Source: Clostridia bacterium (GTDB lineage Bacteria > Bacillota > Clostridia > Oscillospirales > CAG-272). From it: a stretch of DNA of 58,555 nucleotides. Under the pieces are notes generated by a model. That model did not search any database. It was not told the origin of the DNA and worked only from the letters and a program-made list of their open reading frames with translations. The stretch is taken from the NCBI GenBank assembly GCA_017463445.1, contig JAFTPF010000117.1, positions 1 through 58,555 of the forward strand. The letters run 5' to 3'. Position 1 is the first letter of the stretch. Each line of letters starts with the position of its first letter. A program made the position numbers and the translations under genes. Positions 1 through 58,555 of the stretch are shown here, one piece after another.

Positions 1-1236
1 ATCCTGGGCGGTGAGGAAGTAGGAGAGGATCTCGGTACCGTCGATGCCCTGCCACATGAAAACATCGCAAGGAAGGGTGTTGGTCTCGTTCCAGGAGATC
101 TTGGAGGTAACGAAACGGGTAACGCCTGCCTTCTTCAGGATCTGAGGAAGCGCAGCGGAATAGCCGAATACGTCGGGGAGCCACAGGATCTTGGAGTCTA
201 CGCCGAACTCGTTCTTCATAAAGCGCTTGCCGTGGAGAAGCTGACGGCAGAGCGATTCGCCGGAGGGGAGGTTACAGTCGGGCTCTACCCACATTGCGCC
301 TTCGATCTCCCAGTTGCCCGACTCGACCATCTTCTTGACGTCTTCAAACAGCTCGGGCTCCTGCTCCTTGATGAACTTGAACTGCTGGGGCTGGGAGGTG
401 ATGAATTTGTATTCGGGGAACTCCTTCATCATATTGACCGCGGTGGAGAAGGTGCGCTGGCACTTTTCCTCGGTCTGGCGGAAGGGCCAGAGCCATGCGG
501 TGTCGATATGGGAGTGCCCGATGCAGACCACGTTTGCCATCTGCTCGCCGCACTTCTTACCGTAGAACTCGTTACGGATGTAATCCAGCGCCGCGGTAAC
601 GCTGGCGTGGTACGCCTCGGAGCCTCTCTCGCGGAAGTCGATGAGGTTGATGGTCTCGTTCAGCGCGGTGCGGATCTCGCAGTATTCCTTGCCTTCGAAG
701 GGAAGGTAGCGCATCACGTCGTAGGGAACCTTCAGATCGTAGTAGAGCGCACGGGTATCCTTGTCGATGAGCTGAAGCTCAGCCTCCAGATACAGCTCTG
801 TGGGTCTGCCCGAGAAGCCGTATACGGTCAGCTCGAAGGAGTCCACGGTAGAGTCGATGGGGAAGGTCTCGTGGTTGCCGTCCACACCCTGTACGATCTT
901 GCCGTCCATATAGACGATGTACTGAGGATTGGAGTGGCGGGGAGAGCGCACGCAGAGCTCTACATCCTTGCCCTTCATGGATTCGGGAATGGTGACGGTT
1001 GCCTTGAACCAAGCGTGGTACTCGCCGTAAGAGGTCTTGGAGCCGCCTGCGGGGATGGTGTCCTTCATCGCTTCACGGGTGGTCTGGGGAACCCAGCCCT
1101 CGGTGGGAGCGGTGTGGCCCTCGCCCTTGTAATCACAGGGGACGTAAGAGATGTTTTCCACTCTTGCGGTCTCCATGATGATCCGCTGACGGACCCAACC
1201 AAGCACTTGCTCGATTCGTTCCTGTAAATAATTCAT
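1..1236 (-). CDS. GH38 alpha-mannosidase, N-terminal part (gene continues past window start)
   Basis: Absent from the ORF track because it runs off the edge. Hand translation from ATG at 1236-1234 (GGAGG upstream) gives MNYLQERIEQVLGW...VCIGHSHIDTAWLWPFRQTEEK...WVEPDCNLPSGESL, typical GH38 N-domain motifs. Confidence 0.85.
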   Translation of the reverse strand, partial: MNYLQERIEQVLGWVRQRIIMETARVENISYVPCDYKGEGHTAPTEGWVPQTTREAMKDTIPAGGSKTSYGEYHAWFKATVTIPESMKGKDVELCVRSPRHSNPQYIVYMDGKIVQGVDGNHETFPIDSTVDSFELTVYGFSGRPTELYLEAELQLIDKDTRALYYDLKVPYDVMRYLPFEGKEYCEIRTALNETINLIDFRERGSEAYHASVTAALDYIRNEFYGKKCGEQMANVVCIGHSHIDTAWLWPFRQTEEKCQRTFSTAVNMMKEFPEYKFITSQPQQFKFIKEQEPELFEDVKKMVESGNWEIEGAMWVEPDCNLPSGESLCRQLLHGKRFMKNEFGVDSKILWLPDVFGYSAALPQILKKAGVTRFVTSKISWNETNTLPCDVFMWQGIDGTEILSYFLTAQD

Positions 1237-1273
1237 AAGTGCCTCCATAATGGAAAAATTTTTGCTTTTTATT

Positions 1274-1422
1274 GGAGGGACTTTTTGAAAAAAGTCCCTC
1301 CCAACCTCCTCAAAACTTTAGAAGAGGTTTGGTACATTGGGGATGGGCGAAGCAAGTATTTGCTTCGCATTTGAAAAATTTTGGAAGATTCCAAAGAAAC
1401 TTTTTTCAAAAAGTTTCTTTGG
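1274..1422. repeat. Two head-to-head copies of the tripartite intergenic element (hairpin A 1274-1301, tail, shared hairpin E 1347-1368, tail, hairpin A 1391-1422)
   Basis: GGAGGGACTTTTTGAAAAAAGTCCCTCC + CCTCAAAACTT tail; GCGAAGCAAGTATTTGCTTCGC; CCAAAGAAACTTTTTTCAAAAAGTTTCTTTGG. Confidence 0.7.
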
Positions 1423-1429
1423 CAGGGAG

Positions 1430-2524
1430 TCAAGAGGGACGGCGTCCCTCTTGGGTCAGCTTTTTGATCAGCTCGATCTCCTCGGGATCGTAGGGAGTGT
1501 GATCCTCGTGGAAGAGGTCATGCTGCCATTTGCTGTAGTCCAGATCGGGACGGGCGGCTTTCAGCCATTCCCAGGGGAGATAGTGCTGGGAGAAGCCAGC
1601 CACCAGCCCCCAGTTGTAGCTGGCGATCTTCTTTTCGTGATAGAGGGGAAGCTGATCGATCAGATTGTTGTCCCAGATGCGGTGGAGCCATTCGGTGTTG
1701 GCCATGGGACGGCCTTCTTTCTCCAGCTTGCGGACGATATTCTGCACCTTCCAAAAGGGCTCGTAATCGTGGAAGGAGACGATGTCGGACAGATCCAACG
1801 CCACTCTCTGAATGGGGGAAACGTCTACGTCGGGATCTACGCCGTAGGAGTCGGGGTAGGTCCAGACGCCTGCGGTCAGGGGCTGGATGAGATCACACTC
1901 ACGGGCGATCTCAAATGCGCGTCTGAGATAGGGGATGCTCATGTCGCCGCGCTTGCTGTTGCCCGGCTCATTCCACAGATCCCACATAATAATGCGCTCA
2001 TCCTTGCCGAAGCGGGTGAAGATATCGCGGAGATACTGCTCGCAGACGGGGCGGTATTCCTCCTCGTCCCACAGAATCCAGCCTTTTGCGTCCTTGGGCG
2101 GGACGATGTGGGGGCTGTTTTTGTGTCCGCCGTGGTAGCCCTTATCGTAATGACCGTGACCGGGCATAGGCTTGTGGATGACCACCTTCTCGGGTCTGCC
2201 GAAGGATACGCAGTCGTTGTACAGGACGGGCATCACCGACAGTCCGTGCTTTGCGAAGAGTCCCAGCACGCGGTCGATACGGTCGAGGCAGATCTCGCGC
2301 TCGTGGTACCAGCTGTTGAAGGGGAACCAGATGCGGACGGTGTTAAAGCCGATGGAGGCGGCAAGCGCCATCTCGCTCTCCAGCGTGGGGAGCATCTCCT
2401 CCAGCGTGTCGTCCTTCCACATAGAGAGGACGGGGGTCTGGGAGGGCACGAAGTTACATCCTACTAACCAAGGGCGGGCGTTCCACCATTCCCAGGCTTG
2501 TTCTTTGGTCCATCTTTCTTTCAT
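1430..2524 (-). CDS. GH5-like (clan GH-A) glycoside hydrolase
   Basis: 364-aa ORF; TIM-barrel glycosidase motifs incl. WDLWNEPGN (acid/base Glu) and RIWFPF; RBS before ATG. Confidence 0.75.
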   Translation of the reverse strand: MKERWTKEQAWEWWNARPWLVGCNFVPSQTPVLSMWKDDTLEEMLPTLESEMALAASIGFNTVRIWFPFNSWYHEREICLDRIDRVLGLFAKHGLSVMPVLYNDCVSFGRPEKVVIHKPMPGHGHYDKGYHGGHKNSPHIVPPKDAKGWILWDEEEYRPVCEQYLRDIFTRFGKDERIIMWDLWNEPGNSKRGDMSIPYLRRAFEIARECDLIQPLTAGVWTYPDSYGVDPDVDVSPIQRVALDLSDIVSFHDYEPFWKVQNIVRKLEKEGRPMANTEWLHRIWDNNLIDQLPLYHEKKIASYNWGLVAGFSQHYLPWEWLKAARPDLDYSKWQHDLFHEDHTPYDPEEIELIKKLTQEGRRPS

Positions 2525-2586
2525 GGGATTCTCCTTTCGGGGAATAGATTTGCACGAAGTGTTGATTCGTGGTAGCCGTTCGGAGC

Positions 2587-2611
2587 GGACAGTCCGGGAG
2601 GCCTGTCCCTA
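2587..2611 (-). repeat. Dispersed GTAGGG-plus-hairpin element (family C)
   Basis: GGACAG-N10-CTGTCC followed by CCCTAC on + strand; same architecture at 37829-37854. Confidence 0.5.
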
Positions 2612-2698
2612 CAAGATTGACGAAATCATTCGCTCCGTTACGATCAAACGATCTGTACCGGGCAAGGGTCGGAGAAACCAGCCCTTTTCTCATTTCCT

Positions 2699-2771
2699 GC
2701 CCAACAAGCATTTGTCGGGCTCCTACAAAAGTTTTTGGAGTTCCAAGAACTTTTTTTCAAAAAGGTCCTTG
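2699..2771 (-). repeat. Tripartite 3' element (hairpin A + tail + hairpin E) just downstream of rarA stop
   Basis: Minus-strand reading: CAAGGACCTTTTTGAAAAAAAGTTCTTGG, CTCCAAAAACTTTTG, GCCCGACAAATGCTTGTTGGGC. Confidence 0.65.
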
Positions 2772-2785
2772 ACCGCCGGAGGCAT

Positions 2786-4021
2786 TTATTTATTCTTTTC
2801 CTTAATACTTTTCCAGTACGCGGCGGCGGCTTGCTCGGTCTTGTTTTCGCCGGGGGTGTAGTAGCGGACGTGCTTCAGATCGTCGGGGAGATATTGCTGC
2901 TCCACATAGTGGCTCGGGTAGTCGTGGGGGTATTTGTAGCCGTCGAATTGCGTGGTCTGACGCAGATGGGCGGGGATGTTCTGCCCCTTGCCCGCGGCGA
3001 TGTCGGCGGCGGCTTTCTCGTAAGCGATGTGAGCAGCGTTGGATTTGGGCGCGGTCGCCAGCATCACGACGGCGTGAGAAAGGGGAAGGGAAGCCTCGGG
3101 CAGTCCCACACGGAAGGCGGCGGACACACAGGCCTCGGTGATAGCGGCGGCTTGGGGATAGGCAAGTCCGATGTCCTCGGAGGCGATGACCGACAGCCGT
3201 CTGCAGGCTCCGATCAGATCGCCGCCGGTCAGCAGACGGGCGAGGTAGAAGATCGCCGCGTCGGGATCACTGCCGCGGATGGATTTTTGCAGAGCCGACA
3301 GCAGATCGTAGTGCACCGTGCCGTCCTTGTCGAAATTTCCGCCCGTCACCTGCCCCAGCTCCTTTAAGGAGTCAGGAGTCAGATCGCCGTCGGCGGCGAA
3401 GTAAGCGTTTTCCAGCAGATTCAGCGCACGGCGCACGTCTCCCGATGCCGCCGAAGCGATGGCAAGTAGCGCGTCTTCCGAGGCTTTTTTGTCGCCGACC
3501 TGCGTCTTGTTCAGATACGCCAGCCCGCGCTCCAGAGCGGGGAGTAGCTCCTTCGCCGAAACAGCCTTGAACTCGTAGACCGCCGAGCGGGAGAGGATGG
3601 CGTTGTAAACGTACAGATAGGGGTTTTCGGTGGTGGAGGCGATTAGCGTGATCCGTCCGTCCTCCAGATAGGAGAGAAGGGATTGCTGTTGCTTTTTGTT
3701 GAAATACTGGATCTCGTCCAGATAAAGCAGAATGCCGCCCGATCCGAAGAGGGTGGCAGTCTCACTACAGACCGCCTTTACGTCGGCGAGGGAATCGGTG
3801 GTGGCGTTGAGGCGGCGGATAGTCTTTCCGGAGCCTTCGGCGAGGATGCCGGCGGCGGTGGTTTTTCCCGTGCCGGGAGGACCGAAGAAGACCATGTTGG
3901 GCAGGTATCCCTGCTCCACCATACGGCGGACGGCACCATTTTTGCCGAAGAGGTGGGTCTGTCCCACCATATCCTCAAAGGAGGTGGGACGCAGTGCGTC
4001 GGCAAGGGGAGTATAGCTCAT
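2786..4021 (-). CDS. rarA: Replication-associated recombination protein A (AAA+ ATPase)
   Basis: 411 aa; N-terminus LADALRPTSFEDMVGQTHL, Walker A GPPGTGKTT, conserved RarA/MgsA C-terminal domain. Confidence 0.9.
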   Translation of the reverse strand: MSYTPLADALRPTSFEDMVGQTHLFGKNGAVRRMVEQGYLPNMVFFGPPGTGKTTAAGILAEGSGKTIRRLNATTDSLADVKAVCSETATLFGSGGILLYLDEIQYFNKKQQQSLLSYLEDGRITLIASTTENPYLYVYNAILSRSAVYEFKAVSAKELLPALERGLAYLNKTQVGDKKASEDALLAIASAASGDVRRALNLLENAYFAADGDLTPDSLKELGQVTGGNFDKDGTVHYDLLSALQKSIRGSDPDAAIFYLARLLTGGDLIGACRRLSVIASEDIGLAYPQAAAITEACVSAAFRVGLPEASLPLSHAVVMLATAPKSNAAHIAYEKAAADIAAGKGQNIPAHLRQTTQFDGYKYPHDYPSHYVEQQYLPDDLKHVRYYTPGENKTEQAAAAYWKSIKEKNK

Positions 4022-4130
4022 AGGGTGTCCTCCTTTGGGAAATTTTGAATCAGTTTATTGTATCATATTATTCTATCTTTGTCAATGAATTTGCGGAAAA
4101 TGGGGGATGAAGTTTTTGCGGTTTTCAATA

Positions 4131-4162
4131 GAAAAACTCCCCTTTCCCGGATGGGAAAGGGG
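4131..4162 (-). terminator. Intrinsic terminator of lipoprotein paralogue A
   Basis: CCCCTTTCCC-GGAT-GGGAAAGGGG hairpin with T-run on the minus strand; a near-identical hairpin lies at ~4770-4794 after paralogue B. Confidence 0.6.
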
Positions 4163-4186
4163 AAGATTCACCAGTGCGAGTTCACA

Positions 4187-4747
4187 TTAGCCTTTAACGT
4201 AATCCCATTCATCGGAATCATAGATTCTGGGGTATTCGGCTTTATAGGCTTCCCAAACCGTGCGAAGCTCTTCCTCGGTGAGAACACCTGCGGAATACGC
4301 GCCTTGCAGAGAGTAGGAACGACCGTTTTCGAATACTGTCAGTTTAGTGGTATCGGTGTAGCGGAACTCGTAGCCTTCGACTGTATCCTTAGATAGCATC
4401 GGAGCGACAGTAATAGTACCGTCCTTTCTGCATCCCAGATAGAAGCAGATGTAGGCGTTATCAGATTGAACGTAAAACGATCCGACCATCAAATTGTTGA
4501 TCGTAAGTTCTTCGCCCACCGTATCTTTTACAGCAGCCCAAACGCTGTTCAAAAGGGCAACGCGGTCTGCGCTTGCATCCGGATTGGTGAGCGTATCCCG
4601 GCTAACGGTAGTTACGGTGCCAATGGTAACAGGGGGAGTGGTTGCATTCGTGCCGAGCGTATTGCCTGTGTCGGCGGTGTCGGCACATCCCGCCAACAAC
4701 ATCGCGGCGAGGGCAAGCAGGGTGAGGGTTCGTGCGAGGTGTTTCAT
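4187..4747 (-). CDS. Lipoprotein of unknown function, paralogue A
   Basis: 186 aa; signal peptide with lipobox LLAGC; tandem paralogue of 4836..5363. Confidence 0.6.
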   Translation of the reverse strand: MKHLARTLTLLALAAMLLAGCADTADTGNTLGTNATTPPVTIGTVTTVSRDTLTNPDASADRVALLNSVWAAVKDTVGEELTINNLMVGSFYVQSDNAYICFYLGCRKDGTITVAPMLSKDTVEGYEFRYTDTTKLTVFENGRSYSLQGAYSAGVLTEEELRTVWEAYKAEYPRIYDSDEWDYVKG

Positions 4748-4835
4748 AGTGGTTGTCCTTTCTGTGGTTCCCCTTTCCCGGGTGGAAAAGGGGAGGATTC
4801 ACCAGTGCGAGTTCACATTATCCTGCGACGTCATC

Positions 4836-5363
4836 CTATTCATCGGAATCATATAATCCGGGGTATTCGGCTTTATAGGCTTCCCAAACCGTGCGAAGCT
4901 CTTCCTCGGTGAGAACACCTGCGGAATACGCGCCTTGCAGAGAGTAGGAACGACCGTTTTCGAATACTGTCAGTTTAGTGGTATCGGAATAGTAGAACTC
5001 ATAGCCTTCTACCGTGTCTTGGGTCTCCATTGGGCTGGAAAGGATCAGATTATCCTTTCTGCATCCCCTATAAAAGCAAACGTAGGCGTTGCCACATTGA
5101 ACGTAAAACGATCCGACCGACAAATTGTTAATCGTAAGTTCTTCGTCCACCGTATCTTTTACAGTAGCCCAAACGCTGTTCAGAAGGGCAACGCGTTCCT
5201 CACTCAAATTGGGTTTGGTCAGCGTATCCCGGTCAACGGTAGTAACAGCAGTCGTGGTTGCATTCGTACCGAGCGTGTTGCCCGTATCGGCGGTATCGGC
5301 ACACGAGACCGCGAGCGCTCCGATCACCAATACTAACAGTATGCTGATCATTCGTTTTTTCAT
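4836..5363 (-). CDS. Lipoprotein of unknown function, paralogue B (ends at TAG aligned with Trp of paralogue A)
   Basis: 175 aa; signal peptide/lipobox AVSC; C-terminal half almost identical at nucleotide level to paralogue A. Confidence 0.6.
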   Translation of the reverse strand: MKKRMISILLVLVIGALAVSCADTADTGNTLGTNATTTAVTTVDRDTLTKPNLSEERVALLNSVWATVKDTVDEELTINNLSVGSFYVQCGNAYVCFYRGCRKDNLILSSPMETQDTVEGYEFYYSDTTKLTVFENGRSYSLQGAYSAGVLTEEELRTVWEAYKAEYPGLYDSDE

Positions 5364-5393
5364 AATTGTATCTCCTTATATCAATATTATAAC

Positions 5394-7169
5394 TTAGTCG
5401 ATTTGGCACCATGCAACACTATACCATGTTTCAGTACTGATATTTCTGAGATTGTCGATAAATATTGAATAAGTGCCTGTTGTAGATGGAGTAAATTCTA
5501 ATATTTTGATATTCCCCAAATAACTACTTGCTGTTTGTGCATGGTAAACGCCGCTTCGATAGACAGCCAAATTGACTCTGGGGGCTGTCGTAGAGGTTGT
5601 CACTTCGGTTGAATGGTTATAAATCGCGTCGCGCAAAGCAACTACGACAATTCGCACAGGCTTACCGGCTTCTAGATCAATCGTAAACGACTCGCGGGCA
5701 CCTGAAGTGTTCGCATTAAACCCGCCATCATTATTATATTGCGTGCTTAGCATAGCATTGTACACGTTCAAACAATCTAAAATACCGGCACCGTACCGTT
5801 CATATCCGTTAGTAGAATTAAGAGGCCATGTTACGTATCGATTGAACGAGGTGCTTACGTTAGCCGCTAATATTGCTTTTATAGTATCTGGATAATGGGT
5901 CAAATTGGGTTTTTGCTGTAGCAATAACGCTACCGCACCTGTTACCATTGGAGCTGCCAAACTGGTTCCATCAACAGCATAAGACATACCCTCTGGTTGA
6001 ATATTGACTCCAGGAGCACTTATATCCGGACGAGAACCTTCTGCAAAGGTTATATGCGTATAACTGGATTTAGAGTAAATTGCGCCATTCACATCAACTG
6101 CCCCTACAACGATAGCATTGTATGATAGATTGCCAACAAATACTTCGCCAGGAGCAGAAACGCCGTTATTTCCTACACTAAATACTATGCTGACAAGATG
6201 ATTCAGTGCAATATGATCAAACCATGCCGTGTTTGAATCGTAGATGTTTGTAACAGCGTTCCCGTTCTCATCTTCATAACTGATGCTCATACTAATATTT
6301 ATTACATTCACTCCCTGATCAATCAGCCATTCGATTGCTGGAATGTAGCCTGAAGTTGCATGCGCTGCATACAATTGTGCATCTGGTGCAACTGATTTGG
6401 CTGTATAAGCAACGAATGAAGCATGGCCTGCATATAAATAATTCACGGATGCATCTGCTGTAGCAATGTTATAACAATGATTTGCTGTTAGTCCAAGCGC
6501 ATCTCTCTCAGTATAAAACGGCAACTCGGTTTCCAAAATACCTATCTTAATTCCTTGCCCGGTATATCCATTTTCATGCACATCATCAGCATTGATCATA
6601 CCTAAATAATCAATGCCCGCCGTCGTGGACGCAGTCTCCGCCAATGGTGCCGCCAGCGGCTCCTCCTCCGCCAGCTCCATATCATACAACTCAATGCTCT
6701 CCACAGCTCCGTTCAGCGCCAGCTGATTGGTTTCCACACTGTCGAGGCTGGCGATGATGACGGGAGAATACTTGCTGATATACTCCACCTTGCCGTCCAG
6801 ATACTTTTCGGCAAAGGCGGTGTTCTGCGCCAAATATGCTTCGCGTGAGGCGGCGCGGCGTGCCATAATGTCGGCTTGCACCGCTTCGATCTCAGCTTGG
6901 TTTTCATACTCCTCTGCGGCAGAGGAAAGAGTCAGGGCGGCGGGCTGGGTCTCGGGCAGACCCCGTTCCACCGCGCCGTGGTCAATGTCTTTGATGAACA
7001 CCATCACTGATTGCTCTGTGCCGCTCTCCTCAGTATAAGCGGCGGTGAGACTGTCTCCGATGACACGGTCACGGATCACGGCTACCTGCATCTCGGCGGC
7101 AGACAGGGCGGGCAACCCCAACAGGGCTGCGAGGATGAACACGGAAAGTGTACGCGCGAGCTTTTTCAT
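5394..7169 (-). CDS. Secreted subtilisin-like S8 serine peptidase
   Basis: 591 aa; signal peptide; GTSLAAPMVTGAVALLL (Ser motif), AGHASFVA (His motif), SVGNNG (oxyanion Asn); GIKIGILETE lies where the Asp motif is expected. Confidence 0.8.
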   Translation of the reverse strand: MKKLARTLSVFILAALLGLPALSAAEMQVAVIRDRVIGDSLTAAYTEESGTEQSVMVFIKDIDHGAVERGLPETQPAALTLSSAAEEYENQAEIEAVQADIMARRAASREAYLAQNTAFAEKYLDGKVEYISKYSPVIIASLDSVETNQLALNGAVESIELYDMELAEEEPLAAPLAETASTTAGIDYLGMINADDVHENGYTGQGIKIGILETELPFYTERDALGLTANHCYNIATADASVNYLYAGHASFVAYTAKSVAPDAQLYAAHATSGYIPAIEWLIDQGVNVINISMSISYEDENGNAVTNIYDSNTAWFDHIALNHLVSIVFSVGNNGVSAPGEVFVGNLSYNAIVVGAVDVNGAIYSKSSYTHITFAEGSRPDISAPGVNIQPEGMSYAVDGTSLAAPMVTGAVALLLQQKPNLTHYPDTIKAILAANVSTSFNRYVTWPLNSTNGYERYGAGILDCLNVYNAMLSTQYNNDGGFNANTSGARESFTIDLEAGKPVRIVVVALRDAIYNHSTEVTTSTTAPRVNLAVYRSGVYHAQTASSYLGNIKILEFTPSTTGTYSIFIDNLRNISTETWYSVAWCQID

Positions 7170-7368
7170 AGATTTACCTCCTTGCGGTATTATTTTTCTT
7201 GCTCTTTTGACGTTTGTTCACTTCTTTCTTCTAATCGGCAAGAGCATTGCCCATTGGACTCACCTCCCCCAAGTTATATTTACTATATATAACAAATCAG
7301 GAGGTGTAAATATTACAGCATTTTAGCAGGATTCACAAAATGTTTACAAAATTTGCAGTTCTCCGCGC

Positions 7369-7422
7369 AAAAAACGCAGAGATGCCGACGGATTGGGGAT
7401 TGCCTACCGTCTGCGCCTCTGC
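7369..7422 (-). terminator. Intrinsic terminator (strongest on minus strand)
   Basis: GCAGAGGCGCAGACGG-N15-CCGTCGGCATCTCTGC (2 mismatches) followed by GTTTTTTGCG on the minus strand. Confidence 0.6.
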
Positions 7423-7476
7423 GCTGTTTCTTTGCTCTGATCGGTGACTGTTCCCAACGCGGTCAGATTCTTTCTG
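7369..7476 (-). ncRNA. Candidate small RNA (~105 nt), family unknown
   Basis: Bounded by minus-strand TTGACA-17-TGcTATACT promoter and a 16-bp hairpin + GTTTTTT terminator; no ATG and no RBS-preceded ORF inside. Confidence 0.45.
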
Positions 7477-7481
7477 TTACC

Positions 7482-7510
7482 AGTATAGCAGGTTTTCATT
7501 ATATTGTCAA
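7482..7510 (-). promoter_or_regulatory. Consensus sigma-A promoter with no downstream ORF
   Basis: Minus strand: TTGACA (7510-7505), 17-nt spacer, TGc-TATACT (7487-7482). Confidence 0.6.
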
Positions 7511-7585
7511 GACTTTTTTGGAATATTTTTACTAATAATTTCAGAAAAGCATAGATCGCAAAGCAAAAAAGAACAAAAGTTCGAA

Positions 7586-7633
7586 AGTTGCAACAAATTG
7601 CAACTGTTTCATACGGTTTTGCTGTGTTATACT
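7586..7633 (+). promoter_or_regulatory. Perfect palindrome (operator-like) plus extended -10 promoter of the head module
   Basis: AGTTGCAA-CAAA-TTGCAACT at 7586-7605; TGtTATACT at 7625-7633; the palindrome abuts the -35 position. Confidence 0.45.
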
Positions 7634-7691
7634 TTGCTCACAGCCAAGGGAAATCCCCAAAACTGATGAAAAACGAAAGGAGAGGATCCAA

Positions 7692-8072
7692 ATGGAATCC
7701 ATTCACACCGAAAACGCCGTTTTCGAAACCGAGGCGGTATTCCGCCGAAAGCTCAAAAGCTACATCAAGCATTGCAACAAGCAGGGCGAGGACGAAAAGA
7801 CCCGCCGTCTGCCCAACGCCGCAGGCTTCTGCCGCTTCTGCGAGATCTCCCGCGAGGGCTTTGCAAGGCTGAAGGTCACCTACCCGCTGATGTACGACAT
7901 CGCACAGTCCACCTTCCTGGACGAAGCGCTGAACACCAAGATGTCCAACTCGGCGGCGAACATGTCCTTCCTGGCAGAGTTCAACCGCTCGGTGGGCGAG
8001 GAGCAGGAGGAGGAGCCGGGCGGCGACACCGTCCGCCTCATCACCTGCCACGATGATGGCGACGCGCTCTAA
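7692..8072 (+). CDS. Putative terminase small subunit
   Basis: 126 aa; HTH-like PNAAGFCRFCEISREGF typical of small terminases; overlaps TerL start by 20 nt; strong RBS AAAGGAGAGG. Confidence 0.55.
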   Translation: MESIHTENAVFETEAVFRRKLKSYIKHCNKQGEDEKTRRLPNAAGFCRFCEISREGFARLKVTYPLMYDIAQSTFLDEALNTKMSNSAANMSFLAEFNRSVGEEQEEEPGGDTVRLITCHDDGDAL

Positions 8073-9390
8073 GAAAAAGTCCCGTGAGGTGGTGGTGCGG
8101 CTTGAGGGAAAGCCCTCCGAAAAGCAGGCGCAGTTTTTCGCCTCCCGTGCCCGTTACACCGCTTACGGCGGCGCACGCGGGGGAGGGAAGTCCTGGGCGC
8201 TGCGGCGCAAGCTGATCCTGCTCTGCTTTCGCTATCCCGGTATCACCTGCATCTTAGTGCGCTGCTCCCTGCCCGAGCTGAGAGAGAACCACCTATTTCC
8301 GCTCCTCTCTCAGCTGGGGGACGCGGTGGTCTACAAGGAGTCCACGCACACCTTCACCTTCCCCGGCGGCAGCCGCATCGTGCTGGGGTACTGCGACAAC
8401 GAGCGAGACGTGCTCCGCTATCAGGGACAGGAGTACGACATCATCGCGCTGGACGAAGCCACCCAATTGACCGAGTTTCAGTTTTCCACCTTCAAAGCCT
8501 GTCTGAGAGGCGCAAACAGCTTTCCAAAACGGATCTACCTCACCTGCAATCCCGGCGGGGTGGGTCATGCCTGGGTGAAGCGTTTATTCGTCGATCGGCT
8601 CTTCCGCCAGGGAGAGGATCCTGCCGACTACGCCTTCATCCCTGCGGGGGTGTATGACAATCAAGTGCTTCTGGAAAAGGATCCCGGTTATGTGGCTGGC
8701 TTGCAGTCTCTGCCCGATACCCTGAGGCGAGCGTGGCTGGACGGTAGCTGGGACGTGTTCGAGGGGCAGTTCTTTCCCGAATTTTCCCGTACGCGGCACG
8801 TCTGTGAGCCATTCGAGATCCCGAAGAACTGGAGACGGTTCGGCGGACTGGATTATGGCTTCGATATGCTGGCGGCACTGTGGGCGGCAGAAGATCCCTC
8901 CGACGGGACTGTCTACGTCTATCGGGAGTTTGGCAGGTCGGGGCTGACCCTTACCGCCGCCGCCAAAGCGGTTGCCGAGGCGGGATGCGGTGCGGAGGAA
9001 GCAGACTATTTTGCCGCCTCGCCCGATTTGTGGAACCGCCGTCAGGACACGGGGCTGGCGGGGGTGACGGTGATGAGTGGCGTGGCAGGCTTCCCCACGC
9101 TGATCAAAGCCGATGACCGTCGGGTGATGGGCTGGCGCAATCTGCGGGAGTATCTTTGCGGGGAGGAAGGACGGAGACCGCGACTCCTGATCTTCTCTAC
9201 CTGCACCGAGCTGATCCGCACCCTGCCCGCCCTGCTCCACGATAAGCACCGTCCCGAGGACGCCTCCTCTGAGCCTCACGCAGTCACTCACTTTCCCGAA
9301 GCACTGCGCTACGCTCTGATGGCGGTACCTGTAGGCGACGGCCGCGTGGACCGCACCCGCGATCCTCACGGCGGGATCTTGCGGTGCTGA
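8053..9390 (+). CDS. Terminase large subunit (PBSX/Terminase_3-like)
   Basis: 445 aa; Walker A YGGARGGGKSW, Walker B YDIIALDEA, C-terminal nuclease motifs (GLDYG, EALRY) intact. Confidence 0.9.
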   Translation: MMATRSKKKSREVVVRLEGKPSEKQAQFFASRARYTAYGGARGGGKSWALRRKLILLCFRYPGITCILVRCSLPELRENHLFPLLSQLGDAVVYKESTHTFTFPGGSRIVLGYCDNERDVLRYQGQEYDIIALDEATQLTEFQFSTFKACLRGANSFPKRIYLTCNPGGVGHAWVKRLFVDRLFRQGEDPADYAFIPAGVYDNQVLLEKDPGYVAGLQSLPDTLRRAWLDGSWDVFEGQFFPEFSRTRHVCEPFEIPKNWRRFGGLDYGFDMLAALWAAEDPSDGTVYVYREFGRSGLTLTAAAKAVAEAGCGAEEADYFAASPDLWNRRQDTGLAGVTVMSGVAGFPTLIKADDRRVMGWRNLREYLCGEEGRRPRLLIFSTCTELIRTLPALLHDKHRPEDASSEPHAVTHFPEALRYALMAVPVGDGRVDRTRDPHGGILRC

Positions 9391-9439
9391 TCCTCTCCGA
9401 TTTCCCTTGGCTGATGAAATCGATGAGAGGAGGGTCACC

Positions 9440-9589
9440 GTGACCGAGATTGTTCTGACTCTTGCCGTTGGCGGGGCGGCAGGGCTGGCGGTGGGAATTG
9501 CCGTCGGGTTGTGGATCGGCAGGATACGCCGCAGGCGGCAACGCCTATCATCCACCGCCGACAGCTTTCTGAAGCTGCTGAGACATTAG
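9440..9589 (+). CDS. Small single-pass membrane protein
   Basis: GTG at 9440 preceded by AGGAGG; hydrophobic segment IVLTLAVGGAAGLAVGIAVGLWI then RIRRRRQR; the track start at 9407 (TTG) is less likely. Confidence 0.35.
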   Translation: MTEIVLTLAVGGAAGLAVGIAVGLWIGRIRRRRQRLSSTADSFLKLLRH

Positions 9590-9639
9590 ACGGGGACGGC
9601 GCGCCCTCCCCGAAACAACTGAAATGAAAGGAATTTGGT

Positions 9640-11193
9640 ATGAAACATCAAAAATTGACCACTGCCTGGAAGCAGTACGAGGAGGGGCGGGCGTACAAGC
9701 GTACCGTCGGTCTCTACCGCCGTGTGGATGAGAACGAACGGTTCTACCGCGGCGACCAATGGAAGGGCGTGGACGCAGGCGGTCTGCCCACCCCCGTCTT
9801 CAATCTCATCAAGCGCATCGGATCCTATCTGATCAGCGCGGTGCTTAGCTACAAGCTGACCGTCCGCTACGACGATATGGGCATCCCCTACGCCGACCCC
9901 AGCGACGCAATCCGCAAAAGGGAAGCGACGCTGGAGGCACTCAACCGCGTTACCGCCTGCCGCTGGAAGCAGAGCGGGATGGATACCGTCCTGCGCCGTG
10001 CACTCTACGACGCGATCCTCTCGGGAGACGGCATCTTCTACTGTTGTTTTGATCCCACCCTCCCCGGTGCGGGAGACTTTGCCGGAGACATCCGAACCAC
10101 TACGCTGGACAGCGTGAATTTGTTTGCAGCGGATATGAACTCCGACGATATCCAACACCAGGAATGGCTGATCCTGTCCGGCCGCGCTTCGGTAGATATG
10201 CTTCGCCGCGAGGCAGCCGCCGCCGGTCTGCCCGCCGATCAGGCGGACAGGATCCGCCCCGACCGGGATTACGACGACGGTGCGGGAGATTTTGCTTCCT
10301 ACGAGACAGGCGACAAGGCGACCTATCTGATCCGCTTTTATCGCGACGACGAAGGCTTCGTCTGCTGGGAAAAGTGTACCCGCGAGACGGTCATTCGCGC
10401 GGTTCGCACCGGGATGCGCCGTTATCCCATTGCCATGTTCCATTGGGACACGGTGAAGAACAGCTTCCATGGCTCATCTCCCATCACCGAGCTGATCCAA
10501 AATCAGAAGTACGTCAACAAGGCGTACGCGATGGTGATGAAGCACATGGTAGATACGGCGTTCTCCAAGGTTATCTACGACAAGCGACTGATCCCCGAGT
10601 GGACCAACGAGGTGGGCGAGGCGATTGGCGTGCTCTCGGGCGGCGACGTGTCAAACGTTGCCACCACGCTGGGGGTAGGCGAGATGCAGGATGGCTACCG
10701 CGAGCTGATCGATTCGGTGATAGAGAACACGAAAGAGCTGACCGGTGCCACCGAGATCGTGCTGGGTGAAGCGGATCCCAACAATACCTCCGCCATCATC
10801 GCCCTGCGCGAGATGGCAGAGGTGCCGCTGGATCAGGTACGGGCGAGCATTGCCGCCTGTATGGAAGAGCTGGCACTGATCTGGCTGGAGATGATGCGGG
10901 AGTATTTCCCCGACATCCGCAGTTATGCGGATGGGGAGGGTGTGGTCTGCCTGGATCTGGCGTGCCTGCCTGCCGATTCGGTAAACGCCTACGTGGACAG
11001 CGGTGCCAGCAGACGGTTCTCCCAGTCGATGCTGCTTTCCACTCTGCAGAGCCTGCTGGATGCGGGACATATCACCTTTGCCGAGTATCTGGAGCGTCTG
11101 CCTGAGGGCGTCCTCACCGATAAGGACAAGCTGCTTGCTCGCGCCAGAGGGGATCTTGCCGACGCAGACGTAGGGGGGGACGCCAATGGATGA
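9640..11193 (+). CDS. Phage portal protein
   Basis: 517 aa; position after TerL; N-terminal ERFYRGDQW motif typical of SPP1-type portals. Confidence 0.8.
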   Translation: MKHQKLTTAWKQYEEGRAYKRTVGLYRRVDENERFYRGDQWKGVDAGGLPTPVFNLIKRIGSYLISAVLSYKLTVRYDDMGIPYADPSDAIRKREATLEALNRVTACRWKQSGMDTVLRRALYDAILSGDGIFYCCFDPTLPGAGDFAGDIRTTTLDSVNLFAADMNSDDIQHQEWLILSGRASVDMLRREAAAAGLPADQADRIRPDRDYDDGAGDFASYETGDKATYLIRFYRDDEGFVCWEKCTRETVIRAVRTGMRRYPIAMFHWDTVKNSFHGSSPITELIQNQKYVNKAYAMVMKHMVDTAFSKVIYDKRLIPEWTNEVGEAIGVLSGGDVSNVATTLGVGEMQDGYRELIDSVIENTKELTGATEIVLGEADPNNTSAIIALREMAEVPLDQVRASIAACMEELALIWLEMMREYFPDIRSYADGEGVVCLDLACLPADSVNAYVDSGASRRFSQSMLLSTLQSLLDAGHITFAEYLERLPEGVLTDKDKLLARARGDLADADVGGDANG

Positions 11194-11548
11194 GCATCGC
11201 CCCGTTCTCACTGTACCGGAGCAGCAAGATGAGCGGATGGCTTTTAACGAAGCGTATCCCGATGTTTCCTGGGACTCGGTTCCGGACGCGGTGAAGGAAA
11301 ACGCCCGTCTGAAAGAGATCCCCGTGGCTGCTGCCTACTGCCTTCACCTCCAGCGGAGGGAACAGGCGAAAAAGACCGCCGCATCTGCGTATCAGCGAGC
11401 TGTGGCAGAATCTCCGGGCGTCCCTGTGGGTGCCTTGGGAGAAAGACTGTATTCTATCGACGAGATGCGAGAAATGACCTCCAAAGAGGTCAAGAGTCGC
11501 TATCACACCCTGCTTGCCAGTCTCAAACGGGGCTTTTCCAAATGGTGA
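11186..11548 (+). CDS. Scaffold-like/minor head protein
   Basis: 120 aa; overlaps portal stop; position between portal and capsid genes; helical charged C-terminus. Confidence 0.4.
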   Translation: MDEHRPVLTVPEQQDERMAFNEAYPDVSWDSVPDAVKENARLKEIPVAAAYCLHLQRREQAKKTAASAYQRAVAESPGVPVGALGERLYSIDEMREMTSKEVKSRYHTLLASLKRGFSKW

Positions 11549-11589
11549 GCAGGCAAACGAATTCATATTAAAAAAGGAGAATTTATATT

Positions 11590-12414
11590 ATGGCAACTAA
11601 AAACTTTATTCCTACCGTTTGGAGCGAAACTTTGCTCCAGTCCCTTGATAAGGAGTACGTAGCGGTCATGAACTGCAACCGCTCCTTTGAGGGCGAGATC
11701 CGCAATCTGGGCGACAGCGTTGTGATCAATTCCATCGGTCCCATCAGTGTGTTCGACTACACCGCCGATACCGATATGAACGCCCCTGAAGCACTGGCAG
11801 AGGGCACCTCCGTCAACCTGAACATCGACCGCGCCAAGGCCTTCTGCTTCCAGATCGACGACGTGGACCGCGTACAGGCAAAGCCCGATCTGATGAAGAC
11901 CGCCATGAAAGAAGCGGCGTGCGCTCTTGCGGAAGAGGCGGACAAGTACATTTACTCCCTCTACTCCAAGTGCCCCAGAGAAAATTCGATCACTCTGTCC
12001 GGCATCAGCGCCGACAACATCGTGGATCTTGTGATCGAGGCAAGAGAGATCCTGATGAAGAACAATGTCAACAGTAACACGGAAGTGGTTCTGGAGGTAT
12101 CTCCCACCATTGCGGCGCAGATCCTCAAAGCCAAGATCCTGACCGGCACCGACAACACCTCCGCTCTGAACAACGGCTACCTGGGCAGCTTCGTAGGCTT
12201 TGACGTTTACGTATCCAATAACATTTCGGAAGACGGCGGAATCTATCATTGCATGGCTCGTACCAAGCGTGCGGTCGCCTTTGCGGAGCAGCTGAAGAGC
12301 GTCGAGGCGTTCCGTCCCGAAAAGCGTTTTGCCGACGCGGTGAAGGGTCTCCATCTGTACGGTGCGGAGCTGATCTACCCCAACGAGATGGTGGTTCTGA
12401 ACCTGTCCTTATAA
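11590..12414 (+). CDS. Major capsid protein candidate
   Basis: 274 aa; strongest RBS of the module (AAAGGAGA); N-terminus NFIPTVWSETLL...GDSVVIN resembles small Firmicute-phage capsid proteins; follows scaffold-like gene. Confidence 0.65.
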   Translation: MATKNFIPTVWSETLLQSLDKEYVAVMNCNRSFEGEIRNLGDSVVINSIGPISVFDYTADTDMNAPEALAEGTSVNLNIDRAKAFCFQIDDVDRVQAKPDLMKTAMKEAACALAEEADKYIYSLYSKCPRENSITLSGISADNIVDLVIEAREILMKNNVNSNTEVVLEVSPTIAAQILKAKILTGTDNTSALNNGYLGSFVGFDVYVSNNISEDGGIYHCMARTKRAVAFAEQLKSVEAFRPEKRFADAVKGLHLYGAELIYPNEMVVLNLSL

Positions 12415-12433
12415 CAGAAAGTAGGCGAGCACA

Positions 12434-12937
12434 GTGAAAAACGCTGAGGTTTTGCGGATGGCGGAAGCCTTACTGACTCCTGCCGTCCAGGTGAGCAGCT
12501 CGTCCTCGTCATCCTCGTCTACTACTCCCGATGACGGAGCTACCGAGGAAGGGGACAACACCATCGATCAGCTCTCGCTGGTAACGGTTACTACTCCCAT
12601 CGACGGTGCGTCGGGTACGGCGGCGTCTACTACCATCGTGACGGTGGCGGTGGACGATCCCCGAATCAAGGAGCGGCTCCGCATCCTGCTGGAGACCACC
12701 GTACGCCTGCTTTACCCCAAGGGGTTGCTGGCAGGAGTATCCCTGCCCGTGCCTGCGTACCCGTTGGTGGGAGAGGGCGAGTTTCCTCTTCCCGATGGTC
12801 TGGCGGCTGCCGCGGCGTATCACACGGCGTGGCTGCTGACCGGCGAGACTAGGCTGGCGACTGCCTTTGATGAGGCGATGGAGATCTATTACGCTTCGCT
12901 GGAAGCGTGCGTAGCACCGATCGTCCGAAAGCATTGA
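12434..12937 (+). CDS. Head-tail connector/adaptor-like protein with Ser/Thr-rich N-terminal region
   Basis: 167 aa (GTG 12434; alternative ATG 12458); position after capsid gene; SSSSSSSSSTT tract. Confidence 0.4.
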   Translation: MKNAEVLRMAEALLTPAVQVSSSSSSSSSTTPDDGATEEGDNTIDQLSLVTVTTPIDGASGTAASTTIVTVAVDDPRIKERLRILLETTVRLLYPKGLLAGVSLPVPAYPLVGEGEFPLPDGLAAAAAYHTAWLLTGETRLATAFDEAMEIYYASLEACVAPIVRKH

Positions 12938-12978
12938 CAACAAAAGAAGACCCGCGTCTGGCGGGTCTTCTTTTGTTG
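12938..12978. terminator. Bidirectional terminator exactly filling the gap between convergent stops
   Basis: 18-bp perfect inverted repeat CAACAAAAGAAGACCCGC-GTCTG-GCGGGTCTTCTTTTGTTG between stops at 12935-12937 and 12979-12981. Confidence 0.75.
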
Positions 12979-14175
12979 TCAGTCCCATTTGATCTGCCAA
13001 CGGGGGCTGATCTTACCGTCGGGCGAGGACGCTGACGCGGCGGCGCCGGTTTTGGAAGCGGCGATCCGCTTGGCAAGAAGCGCGTCAAAGCGTGCTGTGT
13101 CCGCATCGGACAGGGGAAGCGAGACTTTCCGTCCCTCCCAGGAGGAGAGATAGGCGGCGTTGGCAAGGGTCAGCATGGCGATGCCTTCTCTGCCGTCGGC
13201 AACAAGCGGTGTGCCTGTGAGGATCGCCTCGGCAAAATCGGCAAGGACGCCAGCGTGCGCCCGCTCGGGGGCAGAGGCGGTGATTTCGGTGACGGTGGGC
13301 TTGATGCTGCAAGAGGCGGTGACGGCAGTTCGGATATGCTGGTCTGCCGAGAATCCGTTATCAAAGTGACGGAGCATGCCGCCCTCCAACACGATCTTGC
13401 CCCGATCGCCCACGATCTCCAGACGGTTGGTGCCGGGATATTCGCCGGTGGTGGTGATAAACTGGGCTGTGGCGCCGTTTTCGTATTCCATGGTGAGGAT
13501 CGCCTCATCCTCCACCTCGACATTGTGGTATTTACCCGAGGTACAGGTGGCGGTGAGAGCGCAGGGCATTCCGAAGATCCATTGCAGCAGATCCAGGTTG
13601 TGGGGGGCTTGATTAAGAAGCACGCCGCCACCCTCACCGGAATAACTGCCTCGCCAGTCGCCGCTTTTGTAGTAGGCGTCGGTGCGGTACCAGTTGGTGA
13701 TGATCCAGGTCAGACGGTGCATCTTGCCCAACGTGCCGTTCTGCACCATCGTGCGGGCTTTTTGGAACAGCTCGCCGGTGCGCTGATTGAACATGATGCC
13801 GAACACTTTTCCTGAGCGGTCGGCGGCTTCGTTCATCTGCTGAACGTCCGACACTCGCACGCCTGCGGGCTTTTCGGTGATGACGTGGAGTCCCGCTTCA
13901 AAGGCGGCCATCGCCATCGGCGGGTGGAAGTAGTGGGGCGTGGCGATGAGAACGGCGTCGGCAAGCTTGGCGGCGAGCATCTCGTCATAGTCGGTAAAGC
14001 GGGGAACGAGAGGAGCTTTTGCCTCCGCCAAAGCAAGCCGGTCGGGGTTGATATCGCAGACCGCGACAAGCTCCACGTTTGGCACTTTGCCCGTCAGGAT
14101 ATTCATCATGTGGGCGGAGCCCATGTTGCCGAGCCCTACAATGGCAAGGCGGAGTTTTCGGGAAGTCATGGTCAT
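12979..14175 (-). CDS. Gfo/Idh/MocA family oxidoreductase
   Basis: 398 aa; N-terminal Rossmann LRLAIVGLGNMG; family-typical length; overlaps uxaC stop. Confidence 0.9.
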   Translation of the reverse strand: MTMTSRKLRLAIVGLGNMGSAHMMNILTGKVPNVELVAVCDINPDRLALAEAKAPLVPRFTDYDEMLAAKLADAVLIATPHYFHPPMAMAAFEAGLHVITEKPAGVRVSDVQQMNEAADRSGKVFGIMFNQRTGELFQKARTMVQNGTLGKMHRLTWIITNWYRTDAYYKSGDWRGSYSGEGGGVLLNQAPHNLDLLQWIFGMPCALTATCTSGKYHNVEVEDEAILTMEYENGATAQFITTTGEYPGTNRLEIVGDRGKIVLEGGMLRHFDNGFSADQHIRTAVTASCSIKPTVTEITASAPERAHAGVLADFAEAILTGTPLVADGREGIAMLTLANAAYLSSWEGRKVSLPLSDADTARFDALLAKRIAASKTGAAASASSPDGKISPRWQIKWD

Positions 14176-15545
14176 ACCTCAGGAAAGAGACGGTTTTTGA
14201 TATTCTTGTAGCAGATCTTTTCTGCGAGGGGAAGGGCAGCTTCTTGGGCGAACTCGCCCGCGTCCACCATCTCACCGATGAAGGTGCAGAGGATGCGGCG
14301 GAAGTAGTCGTGGCGGGTGTAGGAGAGGAAGCTGCGGGAGTCGGTGAGCATCCCGTAGAAGGAGGCGATCTGCCCCATCTCGGAGATAGACTGCATCACC
14401 CGGCGGATACCGCCGGTGTGGTCCATGAACCACCAGGCGGCGCCTACCTGTACGCCCCGGAAGGAGCCGGCAACCGAGACCATGGCGTCCAGCATGGAGG
14501 GGTTCAGCGTGTACAGAACGGTGGCGGGGAGACCGTCATTTTCCTCCATTGCGGCAAGAAGCTTCGACTGTGCGGCGGCGGGGATGGGATCGTCGATGCA
14601 GTCTCCGCCTGCGTCCACGCCGACAGTGGCAAAGAGGGAAGGGTTCACGTTCCGCTGGACGGCAAGATGGAGCTGGGAGAGCAGTCCACGCTTTTTGTAC
14701 ATCTTGGAGAGATCGATCAGGGCACGGCTGAGGAAGGCGTCGAACTCGGCGTTGGAAATAGTTTCACCGGAGAAAATCTTCGCAAATGCCGTCTCTGCCT
14801 CGGCTGTAGTACCGACGGAGAGCGGGAAGGCAGGGATGCCCAGGTCGGTAACACGGCAGCCGTTTTCCACGAAAAAGTCGAGGCGGGACTCGGCGGCGCG
14901 AAGCAGGGAAGCGTAGTCGGTGATGGAAACTCCTGCGGCGGCCGAGAGACGGGTGAGATATTCCTTGTAATCTGCGGCACGGCAGAGCAGCATCTTGTCG
15001 GGGCGGTAGGAGGGGATCACCGTGCAGGTGAAGCTCTCGTCCGCGGCGATCTTCTCGTGCCACTCCAGACTGTCGGCAGGATCGTCGGTGGTAGCCACCA
15101 GCGCAACATTGCTCATTTCGATGAGCTTGCGGGGAGAGAGGGCGCGCTCTTTAATCGCAAGAGCCGCGCGGTCGTAGATCTCGTCGGAATTTTCGGGAGT
15201 CAGCTGCTCTTCGATACCGAAGTAGGCGGCAAGCTCCAGCTTGGTCCACAGATAGAGGGGATTGCCTGCGGCGTACCTGATCGCCTGGGCGTAGGCGCGG
15301 AGCTTTTCCCGCGGGGAGGCGTCGCCGGTGATGTACTTCTCCTCGATGCCGCTCTGGCGCATCAGCCGCCACTTGTAGTGGTCACCCGCAAGCCAGAGGG
15401 TGGTCAGGTCGGAGGCGGGCTTGTCCTCGTAGATCTCTTTCGGTGAGAGATGGCAGTGATAATCGTAGATAGGCAGGTCTTTGACTGCGTTATAGAGCGT
15501 CTTGGCGCATTCGCCGCGAAGTAACAGGTTTTTCATGGCAGGCAT
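14172..15545 (-). CDS. uxaC: Glucuronate isomerase
   Basis: 457 aa; DLPIYDYHCHLSPKEI and overall UxaC pattern. Confidence 0.9.
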   Translation of the reverse strand: MPAMKNLLLRGECAKTLYNAVKDLPIYDYHCHLSPKEIYEDKPASDLTTLWLAGDHYKWRLMRQSGIEEKYITGDASPREKLRAYAQAIRYAAGNPLYLWTKLELAAYFGIEEQLTPENSDEIYDRAALAIKERALSPRKLIEMSNVALVATTDDPADSLEWHEKIAADESFTCTVIPSYRPDKMLLCRAADYKEYLTRLSAAAGVSITDYASLLRAAESRLDFFVENGCRVTDLGIPAFPLSVGTTAEAETAFAKIFSGETISNAEFDAFLSRALIDLSKMYKKRGLLSQLHLAVQRNVNPSLFATVGVDAGGDCIDDPIPAAAQSKLLAAMEENDGLPATVLYTLNPSMLDAMVSVAGSFRGVQVGAAWWFMDHTGGIRRVMQSISEMGQIASFYGMLTDSRSFLSYTRHDYFRRILCTFIGEMVDAGEFAQEAALPLAEKICYKNIKNRLFPEV

Positions 15546-15687
15546 CCTTTCTGCGTAATTTCATACTGTCTATCATTGTAGCACATTACGGATCGGCTGT
15601 CAACCGAAGGCAGGGAAAAGCCGTAGGATTTTTGTATATTTTTGCTCGGAAATAGTTGTAAAAATCACAGATTTTCTACCGCCAGCC

Positions 15688-15715
15688 TTGACAAACCAAT
15701 CGGGTATAGTATAAT
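15688..15715 (+). promoter_or_regulatory. Sigma-A promoter of SBP1
   Basis: TTGACA (15688-15693), 16-nt spacer, TATAAT (15710-15715). Confidence 0.5.
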
Positions 15716-15801
15716 AAGGTTAGAATCGGATGGAATGATCGTCGCACGCGGCGACGATCATAAACGATCGATAATATGTGTTTCGAAAGGAAAATGAACA
15801 A

Positions 15802-17322
15802 ATGAAAAAGAGACTTACGGCACTTTTGCTCAGTGTTGCCATGTGTATGGGCTCCGTTCTTCTGTTGGCGTCCTGCGTCGCAACCGAAGAAAATGATTCT
15901 GCTACTACCGACGGCAACATCACCGGCGATCCGTCCGGTGAATATGACGTGACCGATCTGCCTAAGGTGGATATGGAGGGCGCGGTGATCGGCTTCTGCA
16001 TCGCGGAGACCGACGGCGATTACTTCCATCTGCGCTCCATCCGCTCCGATGATGAGGAGAGCGAGGACACCGTTGACGTTGCGGTCAGAACGCGCAACGC
16101 CAAGATCGAGAACTATTTCAATTGCACCATCGAAGTTGTGGACTACATTCCCGGCGGTCTGAACAAGACCATCCAGAGCCAGCTGCTTGCAGGCGTGTCC
16201 GAGTACGACATTCTGGGTGCCCGTCAGTACGATGACGTTCAGCTGGCGCTGCGCGGTATCGTGTATGATCTGAGCAAGCTGGAAGAGGATTACCCTGAGG
16301 CAAAAGGCTATATGAATCTGGACGCTGAATATTGGCCTCAGGCCTACAATGACGGTCTGAAGGTGGGTAACGGTACCTATTGGGTCACCGGCGACCTTTG
16401 TCTGCGCTATTCCGGCGGTTACTACTGCTACTTCGTCAATCATGTTCTGTACAATGAGCTGCTCCAGAAGGATTACGGCAATGTATACGATCTGGTGCGT
16501 GAGGGAAAATGGTCTCTGGATCTGCTTACTACGATGAGCGCTGCCTGCTGGGGTGAGGATACCGACGATAAGACCACCGCAGATGACCGTCTCGGCGTTG
16601 CACAGCCCGTACACGACAACACCAACGGCCTGGCAGTCTCCTCCGGCGTACAGTTCTCTTACCGTCACGAGGACGGTAGCGTTGAGCTGACCTTCCATTC
16701 GGGCAACCCTTTGCTGGTCTCCTTTATGGATAAGTTCTACAATCTGCTGTGTGCACAGGGCGTTTACGATTACGGCTCCGATATGCCCGGCGCTATGAAC
16801 AAATTCGCGGCAGGCGAGGCAGTTTTTGCGGGCGGCCGTCTGAATCAGGCGGAGCTGTATCTGCAGTTTATGGATGACAATTACGGCATTCTCCCCAATC
16901 CCAAGCTGACCGCAGATCAGACCGACTATTATTCCTCCATCCACGACGGTGTGTCTCTGTACGGCATCAACAATGCCAGCCTGCAGATCCCTTACGCGGC
17001 TCTGATCTTGGAGGCAATGGAGATGGAATCCCGTAAAACCGTTCGTCCTACCTACTTCGATTCTGCCGTGAAGATCGTTTACTCCCGCGGCAGTGACGAC
17101 GCAGAGATGATCGACCTGATGGACCGTACCGCTTACTCCGATTTCGTTTACGTCTGGCAGTTCTCCGCGGAGATGAACGGCATGGGCGGATGGCTTCGGA
17201 ATAACATTACTTCCAAAGGCTCTACCGGTCTGAAACGCGTGCAGGGCTCTTGGTCTACGGGCTTGGAAGATATTATGGAAGCTATCGAGAAGCTGGAGAA
17301 TGCTTCCGAGGGCGAAGCTTAA
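15802..17322 (+). CDS. Extracellular solute-binding lipoprotein (ABC-type), paralogue 1
   Basis: MKKRLTALLLSVAMCMGSVLLLASC lipobox; ~500-aa SBP; ATG 15802 has an RBS; track start 15778 is GTG upstream. Confidence 0.8.
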   Translation: MKKRLTALLLSVAMCMGSVLLLASCVATEENDSATTDGNITGDPSGEYDVTDLPKVDMEGAVIGFCIAETDGDYFHLRSIRSDDEESEDTVDVAVRTRNAKIENYFNCTIEVVDYIPGGLNKTIQSQLLAGVSEYDILGARQYDDVQLALRGIVYDLSKLEEDYPEAKGYMNLDAEYWPQAYNDGLKVGNGTYWVTGDLCLRYSGGYYCYFVNHVLYNELLQKDYGNVYDLVREGKWSLDLLTTMSAACWGEDTDDKTTADDRLGVAQPVHDNTNGLAVSSGVQFSYRHEDGSVELTFHSGNPLLVSFMDKFYNLLCAQGVYDYGSDMPGAMNKFAAGEAVFAGGRLNQAELYLQFMDDNYGILPNPKLTADQTDYYSSIHDGVSLYGINNASLQIPYAALILEAMEMESRKTVRPTYFDSAVKIVYSRGSDDAEMIDLMDRTAYSDFVYVWQFSAEMNGMGGWLRNNITSKGSTGLKRVQGSWSTGLEDIMEAIEKLENASEGEA

Positions 17323-17358
17323 TCCAAATAGACTTCCGAATCAATCGCAACAGTTGAC

Positions 17359-17393
17359 AAAACCGACGGATCGCTCCGTCGGTTTTGTTTTTC
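17359..17393 (+). terminator. Intrinsic terminator after SBP1
   Basis: AAAACCGACGGA-TCGC-TCCGTCGGTTTT followed by GTTTTTC. Confidence 0.8.
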
Positions 17394-17458
17394 GATCTCC
17401 GATCTCAACGGGGAAATCTGTGAAAATTGTAAACAATGTAGAAATTTTCAATTGCCTC

Positions 17459-17486
17459 TTGACAAAGCAGAGTTTTATGGTATAAT
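17459..17486 (+). promoter_or_regulatory. Sigma-A promoter of phosphoribosyltransferase gene
   Basis: TTGACA, 16-nt spacer, TGgTATAAT. Confidence 0.6.
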
Positions 17487-17523
17487 GTTGTATAAGAATA
17501 CTCACAAATGCCGAGGAATGTTT

Positions 17524-18081
17524 ATGAAATATTACGAGATGCAGGTGGCAGGACTTACCAGACGGCTCCCCATTTGCCCGCTTAGCGACGATCTTTCCAT
17601 TGCCGGATTCGTGATCTTCGGCGATCAGGAGCTGACCGTTTCCTGCGCCCGCCAGCTGCTTGCGAAGGCGCCCGATTACGATTATCTGATCACAGCCGAG
17701 GCAAAAGGCATTCCGCTTGCTCACGAAATGGCACGGCAGAGAGGGGACCGGCGCTATCTGGTCGCCCGTAAAGCTACCAAATTATATATGACCGACATCG
17801 TCGGCGTGGAGGTGCGTTCTATCACTACCGACAGAGTCCAGCACCTGTACATCGACGGTGAGGACGCGGCTCTGATGAAGGGCAAAAGGATCCTGGTGGT
17901 GGACGACGTGATCTCTACCGGCGAGAGCCTGCGCGCCGTGGAAACGCTGGTAGAATCGGTGGGCGGCATCGTCTGCGGACGTATGGCGATCCTTGCCGAA
18001 GGCTCTGCCGCGGATCGGGACGACATCATCTATCTGGAAAAGCTTCCGTTGTTTACTCCCGACGGAACGCCGCTCTCCTGA
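17524..18081 (+). CDS. Phosphoribosyltransferase family protein (adenine PRT / PurR effector-domain like)
   Basis: PRPP loop ILVVDDVISTGES; ATG 17524 follows GAGGAA; track start 17452 lies upstream of the promoter -10. Confidence 0.75.
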   Translation: MKYYEMQVAGLTRRLPICPLSDDLSIAGFVIFGDQELTVSCARQLLAKAPDYDYLITAEAKGIPLAHEMARQRGDRRYLVARKATKLYMTDIVGVEVRSITTDRVQHLYIDGEDAALMKGKRILVVDDVISTGESLRAVETLVESVGGIVCGRMAILAEGSAADRDDIIYLEKLPLFTPDGTPLS

Positions 18082-18154
18082 CCCGGTATCGGGTCGTCCA
18101 CACCGACTTGGTGCGTATGAACATCGTATCTTATTTTAGAAAGGATAATACATA

Positions 18155-19621
18155 ATGAGAAAGAAACTCACAGCTTTGTTGCTTGCTGCAGCGATGTGTA
18201 CCGGCTCTGCTTTGCTGCTCGCTTCCTGCGCAGAAGGTGAATCCGGTAAGAAGACCACCCAGGATCCCGCTACCACCACTCCCCCCGATCCCAATGCGGA
18301 CATCTCTCTGGATCAGCTCCCTGCCGTTGATATGGAGGGCGCGATGATCGCGTTCGCCATAGCCGAGACCGACGGTGACGGCTTCCACGAGCGTTCCATC
18401 GTTCCTCCCGATCCCGACAGTGAGGATACCGTTGATAAGGCGGTATTCGAGCGTAACGCCAGAATTGAAGCAAAGTACAATTGCACGATCGAGATCGTGA
18501 ACTATCTGGACAATAACCTGAGTTCCTCTATCGGCGACCAGCTGACTGCAGGTACTTCTGATTACGACATTCTGGGCGCACGTCAGTACGACGACGTTCA
18601 GCTGGCATTGGACGGCGTTGTATACGACCTGAATATGCTGACCACCGACTTCCCCGAAGCCGCAGGCTATCTGAATCTGGATGCCTCCTACTGGGCAAAG
18701 GGCTATAACGATGCGCTGCAGATCGGTCAAGGCCGTTACTGGGTCACCGGTGACCTCTGTCTGCGTTACTCCGGCGGTTACTACTGCTACTTCGTTAACC
18801 ACACCAAGTACAACGAGTATCTGAACGAAACGCACGGCAACATTTATGATGTCGTCCGTAAAGGCGAATGGACTCTCGATAAACTGACCGAGATGACCGA
18901 AGGTATCTGGGAAGACAGAGGCACGTTGGATGATAAGACTAGTACCGACGATATGCTGGCCATCGCTCAGCCCGTATGGGATAACACCAACGGTTTGTCT
19001 ATTTCCTCCGGCGTGCAGTACAGCTACCGTCATGAGGACGGCACCATTCAGCTGACTATGGTCAGAGGTAACAAGCAGCTGGAGAGCTTTATGACTAAGT
19101 TCTACAATCTGCTCCAGAAGGACGGCGTATACAATTACGGCGGCGAATACGACGACGCAATGAAGAAGCTGGTTGCCAACGAGGCAGTCTTTGCTTCCGG
19201 CCGTCTGAACCAGGCTGAGCTGTACCTGCAGGAGATGGAAGATAACTACGGCATCATTCCCAATCCTAAGCTCTCTACCGATCAGACCAACTACGTTTCC
19301 TCTATCCACGACGGCGTACAGCTGTACGGCATCAATAACAACTCCCTGCAGATCCCCGAGGCGGCTCTGATCCTGGACGCACTGGAGCTGGAGTCCCGTA
19401 AGTCTGTCCGTCCCATGTACTTCGATTCTGCTGTTAAGATCGTGTACTCCCGTGGTAGTGACGACGCGGAAATGATCGACCTGATGGATGCCAGCATCTA
19501 CTCTGACTTCGTATACGTATGGCAGTTCTCTGCTGAGATGAAGGACATGGGTATGTGGCTGAGAGGCTCAGTGAAGTCTGCAAACGGCTACAACAACCTT
19601 GCTCGTGTACAGGGAACATGA
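18155..19621 (+). CDS. Extracellular solute-binding lipoprotein, paralogue 2 (ends at TGA aligned with Trp of paralogue 1)
   Basis: MRKKLTALLLAAAMCTGSALLLASC lipobox; collinear with 15802..17322 along its full length. Confidence 0.85.
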   Translation: MRKKLTALLLAAAMCTGSALLLASCAEGESGKKTTQDPATTTPPDPNADISLDQLPAVDMEGAMIAFAIAETDGDGFHERSIVPPDPDSEDTVDKAVFERNARIEAKYNCTIEIVNYLDNNLSSSIGDQLTAGTSDYDILGARQYDDVQLALDGVVYDLNMLTTDFPEAAGYLNLDASYWAKGYNDALQIGQGRYWVTGDLCLRYSGGYYCYFVNHTKYNEYLNETHGNIYDVVRKGEWTLDKLTEMTEGIWEDRGTLDDKTSTDDMLAIAQPVWDNTNGLSISSGVQYSYRHEDGTIQLTMVRGNKQLESFMTKFYNLLQKDGVYNYGGEYDDAMKKLVANEAVFASGRLNQAELYLQEMEDNYGIIPNPKLSTDQTNYVSSIHDGVQLYGINNNSLQIPEAALILDALELESRKSVRPMYFDSAVKIVYSRGSDDAEMIDLMDASIYSDFVYVWQFSAEMKDMGMWLRGSVKSANGYNNLARVQGT

Positions 19622-19684
19622 GAAAAAGGTTTGGAAGCTATCCTTGAAGAGATCACCCAACTGGAGGAAGCGTCCGGTCTGTAA
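19622..19684 (+). other. In-frame, still-conserved 20-codon tail beyond the TGA of SBP2
   Basis: EKGLEAILEEITQLEEASGL* aligns with STGLEDIMEAIEKLENASEGEA* of SBP1; the terminator follows this second stop. Confidence 0.6.
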
Positions 19685-19726
19685 TTGTACCGACGCGGCC
19701 TGCCATCCGGCTATATTTGTATGACC

Positions 19727-19758
19727 AAACCGAGAGGCTTTTTGCCTCTCGGTTTTTT
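19727..19758 (+). terminator. Intrinsic terminator after SBP2 (after the extended frame)
   Basis: AAACCGAGAGGC-TTTTT-GCCTCTCGGTTT + T-run. Confidence 0.8.
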
Positions 19759-19789
19759 GAAATTTTTTTCAAAAATTTCAAAAAAACTA

Positions 19790-19818
19790 TTGACAAACGG
19801 AAAGAGATATGGTATCAT
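19790..19818 (+). promoter_or_regulatory. Sigma-A promoter of tRNA cluster
   Basis: TTGACA-17-TGgTATCAT, 16 nt upstream of tRNA-Gly. Confidence 0.7.
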
Positions 19819-19833
19819 ACTAAAGCACCAAAT

Positions 19834-19907
<74 letters not shown>

Positions 19908-19934
19908 ATTTTTTCAGCCTCGGCTGAAAAATCC

Positions 19935-20011
19935 GCTTCCGTAGCTCAGCTGGATAGAGCAACTGCCTTCTAAGCAGTAGGTCGGGGGTTCGAGTCCCTC
20001 CGGGGGCGCCA
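19935..20011 (+). tRNA. tRNA-Arg (anticodon TCT)
   Basis: TAGCTCAGCTGGATAGAGC D-arm; anticodon loop CTTCTAA; acceptor with two G-U pairs; encoded CCA. Confidence 0.85.
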
Positions 20012-20016
20012 ATTCA

Positions 20017-20126
<110 letters not shown>

Positions 20127-20153
20127 TAACAGCAAATGTGCGCTGTTTATATA

Positions 20154-20180
20154 GCCTTCCCAATCGGGGAGGCATTTTTT
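20154..20180 (+). terminator. Intrinsic terminator after tRNA cluster
   Basis: GCCTTCCC-AATC-GGGGAGGC followed by ATTTTTT. Confidence 0.7.
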
Positions 20181-20206
20181 GATTTTATTCTATCGTTCTG
20201 AAGATT

Positions 20207-20235
20207 CCGTCGAATTGATTCGGCGGGATTTTTTT
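20207..20235 (+). terminator. Leader terminator upstream of PTS EIIA (possible antitermination control point)
   Basis: CCGTCGAA-TTGA-TTCGGCGG hairpin followed by GATTTTTTT, 70 nt before the ATG. Confidence 0.45.
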
Positions 20236-20306
20236 CGTTGTTCCGTATGTTTTTCTGTGGGACGGATAAACTATGCAAAACAAGTCAAAACAGAAAGGAT
20301 GATAGT

Positions 20307-20783
20307 ATGCTGAGTAAAAAGCGGACCGGTCAGCTGACCGCTCCCGCAGACGGCGCAACGGTTCACCTTCGGGAGCTTCCCGATCCCGCCTTTGCACAGG
20401 GGATGCTGGGAGACGGCGTTGCACTTGATCCCACGGACGGGCATTTCGTCAGTCCCTGCGATGGGATCGTTGTGGGCGTTTCCGATACCCTCCACGCCTA
20501 CAATCTGCTCACCGACGACGGGCTGGAGCTGCTCCTGCACATCGGGATCGATACCGTGGAGCTGAAGGGGGAAGGGTTTTCCACCAAAGTAAAGGAGGGC
20601 GATCGCGTGAAGGCGGGCGATCCCCTGGCGGAGGTAGACCTGGATCTGATCCGAGCGCGTGGGTACAGCACCCTGACCCCACTGATCGTCACCAATATGG
20701 AGCTTTTGTCGAGCCTTTCCTGCCAGCAGGGAAGTGTGCGGGGCGGTAAGGATCGGATCCTCAGGTATGAGATTCGGAAATAA
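20307..20783 (+). CDS. crr: PTS glucose-family EIIA component
   Basis: DPAFAQGMLGDGVA...LLLHIGIDTVELKG with both His motifs; ATG 20307 preceded by AAAGGA; the track start 20238 is upstream and not preferred. Confidence 0.85.
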   Translation: MLSKKRTGQLTAPADGATVHLRELPDPAFAQGMLGDGVALDPTDGHFVSPCDGIVVGVSDTLHAYNLLTDDGLELLLHIGIDTVELKGEGFSTKVKEGDRVKAGDPLAEVDLDLIRARGYSTLTPLIVTNMELLSSLSCQQGSVRGGKDRILRYEIRK

Positions 20784-20806
20784 TGAAAAGAGAGTGAAAC
20801 GTATAT

Positions 20807-22480
20807 ATGAGTAAATCCAAGGAAAAGCGGGGCGGCGGCGTATTCGGCGTCCTGCAAAGAGTCGGGCGGTCCTTTATGCTGCCTATTGCACTGCTTCCTA
20901 TTGCGGGACTGCTGCTGGGCATCGGCTCGTCCTTTACCAACCCCGCCATGATCGAGGCGTACAATTTAGAAAAATTGCTGGGTGAGGGGACGGTCCTGAA
21001 CTTTATCCTCACCGTTATGAGCGAGACGGGCAACATCATCTTCGGCAATCTGCCCATCCTCTTTGCCATGGGCGTTGCGCTAGGTATGGCGGAGAACGAG
21101 AAGGCCACCGCCACTCTGTCGGCGGCGATTGCCTTTTTCGTCATGCACCAAACCATCTCCACGCTGCTTCGTCTGACGGGCGGCTTCGAGGGAGATGTGC
21201 TGGAGGGCACCATCGCCACGGTAGTCGGCATCAAGTCGCTGGAGATGGGTGTGTTCGGCGGTATCATCGTGGGACTGGGCGTTGCTTGGCTCCACAACCG
21301 CTTCTACAAGATCCGCCTGCCCAGCGTCATCTCCTTCTTCGGCGGCGTCCGCTTCGTGCCTATCATCTCGACGCTGGCGTATATTCTGGTGGGCGTGGGA
21401 CTGTTCTTTTTTTGGCCCATCATTCAGAAAGCCATCTTCTCGCTGTGCGATTTCGTCCTGGAGAGCGGCTATGCGGGCACCTTCATCTACGGTGTCATCG
21501 AGCGTGCGCTGATCCCCTTCGGTTTGCACCACGTCTTCTATCTCCCCTTCTGGCAGACGGGACTTGGCGGCTCCGCTATGATCGACGGCGTGCTGGTCTC
21601 GGGTGCGCAGAACATCTTCTTTGCCGAGCTGGCATCTCCCTCCACCCAGGTGTTCAGCGTATCGGCGACCCGCTTTATGAGCGGTAAGTTCCCGCTGATG
21701 ATCTTTGGTCTGCCCGGCGCGGCACTGGCGATGTATTCGGCGGCGAAGCCCGGCAAGAAAAAGATCGCAGGCGGTCTCCTGCTGTCGGCGGCAGTGACCT
21801 CGATGCTCACGGGCATCACCGAGCCGCTGGAGTTCACCTTCCTTTTCGTGGCACCTCTGCTCTATGTGATCCACTGCATCTTCGCCGGAGCGGCATATAT
21901 GCTGATGCACCTGTTCCATGTAGGAGTGGGCATGACCTTCTCGGGCGGCTTGATTGACCTGACGTTGTTTGGTATCCTGCAGGGCAATGCCAAGACCAAC
22001 TGGGTCTGGGTGGTCATCGTGGGACTTGCGTATTTCGCAGTGTATTGGTTCCTGTTCTATTTCCTCATCAAAAAGCGAAACTATATGACGCCCGGCAGGG
22101 AAGAGGAGAGCGAAACCAAGCTCTACACCCGTGCCGACTACGATGAAAAGAAGGACGGTGCTGCCAAGGCGATCCCCGTGGATGTTGCCTCCGCCGCGGC
22201 GGGAAGTGACGGCGGTGCGATCTCCGACGGCACGCCCGTTGAAGACGACTCCCTTCCTGCAATGATCGTCCGCGGGCTGGGCGGCAAGGAGAACATCCGC
22301 AATCTGGACGCCTGCGCCACCCGACTTCGGGTGACGGTGGTGGATCCCGCCAAGGTCAACGACGGCCTCCTGCGTGCTACCGGCGCCTCGGGCGTCATCC
22401 GCAAGGGCGAGGGCGTGCAGATCATCTACGGCCCTCGTGTGACGGTCATCAAGAGCGAAGTGGAAGAGTATTTGGGATAA
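20807..22480 (+). CDS. PTS glucose/N-acetylglucosamine-family EIICB component
   Basis: 557 aa; EIIC membrane domain; C-terminal EIIB motif NLDACATRLRV (phospho-Cys). Confidence 0.9.
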   Translation: MSKSKEKRGGGVFGVLQRVGRSFMLPIALLPIAGLLLGIGSSFTNPAMIEAYNLEKLLGEGTVLNFILTVMSETGNIIFGNLPILFAMGVALGMAENEKATATLSAAIAFFVMHQTISTLLRLTGGFEGDVLEGTIATVVGIKSLEMGVFGGIIVGLGVAWLHNRFYKIRLPSVISFFGGVRFVPIISTLAYILVGVGLFFFWPIIQKAIFSLCDFVLESGYAGTFIYGVIERALIPFGLHHVFYLPFWQTGLGGSAMIDGVLVSGAQNIFFAELASPSTQVFSVSATRFMSGKFPLMIFGLPGAALAMYSAAKPGKKKIAGGLLLSAAVTSMLTGITEPLEFTFLFVAPLLYVIHCIFAGAAYMLMHLFHVGVGMTFSGGLIDLTLFGILQGNAKTNWVWVVIVGLAYFAVYWFLFYFLIKKRNYMTPGREEESETKLYTRADYDEKKDGAAKAIPVDVASAAAGSDGGAISDGTPVEDDSLPAMIVRGLGGKENIRNLDACATRLRVTVVDPAKVNDGLLRATGASGVIRKGEGVQIIYGPRVTVIKSEVEEYLG

Positions 22481-22484
22481 CGGT

Positions 22485-22565
22485 AAGGGGAACTTCTTGA
22501 AAGAAGTTCCCCTTAGGATCCCCTCAAGAACTTCCGAAAAAGCCCGACAAGTAATTGTCGGGCTT
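22485..22565 (+). repeat. Tripartite 3' element immediately after the PTS EIICB stop
   Basis: AAGGGGAACTTCTTGAAAGAAGTTCCCCTT + CCCCTCAAGAACTTCCGAAAAAG + AGCCCGACAAGTAATTGTCGGGCT. Confidence 0.7.
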
Positions 22566-22655
22566 CAGCTTTGGGAGAATGAATGCACATCATATCGAGC
22601 TTTCGACCGTGTCAAAAATTGACTTGTAAAATATGAAAAAACTTTACAATACCTC

Positions 22656-22684
22656 TTGCATTTACAAAAAAGACATGCTATAAT
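22656..22684 (+). promoter_or_regulatory. Sigma-A promoter of the SipW-type secreted protein gene
   Basis: TTGCAT-17-TGcTATAAT; leaves a ~125-nt leader. Confidence 0.6.
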
Positions 22685-22812
22685 GAATAATGTATAGGTA
22701 TATTAAGATGCAGGAGTGTTCTCTTGCACCGATACCCGACCGAATGGTGTAAACGCAGAAATGCGAATACATAGTTACTCTGCAAAATTTTATAACAAGG
22801 AGGAAAAACAAA

Positions 22813-24702
22813 ATGAGTAACAAAGCGAACAAGCGCTCAATGTTGGTCTGCGCCATTACACTGCTTCTGTGCGTGTCTATGGTAGTCGGCTCTACATATG
22901 CGTGGTTCACCGATGCTGTCGCAGTCAACGACAACATCATTGCATCCGGCGAGCTCAAAGTAGAACTGGACTACTGGGATGAAGCTACCGGTACCTGGGT
23001 TATGGCTGACCACCCCATTTTCAATTACGATAAATGGGAACCCGGCTATACCGAGGTTAAGTACGTAAAGGTTACCAATGCAGGTGATCTGGCGTTCAAG
23101 TATGAGTTTGACTTTGACTTCCAGGATCGTCAGCTGCTCAAGAAAGACGCTCCCAATCTGTCCGACGTGCTTGACATTTACTACGGCGTAGCCAATGTCG
23201 GCGACATCGCTACCCGCAGCGATCTCAGCAAGCTGACCAAGGTAAATGGCAGCCTGTCTGACGTAATGATTGCTAACGGTAAGTTTGCACCCGGCGTTCT
23301 GAAGGCAGACGAAGAAGTAGTTCTTTGCATCGCTCTGAAGATGCAAGAGTCTGCAGGCAACGAGTACCAGAATCTGAAGGTTGGCAACACCAAGTTCGAT
23401 CTGAAGCTGTACGCTGAACAGTGGACTTCCGAAAGTGATAGCTTCGGTCCCGACTACGACGACACCTTCACCGGTCTGACCGCAAAGGTTACCACCGACG
23501 GCGCTCTGGCAGTTCCCAGCAACGAATGGAGCTCTCTGTCCTTGGCTAGCCCTGACAAACTGGATTCTACCTACACCTTCAGCGCAGTTGAAACTGCAGA
23601 GCAGGCAGAGGCCGGCAAGTACGCAAACTGGATCGCTGATTTCGTTGTGAAAGTGGATAGACCCATTGCACAGACCAGCGATTTCGGTATCGCCGGTAAC
23701 TATGGCTCTTGGGGCTGGATCGGATTTGATCCTGCAGCAATTGGAATGGCAATTCCTGCGGATACCGAATTCCGTCTGCTTTACGATTACACCCAGGGCG
23801 CAATCGGCATCAACTACTACGAGCTTTGCAATACTGTAAAGAACTTCAGATGCGGTGTATGGAATAATGACCCTGCTAACTGTGGTACTACCATGACCGT
23901 AGAGCTTCGTATCTACGAGACTCAGGAGCGCACTGAAGAGAATAATTCCACCAATATCGAAACCGGCAAATCTTATACCCTTGCTTCGATCACCTACACT
24001 CTGGGCCTGAGCACTCCTGATGCAGTTGCATCTGCACTGGCAACCGGCGCCAACGTAGTTCTTTCCGCTGACGTTGATATGGGTGATACTCAGATCACCA
24101 TTCCTGCAGGTGTTTCTTCCACTCTGGACCTGAACGGCTACGATCTGACCGGCGCATATACCGGTGCTGATCACTACGCAATGTTTACTGTTGCCAACGG
24201 TGCATCTCTGACCGTTACCGGTGAAGGCGAGGTTTCTGCCGAAACCGAGGTTACCGCAGATAACAGATCTTTGGCGATCTTCCAGAACGCCGGTGAGCTG
24301 ACTCTGAATGGCGGTACGTACAATCTTAATAACACCAGAAACGGCCATACTTGGATCATCGCTACCATCGTTGATAACAGAACAAATAGTGCTTCTTGTG
24401 CTACAAAACTGACCATCAATGGCGGCGACTACACCGTTAGCGGCGATGCTACCAACCTGTTCCGTAACTATCCCCAGCAGGGCGGTACCGCAACTCTGGA
24501 AATCAATGACGGCGTATTCCACGCTAATACCGGCAAATCAACTACCTACATTTGGAACCAGGAATCCGGCTCCAATGTGGGCGAGCTTTACTTCAACGGC
24601 GGTATCTATGAAGACGGTGTTGTATATGAAGACTACAACGGCCAGAGCGATGTTCATATTGCAGCAGGCGTAACCATTCAGGGATACTCCGGTAACACCT
24701 AA
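22813..24702 (+). CDS. Large secreted protein with SipW-dependent (TasA/camelysin-type) signal peptide and beta-helix-like C-terminal region
   Basis: 629 aa; N-terminus ...LLLCVSMVVGSTYAWFTD characteristic of SipW-class signal peptides; repetitive T/G/N-rich C-terminal half. Confidence 0.7.
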   Translation: MSNKANKRSMLVCAITLLLCVSMVVGSTYAWFTDAVAVNDNIIASGELKVELDYWDEATGTWVMADHPIFNYDKWEPGYTEVKYVKVTNAGDLAFKYEFDFDFQDRQLLKKDAPNLSDVLDIYYGVANVGDIATRSDLSKLTKVNGSLSDVMIANGKFAPGVLKADEEVVLCIALKMQESAGNEYQNLKVGNTKFDLKLYAEQWTSESDSFGPDYDDTFTGLTAKVTTDGALAVPSNEWSSLSLASPDKLDSTYTFSAVETAEQAEAGKYANWIADFVVKVDRPIAQTSDFGIAGNYGSWGWIGFDPAAIGMAIPADTEFRLLYDYTQGAIGINYYELCNTVKNFRCGVWNNDPANCGTTMTVELRIYETQERTEENNSTNIETGKSYTLASITYTLGLSTPDAVASALATGANVVLSADVDMGDTQITIPAGVSSTLDLNGYDLTGAYTGADHYAMFTVANGASLTVTGEGEVSAETEVTADNRSLAIFQNAGELTLNGGTYNLNNTRNGHTWIIATIVDNRTNSASCATKLTINGGDYTVSGDATNLFRNYPQQGGTATLEINDGVFHANTGKSTTYIWNQESGSNVGELYFNGGIYEDGVVYEDYNGQSDVHIAAGVTIQGYSGNT

Positions 24703-24783
24703 TTCGCATAACCCCCATAAATCCCCCAACTCCTTCGGGAGTTGGGGGAGGACATCGGGTGCAAGCATCGCTTGCCCCACAAC

Positions 24784-24817
24784 AAAAGGCTATTGCCATA
24801 TGGCAACAGCCTTTTTT
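24784..24817. terminator. Bidirectional terminator between convergent genes
   Basis: AAAAGGCTATTGCC-ATAT-GGCAACAGCCTTTT with flanking A/T runs. Confidence 0.65.
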
Positions 24818-24844
24818 CTGTTTCTCTATCTGATTCCGTTTCAG

Positions 24845-26257
24845 CTACTCTTCCTCATCCTTCTTCATCGGGCGTTTGATCATGCTCTTGCCGCAGTAGC
24901 CGCAGCGGTCGGGGATGTGGGCGCCCGGCTCCAGATGGTCGAAGCCGTACAGGGCGTCCTCGTCGCTGTGGACTTCGGGGGTGGCGCTGTAATGGTTGCC
25001 GCAGTTGACGCAGACGATGGGTGCGCCGTCGTCCAGCAGATACATAAAGTCCGTGCAGGCGTAGTGGCGGATGCGGCTGCCTACGCCGAAGGGCGTGGTG
25101 CCCTTCACCAAATAGTCGTAACTAAACTCCCTGCCGCCGTCTTCCCGGATCCGCATCTTGGCAACCGTGTAGCGATAGGCGCGGCGATCCAGCCCGATCT
25201 TAGTCTTGGTTTGGTACTCCATTTCCAAGACCGTCCCTTCAAAGGAGCGGTCGGCGAGCCGTTCCCAGACCTTGAAGGCGGCAGCAGGTGCCATTGCCGC
25301 CAGTCCGAACAGAATGGTAGCGCCGAACATTCGGGTGGGATTGTCGTGGAATCGCCAGAGGGAGTAGCCCTCCAGGGTCACAAATGCAATACCCGATAGA
25401 ATGGCGACTACCCTTGCGGGGATCAGCCGACGGTTGACCATCTTTCGCAGATCGGCGCACTCGGGCGGGATCTGCGGGCGGGGCGATTTGGGCAAGCGCC
25501 CCCGCGCTACGATCTCGGAGGGACGCATAGCCGTGCGCTTGGCGGGGGAGGGAGCGGGCGCTTCTGCCTCGGTGGGGGGAGCCGCCTTTTCTGCCTCCTT
25601 CTCCGCCTCCTTCTCCTCCGCCTCCAGACGGCGGGCAGCGTTGGAGAGAGTGGCGTTTCGCCAGTTTCGGAAGGGATCGTGGTCGGCGAAGTTGCGCTGA
25701 TTGTTTTGGTAGATGGGCACCTCGGGGATGTCCTGCTTCACCGATTCCGCCATGGTCTTGGCGCGATCCTTCTGCCGCTTCTTGGCGCCTGCACCTTCGC
25801 CGGTAAGGATCGCGATCAGACACAGCAGATCGAATGCCACCAGTAAGCCGTAGTAGAGGGAGAGGGGGGCTTCTGACCAGTCCTGCCAGTTGTATTCCCG
25901 GTCGCCCCAATGGATGGCTTGGATAAAGTAATCTACCGGTCCGGTGACGTAGAAGGCGAAGCGCATTGGATAAGCAATGATCGCTTGCAATGCAAACATC
26001 AGCGCGGCAGGGATGAACACAGTATCATTACGGAACTCTTTTTGTTCATATCCGATCTTTTGGGAAGAGAAAAAGAGCCATAAGAGAGAGCCCACAGTCA
26101 GCGCCACGGCGTTGACCAGCCGGGTCTGCAGGAGGGACGCCTCGGAAACAATCAAATGGAAAACGAGCGAGACGACAAATTCCGTCAGCAAGCCGATCCA
26201 CAGCGCGGCGATCAGGTTCAGCAGGTAGATGCCGAATTTGGATAAGACGGTTTTCAT
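24845..26257 (-). CDS. Multi-pass membrane protein with C-terminal module paralogous to the upstream gene plus zinc ribbon; function unknown
   Basis: 470 aa; N-terminal TM domain, EAEKEAEK/Pro-rich linker, PRPQIPPECADLRK motif, 2 TM, beta-rich domain, CVNCG...CGYCG. Confidence 0.5.
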   Translation of the reverse strand: MKTVLSKFGIYLLNLIAALWIGLLTEFVVSLVFHLIVSEASLLQTRLVNAVALTVGSLLWLFFSSQKIGYEQKEFRNDTVFIPAALMFALQAIIAYPMRFAFYVTGPVDYFIQAIHWGDREYNWQDWSEAPLSLYYGLLVAFDLLCLIAILTGEGAGAKKRQKDRAKTMAESVKQDIPEVPIYQNNQRNFADHDPFRNWRNATLSNAARRLEAEEKEAEKEAEKAAPPTEAEAPAPSPAKRTAMRPSEIVARGRLPKSPRPQIPPECADLRKMVNRRLIPARVVAILSGIAFVTLEGYSLWRFHDNPTRMFGATILFGLAAMAPAAAFKVWERLADRSFEGTVLEMEYQTKTKIGLDRRAYRYTVAKMRIREDGGREFSYDYLVKGTTPFGVGSRIRHYACTDFMYLLDDGAPIVCVNCGNHYSATPEVHSDEDALYGFDHLEPGAHIPDRCGYCGKSMIKRPMKKDEEE

Positions 26258-26853
26258 AAGTTAGTCTCCTTGTGAGCATCGGTTTGAATCAGTGAATGAT
26301 GACAGAATACGCATCGCTCCGCCCCTTCGGGGGAAATGCCGCTGCACAGAATGCAGGTGGTGGGCAGCTTATCGGTCGTCAGATGAAGGCGACTGCCGCG
26401 AAAATGGATCAGCTCGTCACCCTCCTTCCAAGGGGGAGGAGCGTAGGGATCGGGAAGAGGGAGATCTAGTATCAGGAGCTTGCCTTCTTTGCTTTCAACG
26501 GTCACCTCTGCATGGGGGATATAGGTGTCGTCTTGCCTGGTGCGAACGATGATCGGCTGTCGGAAATTATAGGGGCGGCAAGAGCGCACCACGCCCCGAT
26601 AGGAGCGATCCTTCAGCCTTTTGGGGAGCTTCAGCAGGAAGATGGGGAGGATCACCGCCGCCAGCAATACGGTGGGGGCAACTACCATGCTGTCGGGGTC
26701 AAGGATGGGATAGATCACAAAAAGGCTGACGGCGATCAGCAGGACGATCCATATTGCGTAGAGCAAAAAGGGGAGGGCGATCCGTTTGCGCAGAACCTTT
26801 CGCAGATCGCCGCACTCGGGCGGGATCTGCGGGCGGGGAGAGGGGCGTTTCAT
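26254..26853 (-). CDS. Membrane zinc-ribbon protein, function unknown
   Basis: 199 aa; PRPQIPPECGDLRK motif, 2 TM, beta-rich domain, CILCSG...CVFCHH; ATGA overlap with the downstream gene. Confidence 0.5.
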   Translation of the reverse strand: MKRPSPRPQIPPECGDLRKVLRKRIALPFLLYAIWIVLLIAVSLFVIYPILDPDSMVVAPTVLLAAVILPIFLLKLPKRLKDRSYRGVVRSCRPYNFRQPIIVRTRQDDTYIPHAEVTVESKEGKLLILDLPLPDPYAPPPWKEGDELIHFRGSRLHLTTDKLPTTCILCSGISPEGAERCVFCHHSLIQTDAHKETNL

Positions 26854-26938
26854 CGGTTGGCCTCCTTAAAAGTGAGTCTGTCAGCAGTCGCTCGGGGATT
26901 GTGACCGTCTGTGCGGTCGGTCGTGAAAGGGAAGGGGA

Positions 26939-27913
26939 TTACTCAGCGGAATTTGCCTGCTGCTTTGCGATGTCCAGGATGGTCATAAAGTCCTCCTGCG
27001 AGACCCAGGTCTCGGGGAGCTTGCCGTCCCAGCCGTTGATGTAGAAGTACTGGAGCAGCTCCTCGGTCATGGAGTTTGCCAGCAGCTGGTTAGCGGCGGC
27101 CTCCTGTTCCTTGCGGTACTTTTCTGCGTCCGCTTCGATCTTGGTGACCTCAGCCGCGGCGTTTGCCTTGGTCTTGGCGACCTCTGCGTCTGCCTCAGCC
27201 TGGATCTTGGCGGCGTCGGCGGCTGCCTGGGCGTTGATCTTGGCACGCTCGGCTGCCTTCGCGGCTTCCATGTTTGCCTGCTCCTGTTCGGTCTCAGCCT
27301 TCAGCTTGTTCTGAGCGGCTACCTGCTTTGCCTCAACTGCAGCAGTGAACGCCTCGGTGAAGTCGATGTTCTCGATGGAAGCGGACACAAGCTGGACGTT
27401 GTAGGATGCCAGATCGGCTACCAGCACCTCGTAGATCTCGTTGGACAGCTTCTCGCGGCTGTCGATCAGCGACTCTGCATCATAGTGGGCAACCATCTTC
27501 TTCACCGCCTCGTTGATGCGGGGGGTCATAACGGTGTTGAAGTAGTCGGTGCCGATGGTCTTGTAGATGTTCTGAGCATTTTTCTTCTCGATCTGGTAGT
27601 TGACGGTGTAAACTACATCTACTTCCTGGATGTCGGAAGAGAAGCAGACCAGCGTCAGGGTGGACTTCTGGTTGCGGTTGTCCATGTTGACCACCTTCTG
27701 CCAGGGAAGCTTGAAGTGGATGCCTGCCTCAAGCGTTTCGTTCTCGACCTTACCGAAGGTGGTGATGATGCCGGTGTGACCGGTGGGAACCTCTGCGAAG
27801 CAGTTGAAGCCGACGACGATCAGCAGGATCAGTGCGATGCCTGCGATCACCAGTCCCGCGATCTTCTTGGGGCTGAAATTCATTTTGTTTGCGCTGAAAC
27901 GATATGTACTCAT
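26939..27913 (-). CDS. SPFH/Band-7 (prohibitin/HflC-like) membrane protein with Ala/Glu/Lys-rich coiled-coil tail
   Basis: TGHTGIITTFGKV...GIHFKLPWQKV SPFH core; ATG 27913 preceded by AAAGGAGG. Confidence 0.85.
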   Translation of the reverse strand: MSTYRFSANKMNFSPKKIAGLVIAGIALILLIVVGFNCFAEVPTGHTGIITTFGKVENETLEAGIHFKLPWQKVVNMDNRNQKSTLTLVCFSSDIQEVDVVYTVNYQIEKKNAQNIYKTIGTDYFNTVMTPRINEAVKKMVAHYDAESLIDSREKLSNEIYEVLVADLASYNVQLVSASIENIDFTEAFTAAVEAKQVAAQNKLKAETEQEQANMEAAKAAERAKINAQAAADAAKIQAEADAEVAKTKANAAAEVTKIEADAEKYRKEQEAAANQLLANSMTEELLQYFYINGWDGKLPETWVSQEDFMTILDIAKQQANSAE

Positions 27914-27944
27914 GTTTTTAAGTACCTCCTTTTGTGATGATTCT

Positions 27945-27973
27945 ATTATAGCACACAATCAAATGATTGTCAA
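27945..27973 (-). promoter_or_regulatory. Consensus sigma-A promoter of the SPFH operon
   Basis: Minus strand TTGACA-17-TATAAT. Confidence 0.65.
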
Positions 27974-28075
27974 TAGCATTTTGTAAATTTTTTCGACTTT
28001 TTTTGTACTTTTCTGACAATTCCGGAAGAACAGAAAAAGTCGGCATTTTGCGAGAATTTTTGTACAATATGCCAA

Positions 28076-28111
28076 CAGGGCATTGCAATTTTGCCCTGAT
28101 TGTGTTACAAT
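28076..28111 (+). promoter_or_regulatory. Promoter of the GH2 gene with overlapping inverted repeat
   Basis: CAGGGCA-N9-TGCCCTG (28076-28098) spans TTGCAA (28083-28088); 17-nt spacer; TGtTACAAT. Confidence 0.5.
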
Positions 28112-28113
28112 AA

Positions 28114-32448
<4,335 letters not shown>

Positions 32449-32456
32449 TACGGCAA

Positions 32457-32491
32457 TCCCCATCCTTCGCAAGAAGGGTGGGGAGATTTTT
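32457..32491 (+). terminator. Intrinsic terminator after the GH2 gene
   Basis: TCCCCATCCTTC-GCAA-GAAGGGTGGGGA followed by GATTTTT. Confidence 0.7.
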
Positions 32492-32507
32492 GGGGAGCGG
32501 AAAATAA

Positions 32508-32535
32508 AAAAGTCGCCCATCGAAAGGCGACTTTT
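32508..32535 (-). terminator. Intrinsic terminator of the XRE gene
   Basis: AAAAGTCGCC-N8-GGCGACTTTT overlapping the stop; T-run on the minus strand. Confidence 0.6.
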
Positions 32536-32779
32536 ACTTTTCAATTTCTAAATCTGCCGAACAGAAAATCTCGTCATCTAAAAACTCGGTAAGCGGCATA
32601 TTGAATCCTCTTGCAAGCAGAATAACGGTGCTAAGAGTGACCGTTTTATTTCGACCGTTCATTATGCATTGCATACTTCCGTGCTGTATTCCCGATTCTT
32701 GTTCTAAACGGTATTGAGACATATTCTTTTCTTGCAGTAATTTAGAAATGCGTTTTGCGACAGCGTCATTTACAGTCAA
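32534..32779 (-). CDS. XRE-family helix-turn-helix transcriptional regulator
   Basis: AKRISKLLQEKNMSQYRLEQESGI HTH; TTG 32779 preceded by GGGAGG (track start 32794 is also TTG); low-GC gene. Confidence 0.7.
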   Translation of the reverse strand: MTVNDAVAKRISKLLQEKNMSQYRLEQESGIQHGSMQCIMNGRNKTVTLSTVILLARGFNMPLTEFLDDEIFCSADLEIEK

Positions 32780-32819
32780 GCGGATACCTCCCAATAAAAC
32801 AATTTAACTTTGAAGTTAT

Positions 32820-32928
32820 ACCTACATATATATTCTATCAAGAAAGCAAAAATATTTTAAGAAGGCACACCTACATACTATTGATTTTTGACGAAACAAG
32901 TGATATAATGTATAGGAACACCTACATA
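32820..32928 (+). promoter_or_regulatory. Three direct ACCTACATA boxes spaced ~50 bp (candidate operator array)
   Basis: Boxes at 32820-32828, 32869-32877, 32920-32928 in the AT-rich divergent region next to the XRE gene. Confidence 0.4.
32881..32909 (+). promoter_or_regulatory. Strong sigma-A-like promoter with no convincing ORF for ~460 nt
   Basis: TTGATT-17-TGaTATAAT; predicted start falls on the third ACCTACATA box. Confidence 0.5.
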
Positions 32929-33137
32929 AAAGGAAAATGTGCTATAGTAATCACATTTTGCGGACACGCAAAGTATCACAAAACAGAGGAATATGAGCGA
33001 AGGATACTTGCATTTTAGAAGAAAAGGTGGGAAACCAACCCACCTAATTCATTTTACAATCAGTATTTGATAATTATTTTGAAAATTTTGAATTTCATGC
33101 AACAAAACCGCGATTTGAAGGAATTATATGTAACAGC

Positions 33138-33274
33138 GTGTCGAAAAAATCCTTATCAAAATCGAAGGGAGGGCGAAACCATCTCAAACGCCGAAGTTTT
33201 CGCCCTCCCTTCGAGCATCCCACCCACTTCCTTGGCTGGCGGCATTCTATAATTGTACTTTATCGACAAACTGA
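33138..33274 (+). repeat. Family B structured repeat, copy 1 (137 bp)
   Basis: 16-bp perfect stem CGAAGGGAGGGCGAAA/TTTCGCCCTCCCTTCG around loop CCATCTCAAACGCCGAAGT; tail ...TTCCTTGGCTGGCG...TTTATCGACAAACTGA. Confidence 0.8.
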
Positions 33275-33379
33275 TGTAAGAAGGATTTATTGCACAGTAG
33301 ATTGATCAATCGAACGGAGCCGTACATTTTTATTGTGTGCGGCTTTGGATAGATATTTTTTATAATAAGGAGAAGGACT

Positions 33380-35095
33380 ATGAAAAAATGGATTTCGATT
33401 CTACTTACGCTTGCAACGATGCTGACTGCAGTGGTGATGTTTGCTCTGCCGGTCAGTGCCCAGACGGCGAGCGGTAAGTGCGGCGCAGAAGGCGACGGCT
33501 CCAATCTGACCTGGACGGTAAATACCGATACGGGTGTATTGGAAATTAAGGGCAAAGGCGCAATGGAGAATTATGATTACTTTGATGCACCTTGGCATTC
33601 ATACGGGTTTGATGTAAAAAACGTAATTCTGCCCGATGGATTGATCAATATTGGAGATCATGCGTTTGAATCATGTTATAGAATGACCAGCATAACTATT
33701 CCCGGCAGTGTGAAAGTAATTGGGGCATATGCGTTTGACAATGCCGACTTGACAAGCCTCACCATTCCGAACGGAGTGACTACGATCAAAGAACATGCAT
33801 TTGACGGGTGTAGAGAACTGACCAGCGTGAAATTTTCCAATAGCGTTATTACGATCGGTAGCATGGCGTTCTATGACTGCCAAAGTCTCACAAGCGTAAC
33901 GATTCCCGAAGGTGTAACCACCATCGGAGACGACGCATTCAGAGGTTGCGATAATTTGAAAAATATTACGTTTCCCGATAGTGTGACCTCGCTGGGATTA
34001 CAGGTGTGCTATGACACAGCCTATTACAAGGACAGAGCCAATTGGACGGGCGATGCGTTATATATCGGTCGCCATTTGGTGGAGGTAAGAAGCGAATCTG
34101 TATCGGATAAGTTCACCATTCGCGAGGGTACTTTGACGATTTCGGCTTCTTGCTTTTCATACCGTGAGGATCTGACCGAGGTGGTCATTCCCGATAGTGT
34201 CGTTGCAATCGGTGCCCGCGCATTTTATAAGTGCAAAAACCTTGCGAACGCTGTGATTCCCGAAAACGTAATCGTGATCGGAAAAGAGGCATTTTATCAG
34301 TGTGAGACTTTGACGGATGTAATCATTCCCGCCGGTGTGACCACAGTTGAGGAAGGGGCGTTTTATGGTTGCTCAAATCTTACGAGCGTCACGCTCTCGG
34401 GCGGCGTAGTCACGATCGGTAAGCAAGCGTTTTCGGGATGTTCCGATCTGACGAGTGTAATATTACCCGATAGTGTGACCACGATTGGAGAAGGTGCATT
34501 TCAGTTCGTACATTTTACAGATGTAGTGATAGGCAGCGGTATAACCGAAATCGAGGAAGAGGCGTTCTATTGGTGCAACTCTTTGAAGAATGTTTACATT
34601 AAATCCGCTGCGGTTGCGAATCAATTGACTTCTTCAAGTGCATGTGGAGAGTTGATCAGCCGAGCAACCTCGGTTATGATATCGGATGAGATCACATCTG
34701 TCCCGGAATTTATCACCGAGAATTATCCCTACACCGCGTCGGAAACCCACGAGGGAGTTGCCTATACAGTTTACACCAAAAACGCACCCCCTCCGGAGAC
34801 TGCTCCCGAAACGAATGGAGACGTCACCGACGCGCCTGTGACCACCGACAAGCCCGTCACCGCCGCGCCCGTCGTCACCGACAAGCCTGTCACCGACGCA
34901 CCCGTGACCTCCACGGCTCCCACCACCACCGAGAAGGTGCCCACGACTACCGCTCCCGATACAAACGCAAGCGTTGACATTTCCGCCGACAACGACGAGG
35001 GCGGCGACAGCTCGACGATCGTCATCGTGGTATTGGCTATTTGCCTTGTCGGCGCAGTTGTGGCAATCGTTGTGGTTGCAATGAAGAAGAAATAA
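33380..35095 (+). CDS. BspA-type leucine-rich-repeat surface protein with Pro/Thr-rich stalk and C-terminal TM anchor
   Basis: 571 aa; signal peptide; repeated ...IPxxVTxIGxxAFxxCxxLTSV... LRR_5 units; TDKPVT repeats; C-terminal hydrophobic helix + KKK. Confidence 0.85.
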   Translation: MKKWISILLTLATMLTAVVMFALPVSAQTASGKCGAEGDGSNLTWTVNTDTGVLEIKGKGAMENYDYFDAPWHSYGFDVKNVILPDGLINIGDHAFESCYRMTSITIPGSVKVIGAYAFDNADLTSLTIPNGVTTIKEHAFDGCRELTSVKFSNSVITIGSMAFYDCQSLTSVTIPEGVTTIGDDAFRGCDNLKNITFPDSVTSLGLQVCYDTAYYKDRANWTGDALYIGRHLVEVRSESVSDKFTIREGTLTISASCFSYREDLTEVVIPDSVVAIGARAFYKCKNLANAVIPENVIVIGKEAFYQCETLTDVIIPAGVTTVEEGAFYGCSNLTSVTLSGGVVTIGKQAFSGCSDLTSVILPDSVTTIGEGAFQFVHFTDVVIGSGITEIEEEAFYWCNSLKNVYIKSAAVANQLTSSSACGELISRATSVMISDEITSVPEFITENYPYTASETHEGVAYTVYTKNAPPPETAPETNGDVTDAPVTTDKPVTAAPVVTDKPVTDAPVTSTAPTTTEKVPTTTAPDTNASVDISADNDEGGDSSTIVIVVLAICLVGAVVAIVVVAMKKK

Positions 35096-35149
35096 CCGCA
35101 TAAGCGGCACTGCCGCGCAACCTCCCTTTCTTTTGAAAGGGAGGACAGA

Positions 35150-35286
35150 GTGTCGAAAAAGTGTCAATGATAACTGGAGGAAGGGGAAAACCATCTCAAA
35201 CGCCGAAGTTTTTCCCCTTCCTCCAGACCTCCTACCCCATTCCTTGGCTGGCGACTTTCTAAATTTATAGTTTATCGACAGACTGA
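35150..35286 (+). repeat. Family B structured repeat, copy 2 (137 bp)
   Basis: 17-bp perfect stem CTGGAGGAAGGGGAAAA/TTTTCCCCTTCCTCCAG around the identical 19-nt loop; same tail motifs and same length as copy 1. Confidence 0.8.
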
Positions 35287-35318
35287 CCTCCCTTTTCTCA
35301 CGAAAAGGGAGGATTTTT
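35287..35318 (+). terminator. Intrinsic terminator directly after family B copy 2
   Basis: CCTCCCTTTT-CTCACG-AAAAGGGAGG followed by ATTTTT. Confidence 0.7.
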
Positions 35319-35388
35319 GCAAGTGCGCGAAAGCCCGCTTGCGCTTGCGGAATTATGGATAAAAATCCGATAAAATCGCAAATATGTA

Positions 35389-35417
35389 TTGACAAATTCG
35401 CTTAATTGTGGTAAAGT
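35389..35417 (+). promoter_or_regulatory. Sigma-A promoter of the DUF4965 gene
   Basis: TTGACA-17-TGgTAAAGT. Confidence 0.55.
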
Positions 35418-35469
35418 AAATACGGATATGATCCGAAAAAATTTTTTCCTCAGCGAAAGGAATACGCTT

Positions 35470-37416
35470 ATGAAACTCAGACCTCCGTCAGTCCCGCTGA
35501 TCACAGTGGACCCCTATTTCTCCGTATGGTCTCCTGCGGACAAGCTCACCGATTCTACCACCGAACACTGGACAGGCAAGCCCAACACTATGATCGGCAC
35601 CGTTACCGTTGACGGTACCAAATACATCTTTATGGGCAGACACAACAAGAGAATGCCCAAGATGGAGCAGGTCGATCTGAAGGTTACTGCGCTCTCCACC
35701 GAGTATACCTTCGAAGGCGCAGGCATCCAGCTGACCGCTCTCTTCTCCACCCCCCTGCTGCCCGACGATTACTACTACTTCACCCGTCCCATCTCCTACC
35801 TGAAGCTCTCCTACACCTCCGTGGACGGCGCTTCTCACACCGTTACCGCTAAGGTCGCAGTATCCGAGGAGATTTGTCTGGACTTCCGCGGCTTCGGCAA
35901 GGTTGAGACCGAGGTCATGACGCTGGGCGACGGCATCGTTACCGCCAAGATCGGCAAGGCGGATCAGAAGGTTCTGGCACGCCGCGGCGACGATATCCGT
36001 ATCGACTGGGGTTACTTCTATCTCTCCACCAAGGGCGGCTGTGCTAAAGTGGAAGAGATCCCGATCGCTTTTCGCGAGAGAGAGCGTCACGGCGAGTCTA
36101 TCTTCATGACCTTCGTGACCGCTGAAAATACCGTTACCGAGTGCGGCACCCTCTTCACCTTCGCTTACGACGACGTAGAGTCGATGATCTACTTCGGCGA
36201 GCACCTGAAGACCTGGTGGAGCAAGGACGGCGCGCTGATCACCGACGAAATTGTAAAGGCATACGCTGATTACGCTGACGTGATGGTGAAGGCGGACGCT
36301 TTCTCCGCAAAGCTGGCCTCCGACGCAGAGGCTGCTGGCGGCAAGGAATACGCTGAGCTGCTGGAGCTGGCATACCGTCAGGTTTGCGCCGCTCACAAGT
36401 TGGTTCTGGACACCGACGGCAACATCCTGTACATCTCCAAGGAGTGCCACTCCAACGGCTGTGCCGCTACCGTTGACGTTTCCTACCCCTCCATCCCCAT
36501 GTTCCTGCTCTACAACCCCGAGCTGGTAGCAGGCATGATGAGACCCATCTACAAATACTCCCGCAGCGACGAGTGGGCAAAGAAGCTGAAGTTCGACTTC
36601 GCTCCCCACGACGCGGGTCAGTATCCTCACGTCAACGGTCAGGTTTACGCCGACAACAACATCGACGGTCAGATGCCCGTTGAGGAGTGCGGCAACATGA
36701 TCGTTATGGCGGCGACCCACGCCATCGCTTCCGGCGACGTAACCTTCGCTAAGGAAAACATGGATCTGTTGGAAATGTGGGCAAACTATCTGCTGAAGTA
36801 CGGCGCAGACCCTGCAAACCAGCTCTGCACCGACGACTTTGCAGGTCACCTGGCGCACAACTGTAACCTGTCCCTGAAGGCGATCTCGGGTATCATCGGT
36901 CTGTCCCTGATCTACAAGATGTTGGGCGAGACCGCAAAGGCTGACGAGTATCTGGCAAAGGCAAAGGAACTGGCTGCTGACTGGGCAGTCCGCGCATCCA
37001 ACGGCGACGGCTCCTACCGTCTGGCATTCGACCGTCCCGGCTCCTTCTCCATGAAGTACAACATCGTTTGGGATAAGCTGTTCGGCACCGGCGTCATGGA
37101 CAAGAACGTCATCGCTACCGAGGTTGCTTCCTACAAGGAAAAGACCTATCCCTACGGTCTGCCTCTGGACAACCGTAAGCCCTACACCAAGTCCGACTGG
37201 CTGGTATGGACTGCGACTCTGGCAGAAGACAAGGCAACCTTCGAAGAAATGGTTCATCCCCTGTGGCTGACCTATAACTTCTCCGACTCCCGTTGCCCTA
37301 TGACCGACTGGTACTGGGTACACACCGGTCAGCAGGTCGGCTTCCGTCATCGCTCCGTTCAGGGCGGCCTCTTCATCAAGCTCCTGGAAGCTTCCGGTAA
37401 GATGAAGATGAATTAA
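35470..37416 (+). CDS. Glutaminase-like DUF4964/DUF5127/DUF4965/DUF1793 protein (putative glycoside hydrolase)
   Basis: MKLRPPSVPLITVDPYFSVWSPADKLTD...HWTGKPN family N-terminus; ATG 35470 preceded by AAAGGAA. Confidence 0.8.
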   Translation: MKLRPPSVPLITVDPYFSVWSPADKLTDSTTEHWTGKPNTMIGTVTVDGTKYIFMGRHNKRMPKMEQVDLKVTALSTEYTFEGAGIQLTALFSTPLLPDDYYYFTRPISYLKLSYTSVDGASHTVTAKVAVSEEICLDFRGFGKVETEVMTLGDGIVTAKIGKADQKVLARRGDDIRIDWGYFYLSTKGGCAKVEEIPIAFRERERHGESIFMTFVTAENTVTECGTLFTFAYDDVESMIYFGEHLKTWWSKDGALITDEIVKAYADYADVMVKADAFSAKLASDAEAAGGKEYAELLELAYRQVCAAHKLVLDTDGNILYISKECHSNGCAATVDVSYPSIPMFLLYNPELVAGMMRPIYKYSRSDEWAKKLKFDFAPHDAGQYPHVNGQVYADNNIDGQMPVEECGNMIVMAATHAIASGDVTFAKENMDLLEMWANYLLKYGADPANQLCTDDFAGHLAHNCNLSLKAISGIIGLSLIYKMLGETAKADEYLAKAKELAADWAVRASNGDGSYRLAFDRPGSFSMKYNIVWDKLFGTGVMDKNVIATEVASYKEKTYPYGLPLDNRKPYTKSDWLVWTATLAEDKATFEEMVHPLWLTYNFSDSRCPMTDWYWVHTGQQVGFRHRSVQGGLFIKLLEASGKMKMN

Positions 37417-37424
37417 GTATAATC

Positions 37425-37501
37425 AAGGGGTGCTTTCTTGAAAGAAAGCACCCCTTTGACCCCGAAAGAACTTTTGAGGGGCGCGACGAATCCTCGTCGC
37501 G
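37425..37501 (+). repeat. Tripartite 3' element after the DUF4965 gene stop
   Basis: AAGGGGTGCTTTCTTGAAAGAAAGCACCCCTT + CCCCGAAAGAACTTTTGAGGGG + GCGCGACGAATCCTCGTCGCGC. Confidence 0.65.
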
Positions 37502-37555
37502 CACACTCAGGGCAAGGTATAGCCAAGGAGGATGACAAAGTCTTTCCCGACAGAC

Positions 37556-37700
37556 CCAGCCAAGGAAGATGAGAGGGGAATAGTTGCGCTATGCGCAACT
37601 ATGGGGAGAGAAGGAAACTTCGGCGTTTGAGGATGGTCTGCAGTTGCGCATAGCGCAACTGCCGGAGTTCGGCACAGCCGAACTCCATTTTCTCCCCTTC
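37556..37700 (-). repeat. Family B repeat, degenerate inverted copy 4 carrying embedded palindromes
   Basis: CCAGCCAAGG (37556-37565) and ACTTCGGCGTTTGAGGATGG (37617-37636) match the reverse complement of tail and loop. Stem arms are no longer complementary. 21-bp palindromes at 37581-37601 and 37641-37661. Confidence 0.6.
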
Positions 37701-37828
37701 TCAGATTACAATTTGGCAAAGCCGAATTGCTTCCTTATATTCCTAACGATTATTCCAAGTCACTATCTCGGCGGACGATGATTATCATTGGGGAGCAGGA
37801 GTGAAGTTCGGTGCGAGGCGTTCGTTTC

Positions 37829-37854
37829 GGGCCGTCGAGGACGTCGGCCCCTAC
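37829..37854 (-). repeat. Dispersed GTAGGG-plus-hairpin element (family C)
   Basis: GGGCCG-N10-CGGCCC followed by CTAC; same architecture as 2587-2611. Confidence 0.5.
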
Positions 37855-37917
37855 GAGTAAGAGGTGCATTCCTCGCATAAATCGCCGAAATTTCATCAAA
37901 AAATCTGCGAAAAGGAC

Positions 37918-37946
37918 TTGACAAGCATCACGATTTGTGGTAAACT
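37918..37946 (+). promoter_or_regulatory. Sigma-A promoter of rpmG-secE-nusG
   Basis: TTGACA-17-TGgTAAACT. Confidence 0.6.
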
Positions 37947-38075
37947 ATATCTACCTCTGCGAGGAGGGTTCTTTTTTCGTGCGGAGAAAGCACGAAAGCC
38001 CATGTATGCAGCCTCGTTTGAGGGAGGTAAACAAAGAAAAAGTCCGCTTTTTCTAATTTTTTAGGAGGTGCCGAA

Positions 38076-38225
38076 TTGAGAGTCAAAGTCACTATGGTTT
38101 GCAGTGAGTGCAAGCAGAGAAACTACAACACCAAGAAGAACAAGAAGAATGACCCCGACAGACTGGAAATGAACAAGTATTGCCGTTTCTGCAGAAAGCA
38201 TACTCTGCACAAGGAATCCAAGTAA
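38076..38225 (+). CDS. rpmG: 50S ribosomal protein L33
   Basis: Not in the track (TTG start, 49 aa). GGAGG RBS; translation [49 protein letters not shown]. Confidence 0.9.
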
Positions 38226-38239
38226 GGAGGGCATTCAAA

Positions 38240-38500
38240 ATGGCAGAAGAAAAGAAAGCGGTTGACACCGCAAAGCCCAAAAAGGAAAAGACCCCCAAAT
38301 CTCAGAAGGAAAAAGGCAAGATCGCAAAGTTCTTTGCCGACCTGAAGAGTGAACGCAAGAAGATCACCTGGTTCTCCAAGAAGGATACCATGAAATCTTC
38401 CGCGCTCGTTATCGGTGTTCTGGTCGTTTTCGCCGTTGTTATCTTCGGCGTCGACTGGTGCTTCGCAAATCTGATCGCGCTCCTGGCTAAGCTTGGTTAA
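38240..38500 (+). CDS. secE: Preprotein translocase subunit SecE
   Basis: 86 aa; Lys-rich N-terminus, KITWFSKKDT, single C-terminal TM; rpmG-secE-nusG synteny. Confidence 0.85.
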   Translation: MAEEKKAVDTAKPKKEKTPKSQKEKGKIAKFFADLKSERKKITWFSKKDTMKSSALVIGVLVVFAVVIFGVDWCFANLIALLAKLG

Positions 38501-38503
38501 GTT

Positions 38504-39055
38504 ATGGCAATGGATCTGAATCAGTACGCAGAAGGGATCCGCTGGTATGTGGTTCACACATACTCCGGATACGAGAACAAGGTCAAGACTAATCTGGAGA
38601 AGATCGTCGAGAACCGCGGCCTGCAGGATCTGATCTACGATATCAAGATCCCTACCGAGACCGTGATCGAAGGCGAGGGTGAGGACCGCCGCGAAGTGGA
38701 GGTCAAGCTCTTCCCTAGCTACGTTATGGTCAAGATGATCATGAACGACAAGTCCTGGCACGCTGTCCGCAATATCACCGGCGTTACCGGCTTCGTAGGT
38801 CCCGGAAGCGCGCCCGTCCCCCTCTCTGATGCAGAGGTGGAAGCACTGGGTGTAGAACGCTCCGACGCCCTTCCCAAACTGGGCTACAACGTTGGCGACA
38901 ACGTGCGGATCATCCGTGGTGCGATGAAGGATTTCATCGGACGCGTGGACGAGATCTCTCCCGACTGCAAGAAAATCAAAGTCCTCGCATCCCTCTTCGG
39001 ACGCGAGACCCCCGTGGAACTGGACGCCGACGACGTCGAGCTCTATCGGATGTAA
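38504..39055 (+). CDS. nusG: Transcription termination/antitermination factor NusG
   Basis: 183 aa; WYVVHTYSGYENKV NGN domain and C-terminal KOW. Confidence 0.95.
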   Translation: MAMDLNQYAEGIRWYVVHTYSGYENKVKTNLEKIVENRGLQDLIYDIKIPTETVIEGEGEDRREVEVKLFPSYVMVKMIMNDKSWHAVRNITGVTGFVGPGSAPVPLSDAEVEALGVERSDALPKLGYNVGDNVRIIRGAMKDFIGRVDEISPDCKKIKVLASLFGRETPVELDADDVELYRM

Positions 39056-39093
39056 TCTGCACAGATGTAATCTGCACAGATGTAATCTGTATT
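39049..39093 (+). repeat. 15-bp tandem repeat x3 spanning the nusG stop codon
   Basis: GATGTAATCTGCACA GATGTAATCTGCACA GATGTAATCTGTATT. Confidence 0.9.
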
Positions 39094-39229
39094 TATCGTC
39101 ATCTTTTTCGATACGCGCGCCACGGCTTGCAAGCTCGCAGCAGTGGATTGCCCGTGCGTATTCTGTGGGAGAGGGTAAATTTTGTTTCATGCCCTCGCGT
39201 CAATAACCACATCGGAGGTGTAAATTACT

Positions 39230-39655
39230 ATGGCAAAGAAAATTACCGGCTATATTAAACTTCAGCTGCCCGCAGGCAAAGCACTCCCCGGTCCCCCCGT
39301 CGGTCCTGCTCTGGGTGCGCACAGCGTTTCCATTCCTAACTTCATCAAGGAGTTTAACGAAAGAACCAAGGCTCAGATCGGTCTGATCGTTCCCGTTATC
39401 ATCACCGTTTACGCTGACCGTACCTTCACCTTCATCGTGAAGACTCCTCCCGTACCTGTCCTCATCAAGAAGGCGGCAGGTATTGAGTCCGGCTCCGCAA
39501 CTCCCAACAAGACCAAGGTTGCTTCCCTGACTATGGCTCAGGTAACCGAGATCGCTACTACCAAGATGCCTGACCTGAACGCCGCTTCTCTGGAAGCCGC
39601 TATCAGCATGGTCAAGGGCACCGCACGCAGCATGGGCGTTACCGTGACCGAGTAA
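39230..39655 (+). CDS. rplK: 50S ribosomal protein L11
   Basis: 141 aa; [18 protein letters not shown]...PPVGPALG. Confidence 0.97.
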
Positions 39656-39672
39656 GATAGGAGGATAGAAGA

Positions 39673-40368
39673 ATGGCTACTAAAGGTAAGAAGTATCAGG
39701 ACAGCGCAAAGCTGGTTGAAAGAACTAAACTGTATGATTCCGCCGAGGCGCTCGGTCTGGTTTGCCAGACTGCCAAGGCTAAGTTCGACGAGACCGTAGA
39801 GGTTCACGTCAGACTGGGCGTTGACTCCCGTCACGCTGACCAGCAGGTCAGAGGCGCTGTTGTCCTCCCCAACGGTACCGGTAAGAAGGTACGCGTACTG
39901 GCTCTGGTAAAGGGCGACAAGGCTGCTGAGGCAACCGCTGCAGGCGCAGACTACGTCGGCGCTGAAGAGTACATCGAAAAGATCCAGAAGGAAAACTGGT
40001 TCGAGTTCGATATCATCGTTACCACTCCCAACATGATGGGTCTGATCGGTCGTCTGGGTCGTGTTCTGGGTCCCAAGGGTCTGATGCCTAACCCCAAGGC
40101 AGGCACCGTTACCATGGAGATCGGCAAGGCTGTTACCGAGGCGAAGGCAGGTAAGATCGAGTACCGTCTGGATAAGTCCAACATTATCCACTGCCCCATC
40201 GGCAAGGTATCCTTCGGCGTTGAGAAGCTGGATGAGAACCTGAATACTCTGATGAGTGCAATCATCAAGGCGAAGCCCGCTGCTGCCAAGGGTCAGTATA
40301 TTAAAAGCTGTGTCCTGGCATCCACTATGGGTCCCGGCGTCAAGGTGAACTCTTCCAAGCTTGGCTAA
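39673..40368 (+). CDS. rplA: 50S ribosomal protein L1
   Basis: 231 aa; canonical L1 sequence ([18 protein letters not shown]). Confidence 0.97.
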
Positions 40369-40376
40369 TTACCAAC

Positions 40377-40404
40377 AAAGGGACTACTATGGTAGTCCCT
40401 TTTT
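40377..40404 (+). terminator. Intrinsic terminator after rplA
   Basis: AAAGGGACTAC-TATG-GTAGTCCCTTT + TTTG. Confidence 0.75.
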
Positions 40405-40442
40405 GATTTTCGAAAACTGTCGACCAAAGGTCTTGTAATAGA

Positions 40443-41288
40443 ATGAATACTAATCAACTGAAACTCATCGACTGCCTCCTTCTGTGGGGCATCTGCTTCC
40501 TGCTTTTCGCCATTGCAGGCGGATTGCTGTCCGGCGTGATCGGCATCTGGGCGTATTATCTTTGTCAGATCGCCACGTTGGTTGCGACGCTGGTGGTAGC
40601 CCGTCGAACCGGCTTCGCCGCGAAAAAACTGCTTGCCGGCGGCGGGCAGTCGGCAGGGCAGACGATGGGCGGTGCGCTGGTGTGGGTCGGGTGTATTTTG
40701 ACGGCGATCCCTGCCTTCCTGTTCTCCCATCTGCTGGTTCCCGGCTTTGCCGTTACCACCTTCCACGTCTATGACTATACCTCCTCCCACTGGGCGGTGG
40801 CGGGGATCATTCTGCTGGCGGGTGTGTGTGAGAGCATTCTCTTTGACGGCTTCCTGTTTCCCCGTCTGCGGGGACTTGGCAAGGAGCGTCCCTGGCTCCC
40901 CTATCTGCTGATCGGACTGCTGGGCGGTCTGTATCACGCCGATCTGTACGTCCTGCTCCCGATGGGGCTGTTCTCGGCAGGGATCGCGTATGTGCGCTCC
41001 AAAGCGGGCGGGATCGCTCTGCCGATGATCCTGCGGATGCTGACCGTGCTGGTCACAACGGCGTATATGCAGGTGTCTGATGCGGGCGAAGAGCTGTTGG
41101 GCGCGTCTATGGGCGCGGTGCAGGTCATCGGCTTTGCGCTGATCTTTATCGGAGCCGCATTCCCTGCCGTGATCTGCGGAGCCCGTTGCCTGGGTGACTT
41201 CAAGGGGCGCTCGCTGTTTGAAAAAGCCTTGGTGATCGCTGTTCCCGTGGTGCTGATCGCATTGGGATCCGGGATCTCTGCGCTTTGA
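40443..41288 (+). CDS. Multi-pass membrane protein, CPBP (CAAX/Abi) intramembrane protease-like
   Basis: 281 aa, ~8 TM; degenerate CPBP motifs (CESILFDGFLFPRL, GGLYHAD). Confidence 0.45.
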   Translation: MNTNQLKLIDCLLLWGICFLLFAIAGGLLSGVIGIWAYYLCQIATLVATLVVARRTGFAAKKLLAGGGQSAGQTMGGALVWVGCILTAIPAFLFSHLLVPGFAVTTFHVYDYTSSHWAVAGIILLAGVCESILFDGFLFPRLRGLGKERPWLPYLLIGLLGGLYHADLYVLLPMGLFSAGIAYVRSKAGGIALPMILRMLTVLVTTAYMQVSDAGEELLGASMGAVQVIGFALIFIGAAFPAVICGARCLGDFKGRSLFEKALVIAVPVVLIALGSGISAL

Positions 41289-41313
41289 TCTATGTAAACG
41301 AAAGGAATTTACG

Positions 41314-42771
41314 ATGAACTATATTACCGAAGGACTTTCTCAGGCAGGCGGAACACCTGCATTGCTTCACTTTTTCGAGGATATCTGCAAGATCCCCCAC
41401 GGCTCGGGCAACGAGCAGGCAATCTCCGACTATCTGATGGAGTTTGCCCGCGCGCGCGGTCTTGCCTGCTATCAGGACGAGGCGCTGAACGTGCTGATCG
41501 TCAAGGAAGCCACTCCCGATTGCGCCGACAAGCCCGCACTGCTTCTGCAGGGACATATGGATATGGTCTGCGAGAAGAATTCCGATGTGGTCCACGACTT
41601 TCTGACCGATCCTATCGTCCCCTATATCGACGGCGATTGGATGCGCGCTCGCGGCACCACTCTCGGCGGCGACGACGGCATTGCCGTTGCCATCATTATG
41701 GCGATCCTGGATGACGACAATATCTCTCATCCTAAGCTGGAATGTCTGATCACCACCGGCGAGGAGACCCGTATGGAGGGCGCGGGCAGGTTCGATTACT
41801 CCCGCATTACTGCCCGTCGGCTGATCAATCTGGATTCCGAGGACGAGGGCGTTGCCACCGCCTCCTGTGCGGGAGGTATGGATCTGATGTATACGCTTCC
41901 CACCGATCGGATCCCCTGTCCAGGCAGACCCATCAAGATCACGGTCAAGGGGCTGGCAGGCGGACATTCGGGTGCCGACATCCACCTTTGCCGCGGCAAT
42001 GCCAACCGCATTATGGGACGGCTGCTGGCAGTGCTGTATGAGGATACCCCCTTCAATCTGGTAACGGTCAATGGCGGAAACAAGCGCAACGCCATCCCCC
42101 GCGAGGCATTTGCAGAGATCTATGTGGACGATCCCAAGGCGGCGACCGCAATCCTCCTTGCCGAAGAAGCCAAGCTGAAAAAGGAGCTTTCCGATGCCGA
42201 TGCAGGCTTCAAGCTGCTGATTGGGAAGGGAACTCCCGCCGACAAAATGCTCACCTACAAGGACAGCTCTACCGTGATCAACCTGCTGACCCTGCTCCCC
42301 GACGGCGTGGTGGCGATGTCTCCCTTCGTGGAGGGCTTCGTCCGCACCTCCTCCAACACCGGCGTGGTGACCACCACTCCCAAGGCGGTGCAGGTTGCCG
42401 TGATGGCGCGCTCCTCCTCGGACAGCGAAATGGATGCCCTGACCCGCACCTTTAAGCGGCTTGCCAAGGCGCTGGGCGTTGAGATGGTCATCGAAGATCG
42501 CCACGCAGGATGGGATTTTGATCCGAACTCCAAGCTGGCAACCGACTTCGTGGAGGTGTACCGCGAGACCTTCGGCGCGGATTCCACCCCCGTGGTCAAT
42601 GCTATCCACGCAGGTCTGGAGTGCGGCATCATCGTCTCGGCCCTGAACGGCGAGTGCGACGCCATCTCCATCGGTCCCACTCTCCGTGACATCCACACCC
42701 CCGACGAGGCGCTGTATATCCCCAGCTGTGAGCGTCTGTGGACACTGCTGCTGAATTTGATGAAGAAATAA
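41314..42771 (+). CDS. pepD: Aminoacyl-histidine dipeptidase
   Basis: 485 aa; IPHGSGNEQAISDYL, LQGHMDMVCEKN, M20 metal ligands. Confidence 0.9.
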   Translation: MNYITEGLSQAGGTPALLHFFEDICKIPHGSGNEQAISDYLMEFARARGLACYQDEALNVLIVKEATPDCADKPALLLQGHMDMVCEKNSDVVHDFLTDPIVPYIDGDWMRARGTTLGGDDGIAVAIIMAILDDDNISHPKLECLITTGEETRMEGAGRFDYSRITARRLINLDSEDEGVATASCAGGMDLMYTLPTDRIPCPGRPIKITVKGLAGGHSGADIHLCRGNANRIMGRLLAVLYEDTPFNLVTVNGGNKRNAIPREAFAEIYVDDPKAATAILLAEEAKLKKELSDADAGFKLLIGKGTPADKMLTYKDSSTVINLLTLLPDGVVAMSPFVEGFVRTSSNTGVVTTTPKAVQVAVMARSSSDSEMDALTRTFKRLAKALGVEMVIEDRHAGWDFDPNSKLATDFVEVYRETFGADSTPVVNAIHAGLECGIIVSALNGECDAISIGPTLRDIHTPDEALYIPSCERLWTLLLNLMKK

Positions 42772-42798
42772 CGGCGCAGGGTTCCACCCCGCACCCCG

Positions 42799-43057
42799 GT
42801 CGCTTTTTGAAAAAAGCGACGCAAAAACTTCTATATAAGCCCCGCAAATACTTGCGGGGCAAACTCAACTCGTCATTCAAGACACATTAGAGGTCTGCAA
42901 GTATTTGCCGACCTTTTCAAAAGTTCTTGAGGGAGTTTGAGGGAACTTCTTTCAAGAAGTTTCCTCAAGAAAAAACATGCGGCGCAAGCATTTGCGACGC
43001 TTTTTCGGAAGTTTTTGAGGGGTTTTAGGGGAACTTTATTCAAAAAGTTCCCCTAAG
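42799..43057. repeat. Cluster of four tripartite elements filling the pepD/dpaB convergent spacer
   Basis: Units at 42799-42860 (+), 42892-42969 (-), 42979-43057 (-), each hairpin A + CTCAA(G/A)AACTT tail + hairpin E (..GCAA(A/G)TA(C/T)TTGC..). Confidence 0.7.
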
Positions 43058-43060
43058 TCG

Positions 43061-43621
43061 TTACTTTACGAGCAGCGGCTGCAGTTGGCGTCCTTCCAGA
43101 GCGGCGGCGATCGTTTCGGGGATCCGATCGAAATCGCAGACCATGCTGTGAGGCTTGGATTGGGGATCGTCCTGTCCCAGGGGGACGAAATAGATGTTTT
43201 TTCGCTCCAGCAGCGTGCCGATGTTGCGGAGATTTGCCGACAGGGCGTCGTTGCTGGCAAGGGCGATGATCAGCGGTCTGCCGTTGCGCAGATGCGCCTT
43301 TGCCGCCATGGTCACCGAGGTGTCGGTGATGCCGTTTGCCATCTTGGCCAGCGTGTTGCCGGTGCAGGGCGCGATCACCAGAGCCTCCAGCGGGATCGTG
43401 GGACCCAGCGGCTCAGCTTCGGCGATGGTGGTCAGGGGCTTCCTTCCGCTGATGGTCTCCATCAGAGAGAGAAAATCGGCGGCCTTACCGAAGCGGGTGT
43501 CGGTGACTGCTACCACGGGACTGACGATGGGCAGCAGTTCATAGGACTTCGACAGGACTTCCATCTGCCGCATAGTGCGGGAGAGGGTGCAGAAGGAGCC
43601 GCAGCAGGCGTATCCGATCAT
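43061..43621 (-). CDS. dpaB: Dipicolinate synthase subunit B
   Basis: MIGYACCGSFCT flavoprotein-like N-terminus; ATGA overlap with dpaA stop; the track start 43660 is upstream. Confidence 0.85.
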   Translation of the reverse strand: MIGYACCGSFCTLSRTMRQMEVLSKSYELLPIVSPVVAVTDTRFGKAADFLSLMETISGRKPLTTIAEAEPLGPTIPLEALVIAPCTGNTLAKMANGITDTSVTMAAKAHLRNGRPLIIALASNDALSANLRNIGTLLERKNIYFVPLGQDDPQSKPHSMVCDFDRIPETIAAALEGRQLQPLLVK

Positions 43622-44469
43622 ACGATCCCCTCCTTTTCGCGCAGGTGTGACAGGATGCACTCGCCAAACAGCCGTCCTGCAAATCGGGGCGCGTATTTGG
43701 CGGGGAGCGCCGCCGCGCGGATCACGCGGGGAGCGTCCGCGGGGGCGTAGACGGGGGCAAGATCGATGACCGTGCCGCCCGTTGGCAGCAGCTTGGCAAA
43801 GTCAAAGAGGGGCGCAGGGATCGTGTTGAAGATCAGCGGTGTGTCGGCAAGCATCGAGGGAGCGTCGGTCAGCGAATATGCCGCACATCCTTCCGCTGTC
43901 GCCTCCGCTCGTGCGCCGGCTTTGCGGGCGATGACCGTGACGCGCGCCCCCATCGCCGTCAGCAGGCGGGAGAGATGCTTTGCGATCCGTCCGTAGCCAA
44001 GGATGGTGCAGTCGCTATCGGAAAGCAGATCGGAGGTCTCGGTGATCGCCAGCGCGACTGCACCCTCTGCCGTGGCAAGGGCGTTGGGGAGTGCGAATCG
44101 CTCGTCGGTGAGGCAGTCGTAGAGCGCGCATCCCCTGGCGCGGATCGCGTCGCTCCACCCAGCGGGAAAGCCGCCGCCTGCTACCGTTTGCCCCTTTCGG
44201 AGCGCGGAGACGATTCCGTCCAAGGGAATCGGCTGTGTTGCCATAGGCGCGTTTAAGGTGATCCCGTCTCGGCTGACGGGGATCGGGAGAACGATCATCT
44301 CGGCGGCAAAGACGAGTTGATCAATGGGCAGAGAAGGCGGCGCACCACCGTCCTGACCGAATAAAGTGACGGTGCAGCCCGCCTGCTCCAATATTTTTGC
44401 GGTATGCACCATCCGTCCGTCCCCACCCGGAATAAACGCCGTGAGGGGGATCTTTTGAGTTTCCATCAT
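43618..44469 (-). CDS. dpaA: Dipicolinate synthase subunit A
   Basis: 283 aa; dehydrogenase-like fold with ILGYGRIAKHL NAD motif; dpaA-dpaB synteny. Confidence 0.85.
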   Translation of the reverse strand: MMETQKIPLTAFIPGGDGRMVHTAKILEQAGCTVTLFGQDGGAPPSLPIDQLVFAAEMIVLPIPVSRDGITLNAPMATQPIPLDGIVSALRKGQTVAGGGFPAGWSDAIRARGCALYDCLTDERFALPNALATAEGAVALAITETSDLLSDSDCTILGYGRIAKHLSRLLTAMGARVTVIARKAGARAEATAEGCAAYSLTDAPSMLADTPLIFNTIPAPLFDFAKLLPTGGTVIDLAPVYAPADAPRVIRAAALPAKYAPRFAGRLFGECILSHLREKEGIV

Positions 44470-44575
44470 TCTATATATACCTTCCTCCGTAAATTCGAGG
44501 GTGGATACGCTGATGCGGGATCGAAACAGTATCCGCTATCAGTGTATGAACGAGGGGTGGGATCGGTGCAAAATA

Positions 44576-44652
44576 AAAAGACGGCAAGTAGGTTGCCGTC
44601 TTTTATAAAAGTTTTGAAGATTCCCAAGGGACTTTTACAAAAGTCCCTTGGG
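44576..44652 (-). repeat. Tripartite 3' element after the histidine kinase stop
   Basis: Minus strand: CCCAAGGGACTTTTGTAAAAGTCCCTTGGG + AATCTTCAAAACTT + AAAAGACGGCAA-N5-TTGCCGTCTTTT. Confidence 0.65.
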
Positions 44653-44678
44653 CTGGGTACGGGGTGGAACCCCGTCTG

Positions 44679-46055
44679 CTATTCCTTGATTGCCGGCAGC
44701 TTTACACAGAAGAGTGCCCACTGACCCTCTTCACTTTCTGCCCAGATCTTGCCTTTGTAGCCTTCCACGATGCGCTCGGCGATGGAGAGTCCCAGACCCG
44801 AGCCGCCGGTCAGCCGCGCGCGGGAGGGATCCACCCGATAGAATCGGCGGAAGATGTTTTGCAGCTCGGAGGCGGGGATGCCTCTGCCCGTGTTGCGACA
44901 GGTGATCAGCAGATCGCCGTGAGAGCGGGAAAGCCTCAGATCGATCCGACCGCCCTCGAAGGTGTTCTTCAGCGCGTTGTCCAAAAGGATCAGCAGGACG
45001 CGCTTGAGATCGTCGGGATTGCCGATGAAATTGATGCCTTCCTCCACGTCGGTCTCCAGCATGATGCCTGCATCCAGCGCATTAGCCTCCATCAGAAGTC
45101 CGGCTTCCTCCACAGTATCGCTGAGGGAGAAGGTCACCGCTACCTGATCGCCCCGAGCAGGGGTGTCACCTTTGGCAAGGGTCAGCATATCGTTTACCAG
45201 AATTCGCATATCAGCCGCTTCTTCGGCGATATAGGAGAGCCATTTGTCCTGTTTGGCGATGGTATCGTCGGGACAGCCCCGAATCGCTTCGATGTTGGTA
45301 GTGATCACCGCCAGCGGCGTCTTCAGCTCGTGAGAGGCGTCATGGACGAATTGCTGCTGCTGTTTCCAGCTGTTCTCCAGCGGCTTGATGGCACGACCGG
45401 AGAGATAGTAGCTAAGACAAAGCAGCAGAATGATCGCCACCGCGCCGATACTGCCCAAAATCAGCAGCAATTGATTGATGCTGGCGGTATCGCCGTCGCA
45501 GTTGACCATCAGACAGAGGGATTGCTCATCTATCGAATAGCACTTGTAGCGGAAGGAGGTTCCGTCCAGCTTGACGGTTCCCTCGCCGTCGGGGGATTCG
45601 CCCAGGAACTCCTCCAGCGCCGTGCCTACCGAATCCGCATAGTCGCTGTCGGTGACGCCGTCCTGCAGGATCCGCAGGATCTTTCCATCGGGATCAACGA
45701 AGATGGAGACTACGTGCTCCAACAGGATGGCGTCCAGATGAACGTCTCCGTGGCGGAGCAACCATTCCTGCTTGCGCAGGTTCTCGGCTTCAGGGGAGGC
45801 GCCGAAGCCGGCGTTCATCCCCGAATCATCGGCGGCGGGAGGGGTGGATGGCTTGACGACGGTGCCGCTCTTGACATAATGCCCGGTTCGGATCAGATCG
45901 GCGGTGTAATCCAGCACGGCTTCGCTTCGCTGCATCAGAGAGTGGGACATTGCGGCAAATACTGCCACGCAGACGATCACCAAAAACAGCAAAAGCAGGC
46001 TCATGCTGATGGCGATGAACCTCAGTCGAAGCCGCCAGAACGGGCCTCGGTTCAT
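44679..46055 (-). CDS. Sensor histidine kinase
   Basis: 458 aa; 2 TM, H-box FVHDASHELKTPL, N/G boxes (LDNALKNT, GSGLGLSI). Confidence 0.9.
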   Translation of the reverse strand: MNRGPFWRLRLRFIAISMSLLLLFLVIVCVAVFAAMSHSLMQRSEAVLDYTADLIRTGHYVKSGTVVKPSTPPAADDSGMNAGFGASPEAENLRKQEWLLRHGDVHLDAILLEHVVSIFVDPDGKILRILQDGVTDSDYADSVGTALEEFLGESPDGEGTVKLDGTSFRYKCYSIDEQSLCLMVNCDGDTASINQLLLILGSIGAVAIILLLCLSYYLSGRAIKPLENSWKQQQQFVHDASHELKTPLAVITTNIEAIRGCPDDTIAKQDKWLSYIAEEAADMRILVNDMLTLAKGDTPARGDQVAVTFSLSDTVEEAGLLMEANALDAGIMLETDVEEGINFIGNPDDLKRVLLILLDNALKNTFEGGRIDLRLSRSHGDLLITCRNTGRGIPASELQNIFRRFYRVDPSRARLTGGSGLGLSIAERIVEGYKGKIWAESEEGQWALFCVKLPAIKE

Positions 46056-46735
46056 TCGAAGGTGCCGGGATAGAGGTTATAGCCCACGCCGCGGACGGTG
46101 CAGATGCTGACGTTTGCGTGGATGTGCTTGAGTTTCTTGCGGAGCAGGGAAATGTAGACCTCTACGTTGTTGTATTCAGCGTCGGTGTCGTAGCCCCATA
46201 TCTTTACCAGGATCTCTTCCTTGGAAACGATGCGCTTACCGCTGCGCATCAGCATTTCGGCAATGCCCATCTCCTTCAGACCCAGACGGATGCCGCGGTC
46301 GCCGCAGCACAGCTCGTAGGTGGAGAGATTCAGGGTGGCGTCGGAGAAGGAGAGCACGGTCTCGGGGATCAGCTCGGCGTTGCGGCGGGAGAGGGCACGG
46401 ATGCGCGCCATCAGCTCCTCGCTCTGGAAGGGCTTGGTGATGTAGTCGTCGGCGCCTGCATCCAGACCGTTGACCTTGTCGCTCAGGTCGTCCTTTGCGG
46501 TCAGCAGGATCACAGGAATGGTGATGCCGGAGGAGCGCAGACGGCGGAGCAGATCCATACCGTTCATCTTGGGCAACATGATGTCCAGCAGGATCATGTT
46601 GTAAATGCCCGACATGGCCATGTCCAGGCCTGTTTCACCGTCGGTAGCGATGTCACAGCCGTAACGGTTTTTGGCGAGGATCTGGGACAGTGCCTCGGCC
46701 AGCTTCAGTTCGTCTTCTACGATCAGAATACGCAT
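46052..46735 (-). CDS. OmpR/PhoB-family response regulator
   Basis: 227 aa; MRILIVEDE receiver, winged-helix C-terminus; overlaps the kinase start. Confidence 0.95.
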   Translation of the reverse strand: MRILIVEDELKLAEALSQILAKNRYGCDIATDGETGLDMAMSGIYNMILLDIMLPKMNGMDLLRRLRSSGITIPVILLTAKDDLSDKVNGLDAGADDYITKPFQSEELMARIRALSRRNAELIPETVLSFSDATLNLSTYELCCGDRGIRLGLKEMGIAEMLMRSGKRIVSKEEILVKIWGYDTDAEYNNVEVYISLLRKKLKHIHANVSICTVRGVGYNLYPGTFE

Positions 46736-46855
46736 AATGTAATATCTCCTTTCAGATATACAGGTTTGAAAATATTATACCGCAAAATATTGAAATCAAT
46801 CTGAAAATCGTCACCCAAATGTGAATTTCGGGTGACGATTCGAAGAAAAATTATT

Positions 46856-48217
46856 TTATCTTTCTGAAAGCGGGTGATACGGCTGTTCATCGATGACGCT
46901 GAGGTAGGCGGGGCGGATGATCTTGCCTCCGCTGATCAGCTCTTCCAAGCGGTGTGCGCTCCAGCCTGCCACACGGGCGGTAGCGAAGAGAGGAGTAAAG
47001 AGCTCCATAGGCAGTCCCAGCATCCGATAAGCAAAGCCGCTGTAGAAGTCCACGTTGGCACTGACCGGCTTTAACAGCTTGCGCTCCTGCGCCATCAGGC
47101 GGGGCGCCATTTCCTCGACCTTCTCGTAGAGGGCGAATTCCTTTTGATAACCCAGCTCCTCGGACAGCTCTCTGACGTACTGCTTGAGTAGACGGCAACG
47201 GGGGTCGGAGATGGTATAAACGGCGTGTCCCATACCGTAGATGAGACCGGAATGGTCAAATCCCTTCTTTCGCAGAAGACCGGTCAGATATTCCTCGATC
47301 TGCCGGTCATCGCTCCAGTCGGATACGTTTCGCTTGAGATCCTCAAACATCTGTACTACCTTGATGTTGGCACCGCCGTGCTTGGGACCCTTCAGGGAGC
47401 AGAGCGCGGCAGCCATGGCAGAGTAGGTGTCGGTGCCGGAGGAGGTGACCACGTGCATGGTGAAGGTGGAGTTGTTACCGCCGCCGTGTTCCGCGTGGAG
47501 AGTGAGGGCGGCATCCAGCAGCTGTGCTTCCAGCTCGCTGTACTTGCCATTGGGGCGGAGCATATAGAGAATGTTCTCTGCGATGGAAAGATCCTCGCGG
47601 GGAGGAGCGATGTATAGGGGCTTGTCCAGCCGATAGTGACGGAAGGCGTGATAGCTGTAGACCGCCAGCAGAGGAGTGACGGCGATCAAATCGATGCACT
47701 GACGGGTGACATTGTCGATGGAGGTATCGCCCGCGCGTTTGTCGTAGGAGGAAAGGGTCATGATGCAACGCACCAGCGAGCTCATAATGTCGGCGGTGGG
47801 TACCTTCATAATGACGTCGCGGACGAAGTTTTTGGGCAGCCTGCGCTGAGTAGACAGGATGTCGGTGAAGGTCGCCAGCTCTTCCGCATCGGGCAGCTTG
47901 CCGAAGAGGAGAAGGAAAACGGTCTCCTCAAAGCCGTAGCGTCCCTCGCGGCGGGCACCGGCGATGAGATCGTTAACATTGACGCCGCGGTAATAGAGTC
48001 TGCCGTCGGCGGGGACCAGCTTGCCGTCCACTTCTTTGTGCTGCAGGACGGTGGCAATCTGGGTCAGACCGGTGAGGACGCCCTTGCCCTCCTTGTCACG
48101 GAGACCGCGCTTGACGTCGTATTTCTGATAGAGAGAGGAGTCGATGGTGGAGTTATCCTGGCAAAGCTTTGCCAGCTTGGAGAATTCGAAAGACAGTTCG
48201 CTTGCACTTTTTTTCAT
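46856..48217 (-). CDS. Citrate (or 2-methylcitrate) synthase
   Basis: 453 aa; HAEHGGGNNSTF and GMGHAVY motifs. Confidence 0.9.
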   Translation of the reverse strand: MKKSASELSFEFSKLAKLCQDNSTIDSSLYQKYDVKRGLRDKEGKGVLTGLTQIATVLQHKEVDGKLVPADGRLYYRGVNVNDLIAGARREGRYGFEETVFLLLFGKLPDAEELATFTDILSTQRRLPKNFVRDVIMKVPTADIMSSLVRCIMTLSSYDKRAGDTSIDNVTRQCIDLIAVTPLLAVYSYHAFRHYRLDKPLYIAPPREDLSIAENILYMLRPNGKYSELEAQLLDAALTLHAEHGGGNNSTFTMHVVTSSGTDTYSAMAAALCSLKGPKHGGANIKVVQMFEDLKRNVSDWSDDRQIEEYLTGLLRKKGFDHSGLIYGMGHAVYTISDPRCRLLKQYVRELSEELGYQKEFALYEKVEEMAPRLMAQERKLLKPVSANVDFYSGFAYRMLGLPMELFTPLFATARVAGWSAHRLEELISGGKIIRPAYLSVIDEQPYHPLSER

Positions 48218-48345
48218 CGTGTGAAGCCTCGTTTCGCAATGTATATTTACTCCATATTATAGCATAGGAAGCGGCGTTTGTAAATGGTAAAAGTGATGAT
48301 TTTCGACCGTATTTCCGATTTTCGATGGGTAAATTTGCAGGATTT

Positions 48346-48403
48346 CCCCGCAGAAGTCTCAATTGGGGCTTCTGCGTAGCTCACAATTTGGGCTTCTGCG
48401 GGG
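48346..48403 (-). promoter_or_regulatory. Direct repeat plus inverted partner able to form two mutually exclusive hairpins
   Basis: CCCCGCAGAAG (48346-48356) can pair with CTTCTGCG (48369-48376) or CTTCTGCGGGG (48393-48403); CAATTNGGGCTTCTGCG occurs twice. Confidence 0.35.
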
Positions 48404-48414
48404 ACGGCGGGAGG

Positions 48415-49824
48415 CTATTTCGTCTTGCTTCTCAGCTTGGTGCGGAAGAATTGGCGCAGGAAGGCGTCCTTGTTGAAGGGGATCACCGGATAGAGATAGC
48501 TGCGACTGCCGTCCACCGTTTTGTTGAGCCCGATCAACAGGAGGATTGCCGCCAGTCCGATGCCGAATCCCCAGGCGTTGAAGAGCGCCGTGGCGAGAAG
48601 GAGAAGGATCCGCATGAACTTGAAGGCGTAGCCCAGCTCGAAGGAGGGCTGGGCAAAGTTGGCCATAGAGACGAACGCCATATAGAGGATGACCTCGGGA
48701 TCCAGCCAGCCTACCTGAATGGCGAAGTCGCCTAGGATCAGACCCGCTACCACCGAGAGGGAGTTGCCCAGCATATTGGGCGTGTTCAGCGATGCCAGCT
48801 TCAGTCCGTCGATGGTGAATTCCACCAGCAAAAGCTGGAGGAGGATGGGAAAGACCGGAGGCTCGGACAGCTTGATAAAGGCGAGCCAGTCGGGGATCCA
48901 GCCGGGATTTTTGATCAGCAGATACCAAAGCGGCGTCAGAAAAAGGGATAGCAGGAAGATCACACCCCGCAGAAAGCGCAGATAGGTGCCCAGTAGGGGC
49001 GGGAAGTAGAAGTCGTCGGTCTCTTGCACAAAGTCGAAGATGCCCACGGGCAGCACCATCAGCTGGGGCGAGGCGTCGCACATGATCAGCACCGAGCCCT
49101 CCAGCAGCATTGCCGCCGCCGCATCGGGACGCTCGGTATAGCGGAATTTGGGGAAGGGATTGTACCATTTGCGGCGGATCAGACACTCCGCCAGCGACTC
49201 CTGACCCAGCGAGAGAGCGTCTACGCGAATCGCGCTGAGCTTGTCGCGGATGGCGTTCACATATCGCTCCTCCGCCCGCCCCTCCACGTAGCAGAGGATC
49301 AGATTGGTGGGCGTGCTGTCGCCGACCTTGAAAAGCTCCAGATGGAGATCGGGAGTAGAGAGTCGCCGCCGCAGGATGGCGGTGTTCTCCAAAAGATGCT
49401 CGGTAAAGCCTTCTCTGGCACCCCGAAGCACCTGATCGTGCTGTGGTTCGGTGATCCCGCGGGAGGGGATGGATTTGGTGTCGGTGACCATCAGGCGGTC
49501 GAATCCGTCCACCAGCAGGACCGAGCTGCCCCCTCTCACCTCCGAGGCGGCGGAGGTGAGGTCATCGGTCAGAGTCAGATTGCCCACCACCAGACAGCGG
49601 GCGGTATAGGTCTCGGCGGTGTCCTCCTTTTTCACGGGACAGCCCAGATAGGAGGCGAGCATCCGCTCCAGACTCTCGGACGAGGTCATGGAGGCGGGGT
49701 AGAGGAGGGTCGCGTCTCGTTCTCCCAAAATCAGCTTCCGCTCTCTGAGGTCAAAGCATTTGCCGTATCCGCAAGCCTCTTTCAAGCTCTCGCGGTCTGT
49801 TTCGTAGTCGCCGGACAGTTTCAT
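48415..49824 (-). CDS. Spore germination protein, GerA/SpoVAF family
   Basis: 469 aa; soluble N-domain plus C-terminal 5-TM domain typical of GerA-subunit/SpoVAF proteins. Confidence 0.8.
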   Translation of the reverse strand: MKLSGDYETDRESLKEACGYGKCFDLRERKLILGERDATLLYPASMTSSESLERMLASYLGCPVKKEDTAETYTARCLVVGNLTLTDDLTSAASEVRGGSSVLLVDGFDRLMVTDTKSIPSRGITEPQHDQVLRGAREGFTEHLLENTAILRRRLSTPDLHLELFKVGDSTPTNLILCYVEGRAEERYVNAIRDKLSAIRVDALSLGQESLAECLIRRKWYNPFPKFRYTERPDAAAAMLLEGSVLIMCDASPQLMVLPVGIFDFVQETDDFYFPPLLGTYLRFLRGVIFLLSLFLTPLWYLLIKNPGWIPDWLAFIKLSEPPVFPILLQLLLVEFTIDGLKLASLNTPNMLGNSLSVVAGLILGDFAIQVGWLDPEVILYMAFVSMANFAQPSFELGYAFKFMRILLLLATALFNAWGFGIGLAAILLLIGLNKTVDGSRSYLYPVIPFNKDAFLRQFFRTKLRSKTK

Positions 49825-49973
49825 AGCGGTCTCCTTCCAAGTGTTGGTTCATAGCAGTATCGACGGCGGCGCCACAAATCATGCAGTTTCCGCAAAATTT
49901 ACATTTTCGGGCTTTACAGAACGGGGTAGGTGTGGTACAATACCGATATAGAGATACGAAAGAAGGTCATTCT

Positions 49974-50729
49974 ATGGATCGCAAAGACGAACTGCGTCAC
50001 AAAATACTGCTGACCGTGGCACTGGTGGTGCTGTCGGGGCTCGTTTTACTGCTGGTTTTGCGCTTTCGGGACAATACTCTTGCGGAGTTCACCTACGAGA
50101 AGGCGGATGGCGGCATCGTGGTGAAGGGCTACTCGGGAGATCCCACCACGCTGGAGGTGCCCGAGAAGATCGACGGGTTTACCGTGGTAGCCATTGCCGA
50201 AAACGCCTTTGCCGCGCAGGTCCGTATCGAAGAGGTGATCCTGCCGAAGACGGTCACCGAGATCAGAGAGGCGGCCTTTGCCGACTGCGAGTCGCTGGAG
50301 AGCGTAGAGGCACCCGGGGTGACAGTGATCCGCATGGAGGCGTTCCAGGGCTGTACTGAACTGGAGGACGTGACCTTCTCCGATAGCCTCGCTGTAGTGG
50401 AGGATCGGGCGTTCCAGGGCTGTAGCAAGCTGACCGCGCTGAAGGCACCCTCCACCCTGACTGAGATCGGCACTGACGCCTTTGCCGGCTGCGGCAATCT
50501 GCATTTGGACGTGAGCGAGAATCCGCTGGCGGCAGAGGTGGCGCTGCAGTACGGACTTTCCACCGACGGAAGTGATACCTCCGACGGAATGTGGCTGCGC
50601 ATTGCGGGCGCGACCCTGCTGCTCGGCGCCTTCGTGGCGGTGGTATGGTTGATCATTGCTAAGACTGCCAAGGCAAAGCGAGGCAGAGATCCCATTCCAA
50701 CCGCAACGGGAAGCGGTGAAGAAAAATAA
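49974..50729 (+). CDS. Membrane-anchored BspA-type leucine-rich-repeat protein
   Basis: ATG 49974 (RBS AGAAGG); N-terminal TM, LRR_5 units (IxENAFxxCxxLE), C-terminal TM. Confidence 0.75.
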   Translation: MDRKDELRHKILLTVALVVLSGLVLLLVLRFRDNTLAEFTYEKADGGIVVKGYSGDPTTLEVPEKIDGFTVVAIAENAFAAQVRIEEVILPKTVTEIREAAFADCESLESVEAPGVTVIRMEAFQGCTELEDVTFSDSLAVVEDRAFQGCSKLTALKAPSTLTEIGTDAFAGCGNLHLDVSENPLAAEVALQYGLSTDGSDTSDGMWLRIAGATLLLGAFVAVVWLIIAKTAKAKRGRDPIPTATGSGEEK

Positions 50730-50761
50730 CGCGATTTTTTGAAAAATTTTTCAAAAAGGGC

Positions 50762-50790
50762 TTGACAAGCGGCATCGTTTGTGCTATTAT
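50762..50790 (+). promoter_or_regulatory. Sigma-A promoter of tRNA-Arg
   Basis: TTGACA-17-TGcTATTAT. Confidence 0.7.
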
Positions 50791-50807
50791 ATTTAGGCAA
50801 TCGATGT

Positions 50808-50883
50808 GCGCCCTTAGCTCAGCGGATAGAGTGCCCGGCTACGAACCGGTAGGTCAGAGGTTCGAATCCTCTAGGGCGCGCCA
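50808..50883 (+). tRNA. tRNA-Arg (anticodon ACG)
   Basis: GCGCCCT acceptor, TAGCTCAGCGGATAGAG D-arm, loop CTACGAA, GGTTCGAATCC T-loop, encoded CCA. Confidence 0.85.
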
Positions 50884-50885
50884 GC

Positions 50886-50921
50886 AAAAAAGCCTATCAC
50901 ACTTGTGTGATAGGCTTTTTT
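50886..50921 (+). terminator. Intrinsic terminator after tRNA-Arg
   Basis: AAAAAAGCCTATCACA-CTTG-TGTGATAGGCTTTTTT. Confidence 0.85.
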
Positions 50922-50925
50922 GCGC

Positions 50926-51056
50926 GATGTGTTCCGCAAGCGGAACGTGATGTGCACTTCGTGCGTGTGACGGAACACATCACATCACTTTGCGCCAAAG
51001 GCGCAATACATCACTGTGCGTAGCACAACATCACTGTGGCTTACCGCAATATCACC
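50926..51056 (+). repeat. Array of short variable hairpins punctuated by CATCAC(T) / GTGATG motifs
   Basis: CATCAC at 50978, 51009, 51029 (ATCAC at 50984, 51051), GTGATG at 50947. Hairpins TTGCGCC/GGCGCAA, GTGC/GCAC, GTGG/CCGC lie between. 11-bp long-range inverted repeat 50926-50936 / 50971-50981. Confidence 0.7.
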
Positions 51057-51058
51057 CT

Positions 51059-51086
51059 TTGCAAATAGTCTCGTATATGCTATACT
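51059..51086 (+). promoter_or_regulatory. Promoter of the four-helix-bundle gene
   Basis: TTGCAA-16-TGcTATACT. Confidence 0.5.
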
Positions 51087-51106
51087 GTAAACAGAAAGTG
51101 AGGCGC

Positions 51107-51406
51107 ATGAAAATGGCGAAATCAAAATTACGGGAGCTCGCAATGGATTTTTCGGTTGACATCTTAAATCTTGTCAAACACCTTAAATCCAATCGCGAAA
51201 CGATTATTGCAACCCAAATCGGCAGAAGCGGTACTTCCATCGGTGCTAATATTTATGAAGCACGGTATGCACAGGGCAAAAAGGATTTTGTATCCAAATT
51301 GGAAATTGCGCTGAAAGAAGCAAGCGAAACAGGCTATTGGCTTGAACTGCTATATAAGACAAATATTGTAGAGTATATAGTAAATCAATCGCACTTTTGT
51401 TGGTAG
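51107..51406 (+). CDS. Four-helix-bundle protein (23S rRNA intervening-sequence protein family), short C-terminus
   Basis: LRELAMDFSVDILNL...QIGRSGTSIGANIYEA...ALKEASETGYWLELL family signature; low-GC gene; start 51107 or 51113. Confidence 0.8.
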   Translation: MKMAKSKLRELAMDFSVDILNLVKHLKSNRETIIATQIGRSGTSIGANIYEARYAQGKKDFVSKLEIALKEASETGYWLELLYKTNIVEYIVNQSHFCW

Positions 51407-51427
51407 ACAAAGGTGCGGTTTTTCTTT
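51390..51427 (+). terminator. Intrinsic terminator whose loop contains the stop codon of the four-helix-bundle gene
   Basis: CGCACTTTTG-N8-CAAAGGTGCG followed by GTTTTTCTTT. Confidence 0.6.
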
Positions 51428-51434
51428 CGGTATA

Positions 51435-51463
51435 TTGACAGATCCCGCAAATTATGGTATAGT
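51435..51463 (+). promoter_or_regulatory. Sigma-A promoter of the GH38 gene
   Basis: TTGACA-17-TGgTATAGT. Confidence 0.6.
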
Positions 51464-51493
51464 AAAATCAAAACGACCTCAAGGAGGCAACCG

Positions 51494-54004
51494 ATGAAAA
51501 CCTATCTTTTCTGTAACGCACATCTTGATCCCGTCTGGCTCTGGCAATGGGAGTCGGGACTTGCCGAGGGACTGTCCACCTTCCGCGCAGCGTCGGATTT
51601 CGTGGACGAGTACCCCGATTTCATCTTCAATCACAACGAATCCCTCCTCTACGAGTGGGTGGAGGAGCACGAGCCCGCCCTCTTTGAGCGGATCAAGAAG
51701 CAGGTGGCGGACGGTCGCTGGAAGATTGTGGGCGGCTGGTTCCTGCAGCCCGATTGCAACATTCCCTCGGGGGAATCCATCTTCCGTCAGGTGCTTCGCG
51801 GGCGCATCTACTTCTACGACAAGTTCGGCAAAGTCCCCGTGACGGCGGTGAACTTCGACTCCTTCGGTCACGCCCAGGGCTTGGTGCAGATGCTGAACAA
51901 GTGCGGCTATCAGTATTACGTCAACATCCGTCCCGGCAGAGGCGAGTATGATTTCGACAGCGAGGACTTCCTCTGGAAGGGCTACGATGGCTCCGAGATC
52001 ATCGTTCACCGCTCGGACCGGGGCTATAACTCGGTCTTCGGCACGGCGGCAGAGGAAGTGAAGAAGTTTAATGAAAAGTGGGTGGAGAACGAAAACGGTC
52101 TCTTCCTTTGGGGGGTGGGTAACCACGGCGGTGGTCCCTCCCGCAAGGATCTGGACGATCTCGCCCGCCTGAAGGCAGAGGGGATGGACATCGTTCACTC
52201 CCATCCGGACGAGTATTTCGCCACCGTGGATCGCGACAAGATCCCCGTGGTGGATCGGGGACTCAACCACATCATGCAGGGCTGCTACACCTCCATCATC
52301 CGCATCAAGCAGATGCACCGCAGATTGGAAAACGATCTGGTGATGGTGGAAAAGATGGCGTCTCACGCCGCTCTGGCGGGGCTGTCCACCTATGAGAAAC
52401 AGCAGATCGACGACGCTTGGCGGGATCTGCTCTTCGCCGAGTTCCACGACTCTCTCCCCGGCTCCTGCATCCAGCCTGTGGAGGAGGACACTCTCCGCAT
52501 TCTCGATCACGGTCTGGAGATCACCAACAAGCTCAAAGCGAAGTATTTCCTCGCCCTATCTGCCGGACAGGAGAAGATCCGCGACGGCAACAGCGTGCCG
52601 ATCCTGGTCTATAATCCTCATCCCTTCACCTACGATCAGCCCATCGACGTGGAGTTTCTCTTGCCGAAACAGCTCTGGCACAAGGAGTTTTCCAATCCCA
52701 TCGTCTATCGGGACGGTGAGCGTATCCCTTGCCAGTCGGCGAAGGAATCTGCCAACTTCTATATGGACTGGTGCAAGCGGGTGATCTTCGAGGCACCTCT
52801 GCCACCCGCATCGGTGACCCGCTTTGATGTCTTCTTTGAGGTCATCGAGAGGCGTCCCACGCCCGATCCTCTTCCTCTCTTCCACAGACGTCCCGACGGC
52901 GGTCGCCCCGTTTACCGTGGCATTCACATCGAGACCGCCAAGGGGAGCGTCAGCATCAACCCTCGCACCGGCTTGGTGGATAGCTATATCGTGGACGGCA
53001 AGGAGTTCTTTAAGCGGGGAGCCCTTTCGGTGGACGTCTTTGCTGATACCTTCAACTGCTGGGACGGCAGACCCTTCTTCAATCCCAGAACGCCTATCGG
53101 TAGCTTTACCCCCATGACTCCCGGTCAGGCCACCGACTTTGCCGGCGTCAAGGGTTCGCTGGTCGTACCCGTCCGCATCACCGATGACGGCGAGGTCAGT
53201 GTAGTGATCGAAGCCGATCTGCAGTACAATCTCTCTCGAATGCTGGTGCGCTACATTGTCAACAAGCTGACCGGCGTGCTGGAGATGGAGATTCGCGTTT
53301 TCTACGCCGAGAACGAAAAGCGGCTGAAATTGATGGTCCCCACCACGCTGGAGAGCGGCGAATATATGGGGCAGACCATCTTCGGCAGAGAGAAGCTTCG
53401 CGCCGACTACTGGGAGGTGCTTGCCCAGTATTGGCAGGCGGTCTCGGACGACGAGTACGCCCTTGCCATCATCGACGACGGCGTCTACGGCTCCCATTGC
53501 CACGCGGGCGAGGTAGGACTTTCCCTGGTTCGCTCAGCAGGCTACGGCGCAGGACGCTCCTCCTGGGGCGAGCCCTTCCACGAGTCCATGTATCAGCAGA
53601 GAATGGATCAGGGCGAGCGCCGATATCGCTTCCGCTTTGAGGCGGGCAAGAAGGACGAGGTCCTTTCCCGTATCGACCGCGCGGCGGCGATCTTCAATCA
53701 GCGGGCGTATGCGCTGGCGTTCTGTCCCTCGGGAGAGGGAGTCAAGCCCGCGCCGCTGGTGACGGTGGATCGGGAAAACGTGACTCTCTCCTGCTTCAAG
53801 CAGAGCGAGCGGGATGAGCGGGTCTACATCCTTCGCCTGTTCGAGTGTCAGGGCATCGCTACCGAGGCAAAGGTGGAGATCCCCGTGGCGGGCGCGGCTT
53901 TTGAAGCGGCGTTCAAACCCTTCGAGATCAAGACCTTCCGTCTGAAAGACGGCAAGATCACCGAAACCGATATGCTGGAAGGCGCGGTGGAGCTACCGCG
54001 GTAA
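51494..54004 (+). CDS. GH38 alpha-mannosidase
   Basis: MKTYLFCNAHLDPVWLWQWESG..., WFLQPDCNIPSGESI; RBS AAGGAGG before ATG 51494. Confidence 0.9.
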   Translation: MKTYLFCNAHLDPVWLWQWESGLAEGLSTFRAASDFVDEYPDFIFNHNESLLYEWVEEHEPALFERIKKQVADGRWKIVGGWFLQPDCNIPSGESIFRQVLRGRIYFYDKFGKVPVTAVNFDSFGHAQGLVQMLNKCGYQYYVNIRPGRGEYDFDSEDFLWKGYDGSEIIVHRSDRGYNSVFGTAAEEVKKFNEKWVENENGLFLWGVGNHGGGPSRKDLDDLARLKAEGMDIVHSHPDEYFATVDRDKIPVVDRGLNHIMQGCYTSIIRIKQMHRRLENDLVMVEKMASHAALAGLSTYEKQQIDDAWRDLLFAEFHDSLPGSCIQPVEEDTLRILDHGLEITNKLKAKYFLALSAGQEKIRDGNSVPILVYNPHPFTYDQPIDVEFLLPKQLWHKEFSNPIVYRDGERIPCQSAKESANFYMDWCKRVIFEAPLPPASVTRFDVFFEVIERRPTPDPLPLFHRRPDGGRPVYRGIHIETAKGSVSINPRTGLVDSYIVDGKEFFKRGALSVDVFADTFNCWDGRPFFNPRTPIGSFTPMTPGQATDFAGVKGSLVVPVRITDDGEVSVVIEADLQYNLSRMLVRYIVNKLTGVLEMEIRVFYAENEKRLKLMVPTTLESGEYMGQTIFGREKLRADYWEVLAQYWQAVSDDEYALAIIDDGVYGSHCHAGEVGLSLVRSAGYGAGRSSWGEPFHESMYQQRMDQGERRYRFRFEAGKKDEVLSRIDRAAAIFNQRAYALAFCPSGEGVKPAPLVTVDRENVTLSCFKQSERDERVYILRLFECQGIATEAKVEIPVAGAAFEAAFKPFEIKTFRLKDGKITETDMLEGAVELPR

Positions 54005-54059
54005 ATGAATAGGAAAAATCCTATTGCTTGCAAGCGTGCAGGCAATAGGATTTTTTTGA

Positions 54060-56687
54060 TTACGAATGGAAAATCTGCAGTATTGCTCCCGCACCTACCG
54101 TGACGGGGGTCGCAAAGCGGAGGGTATCGCCGTCGAGGGTGAAGTCGACGGGAGAGCCGTCGAGGGTGACACTCGTCCAATCGTCCGCAGGCAGGCGAAG
54201 GGCGGAGAGGGGAAAGCTACCCTCGGTGCAACGGATGGTGCAAACGCCTGCAGTAAACTCTGCCGTGCCGATGCCCTCGGGGGTGCAGATAGGCGCGCGG
54301 AAGGACTTTTTCGCAGTGGGACGGATGACAGGACGCAGAGTCAGAGACTGCTTGGGCGCGTCCACTCCCAGTCCCAGTGCCGCGTGGAGGGTGGACCAAG
54401 AGGAGAGGGGACGGGAATAGCGGTAACCGCATTCCCAATGATCCCAATAATGTCCGAAGCGCGCCTGAGAGCGGTTCACCGTCTCTACGGCGGTGAGGGC
54501 ATCCTTCTGCTTGCCTTCGATCAGAAGAAGGGCGGCGAAGGCGTAGCCGATGCCCGTCCACTCGGCTTCCGCCTGACAGTTTTGGTGGGTGTAAAGAGTG
54601 GTGGTGTGACCCTCGGGACAGGAGGCGTTCACCAGCCCTGTCTCGGGAGTGTAATTGTGTCGCCAGATGGTGGAGAGCACGCGCCTTACCCGACGGTCGG
54701 GGAGGTTGCCGTCAAGACCGATCATCCGCAGGAACCATTCGCCGTCCAGCTGGTCGGTCATCAGACAGCCGTCGGTAGCGTCGTCGGTGCGCCAAAGGTC
54801 GTAATATTCGCCGTTCCACAGGAGCTTTTCCAGCGACCGCCTGCCGCGGGAGAGCAGCGCCGACCACTTTTTGCGGTTTTTAGTATCGCCACGCCGGTCG
54901 GCAAGAAGCGTGCCTGCTTTGAGTGCCGCCAGCCAAAGGATGGAGATGTAACAGGGCGTGCCCGACAGATGCCAGGCATCGTAGGTGTTGCGCCCCGTGT
55001 CGGTGTCGGGGAGACCGTCGCCGTTTTGGTCCAGCAGTGCGATGCTCTCGACGGCGCGTACCACGGGGGTGTACATTCGGTCGAGATAACCCTCGTCGCC
55101 GGTGAAGAGATAGTCGCGGCAGACCATCAGCACGAACTGGGGGTTCATGTCCACCCGGTCGAATCCCCAGTCGGTGTGGTAGAGGTCGGGGGTGAAGAAG
55201 TGATGGACTCTGCCGTCCTCTCTTTGGAAGGCGGCACCCATTTCCATCTGCCTCAGCTGAAGAGAGGGGAAGAGGGCAAGGAGCCCGAAGGAGGCGTGGT
55301 AGGTGATGTCGGTGGTGTGGAAGCCGCAGTAGCCAAGCCCCTCCCAGATGCCGAATTTGCCATCGCGGAGCCACCAGCTGCACTTGACCAGCGTGGAAAG
55401 CTGGCTCGACCAGCACTCGGGGTAGGCCTCGGGAAGCGTGGTGTCGAAGAGGAGATCGGCAAAGGTGGCGGCTTTGCGGTCCAGTCGGTTTTCTGCAAGG
55501 TCTTGAGTCACTTCAAAGGCGTTTTGGAAGAATTTTTCGTAATAATGCCCCATTTCCTCGCCCGATTCGCTGAAATGATGGGGGAAGTACCAGCTGTAGA
55601 CGAAGCGAACCTCACACTCACCGCCTGCGGGGAGGGTGAGGGTGTGGCAGAGCGCACCTGCGCCGAAGGCGTTCTCCTTCTCGCACTCCATCCGTCCCAT
55701 CTGACGGTAGTAGCAGCGCAAAAACGCCTCTTTTTCGCTCCGATCATTGGGAAAGCCGGGGATGATGTGGCGGATGCGGCGAAGCAGTGATTTTGCCGAG
55801 GCAAAATAGCAGATCCGCAGGTAGCGCGTAGCGATCTCCTCGTCGGAGAGGTTAGCCAGCACCTCGGGAGCGGGACGGTCGGTGGGATCGGGCGCAGAGA
55901 AGGGGGAAAGAGAGTTGCTGGGAGTATCGGGGAGCCTGCCGCTCTCGCGGAAGCCGAAGAGGAAGGATTCCTGTGAGATGCCAAACTCGGAGGCGGCAAC
56001 GTACTCCCGCAAAAAGCGGTGGTAATCGCCGCCGATGCAGGTGGTTTCGCCGTCACCTTCTACCGACAGGCAGAGCGAGCCGTGATCCGAGGCGGTGCCC
56101 TGGGAGGAGGAGAGGAGCGCTACCCGTCCGTCCTGCGCGACGACGCGGCTTTGTCGACCTTCGGGGTTCAGGAATGCACCCAGTGACCGTCCCAGCAGGC
56201 TGACCTTGATCGGCTTGTCGGTGGGATTTTTCACTTGAAAGGTAAGATAGAAGCCCGGCGTCCCCGACGCGTCGGCATCGTGAGGGACGAAGGGAGAGAC
56301 GGCACGCAGGGACAGCTTGATCGGCAGGGCAGGATCGCGGTAATCGAGATCGCAGACGGGAAAGCGTCCGTCGAAGGCGATCTCCTCCACGGGCTTGTTC
56401 CAGGCGTACATCCGATAGGTGAACTCGTCGGGATCGGTCTTCTGTCCCAGCTTGCGGACGATGGGAGCCTCGCCCTCGATCTCGGTGCGTACCCAGAAGG
56501 AGAGGTCGCCGGTGTGACCCTCGCCGTCGTCTACCTTATTCTCGCGGCAGCAGGTCGCCCAGCGGGGCGTGTTATAGATCTGAAACTGATGGAATTCGCC
56601 GTCGGGGAAGAGCTCCACGCTGCCGGTTCCGATGCCGCCCAGTGCGATGCCGCAGGTCTGCTGTTTGGTGGATGTGAATTTTGCCAT
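54060..56687 (-). CDS. GH116-family glycoside hydrolase (beta-glucosidase/glucosylceramidase-like)
   Basis: MAKFTSTKQQTCGIALGGIGTGSVELFPDGEF N-terminus; ATG 56687 with GGAGA RBS; the track start 56759 lies inside a repeat hairpin. Confidence 0.85.
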   Translation of the reverse strand: MAKFTSTKQQTCGIALGGIGTGSVELFPDGEFHQFQIYNTPRWATCCRENKVDDGEGHTGDLSFWVRTEIEGEAPIVRKLGQKTDPDEFTYRMYAWNKPVEEIAFDGRFPVCDLDYRDPALPIKLSLRAVSPFVPHDADASGTPGFYLTFQVKNPTDKPIKVSLLGRSLGAFLNPEGRQSRVVAQDGRVALLSSSQGTASDHGSLCLSVEGDGETTCIGGDYHRFLREYVAASEFGISQESFLFGFRESGRLPDTPSNSLSPFSAPDPTDRPAPEVLANLSDEEIATRYLRICYFASAKSLLRRIRHIIPGFPNDRSEKEAFLRCYYRQMGRMECEKENAFGAGALCHTLTLPAGGECEVRFVYSWYFPHHFSESGEEMGHYYEKFFQNAFEVTQDLAENRLDRKAATFADLLFDTTLPEAYPECWSSQLSTLVKCSWWLRDGKFGIWEGLGYCGFHTTDITYHASFGLLALFPSLQLRQMEMGAAFQREDGRVHHFFTPDLYHTDWGFDRVDMNPQFVLMVCRDYLFTGDEGYLDRMYTPVVRAVESIALLDQNGDGLPDTDTGRNTYDAWHLSGTPCYISILWLAALKAGTLLADRRGDTKNRKKWSALLSRGRRSLEKLLWNGEYYDLWRTDDATDGCLMTDQLDGEWFLRMIGLDGNLPDRRVRRVLSTIWRHNYTPETGLVNASCPEGHTTTLYTHQNCQAEAEWTGIGYAFAALLLIEGKQKDALTAVETVNRSQARFGHYWDHWECGYRYSRPLSSWSTLHAALGLGVDAPKQSLTLRPVIRPTAKKSFRAPICTPEGIGTAEFTAGVCTIRCTEGSFPLSALRLPADDWTSVTLDGSPVDFTLDGDTLRFATPVTVGAGAILQIFHS

Positions 56688-56734
56688 AGTTGTAAGTCTC
56701 CGAATATTATTAATATAAGCGGAATTGCGAAGAA

Positions 56735-56807
56735 TCTGAGGCGGGAAGAACCATCTCAAACGCCGAAGTTTCTTCCCGCCTCAGACTCCACCCAACTCCT
56801 TGGCTGG
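56735..56807 (+). repeat. Family B structured repeat, copy 3
   Basis: 16-bp perfect stem TCTGAGGCGGGAAGAA/TTCTTCCCGCCTCAGA around the identical 19-nt loop; tail CTCCACCCAACTCCTTGGCTGG. Confidence 0.8.
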
Positions 56808-56823
56808 TCGGTGCGTACATATC

Positions 56824-56868
56824 AGAGCCCGACGAAGTATTTCGTCGGGCTCTTAGAAAGTTCTTGGG
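56824..56868 (-). repeat. Hairpin E plus tail after the alcohol dehydrogenase stop
   Basis: AGAGCCCGACGAAGTATTTCGTCGGGCTCT followed by TAGAAAGTTCTTGGGG (reverse complement of the CCTCAAGAACTT-type tail). Confidence 0.55.
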
Positions 56869-56904
56869 GATTCTCAAGGACCGGAGTCCCCTGCGGAGCC
56901 ACAA

Positions 56905-58122
56905 TTAGAAATCAACTTCCAGATCGTAGTAGCAGCACTTGAAGAGCTTTTCCATTTCCTCCTGAGAGGGCTGGCGGGGGTTGGAGCCGGTGCAGGCGTC
57001 GCCAATGGCGTTCTTTGCGATCTCGGGCAGACGAGCCAGGAATACATCCTCGGGAACGAAGCCCTGCTCGCAGGGATAGCTGTCGGCACCGTAGTTTTTG
57101 ATGCACTGAGGGATGTTCAGATCGTCGTTCATCTTGCGCAGATAAGCGATCAGGTTTGCAACCTTCTCGTCGTCGCTCTCGCCGCCCAGCTTCATTTCGT
57201 CAGCGATCTGACCGTAACGGGCCTTGGCGGTGGGATCCTTGGCGTTGTAGGCGATGACCTTGGGCAGGTACATTGCGTTTGCCGCGCCGTGGATGATGTG
57301 TGCGCCGTAGTCCTCGAATATAGCGCCGGTCTTGTGTGCCATGGAGTGAACGATACCCAGGAGAGCGTTGGAGAACGCCATACCTGCCAGACACTGTGCG
57401 TTGTGCATAGACGCACGCTTTTCCATGTCGCCGTTGTAGGAGTCAACCAGATCGGACTGGATCATCTTGATGGCACCGATGGCAAGAGGATTGGTGAAGT
57501 CGCAGTTTGCGGTGGAAACGTATGCCTCGACCGCGTGGGTCATTGCGTCCATACCGGTGTGCGCAACCAGCTTCTTGGGCATAGTCTCAGCCAGATCGGG
57601 ATCGACGATGGCAACGTCGGGAGTGATCTCGAAGTCAGCCAGGGGATATTTGATGCCCTTCTCGTAGTCGGTGATGACAGCGAAGGCAGTCACCTCGGTA
57701 GCAGTACCGGAGGTAGAGGGGATCGCACAGAAGCGAGCCTTCTTGCGCAGCTCGGGAATGCCGAATACTACGCACATCTGCTCAAAGGTGATCTCGGGGT
57801 ACTCGTACTTGATCCACATCGCCTTTGCGGCATCGATGGGAGAACCGCCGCCTACTGCGACGATCCAGTCGGGCTGGAACTCTGCCATGGCGGCAGCGCC
57901 CTTCATCACGGTGTCAACCGAAGGGTCGGGCTCGATGCCCTCGAAGAGCTGAACCTCCATGCCTGCTTCCTGCAGGTAGCCGACGATCTTGTCCAAAAAG
58001 CCGAACCGCTTCATGGAGCCGCCGCCTACGCAAACCATTGCGCGAGTGCCCTTAAAGGTCTTCAGAACCTCCATGGAGCCCTTGCCGTGGTACAAATCTC
58101 TGGGTAATGTAAATCTTGCCAT
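56905..58122 (-). CDS. Iron-containing alcohol dehydrogenase
   Basis: 405 aa; GGGSxxD NAD motif (VGGGSPIDAAK), His-rich metal site (HTGMDAMTHAVE, HSMAHK). Confidence 0.9.
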   Translation of the reverse strand: MARFTLPRDLYHGKGSMEVLKTFKGTRAMVCVGGGSMKRFGFLDKIVGYLQEAGMEVQLFEGIEPDPSVDTVMKGAAAMAEFQPDWIVAVGGGSPIDAAKAMWIKYEYPEITFEQMCVVFGIPELRKKARFCAIPSTSGTATEVTAFAVITDYEKGIKYPLADFEITPDVAIVDPDLAETMPKKLVAHTGMDAMTHAVEAYVSTANCDFTNPLAIGAIKMIQSDLVDSYNGDMEKRASMHNAQCLAGMAFSNALLGIVHSMAHKTGAIFEDYGAHIIHGAANAMYLPKVIAYNAKDPTAKARYGQIADEMKLGGESDDEKVANLIAYLRKMNDDLNIPQCIKNYGADSYPCEQGFVPEDVFLARLPEIAKNAIGDACTGSNPRQPSQEEMEKLFKCCYYDLEVDF

Positions 58123-58289
58123 TGGAATCTCCTCCTAATACGGGATCATCTGCGAATCCCTATGTGATGAGTCTATTATATCATATTTTACATAAAAACG
58201 GGGAAGAAAAACGGCAGAAGTTTGTTAATATTTTGTGAATGCAAGGAATGGACGCTTCCTGAATAGCCCCTATGAGATCGTCGTTGGTA

Positions 58290-58555
58290 CGGTGGATACG
58301 CAAAAAGGGAGACGGTCGTTCCCCTCAGGCTACTGACAAACCTCCCTGAGAAGAAGTTGTTTGAAAAGTTGCACAAACCCAAGGCTCCCTCCGATGCAGA
58401 CGCTTCGCTTACTGCGGGAGCTGTCGCCGCAAGGCGACTGAAGGAGAGCGCGAGCACAAAAAAGTATGCATTTTTAAGCCAATGTGCTATGATTTAGTCA
58501 CGCAGGCTCCTTCCGTCACGCTTCGCGTGCCACCTCCCTCTCGGAGGGAGGCTCA
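58290..58555. repeat. Degenerate dispersed-repeat debris upstream of the ADH gene
   Basis: Short hairpins (TCGCC-GCAA-GGCGA, CACGC-TTC-GCGTG, CCTCCCTC-TCG-GAGGGAGG) and a GGCTCC(C/T)TCCG...GCTTCGC unit present twice; no credible ORF. Confidence 0.3.

Follow-up and report, generated by a model that had tools for sequence, protein, structure and literature searches.

A short, structured and terminated RNA beside a head-only capsid cluster of uncultured Clostridia: a possible leader of a variable lipoprotein and secreted-enzyme cassette

What role could be played by a transcription unit of ~105 nt that is devoid of open reading frames and is placed back-to-back with a set of phage-type head genes? 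The question is raised by the minus strand of the window (the whole analysed stretch of 58,555 nt from an uncultured Clostridia bacterium), where an earlier note, made from the letters alone, had described an 'orphan' promoter followed by an intrinsic terminator, and had proposed that a unit occupying the place of a phage repressor or switch gene could encode an RNA regulator of the head module. Here we follow the unit through its relatives, its predicted structure and its genomic surroundings, and argue that it is possibly the terminated leader of the genes that lie downstream of it.

Promoter, terminator and predicted transcript

7482-7510, minus strand: promoter P1 (-35 TTGACA at 7510-7505, 17-nt spacer ending in TGc, -10 TATACT at 7487-7482)
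7375-7424, minus strand: terminator hairpin with 9+2+5 = 16 pairs (-27.1 kcal/mol, z = -5.0, 0 of 200 shuffles as stable)
7369-7374, minus strand: T6 tract ending the short transcript

The near-perfect sigma-A promoter that had been described on this strand was recovered as TTGACA-17-TGcTATACT (11/12 plus an extended -10); it is the top promoter-like site of positions 5000-10500 in the promoter scan, and its -35 and -10 elements are invariant in the alignments of five homologous loci. The pattern TTGACA-N14-TGnTAnnnT is present in 9 copies in the 58.5-kb window (0 in 100 shuffles), and its placed copies lie directly upstream of tRNA genes (19790, 50762), mgsA (4085) and uxaC (15603), which is why we regard it as a strong housekeeping promoter type here. 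Besides P1, the set comprises eight promoters (4057-4085, 15575-15603, 19790-19818, 27945-27973, 35389-35417, 37918-37946, 50762-50790 and 51435-51463) and offers a useful promoter model for this uncultured lineage; the tRNA genes of the window (a cluster of three at 19834-20123 and a single one at 50808-50880, all on the plus strand) are found, group by group, downstream of a consensus promoter. The distance between the P1 -35 and the extended -10 of the divergent terS promoter (TGtTATACT, 7625-7633, plus strand) amounts to ~118 bp, in agreement with the ~130 bp given previously.

The 16-bp hairpin and T tract expected about 100 nt further on were likewise found (7424-7375 and 7374-7369), the hairpin having been missed by a simple terminator scan because its stem is long and bulged; each of the five homologues has a U-rich tract after its hairpin. 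P1 and the hairpin/T6 pair thus have, in silico, the features of a sigma-A promoter and intrinsic terminator unit, from which an RNA of ~105 nt (~7477 to ~7369; 105-117 nt) with a fold z of -4.0 is predicted; a search for RNA-seq runs retrieved none. Neither ATG nor GTG occurs in this transcript, and no frame on either strand is open through all five homologues (every frame is stopped in some homologue; anchor distances of 92, 86, 81, 89 and 83 nt, and a 1-nt indel within the conserved 5' domain of locus L151), so that the interval is free of a conserved ORF, as had been claimed from the window alone. A small-protein reading, based on a 31-aa ORF at 7499-7404 whose ATG lies inside the P1 spacer, was rejected on account of the broken homologue frames. 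The transcript overlaps no gene, the start of terS being at 7692 on the opposite strand.

The covariance-model scan against Rfam 15 retrieved, at gathering thresholds, only four tRNAs in the window and no family on the RNA; at E <= 10 on 7100-7750, chance miRNA/RT-6 fragments appeared far below threshold and none of them on the RNA, and a BLAST of the unit against annotated phages gave no match. The earlier impression that the unit belongs to no recognised ncRNA family is hereby upheld.

Head module and its predicted operator

7692-8072, plus strand: terS
8053-9390, plus strand: terL
9640-11193, plus strand: P22-type portal gene, followed by a 120-aa ORF
11590-12414, plus strand: HK97-type major capsid protein gene, followed by a 167-aa ORF; the cluster extends over 7692-12937
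7570-7583, strand not assigned: LexA-type operator CGAACTTTTGTTCT (minus-strand reading), between P1 and the terS promoter

The six genes of the head cluster are succeeded directly by housekeeping genes (a GFO/IDH/MocA oxidoreductase, a glucuronate isomerase and a PTS transporter), and no tail, lysis, integrase or repressor genes are found among the six, hence we consider the module a head-only cluster in a bacterial chromosome and not a prophage equipped with an immunity region. The cluster occupies a constant chromosomal position, as a rule next to mgsA/rarA, in 25+ genomes of uncultured Clostridia (L004-L028, L151-L160), whose terS identities fall as low as 45-50%. It has the appearance of a vertically inherited, domesticated element (GTA-like or capsid-only), and not that of a decaying prophage.

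The predicted operator between the two promoters is a LexA-type (Cheo) box, a CGAAC-N4-GTTCG palindrome at a fixed position, which recurs in ~24 of 31 related loci at 102-174 nt upstream of terS; the box of the window comes close to the LexA consensus, CGAACATATGTTCG, and the SPbeta yolD operator is identical to it (PMC8270828). Its presence suggests that the head cluster, the divergent promoter or the two together are under SOS control. Since this box is the element common to most loci next to terS, the repressor of the module is likely the chromosomal LexA, encoded elsewhere, and with it falls the argument that the RNA occupies the repressor position of a phage: what had been taken for a phage switch region is a fixed chromosomal site between housekeeping genes with a shared LexA-type operator. 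Adjoining the box (~7587-7606) we noted a partly conserved repeat, GTTGCAAC-AAA-TTGCAAC.

Cargo genes between the RNA and mgsA

5394-7169, minus strand: secreted S8 protease gene
4836-5363, minus strand: first lipoprotein gene
4187-4747, minus strand: second lipoprotein gene
4137-4164, minus strand: terminator ending the cassette
4057-4085, minus strand: promoter of mgsA/rarA (TTGACA-17-TACAAT), orthologous to the promoter facing terS in L155 and L160

All genes from 7169 to 4187 are encoded on the strand of the RNA, the two lipoproteins being tandem paralogues (~180 aa, 73-80% identical), and are followed on the same strand by mgsA/rarA (4021-2786) and a GH5 enzyme. The mgsA promoter (CAAATTcATTGACAAA...ATATGrTACAAT) is kept in the window, L151, L005, L007 and L008; the possibility that P1 is a displaced mgsA promoter was rejected, as mgsA retains its own orthologous one. 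Given that this same promoter faces terS in L155 and L160, the cassette is an insertion that came to separate the terS control region from the mgsA promoter. As judged from the sequence, the inserted cassette would consist of P1, the leader, the cargo genes and the terminator, with P1 as its putative promoter. The description of P1 as an orphan was not borne out: it heads the same-strand S8 protease/lipoprotein cassette, and in L007/L159 a lipoprotein gene is under the direct control of the P1 homologue.

The cargo differs among genomes:

L005 3229-5704: 502-aa secreted protein and 316-aa lipoprotein
L151 4599-5498: 299-aa lipoprotein
L157 1642-2202: 186-aa lipoprotein
L007 and L008: unrelated lipoproteins

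The cargo of the window is non-homologous to that of L005, L151 and L157. As it is preceded by a conserved leader block (see below), the RNA can be regarded as the opening segment of a regulatory front end that stays fixed while the cargo is swapped; and as it is bounded by the conserved leader and a conserved terminator, the slot constitutes a hypervariable surface-protein locus. Among genomes, the terS-mgsA slot was seen to hold the S8 protease, the 502-aa secreted protein and three unrelated lipoprotein families. The same intergenic region also takes palindromic/tandem repeat insertions (L005 ~6010-6300, L157 ~2530-2790, L154 1-200), and repeat elements are found upstream of mgsA in L011, L014 and L017; the inserted repeats (GGGAACGGTCTTGACCGTTCC-type repeats of ~100 bp and GAAAACCCTTTTTCAAAAAGGGTTTTC hairpin arrays) look REP/MITE-like and aimed at this spot.

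Distribution of the RNA

Homologues were sought through an aligned terS series: a scan of GTDB species representatives yielded 25 loci (MAGs of uncultured Clostridia, Oscillospiraceae and Lachnospiraceae from animal and human guts), exact-protein look-ups added ten, and three contigs with identical terS were uninformative, their whole intergenic region being identical. Besides the window, the RNA unit was present in four loci, namely L004 (terS 96% identical), L005 (91%), L151 (88%) and L157 with its duplicate L158 (87%); in L152/L153 (90%) the contig stops at the P1 -10. It was encountered only where terS is at least 87% identical, and is absent at 85, 84, 83, 77 and 74% and from all more distant loci. 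A neighbour-joining tree of terL groups the RNA-bearing loci in a single shallow clade, with L007/L159 as its sister.

The loci without the RNA show what its place looks like otherwise. L007/L159 (terS 85% and 84%) have the P1 homologue and the first ~20 transcribed nt, with a lipoprotein start codon ~65 nt on; in L155 (83%) and L160 (77%) the mgsA promoter directly faces terS; in L008 (74%) a promoter drives another lipoprotein; and in L009-L022 and L025 mgsA lies opposite terS, the two being separated in some cases by palindromic repeat elements. Thus, more than 20 loci carry the head module and lack the RNA, and the conservation beside similar head modules, by which the regulatory proposal was to be judged, is confined to a single shallow clade, an outcome that the earlier note had itself listed as refuting.

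Searches of wider collections returned no further homologue: in metagenome contigs the pattern CTGACCG-N9-13-GTCACCGATCAG had at least 120 matches, of which those listed were all chance occurrences in GC-rich coding DNA, and a nhmmer profile of the full unit detected no homologue among them. In viral contigs the same pattern gave two chance matches only and a terS profile found one distant locus, which is without the RNA; DNA contigs of related runs, compared against the region, contained fragments only and no usable new variant. One faecal-virome record of 9.6 kb, in which terL is 53% identical, was set aside as an ordinary phage fragment (with a different terS) that does not belong to this module.

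RNA structure and covariation between loops

7436-7467, minus strand: 5' domain, a weak hairpin UCUGACCGCGUUGGGAACAGUCACCGAUCAGA with loop GUUGGG at 7458-7453 (-6 kcal/mol alone, z = 0.2)

The flanks of the 5' hairpin, CUGACCG and UCACCGAUCAGA, are invariant in all five homologues. Mean pairwise identity is 85% in the 5' domain, 53% in the terminator region and 81% at terS third codon positions. The lower stem of the terminator (GCGCAGAG/CUCUGCGC) is kept in four loci; in L004, L005 and L151 the sequence of the upper stem and loop is replaced by another that preserves the pairing, and L157 has a different hairpin at this position. CCCAAU (7397-7392) in the terminator loop is complementary to the loop of the 5' hairpin, and this complementarity is found, with covariation, in every one of the five loci:

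Window: 5' loop GUUGGG, terminator loop CCCAAU
L005: 5' loop GUUGGG, terminator loop CCCAAC
L004: 5' loop ACUUGG, terminator loop CCAAGU
L151: 5' loop GCAUUUGG, terminator loop CCAAAUGC
L157: 5' loop GCUUGG, terminator loop CCACGU (one mismatch)

In the loop-loop alignment 86% of cells are paired (25-49% with the partner slid), and three pairs show double-sided changes, the covariation score being matched by 3 of 500 shuffles; with n = 5 related sequences from one shallow clade, these statistics are suggestive and do not amount to proof. The duplex of each 5' arm with its own partner averages -18.5 kcal/mol (-13.3 for non-cognate partners), the cognate assignment ties for the best among 120 permutations, and in L151 and L157 the arm duplex reaches -23.7 kcal/mol (p <= 0.002 against shuffled arms). 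Compensatory changes that keep base pairs, as seen here in five related sequences, are what a structured RNA would display, and the fact that the loop complementarity is kept in the fastest-evolving segment (53% identity) argues for selection on the pairing. We therefore regard the ~105-nt unit, with start and stop as predicted, as a real structured non-coding RNA of no known family.

Two structural readings accommodate the covariation. In the first, which would be thermodynamically favoured, both hairpins are formed and touch in a kissing contact. In the second, which also fits, the 5' arm, which in four loci can pair with the terminator's loop and upper 3' strand, would take that upper 3' strand as well, giving an extended helix that could act as a kinetic antiterminator. 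As the alternative pairing of the window falls far short of the stability of the terminator (~-14 and -27 kcal/mol, respectively), antitermination would need kinetics or a factor; in L157, moreover, the best complement of the 5' arm is located 3' of the U tract, a poor fit to the extended helix.

The leader block downstream of the terminator

7332-7348, minus strand: WalR-box-like direct repeat TGTAAA-N5-TGTGAA, just 3' of the terminator
7282-7310, minus strand: candidate second promoter P2, TTTACA-17-TATAGT (10/12 in the promoter scan)
7231-7270, minus strand: strong ribosome-binding site GGGGGAGGTG and a short upstream ORF (ATG 7254 to TAG 7231, MGNALAD), from sequence and alignments

In the RNA-bearing clade ~280 bp of regulatory sequence separate P1 from the first cargo gene. 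The leader block is conserved from P1 to GGAGGTGAnnCCnATGGG (7266-7249 in the window), an element in the upstream ORF region that is kept in all five loci, and homology between loci stops just beyond it. The WalR-like repeat is conserved in the five loci as well (TTTGTAAACAAATTGTAAA): with respect to the consensus TGTWAH-N5-TGTWAH (PMC9210968) the window copy has one deviation, and L004, L151 and L157 have a perfect TGTAAA-N5-TGTAAA. Two such repeats occur in the window (0.09 expected), the other being TGTTAA-N5-TGTGAA at 58223-58239 on the plus strand, near the window end. A WalR-type promoter would be plausible for secreted proteases, wall-hydrolase-like proteins and lipoproteins. P2 is predicted to be weaker than P1, and its -10 block (ATATATAGTA) is conserved in 4 of the 5 loci. 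The start of the upstream ORF is conserved (MG[E/N]...) and its length varies (7, 15, 31 and ~60 codons): it reads MGNALAD in the window and MGECEVEQFQENKIT in L151, has 31 codons in L157 and is longer in L005. As it is located 3' of the terminator, it cannot control that terminator. The L157 version overlaps the start of the lipoprotein gene, an arrangement that may point to translational coupling.

Functional interpretation

Of the readings considered, we favour, with a probability of roughly 0.45, the one in which the RNA is the terminated 5' leader (an attenuator/insulator, or a gate before a second regulated promoter) of the variable lipoprotein/secreted-enzyme cassette. P1 would be the promoter of the cassette, and the leader would be divergent from the head module without being a module gene; most P1 transcripts would end at 7369, and expression of the cargo would depend on conditional read-through, on P2, or on both, and read-through could come about if the 5' arm CUGACCGnnUUGG paired further, as far as the terminator's upper 3' strand. 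The layout of the unit, its conservation, the covariation and the phyletic distribution are shown by the sequences; regulated termination, the nature of its signal and the activity of P2 are points that we infer. This leader reading is favoured by the homology of P1, with the initial ~20 nt of its transcript, to an mRNA promoter in L007/L159, by the position of the mgsA promoter downstream of the cassette-ending terminator (with cargo exclusively on the RNA strand), by the conserved leader block ahead of non-homologous cargo, by the quality of promoter and terminator, by the recurrence of the unit in five distinct copies, by the covarying pairing of 5' arm and partner in the fastest-evolving segment, and by a WalR-like box that is rare by chance, together with the predicted P2. 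Weighing against it are the small sample (five sequences from one shallow clade), a 5' domain (85%) no better conserved than terS third codon positions (81%), an alternative pairing much weaker than the terminator, the strongest arm complement of L157, which lies 3' of the U tract, unlike in a simple antiterminator, and the circumstance that no ligand, protein partner or known leader class was matched (Rfam yielded no known aptamer).

The first gene is separated from the terminator by ~200 nt, with a plausible promoter of its own, so that a functional link of the short RNA to the cargo may be absent. In the second-ranked explanation, which we hold to be rather unlikely, P1 and the terminator would form the complete gene of a free-standing, trans-acting sRNA compacted by its kissing loops. 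Its invariant stretch CACCGAUCAGA or its GGA-containing loop would bind a protein or mRNAs from other parts of the genome, and the cargo would be driven only by P2. A promoter of the tRNA-gene type, a strong terminator and the lack of an ORF are what it calls for; the loop-loop covariation is compatible with simultaneous hairpins (the thermodynamically favoured picture), the promoter region 3' of the terminator is conserved, and the invariant flanks suggest sequence-specific recognition. Against this, the RNA is single-copy and limited to a very shallow clade, P1 is homologous to an mRNA promoter in sister genomes, and neither the start regions of the module (duplexes at background level) nor the 58-kb window contained a conserved seed with conserved target sites; the complements of CACCGAUCAGA in the window all fall within coding regions, and no target was found.

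A somewhat lower credence still is given to the explanation that the RNA is a functionless by-product: a regulated front end made up of terminator, WalR-like box, P2 and upstream ORF would have been placed behind an older, constitutive P1, with its terminator serving as a passive insulator that blocks P1. In sister genomes P1 is joined directly to the lipoprotein gene, so that a 5' UTR seems to have been interrupted by the ~280-bp block; repeat-element insertions and cargo swaps are concentrated in this region, and the 5' domain is conserved no more than synonymous sites are. It is hard to reconcile with this that P1 keeps its full consensus in all five lineages, where it would be useless, and that compensatory changes keep the 5' loop complementary to that of the terminator within a segment that evolves fast, which would be unexpected for a junk transcript.

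A far bolder proposal, which we consider a long shot, is that the RNA represents a new compact class of regulatory RNA (two hairpins with a covarying loop-loop contact, behind a tRNA-type promoter) that would gate the hypervariable surface-lipoprotein/secreted-enzyme slot and link surface proteins to the GTA-like particle activity of the adjoining domesticated, LexA-box-bearing, head-only capsid module. Last in rank, and very improbable, comes the role with which the enquiry started, that of an RNA regulator acting on the terS leader or operon of the head module (by analogy with phage immunity and antisense RNAs): the unit is divergent from the terS promoter at ~118 bp and, in the five genomes possessing it, accompanies the module, but it is missing from most genomes with the module (more than 20, including close relatives with 74-85% identical terS), has no antisense overlap with any module gene, shows no above-background complementarity to the terS leader or to the -70..+30 regions of terS, terL, portal, capsid and small ORFs (5' domain z of -2.5 to +2.2, at sites inconsistent between loci), and the conserved operator beside terS is of the LexA type.

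By itself, the small RNA would be one more clade-restricted leader or sRNA of uncultured gut Clostridia, useful for annotation, and a clean case of two covarying hairpin loops in a short terminated transcript. The larger value resides in its context: a tail-less, integrase-less cluster of six genes with a LexA-type box, fixed by mgsA/rarA in many Clostridia, which, together with the fast-swapping lipoprotein cassette wedged before mgsA, may merit study more than the RNA does.

Comparison with known systems

The immunity RNAs of phages and satellites (P4 CI, P1/P7 c4, lambda oop, P22 sar) either lie antisense to the transcripts under their control or arise from these by processing, and they are conserved with their element. 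The RNA described here resembles them in being small, non-coding and close to a phage-type regulatory region; unlike them, it overlaps nothing, has no complementarity to the module and is missing from most module copies. The 6S RNA of lambda (PR'-tR') stems from a strong constitutive promoter whose transcript is normally halted at a nearby terminator, until antitermination by Q. The two systems share a strong promoter, a terminator close by and the neighbourhood of head genes, whereas in our case the RNA is directed away from the head genes, a Q-like gene is lacking and the downstream genes encode lipoproteins and a protease.

Trans-acting small RNAs of Gram-positive bacteria with C-rich loops are represented by the RsaE/RoxS type, with which the RNA has in common a length of ~100 nt, a sigma-A promoter of its own, a Rho-independent terminator, the lack of an ORF and a C-rich loop (AUCCCCAAU). 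It differs from them in showing no sequence or Rfam similarity and no target in the regions searched; furthermore, since its C-rich loop covaries with the G-rich loop of the same RNA, the loop looks occupied intramolecularly.

The remaining comparison is with the transcription-attenuation leaders of Firmicutes (riboswitch, T-box and protein-dependent ones). The RNA departs from these in that it matches no Rfam leader or riboswitch, has an alternative pairing much weaker than its terminator, is separated from the first gene by ~200 nt with a second promoter and an upstream ORF, and is restricted to one shallow clade. It has in common with them that a strong promoter is followed by ~100 nt of structured leader free of ORFs, that an intrinsic terminator lies ahead of same-strand genes, and that an upstream segment is able to pair with part of that terminator.

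Follow-up and report, generated by a model that had tools for sequence, protein, structure and literature searches.

The locus described here poses a simple question: why should the chromosome of a gut Clostridia bacterium keep the genes for a phage head and for filling it with DNA, and nothing with which to build a tail? In the window (the whole 58,555-nt stretch of DNA that was analysed), the seven plus-strand ORFs of the module are all present, open and closely packed, in the order TerS, TerL, a 49-aa membrane peptide, portal, scaffold, capsid protein and a 167-aa post-capsid protein. The first-pass annotation had claimed seven intact head and packaging genes, and assignments by Pfam, PHROGs and hhalign bear this out; the flanking genes, for an S8 peptidase, a GFO/IDH/MocA oxidoreductase and UxaC, are also as it stated. 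Among 43 predicted genes scanned by Pfam, PHROGs or both (seven being the module itself, and a few past ~49.9 kb lying outside the scan), none outside the module matched tail, lysis, integrase, repressor or replication functions, in agreement with the earlier reading. No homologue of the hub, lysis and fibre genes of relatives was found across the 58.5-kb window, and no att-like repeats were found flanking the module. Composition and codon style, earlier judged host-like by eye, prove so by measurement, with GC of 0.59 in the module versus 0.57 in the host, GC3 of 0.72 versus 0.71, and an RSCU correlation of r 0.96. A variable low-GC island adjoins the module locus.

That the locus has been retained as a unit for capsid building and packaging, and is not the product of random prophage decay, is strongly supported, and we lean, with modest confidence, toward a domesticated, vertically inherited head and DNA-packaging operon that is SOS-controlled and GTA-like, its hub and lysis functions being supplied in trans or absent. 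The first gene (7692–8072, plus strand, as are all seven) encodes a 126-aa protein that we tentatively assign as a P22 gp3-like small terminase, given a weak match to Pfam GP3_package (E = 0.028) and membership in a family that invariably precedes terL among relatives (E 4e-37) and has the conserved core LPNxAGFCRF...FEDEALN. The top PDB match in a Foldseek search with its AF2 model (pLDDT 75) was the P22 small terminase 3p9a (prob 0.91, TM 0.49, E 0.37). TerL (8053–9390, 445 aa) matches Terminase_3 (9e-09), Terminase_6N and phrog_979 (3e-46), and its Walker A (GGARGGGKS) and Walker B (DIIALDE) motifs are intact. The small membrane gene is best read as the frame at 9440–9589, with a GTG start after the RBS GAGAGGAGGG; in its single-pass 49-aa product a hydrophobic helix precedes a run of arginines (RRRR), and the C-terminal motif F(L/I)xxL(K/N)(H/Y) is conserved; in several of the family's lineages the gene directly precedes that for the portal. 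The P22-type portal protein (9640–11193, 517 aa) matches P22_portal (5e-10) and phrog_156 (1e-26).

The major capsid protein (11590–12414, 274 aa) has the HK97 fold, with matches to Phage_capsid_2 and phrog_267 (6e-47), and its profile matches the solved capsid protein gp6 of PDB 8e16 at 1.5e-41. The genes on either side of it are less familiar. By hmmsearch (E 4e-25), the 120-aa product of 11186–11548 matches a family that 57 distinct relatives encode between portal and capsid, and its only library match is a weak one to phrog_14606, whose function is unassigned; this position, together with the lack of a prohead protease, leads us to infer a scaffold role. The 167-aa protein (12434–12937), which carries a Ser/Thr-rich insertion, is homologous to a ~125-aa protein always found 3′ of the capsid gene in the family (hhalign prob 98%, E 9e-14), with which it shares an FPLPD motif, and is a candidate head-completion or adaptor protein. 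HMM searches proposed earlier for these two proteins thus gave family matches, whereas the structure search was less rewarding: the AF2 model of the 167-aa protein (pLDDT 81) shows a helical fold into which a hairpin is inserted and had no significant Foldseek match; of phage-related structures only the Sf6 portal-adaptor-capsid complex 7sp4 gave a hint, with E about 3. This protein diverges fastest of the structural gene products (43–89% identity versus 81–93% for the capsid protein), and Ser/Thr-rich insertions were gained in it independently in two subclades.

The operon is apparently under DNA-damage (SOS) control, to judge from its upstream sequence. The established LexA consensus of Bacillota is CGAACN4GTTCG, and a box of this type, AGAACAAAAGTTCG, lies upstream of terS at 7570–7583, where LexA would be expected to bind; no other GAACN4GTTC occurs in the 58.5-kb window. 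Of 69 distinct related loci, 30 have a box of the same type, mostly the perfect CGAACAAATGTTCG, ahead of terS (background frequency 0.06 per kb); such boxes occur in 11 of 15 head-only and 14 of 14 complete relatives and are missing from most relatives of types B and C. The box is conserved in the alignment of the window (W) with L003, L018 and L006, and is degenerate in L006. It sits 45–58 bp upstream of the −10 element, farther than the classic repressor position. Between the two, at 7587–7607 on the plus strand, the palindrome GTTGCAAC and TTGCAACTGT form a stretch, with the conserved core TGCAACTGT (7599–7607), that is invariant among these four loci; it probably serves as either a regulator site or an atypical −35 element. 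The core motif TGCWACTGT recurs ~19–20 nt 5′ of the −10 hexamer in W, L003, L018, L013, L020, L021, L025 and L084, with the variants GCTACTGT in L026 and TGCTACTGC in L027; among the head-only relatives compared, it is absent from L054, L058 and L094. The extended −10 element TGtTATACT (7625–7633, plus strand) is likewise invariant in the four-way alignment, although coding synonymous sites are saturated between W and L006, and relatives carry TGnTATAAT at the equivalent position. A simple sigma-70 scan found no full −35/−10 pair on the plus strand and no good −35, and about 130 bp 5′ of terS are conserved where coding dS exceeds 1. The perfect palindrome by which the first-pass annotation marked a dedicated promoter is confined to the window's clade; what is conserved upstream is the LexA box, TGCAACTGT and the extended −10. 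At the other end, the bidirectional terminator shared with the convergent oxidoreductase gene (12933–12983) is real, but larger than the 18-bp element thought to fill the 41-bp gap exactly: the hairpin has a 23-pair stem and a 5-nt loop (−40 kcal/mol, z-score −10 versus shuffles), the stem overlaps the stop codons of both convergent genes, and the A and T runs on both sides fall inside it.

Comparison with relatives, all of them MAGs, addresses how long the module has been in place. The operon adjoins mgsA in 13 of 16 other head-only loci (distinct MAGs) and sits between mgsA and sugar-acid genes in MAGs whose capsid proteins are 93, 81, 64 and 61% identical; the occupied site is constant across genomes whose MgsA proteins are 59–97% identical. 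Across the seven module genes dN/dS is 0.06–0.36, versus 0.04–0.14 for flanking host genes at comparable dS, and stays far below 1 at dS values up to more than 1 (terS 0.06–0.28, terL 0.08–0.12, the membrane gene 0.26–0.36, portal 0.10–0.15, scaffold-like 0.10–0.24, capsid 0.09–0.18 and post-capsid 0.10–0.24). Distances for the module follow those for MgsA (Mantel r 0.94; none of 5000 permutations as high), a co-divergence that could come in part from the physical linkage of neighbours. The module is inherited vertically and under strong purifying selection. The first-pass annotation had preferred a retained unit to random decay, and conserved position, intact genes, selection and co-divergence with a host gene uphold that preference. 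The genes are not evolving neutrally, and no close relative has a complete prophage at this site; the recently truncated prophage that the annotation kept in reserve is dismissed by synteny, selection and co-divergence.

The 5- to 10-kb clusters of a large family, of which the window operon is the reduced, head-only form, derive from a small ancient phage and are chromosomal in uncultured gut and rumen Clostridia. Relatives occur in at least 414 GTDB species representatives, with hosts among Oscillospiraceae, ‘Ruminococcus sp.’ and Ca. Flemingiibacterium. Sister forms also encode a virion structural protein of ~580 aa (phrog_3287), a possible tail hub, and type D has in addition XhlA, a holin, an endolysin of Amidase_3-LysM type and a fibre-like protein rich in glycine. 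Because sister forms encode their own hub-like protein, the family's ancestor was self-sufficient. Neither replication nor integration genes were found in the family clusters, and the scanned neighbours of the type D reference L050 are host-type; no hub, tail, lysis or fibre gene lies within 10 kb of any head-only relative. In IMG/VR, capsid matches of at least 46% identity fall only on 4- to 10-kb contigs, and phage-sized contigs appear only at about 44% identity or less. The closest phage capsid proteins, 41–43% identical, are those of D6E, AP45 and Clostridium phage phiCP39-O, a group of complete 38- to 52-kb phages with tails, lysis, integrase and replication genes. With P22-like podoviruses the window shares a portal and, tentatively, a TerS of P22 type.

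Of the three options first put forward, a GTA-like head supply with parts encoded elsewhere fits best, since sister lineages carry likely hub, lysis and fibre-like genes in cis. As to a capsid-forming satellite core, integrase, replication and mobility all speak against it. The module's gene content does resemble the packaging half of a cf-PICI, or a phage left arm, but neither a mobile cf-PICI-like satellite nor an undecayed remnant of a recently truncated prophage would be expected to lack integrase, excisionase, replication gene and att repeats, to occupy the same site over MgsA identities of 59–97% while co-diverging with MgsA, or to show such low dN/dS and fully host-like codon usage; with no relative compared having the module inside a full prophage, this account is already contradicted and very improbable. 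A protein or other non-DNA nanocompartment, an encapsulin-like HK97-fold shell, would also be tail-less, and the capsid protein has a weak match to Pfam Linocin_M18 (E 0.006, below cut-off). It groups with true phage capsids, however, no cargo-type gene is present, and TerS, TerL (with intact ATPase motifs) and portal, needed only for DNA packaging, are under purifying selection, which disfavours a protein container to the point that we give it hardly any weight.

Two further accounts deserve more attention. Tail-less capsids filled with DNA might become infective only by joining the tails of other phages, inside or outside the cell, from an immobile, host-owned locus. cf-PICIs release such capsids (He et al., bioRxiv 10.1101/2025.02.11.637232) and, like the window, have their own capsid, portal, TerS, TerL and head-completion genes with no tail or lysis genes. 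Head, packaging and adaptor-position genes are kept here with every tail gene gone, and the rapid divergence of the post-capsid protein, with its independent Ser/Thr-rich insertions, recalls the tail-adapting cf-PICI adaptors (bioRxiv 10.1101/2025.02.11.637232). Yet cf-PICIs are mobile, HK97-like elements of 10–18 kb with integrase, replication and regulation modules, protease, connector and HNH genes, whereas the window element has none of these and is fixed in the chromosome; vertical inheritance, the hub-like protein of sister forms and the lack of a known helper phage also leave tail borrowing unlikely. Alternatively, head proteins expressed on SOS induction or infection might, in the way of satellites, poison related infecting phages at assembly and packaging, or hijack these steps, with no transfer of DNA. 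Purifying selection on an incomplete particle, SOS-type control and the island beside the locus would suit such interference, but one or a few proteins usually suffice for it, and here a co-adapted seven-gene set keeps its order across many species; Pfam and PHROGs searches found no defence domain, and the complete sister forms with a lysis cassette look like particle producers. We regard it as improbable.

Under the preferred reading, a domesticated GTA-like operon, LexA would occupy the 7570–7583 box in undamaged cells, with the promoter set by the second conserved site (TGCAACTGT) and the extended −10 element. DNA damage would relieve repression and yield a single transcript from 7.69 to 12.94 kb, stopping at the strong hairpin. 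Portal, scaffold and capsid protein would build a procapsid with no protease, TerS and TerL would cut DNA and pump it in by headful, and the 167-aa protein would cap or adapt the portal. The channel-closing hub, lysis and any fibre functions, in cis in sister lineages, would in the head-only form have to be supplied by unlinked loci or co-resident phages, unless the system does without them; what results would be a GTA-like particle, or its head precursor, with host DNA inside. LexA control, particle formation, the identity of the packaged DNA and its transfer are all read here from the genes. With no hub, tail, lysis or fibre gene in the window, the genes there specify only part of a particle, and how DNA would be retained or released is left unexplained.

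Alphaproteobacterial GTAs of the RcGTA type, other viriforms and PBSX of Bacillus subtilis are all domesticated clusters of phage structural genes: they pass down vertically, evolve under purifying selection, answer to host regulation and carry no replication or integration genes; PBSX is SOS-inducible. The window module resembles RcGTA and PBSX as a domesticated, selected structural cluster, but in both of these one main cluster specifies the complete head and tail, and their capsid proteins and terminases come from lineages unrelated to those of the window. Oscillospiraceae and Ruminococcaceae stand out for GTA-like packaging, and few candidate GTA clusters have been proposed beyond Faecalibacterium (PMC12946183; bioRxiv 10.64898/2026.07.08.737213); the operon is a candidate for gut Clostridia gene-transfer particles still awaiting identification. 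FpGTA of Faecalibacterium prausnitzii (Borodovich et al., Nat Commun 2026, PMC12946183) is likewise chromosomal in gut Clostridia, lacks replication and integrase genes, and has the order TerS-TerL-portal-(small protein)-capsid; like the family's complete sister forms, it is about 10 kb. It is split, with fibre and lysis genes in a second operon 125 kb away, and its particles look tail-less by EM (PMC12946183). FpGTA also has short-tail genes, which the window form does not, and a Prp-like protease in the portal-capsid interval where the window has the scaffold-like protein. Its capsid protein is named as N4-gp56 family, and that of the window is Phage_capsid_2/4 with no match to NCBIfam N4-gp56. 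Judged by names and family matches only, the module appears analogous to FpGTA, not orthologous. FpGTA TerS is reported to have no obvious DNA-binding domain, whereas the window TerS keeps a conserved N-terminal helical region with the LPNxAGFCRF motif; if this region is a DNA-binding domain, packaging might be site-specific and not random in the manner of GTAs.

The seven open frames lying close together on the + strand between 7692 and 12937 are best explained as a domesticated head/packaging operon, which judged from its sequence is probably GTA-like and SOS-controlled, and which is the reduced branch of a large undescribed family. The gene set runs from TerS to the post-capsid protein much as the first-pass annotation had listed it, with small corrections. 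Three assignments are firm: the large terminase TerL (8053-9390; Terminase_3, Terminase_6N and phrog_979, E 3e-46), with its GGARGGGKS and DIIALDE motifs; a P22-type portal (9640-11193; phrog_156, E 1e-26); and an HK97-fold major capsid protein (11590-12414; Phage_capsid_2 and phrog_267, E 6e-47). Capsid proteins of phages D6E, AP45 and phiCP39-O share 41-43% identity with this one, whose profile matches capsid protein gp6 of PDB 8e16 (1.5e-41); the length of the window's protein gives no T number. TerL, the portal and the TerS and post-capsid profiles had no significant match among the sequences of solved structures. The TerS-like first gene (7692-8072) matches Pfam GP3_package weakly (E 0.028), falls (E 4e-37) in the family located ahead of terL in every relative, and has a conserved core, LPNxAGFCRF...FEDEALN; the top PDB match of its AF2 model (pLDDT 75) is the P22 small terminase 3p9a (prob 0.91, TM 0.49, E 0.37). 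For the small membrane gene, the best reading of start and extent is 49 codons at 9440-9589. The 120-aa protein (11186-11548) falls in the scaffold-position family (E 4e-25). The 167-aa protein (12434-12937) is a homologue (hhalign 98%) of the ~125-aa post-capsid protein in the other forms of the family described below, with a Ser/Thr-rich insertion as the difference; we tentatively assign it as an adaptor, and Foldseek of its model against PDB and BFVD returned nothing significant. A strong hairpin closes the operon, as had been proposed for a bidirectional terminator, but the 18-bp stem described for it extends to 23 pairs (12933-12983; -40 kcal/mol, z -10) and overlaps both convergent stop codons. 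An Rfam search of 7000-13200 gave sub-threshold chance matches only, on this hairpin. Public records name proteins of the family "hypothetical", "phage capsid protein" or "P22 coat protein domain protein".

A cluster of head genes without a tail could be what remains of a recent or decaying prophage, or a mobile island, and the first-pass annotation had kept a recently truncated prophage in play. Its absence of tail, lysis, integrase and replication genes is borne out by the scanned genes of the window outside the module, and homologues of the ~580-aa virion protein, lysis genes and fibre-like protein found in sister forms are likewise missing from the window. The tail-less operon recurs in MAGs at 93, 81, 64 and 61% capsid identity, each time between mgsA and genes of sugar-acid metabolism. 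Pairwise codon analysis of the window against four to six relatives gave dN/dS of 0.08-0.12 for terL, 0.10-0.15 for portal, 0.09-0.18 for capsid, 0.10-0.24 for the 120-aa and 167-aa genes, 0.06-0.28 for terS and 0.26-0.36 for the membrane peptide, next to 0.04-0.14 for the flanking host genes, with dS comparable between module and flanks. Among the 14 genomes with both, in which MgsA diverges by 3 to 41%, module protein distances track MgsA distances (Pearson r 0.77-0.94 per gene; Mantel r 0.94, with 0 of 5000 permutations as high). GC, GC3 and codon usage are host-like, in keeping with what had been noticed by eye (RSCU r 0.96, versus 0.98 host to host), and there are no att-like direct repeats around the module. 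Conserved position, intact genes under purifying selection, co-divergence, host-like codon usage and the lack of att-like repeats together exclude a recent or decaying prophage, including a truncated or cryptic remnant, and a mobile island. The same comparison of relatives supports the earlier idea of a retained capsid/packaging unit. As in GTAs and other viriforms, this is a chromosomal cluster of phage-derived structural and packaging genes without replication, integration or excision genes, vertically inherited and with its structural genes under purifying selection. We also reject an encapsulin nanocompartment, an HK97-fold shell with cargo-loading peptides that has neither portal nor terminase, since the module retains both and they evolve under selection.

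The ~130 bp upstream of terS are nearly invariant among the window and the related loci L003, L018 and L006, with the window and L006 saturated at synonymous sites (dS 0.94-2.4). This region holds a LexA-type box, AGAACAAAAGTTCG, at 7570-7583, which fits the Bacillota LexA operator consensus CGAACN4GTTCG and is the sole GAACN4GTTC in the 58.5-kb window. Of the 69 distinct loci, 30 have such a box, mostly a perfect CGAACAAATGTTCG, ahead of terS; the background rate in the retrieved DNA is 0.06 per kb. An operator in the promoter region that is conserved in orthologous promoters is what characterizes a LexA regulon, and on this sequence pattern the operon is probably under SOS (LexA) control. 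The distance from the box to the -10 element downstream of it, 45-58 bp, is greater than usual for a repressor. In several head-only loci the box is followed by TGCWACTGT and, about 19-20 nt on, by an extended -10 element (TGnTATAAT in these relatives, TATACT in the window). The promoter palindrome reported earlier, GTTGCAAC, is present, but proves to be a clade-specific duplication of part of the conserved TGCWACTGT element. The conserved TGCAACTGT site lies in the terS promoter region with the LexA-type box; the possibility that the conserved CATACGGT is a sporulation-sigma site was weighed against consensus sequences and set aside. The composite pattern (LexA box, TGCWACTGY, extended -10), used to look for unlinked partner loci, hit a metagenome collection three times, each by chance and in sequence unrelated to the family.

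When one genome per GTDB species was scanned with the capsid protein, 414 genomes had a relative; the family occurs in at least 414 species. All of the best 80 of the 414 are rumen, caecum and gut MAGs labelled as uncultured Clostridia, Oscillospiraceae, "Ruminococcus sp." or Ca. Flemingiibacterium, and cluster look-ups returned no names of cultured organisms. Mapping of the window proteins onto all loci, with clustering of all ORFs, identified six core genes in every locus with enough sequence: terS, terL, portal, the scaffold-position gene, capsid and the ~125-aa post-capsid gene. The 69 distinct loci fall into four gene orders, with 3 loci unassignable between types A and D. Type A, the window's own form (16 loci plus the window), consists of core genes only and is adjacent to mgsA in 13 of 16 loci, with a LexA box in 11 of 15; GCA_017451585.1, GCA_965341905.1 and GCA_963618185.1 are among its carriers. 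In type B (24 loci) a ~580-aa gene stands between terL and portal; 2 loci adjoin mgsA and 2 of 22 have the box. Type C (12 loci) has the order terS, terL, capsid, post-capsid, 580-aa gene, membrane peptide, portal, scaffold, with neither mgsA adjacency nor a box (0/12). A lysis cassette is found in none of these three forms. Type D (14 loci, none adjacent to mgsA) extends beyond the 580-aa gene, with a LexA box in 14 of 14 and a lysis cassette in 13 of 14. In the type D locus L050 (4451-14535) the 580-aa gene is followed by genes for an XhlA-like protein, a holin-like protein, an Amidase_3-LysM endolysin and a glycine-rich fibre-like protein and by one unassigned gene, and the genes scanned on both sides are host-type. 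Type D is a self-contained unit of ~10 kb without replication or integration genes.

The 580-aa protein matches the "virion structural protein" family phrog_3287 (4e-16) and, weakly, the PDB chains 9nwi_Y (E 2.6e-4) and 9vyg_M, a "stabilization protein" (E 0.37), each present in six copies in its entry. It may be a podovirus-type tail hub or nozzle, an assignment that is tentative because its matches are weak; the hub-like family is divergent, with 21-26% identity, too low for a search pattern. Since the type B locus L076 also lies beside mgsA, the locus probably already had its mgsA position when it lost the hub-like gene. Of the genes for a particle, only those for head and packaging are present in the window and, in all head-only relatives, within 10 kb; in these stretches there is no complete set of head, tail or hub, and lysis genes for a releasable particle. 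In IMG/VR, capsid matches of at least 46% identity occur on 4-10 kb contigs only, and phage-sized contigs appear only at about 44% identity or less; with these contig sizes, no close free-living phage relative is in view. Literature searches, including full text, found no description of the family.

GTA-like packaging of 4.6-9 kb of host DNA has been reported in Ruminococcaceae, Oscillospiraceae and Christensenellaceae, with one gene set identified, the FpGTA of Faecalibacterium (Borodovich et al., PMC12946183). FpGTA comprises a 10.5-kb head/short-tail operon and, at a distance of 125 kb, a 5.5-kb fibre/lysis operon; the 40-nm particles have no visible tails, and neither Gemmiger nor Subdoligranulum yielded a homologous cluster (PMC12946183); a full-text literature search for "FpGTA" returned that paper alone. 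The FpGTA capsid protein is by name of the N4-gp56 family, and a Prp-like protein lies between its portal and capsid genes. In contrast, the module has no NCBIfam N4-gp56 or Prp match, and the neighbour of its capsid gene is scaffold-like. On these two differences, and as far as protein names allow, we reject orthology and take the two as analogous. A 2026 mouse-gut transductomics preprint proposes GTA candidates in Coprocola and Butyricicoccaceae and no strong cluster for an Oscillospiraceae (Pelethomonas) producer (bioRxiv 10.64898/2026.07.08.737213). The cf-PICIs are satellites that make DNA-filled tail-less capsids, which later take tails from other phages (bioRxiv 10.1101/2025.02.11.637232). 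The module shares with them its own capsid, portal, TerS, TerL and tentative adaptor and the lack of tail and lytic genes, but has none of their integrase or recombinase, replication genes, regulation (alpA), att sites or mobility between hosts. Their tail-less capsids set a precedent for the way in which a head-only unit might function.

We speculate further that the family is an unrecognised GTA lineage of Oscillospiraceae-type Clostridia and that its head-only branch is a stable, self-sufficient state, two linked claims that we consider unlikely to hold jointly. On the former, the ~10-kb complete forms encode a hub-like protein, a lysis cassette and a fibre-like protein of their own. On the latter, an SOS-triggered host operon would produce tail-less, DNA-filled capsids, which would be released by cell death or spore mother-cell lysis and might deliver DNA through borrowed foreign tails or by a tail-independent route. 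Recent virome studies trace a large share of the bacterial DNA in gut virus-like particles to Oscillospiraceae and Ruminococcaceae, with a pattern like that of GTAs, and a GTA gene cluster has been confirmed for Faecalibacterium only, with few other candidates (PMC12946183; bioRxiv 10.64898/2026.07.08.737213). If the speculation were right, the family could explain such packaging in taxa with few or no known clusters. The locus directs attention to a different and very widespread family, present in at least 414 species: small operons of phage origin that have no replication genes and range from complete members (head, hub-like, lysis and fibre-like genes) to head-only ones. The family offers candidate genes beneath transductomics signals, with the LexA box as a testable regulatory handle. 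It also provides a natural series for asking how much of a domesticated virus can be lost before selection no longer maintains it. Should the head-only form make functional particles, host-owned elements would join mobile satellites as agents of tail-less capsid transfer.

The module is flanked by host genes for MgsA/RarA (2786-4021) and an S8 peptidase (5394-7169) on one side and a GFO/IDH/MocA oxidoreductase (12979-14175) and UxaC (14172-15545) on the other. Between mgsA and the module, 4187-7169 forms a low-GC island with the S8 peptidase gene (GC 0.47 and GC3 0.45, versus host means of 0.57 and 0.71) and two unassigned ORFs (4187-4747 and 4836-5363). The matching space in L003 holds a CHAP-domain protein and a 316-aa protein, and in L006 mgsA directly abuts the module, so the site is a variable insertion spot. 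A near-consensus sigma-70 promoter on the - strand (7482-7510; TTGACA, 17 nt, TATACT, with TG) points to the S8 peptidase gene and lies ~310 nt upstream of its start codon, implying a long leader. Other products of the scanned part of the window are citrate synthase, a ribosomal protein, glycosidases, PTS components and a two-component system. Genes for DpaA, the A subunit of dipicolinate synthase (43618-44469), and for GerA-type spore germination (48415-49824) are also present. The latter two indicate that the host forms spores, making mother-cell lysis a conceivable exit route for particles without lysis genes.

Several further observations concern individual relatives. L002 (GenBank MT836592.1), a 9588-bp scaffold obtained from human faeces in Mexico and recorded as "UNVERIFIED Bacteriophage sp.", has the terL, portal, scaffold, capsid and ~580-aa genes of the family, with 54% TerL and 37% capsid identity to the window. 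Type D operons are adjoined by a divergent gene for an XRE-type/S24-peptidase repressor, CI- or LexA-like (L050 3441-4082, - strand), with extra LexA-type boxes near its start in some loci; the portal gene of type D has another conserved box ~550 bp into its sequence (e.g., L050 6718). The 49-aa membrane peptide upstream of portal, with a conserved C-terminal F(L/I)xxL(K/N)(H/Y) motif, also occurs in the window's clade, in the loci L054/L058 and L084, in most type C loci and in L010 (12975-13118). Forms with the peptide have no lysis cassette at the locus, and type D relatives, in which TerL ends in ...VSKY or ...ANY, lack it; the peptide might be a portal anchor or gate, or have a role in lysis. 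Ser/Thr-rich low-complexity insertions after helix 1 of the post-capsid protein (window 12480-12660; L025 6374-6928; L042 1440-1940) have separate origins in two head-only subclades, poly-Ser plus a hairpin in the window versus SETV repeats in L042, and the post-capsid proteins of loci with the hub-like gene are without them. Long - strand ORFs of 263-323 aa at 8584-9555, 9586-10470 and 11563-12354, antisense to terL, portal and capsid, displaced the true genes in a naive longest-ORF choice (cluster "c7") and look like by-products of high GC3 rather than genes.

Follow-up and report, generated by a model that had tools for sequence, protein, structure and literature searches.

A mobile repeat of gut Clostridia with a candidate pseudoknot-clamped intrastrand triple helix

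The 58,555-nucleotide stretch of Clostridia DNA analysed here (the window) carries copies of a mobile element that is non-coding, occurs in many copies and belongs to gut Clostridia/Oscillospiraceae. On balance we consider it probable, if only just, that this element would fold into an intrastrand triplex with a pseudoknot clamp, that it would do so as minus-strand DNA, and that the fold would serve a role in cis or as a barrier. What suggests the triplex is solely covariation in a parallel register. On the plus strand the core reads, in order, a purine-rich arm (R), an invariant 19-nt loop, a pyrimidine arm (Y) that is Watson-Crick complementary to R, a tight turn, a segment that mirrors Y, and CCTTGGCT; the two arms and the mirror segment vary jointly between copies.

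Copies in the window, relatives and carriers

An earlier note on this DNA had described hairpins with a common loop and dissimilar stems. The 19-nt loop, CCATCTCAAACGCCGAAGT, is indeed exact in three plus-strand copies (33179-33197, 35191-35209 and 56751-56769), and a match with three mismatches lies on the minus strand at 37617-37635, so that the window holds four loop matches vs 0.02 expected. Downstream of each copy stands TCCTTGGCTGG (plus strand, 33229, 35241 and 56797; minus strand, 37556), and the three intact copies and the decayed one have the CCTTGGCT tail in common. The stems are, as had been claimed, unrelated in sequence and each perfectly paired, over 17, 17 and 16 bp in copies 1, 2 and 3, respectively, and the folding energy of copy 1 is -40.4 kcal/mol (z=-5.7). 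The fourth, inverted copy is degenerate, with its 5' arm pairing lost and insertions present, and a covariance model search of the window returned only the three intact copies and fragments of the decayed one. The features are as follows.

33134-33273, plus strand: copy 1, a complete 140-bp MITE with inverted ends at 33134-33148 (CAGCGTGTCGAAAAA) and 33259-33273 (TTTATCGACAAACTG)
33128-33133 and 33274-33279: 6-bp direct repeat ATGTAA flanking copy 1
33162-33178, plus strand: purine-rich 5' arm of copy 1, TCGAAGGGAGGGCGAAA, stem partner 33198-33214 (17 bp)
33179-33197, plus strand: conserved 19-nt loop of copy 1, with GCCGA at 33190-33194 as the 5' half of the putative pseudoknot helix
33198-33214, plus strand: pyrimidine-rich 3' arm of copy 1, TTTCGCCCTCCCTTCGA
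33215-33230, plus strand: candidate third-strand segment of copy 1, GCATCCCACCCACTTC, a mirror of the 3' arm and parallel complement of the 5' arm
33230-33236, plus strand: CCTTGGC of copy 1, 3' half of the putative pseudoknot helix, partner of loop bases 33190-33196
35146-35285, plus strand: copy 2, a complete 140-bp MITE with inverted ends at 35146-35160 and 35271-35285
35121-35144 and 35287-35312: two similar terminator-like hairpins flanking copy 2, with a T-run after the second
35174-35248, plus strand: core of copy 2, with 5' arm 35174-35190 paired over 17 bp with 3' arm 35210-35226, and loop 35191-35209
35227-35242, plus strand: candidate third strand of copy 2, ACCTCCTACCCCATTC, followed by the putative pseudoknot 3' half at 35242-35248
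56735-56804, plus strand: core of copy 3, without recognisable inverted ends, with 5' arm 56735-56750 paired over 16 bp with 3' arm 56770-56785, and loop 56751-56769
56786-56798, plus strand: candidate third strand of copy 3, CTCCACCCAACTC, followed by the putative pseudoknot 3' half at 56798-56804
37556-37706 (approximate limits), minus strand: copy 4, decayed, with the mirror of tail and 3' arm kept and a 1-nt insertion in the loop
37582-37600 (at the turn) and 37642-37660 (at the junction of loop and 5' arm): 19-nt palindrome AGTTGCGC(W3)GCGCAACT inserted in copy 4

The two copies of this palindrome, together with another hairpin in copy 4, are unrelated to the element. The earlier note, right about the repeats themselves, overlooked the third strand, the loop-tail pseudoknot and the terminal inverted repeats (TIRs) and target-site duplications (TSDs) of copies 1 and 2, which are 140-bp MITEs.

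Among the matches listed, the exact loop occurs at no fewer than 111 loci, in at least 122 copies and about 46 MAGs, with hosts that are all Clostridia, Eubacteriales or Oscillospiraceae. They are genuine copies of one small mobile element, which has a wide distribution among uncultured gut Clostridia. Many lie at contig ends, and it is of practical concern that such repeats break MAG assemblies. More than 70 distinct stem/tail combinations were counted in about 46 genomes among the matches listed, and some stems are shared between loci (copy 1 of the window with L079, copy 2 with L075). Since the loci were retrieved by the exact 19-mer, the invariance of the loop is in part ascertainment.

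Searches of other collections assigned the repeat to no known family. At the gathering threshold an Rfam scan scored only tRNAs in the window, a permissive scan of 33100-33300 gave generic miRNA-hairpin models as its best matches (12-22 bits vs cut-offs of 53-97 bits), and a scan of 12 related loci gave no match. A literature search with the exact loop sequence returned 0 papers, viral contigs gave a single chance match, to a loop variant, and the 140-bp unit had no match in plasmids and phages. The repeat family, the selected pairing and the absence from Rfam were supported. A link with a Y1/RAYT-type transposase or a recombinase was not supported: no protein recurs near the 111 listed loci (in an all-against-all clustering of their 1017 ORFs the largest cluster covered 5 loci only), REP hallmarks are absent, and the anatomy is one of TIRs and TSDs. 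Strain presence/absence was also looked up; the glutaminase ORF (listed with a TTG start) had no record, and the sole return for the LRR protein was an essentially identical contig.

The carriers have the size and ends of MITEs: each is a non-coding unit exactly 140 bp long, bounded by the 15-bp inverted ends CAGnnTGTCGAAAAA or CAGACTGAAGACAAA, although ends of this kind are absent from copy 3 and the short forms. The TSDs are ATGTAA in copy 1 of the window, TTTACCT in L044, 20 bp in L048, 22 bp in L058 and about 24-27 bp in L022, L050 and L088, an unusually variable length that runs from 6-7 bp up to entire terminator hairpins of 20-27 bp. Terminator hairpins are the insertion sites, and the whole hairpin is often duplicated. 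The internal core is common to three or more carriers that have different ends, occurs in end-less copies too, and is much more conserved than the ends. In the scanned loci the end motifs stood beside cores or were isolated weak matches, and they never flanked a transposase-sized ORF. That no autonomous partner was found among these loci, and that the transposition of a DDE-type MITE has no obvious need of an internal fold, both count against the explanation preferred here. Two simple functions were dismissed on inspection, a small ORF on the minus strand, as reading frames and lengths vary between copies, and an intrinsic terminator, as downstream of the stem neither strand has a consistent T-run.

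Covariation of stem, tail and loop

That pairing rather than sequence is under selection in the stem, as the earlier note had proposed, was upheld far beyond the window. In 90 unique copies from public genomes both sides change at 14 of the 15 stem pairs, 93.7% of cells are paired, and the stem covariation score is 0.50 vs 0.18 after shuffling (reached in 0/500 shuffles) and at most 0.23 with a slid partner. On this larger copy set the covariation is significant, which argues against stems that are complementary through recent palindromic duplication.

The tail had been described as a conserved end, and this holds for its CCTTGGCT part. The pyrimidine-rich part between the 3' arm and that motif is variable and co-varies with the stem in a parallel register: it mirrors the 3' arm and is therefore the parallel complement of the purine-rich 5' arm. 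The parallel match of 5' arm and tail is 66.6% at offset 0 vs 35-49% elsewhere, and when arms were re-paired with the tails of other copies it was 0.462+-0.013, with a maximum of 0.505 in 2000 permutations. With the tail reversed, 72.0% of cells are complementary, compared with 57.1+-0.7 shuffled (0/500) and no more than 59.9 slid; covariation scores 0.380 vs 0.193, and both sides change at 14 of 15 positions. In independent contrasts, formed by 38 disjoint nearest-neighbour pairs, the tail base had changed in 39/54 cases in which the stem pair had changed and in 67/344 in which it had not (odds ratio 10.7, p=3.5e-14). The turn measures 0-3 nt in basic copies and bears insertions of 12-53 nt in others, and the parallel relation is kept despite turn insertions of 20-53 nt, several of which are hairpins. 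This covariation, position by position in 85-90 unique copies from about 46 MAGs, marks the variable part of the tail as a third strand. Watson-Crick pairing of tail and 5' arm was rejected, every antiparallel register (at most 0.44) lying below parallel offset 0 (0.62). The idea that the loop had been inserted into pre-existing terminator hairpins of the host was likewise set aside in view of the fixed purine/pyrimidine polarity, the recurrent stems and the mirrored tail.

The loop is tied to the tail by a further complementarity, in which loop GCCGA pairs with tail TTGGC (G-C, C-G, C-G, G.U, A-U). Wherever loop C13 is replaced by G (L061, L113, L117/L143 and L134, a set with differing stems and types), every complete true element has the tail change G to C (TTGCC), a change present in 0 of about 88 canonical copies. 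The variants A17 to G in the loop and C to T in the tail each mend the single mismatch, and C13-G7' is the sole co-varying position of the helix. A helix between the loop and sequence outside the hairpin, with compensation, points to an H-type pseudoknot by a signal that is real but thin. On the plus strand this helix would have five contiguous pairs including the invariant G.U, and on the minus strand 3+3 pairs around a C/A mismatch. In some carriers TTGGCT also stands as TTGGCT-16-TATAGT, and a sigma-54/sigma-70 role was considered; yet TTGGCT is kept without a -10 and co-varies with the loop, so that pairing is the better explanation.

Strand, proposed fold and alternatives

By the classification of Holder et al. 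(2015), the block order R-Y-H of the plus strand is class III and the order RH-R-Y of the minus strand is class I. The triplets obey purine- or pyrimidine-motif rules as those of an intrastrand triplex do: purine-motif rules fit 84.6% of 993 core triplets (86.8% if T.CG is included), pyrimidine-motif rules fit 72.9%, and about 13-15% fit neither. Tail A, which would be T in a minus-strand third strand, stands opposite A-T pairs 116 times, opposite C-G inversions 22 times, and opposite G-C pairs in only 10 of 616 cases. Among the internal single mismatches A/C, seen on the minus strand as G.T, prevails 7 to 1 (9 to 2 in the core set). At 7 of 16 mismatched positions tail and 3' arm still match (A, C, C), and the counts for the arm that it follows at mismatches were 9 against 3-4; both the 7:1 ratio and this last comparison discriminate between strands only modestly. 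Taken together, triplet rules and mismatch spectrum favour, with moderate confidence, a purine-motif DNA triplex on the G-rich minus strand of the window. Of the functional RNA and the DNA hairpin that the earlier note had left as alternatives, our analysis leans towards a DNA fold, probably on the strand opposite to the one read there. Orientation showed no clear bias with respect to GC skew (60:42), to flanking ORFs or terminator-like sites, or to position on the CP091718 chromosome, and this counts against the preferred explanation, since a DNA fold would require transient single-strandedness.

The fold that we propose would form when the DNA is single-stranded: one strand would fold into a hairpin of 12-17 bp, the third strand would run along its purine arm to make an intrastrand triple helix, and the end of the third strand would be clamped to the hairpin loop by a pseudoknot helix of 5-7 bp. 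With moderate confidence the folding strand may be the G-rich minus strand, which reads GCCAAGG, third strand, R, ACU, CUUCGGC, GUUUGAGAUGG, Y, and would give a classical H-type pseudoknot with loop 1 in the major groove of stem 2. Its triplets would be of the purine (antiparallel) motif, G.GC, A.AT, T.AT and T.CG, a motif described for DNA and not for RNA. With low confidence in each case, the fold might form upon unwinding of the DNA in replication, transcription or transposition, and might be needed in cis for the propagation of the element or present a very stable barrier to polymerase or helicase, rather than regulate particular host genes. The core travels in the 140-bp MITEs, which integrate at terminator hairpins. 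The strongest form of the proposal, that the single-stranded G-rich strand adopts in vivo a pseudoknot-clamped purine-motif helix of 12-17 triplets that is kept by selection, by way of three-way compensatory change, for its effect on propagation, replication or transcription, we put forward tentatively, as something that may well not hold.

The identical covariation data would also fit an RNA, in which the plus strand (R, loop, Y, turn, Y') forms a pyrimidine-motif triple helix (C+.GC, U.AU) with a loop-to-3'-tail pseudoknot and acts in read-through transcripts, for example as an exonuclease block or a 3'-UTR stabiliser, in principle resembling ENE/MALAT1 and exonuclease-resistant pseudoknots. 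Class III on one strand always means class I on the other, and pyrimidine-type intrastrand triplexes can form in RNA, whereas purine-motif triplexes are stated to be unable to do so (PMC4666352). The share of triplets canonical for the pyrimidine motif is considerable, the contiguous plus-strand pseudoknot helix is the better one and pulls towards an RNA fold there, and the plus strand of copy 2 and of L022, each located after the stop codon of a gene and before its terminator T-run, should be transcribed. However, A faces 35% of A-T pairs, 69% of C-G inversions face A where the parallel motif, the listed triples of which include T.CG and G.TA, expects T (PMC2532714), and the G-rich stems would require runs of protonated C at neutral pH. 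Hardly any G.U pairs occur in the plus-strand stem, the commonest defect of which is the A/C mismatch, and orientation is indifferent to terminators and flanking genes. We therefore regard the RNA as a possible but doubtful account.

The remaining alternatives are all improbable. Under supercoiling the 3' arm and tail might form H-DNA, being a homopurine.homopyrimidine mirror repeat and thus its classical motif, or the four G/C tracts might form a G-quadruplex or i-motif, as four G3 tracts occur on the minus strand in many copies and competition between G4 and triplex has been considered for TM_ECO too (PMC4666352). But the 5' arm and the loop-tail pairing, both of which co-vary, are superfluous for H-DNA, which would also be disfavoured by the 20-53-nt insertions tolerated at the mirror centre; moreover, the correspondence is base by base, A positions included, and many stems lack four G3 tracts (e.g., GAGGAGAGGGAGAAA), which leaves this an improbable reading. 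Very improbable is the one closest to the earlier note, a hairpin with conserved loop and flank recognised by a transposase or recombinase, in which the likeness of the tail is a by-product of composition. A genuine, conserved hairpin and loop are present and the elements are mobile, but composition-preserving controls (permuted partners, slid register, antiparallel) all fell below the observed match, the independent contrasts are highly significant, and neither kind of enzyme recurs near the listed copies. That the complementarity reflects no selection at all, being a product of recent palindromic duplication or of transposition, is scarcely credible: stems do recur, so that the pattern is partly inherited, but mirror (non-complemented reverse) repeats are not, to our knowledge, the product of any copying mechanism, and the diversity of stem/tail combinations, the three-way compensated differences between nearest relatives and the loop-tail compensation all stand against it.

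Work in vitro established intrastrand and H-DNA triplexes decades ago, and whether cells use them or select for them is an old question. The BoxC/PIT/TM_ECO repeats have fixed sequences, and thus the known bacterial examples offer no comparative test. In the present family dozens of triplet sequences appear to change in step with their Watson-Crick and Hoogsteen-type partners, and the clamp helix is compensated too, which would be rare evolutionary evidence for selection on a long triple helix. If the proposed fold is true, a triple helix of this length would have, for the first time in whatever organism, comparative support of the kind that RNA helices have, and there would be a natural system for asking what triplex DNA does in cells. 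For biophysics the family supplies a ready set of natural variants, in which both strands can be compared as DNA and RNA, and it ties together, in a tractable way, triplex structure, MITE mobility and the targeting of terminator hairpins in abundant uncultured gut Clostridia.

Comparison with known systems

Like the prokaryotic MITEs reviewed in PMC10969869 (Correia, RUP, BOX/SPRITE, Nezha), the element is a non-coding, multicopy, intergenic and assembly-breaking unit, of 140 bp, with 15-bp TIRs and direct repeats of the target. Unlike them, its core exceeds its ends in conservation, it has at least three carriers and some end-less copies, and its TSDs extend to hairpins of 20-27 bp; the words 'triplex', 'triple' and 'pseudoknot' are all absent from that review. 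REP/BIME (RAYT) and integron attC sites are likewise hairpins conserved in structure and variable in sequence that act as single-stranded DNA, but they have neither third strand nor pseudoknot. The copies lack the GTAG/CTAC-type REP signature and there is no RAYT near the 111 listed loci, nor do the listed loci show a cassette array, an integrase or the GTTRRRY core of attC.

With known RNA pseudoknots that contain base triples the proposed fold would share two interleaved helices and a connecting strand along a helix, and its minus-strand third strand, as loop 1 over stem 2, would have the classical topology. Those pseudoknots are RNAs that are fixed in sequence, sit in specific gene contexts and have 3-6 triples, mostly U.A-U, whereas this element would have up to 17 mostly G-type triplets, is hypervariable, mobile and without gene context, and, judging by its sequence, probably folds as DNA. 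ENE/MALAT1-type RNA helices, found also in plant and fungal transposon RNAs, are again long triple helices tied to transposable elements, and the protection that they afford is a possible function if the element acts as RNA; in ENEs, however, which are eukaryotic or viral, U-rich strands clamp an A-rich 3' tail (U.A-U), with neither the R-loop-Y-Y order nor a loop pseudoknot.

The closest known kind is that of the E. coli intrastrand-triplex repeats BoxC/PIT/TM_ECO, the only relative found in the literature on triple helices with MITEs or bacteria. According to Hoyne et al. (2000), as cited by Holder et al. (2015; PMC4666352), BoxC/PIT elements/TM_ECO occur in E. coli and other Proteobacteria, and single DNA strands of BoxC/TM_ECO form triplexes in vitro with a Tm of 70-82 C (PMC4666352). 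Both they and our element are dispersed, intergenic, multicopy, G/C-rich repeats in which one strand has three consecutive blocks (pyrimidine, purine and second purine/Hoogsteen) capable of an intrastrand triplex, with the purine motif on the G-rich strand and its pyrimidine-motif counterpart automatically on the other, and both are without association with orientation or gene function. The BoxC/TM_ECO consensus, CCCTCNCCC-N3-6-GGGNGAGGG-N3-GGGNGAGGG (class II), is unlike this element in block order, length and sequence. The short connecting loops for which ITxF (1-6 nt) and the earlier PIT search (0-10 nt) look are not those of this element, the R-Y loop of which is 19 nt and conserved, and therefore both searches would miss it. 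TM_ECO is a fixed class II (Y-R-RH) structure of 9 triplets with loops of 3-6 nt, whereas the element described here would be of class I/III with 12-17 triplets (5-7 in short forms) that vary by copy with three-way compensation, would pair its conserved 19-nt loop with the flank of the third strand as a pseudoknot, and is borne by MITEs with TSDs in Clostridia hosts.

Copies in the window and in public genomes

Searches of the window with the exact loop and with 3 mismatches, for which 0.02 matches were expected by chance, located four copies of the element among other short repeats:

33179, 35191 and 56751 (starts), plus strand: exact 19-nt loop CCATCTCAAACGCCGAAGT, by sequence match (copies 1, 2 and 3)
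37617-37635, minus strand: version of the loop with 3 mismatches, by sequence match (copy 4)
1276-1299, 22488-22511, 42941-42964, 43029-43052; 1352-1385, 33059-33092, 42897-42930, 42984-43017: other palindromes, type GGGAACTTCTTGAAAGAAGTTCCC, and a GCAAGTATTTGC...TTTGAAAA motif, short dispersed repeats

The shared loop, the perfect stems of unrelated sequence (17, 17 and 16 bp in copies 1, 2 and 3), the common tail (TCCTTGGCTGG stands downstream of every copy) and the degenerate inverted fourth copy are all as the earlier note described them. The folding energy of copy 1 was -40.4 kcal/mol (z=-5.7). Copy 4 is decayed: an unrelated palindrome, present twice, and a further hairpin lie inside it, and the pairing of the 5' arm is lost. 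A covariance model run on the window found the three intact copies, pieces of copy 4 and nothing else. One of the other short dispersed repeats lies about 40 nt upstream of copy 1. The window also carries a tandem duplication of about 2.36 kb (72-76% identity) and a 631-bp tandem repeat (85-92% identity), at 15958-19423 and 4138-5303, and three tRNA genes clustered at 19834-20123.

With one genome per species, the exact loop was found at no fewer than 111 loci (at least 122 copies); its invariance is partly built in, since loci were fetched by exact 19-nt match. Among the matches listed, the source assemblies (about 46) are all MAGs, labelled Clostridia, Eubacteriales, Oscillospiraceae, Ruminococcus, Lachnospiraceae or Flemingiibacterium, and the gut sources are horse, roe deer, sheep, goat, buffalo and human. 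At least 7-13 copies were counted in each of several genomes, and many copies lie at contig ends, as expected because a repeat breaks assemblies. The window (GH2, BspA-type LRR and glutaminase A; about 55% GC) looks like the genomes that hold the element. In the viral contigs, plasmids and phages searched the element was absent; Rfam scans gave no matching family (the earlier note could not assign it to a known one either), and no paper in the searchable literature contains the loop sequence.

Covariation of the stem, the third strand and the loop

Selection on the structure of the stem, as previously proposed, was borne out by a covariation test on 90 unique copies aligned without gaps. Changes on both sides were seen in 14 of 15 stem pairs, 93.7% of cells are paired, and the covariation score was 0.50 versus 0.18 for shuffles (0 of 500 reached it), with slid partners reaching no more than 0.23. 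Purines make up 88% of the 5' arm. When copies were compared side by side, the pyrimidine-rich stretch from the 3' arm to CCTTGGCT proved to mirror the 3' arm, and therefore to complement the 5' arm in parallel (copy 3 has GAGGCGGGAAGAA opposite CTCCACCCAACTC). The parallel match between 5' arm and tail was 66.6% at offset 0 versus 35-49% at other offsets, all antiparallel registers were at or below 0.44, and arms re-paired with the tails of other copies gave 0.462±0.013, with 0 of 2000 permutations above 0.505. Reversing the tail, which allowed the use of a pair-counting tool, gave 72.0% complementary cells versus 57.1±0.7 for shuffles (0 of 500) and at most 59.9% when slid, with a covariation score of 0.380 versus 0.193 and changes on both sides at 14 of 15 positions. 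After shared ancestry was removed by taking 38 disjoint nearest-neighbour pairs, the tail base had changed in 39 of 54 changed and compensated stem pairs versus 67 of 344 unchanged ones (odds ratio 10.7, p=3.5e-14). The relation persists despite insertions of 20-53 nt at the turn, several of them self-folding hairpins. No copying mechanism is known to produce mirror repeats. Of the structures known, the one to which a parallel-register match with a helix's purine strand points is a triple helix, on evidence that is comparative throughout.

The end of the third strand continues into CCTTGGC, which could pair with GCCGAAG in the loop (G-C, C-G, C-G, G.U, A-U, A/C mismatch, G-C). Loop variants were sought in the fetched loci and in metagenomes. 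All complete true elements with loop C13 changed to G (L061, L113, L117/L143, L134) have TTGCC for TTGGC, a change present in 0 of about 88 canonical copies; these elements differ in their stems, include long and short forms, and have A or G at loop position 9. The changes A17 to G (L047, L060) and C to T in the tail (L070) each convert the one mismatch to a pair. Support for the loop-tail pseudoknot, or clamp, so predicted is real but thin, with a double change at one position only.

Several variants of the core were also observed. The palindrome in copy 4, AGTTGCGC(W3)GCGCAACT, is 19 nt long and inserted twice (37582-37600, 37642-37660); it occurs in L008 (7611-7629) exactly at the turn between 3' arm and third strand, and in L098 (3688-3706, 4649-4667) also away from any core, and different palindromes occupy the same turn in L075, L031 and L111. 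Short forms have a stem of 5-7 bp, a mini-hairpin at the turn and the tail end CACCTCCTTGGCT; CACCTCCTT is identical to the 3' end of 16S rRNA, its complement being a perfect Shine-Dalgarno sequence. In most, a conserved hairpin, CTTTTGTTGCC-loop-GGCAACAAAAG, follows.

L110, L108, L040, L015, L025, L034, L029, L072, L052, L092, L097, L104, L134: short forms

Three of them (L040, L108, L110) look orthologous. Tandem arrays of short forms, with units about 110-140 nt apart, are found in L014 (about 330-700, reverse strand) and L086, with variant loops (CCATCTCAAGCGCTGAAGT, CCATCTCAAGCGCCGAAGT) and variant tails (CCATTGGCT).

The strand that would fold

In the 993 core triplets, G-C pairs stand opposite C in 85% of cases, A-T pairs opposite T in 59% and A in 35%, and C-G inversions opposite A in 69%. 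Taken as minus-strand triplets they become G.GC, A.AT, T.AT and T.CG, and 84.6-86.8% are canonical; 13-15% fit no rule. In the antiparallel motif, T.CG is reportedly the preferred answer to such inversions (Beal & Dervan 1992; Durland et al. 1994). The parallel-motif answers, T.CG and G.TA (PMC2532714), are not used by the element at inversions. A triplex element of class III (pyrimidine-motif) on one strand is always of class I (purine-motif) on the other, and RNA reportedly does not form purine-motif triplexes (PMC4666352), so that the minus-strand reading means a DNA fold. We put at slightly better than even the chance that the minus, G-rich strand folds as a purine-motif DNA triplex.

A fold of the plus strand as RNA, in the pyrimidine motif, seems to us rather doubtful: only 72.9% of its triplets are canonical, G.U pairs are nearly absent from its stem, and internal A/C defects outnumber G/T by 7 to 1 (9 to 2 in the core set). 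On the minus strand such A/C defects become G.T wobbles, and they were counted for the minus-strand fold. In favour of that fold, too, the tail still agrees with the 3' arm at 7 of 16 mismatched positions, as would follow from a central strand that is the complement of the 3' arm, and the short-form orthologues L040, L108 and L110 keep the 3' arm, with one base different in the tail, while the 5' arm drifts between G and A. The minus-strand order is that of a textbook H-type pseudoknot, with loop 1 over stem 2. The clamp helix nevertheless favours the plus strand, where it has five contiguous pairs including an invariant G.U, over the minus strand (3+3 pairs around a C/A mismatch), and the strand-discriminating counts are small, which also weighs against the minus-strand reading.

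Mobility, possible role and comparison with known repeats

Copies 1 and 2 are MITE units of 140 bp whose 15-bp inverted ends read CAGnnTGTCGAAAAA. A related carrier with ends CAGACTGAAGACAAA likewise has units of exactly 140 bp, and a third, with ends GTGCGGCACTTG, is in the complete chromosome CP091718; on copy 3 and the short forms no recognisable ends were found. The core is much better conserved than the carriers. Insertion is proven by direct repeats at the flanks:

Copy 1: flanking direct repeat ATGTAA
L044: flanking direct repeat TTTACCT
L048: whole terminator-like hairpin duplicated, exact, 20 bp
L058: whole terminator-like hairpin duplicated, exact, 22 bp
L022, L050, L088: whole terminator-like hairpin duplicated, about 24-27 bp
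35121-35144 and 35287-35312 (window): diverged hairpin pair around copy 2

That two copies of a whole terminator-like hairpin often flank the 140-bp element, other insertions having 6-7-bp duplications, suggests that the target is a hairpin, extruded or folded, and that the element integrates across its base; the hairpin would then set the length of the target duplication. At 600-968 kb of CP091718.1 (L005, L042, L063, L068, L101, L105, L106) the element and a different hairpin repeat, GGGGATGCAAGGGGCGAAGCCCCTTGCAT, form mosaics, and 9 of the 10 cores found in this chromosome share one strand. The right part of one carrier conserves TTGGCT, 16 nt and TATAGT or CATAGT (window 35244-35271; L022, L026), resembling an outward-directed sigma-70-like promoter, which in copy 2 runs immediately into a terminator.

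The co-occurring recombinase or transposase gene envisaged earlier did not emerge: no recurrent protein was found near the copies among the matches listed, nor end motifs around a transposase-sized ORF in the loci listed. Orientation relative to flanking ORFs, GC skew and terminators had no clear bias. A role as cis-regulator of a gene class is therefore rejected, and regulation of particular host genes is unlikely. Comparison of the copies shows, in a mobile repeat, three strands that co-vary and a putative clamp with co-variation of its own; we infer that a single strand would fold into hairpin, triplex and pseudoknot and, with less confidence, that it would do so on the G-rich strand, as DNA. 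Since this fold is kept in every amplified lineage while carriers and orientations vary, we speculate that the element may depend on it in cis in order to spread. The fold might serve a structure-specific step on unwound DNA, perhaps tied to the preference for hairpin targets, or, just as speculatively, be a very stable polymerase barrier.

A MITE review (PMC10969869) does not mention 'triplex', 'triple' or 'pseudoknot', and the available portion of an RNA triple-helix review describes nothing resembling the element, which published triplex searches would miss because its loop is 19 nt. Of the kinds already known, the nearest is the BoxC/PIT/TM_ECO repeat, a fixed nine-triplet class II purine motif, stable in vitro as single-stranded DNA (Tm 70-82 C), whose only functional link is an association with rearrangements (Holder et al. 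2015, PMC4666352). The Clostridia element differs from it in host phylum, in block order (class I/III versus class II) and in length (12-17 versus 9 triplets). Moreover, it is hypervariable with three-way compensation, whereas BoxC/PIT/TM_ECO is fixed in sequence, and, unlike the latter, it has a conserved 19-nt loop predicted to form a pseudoknot and is carried by MITEs.
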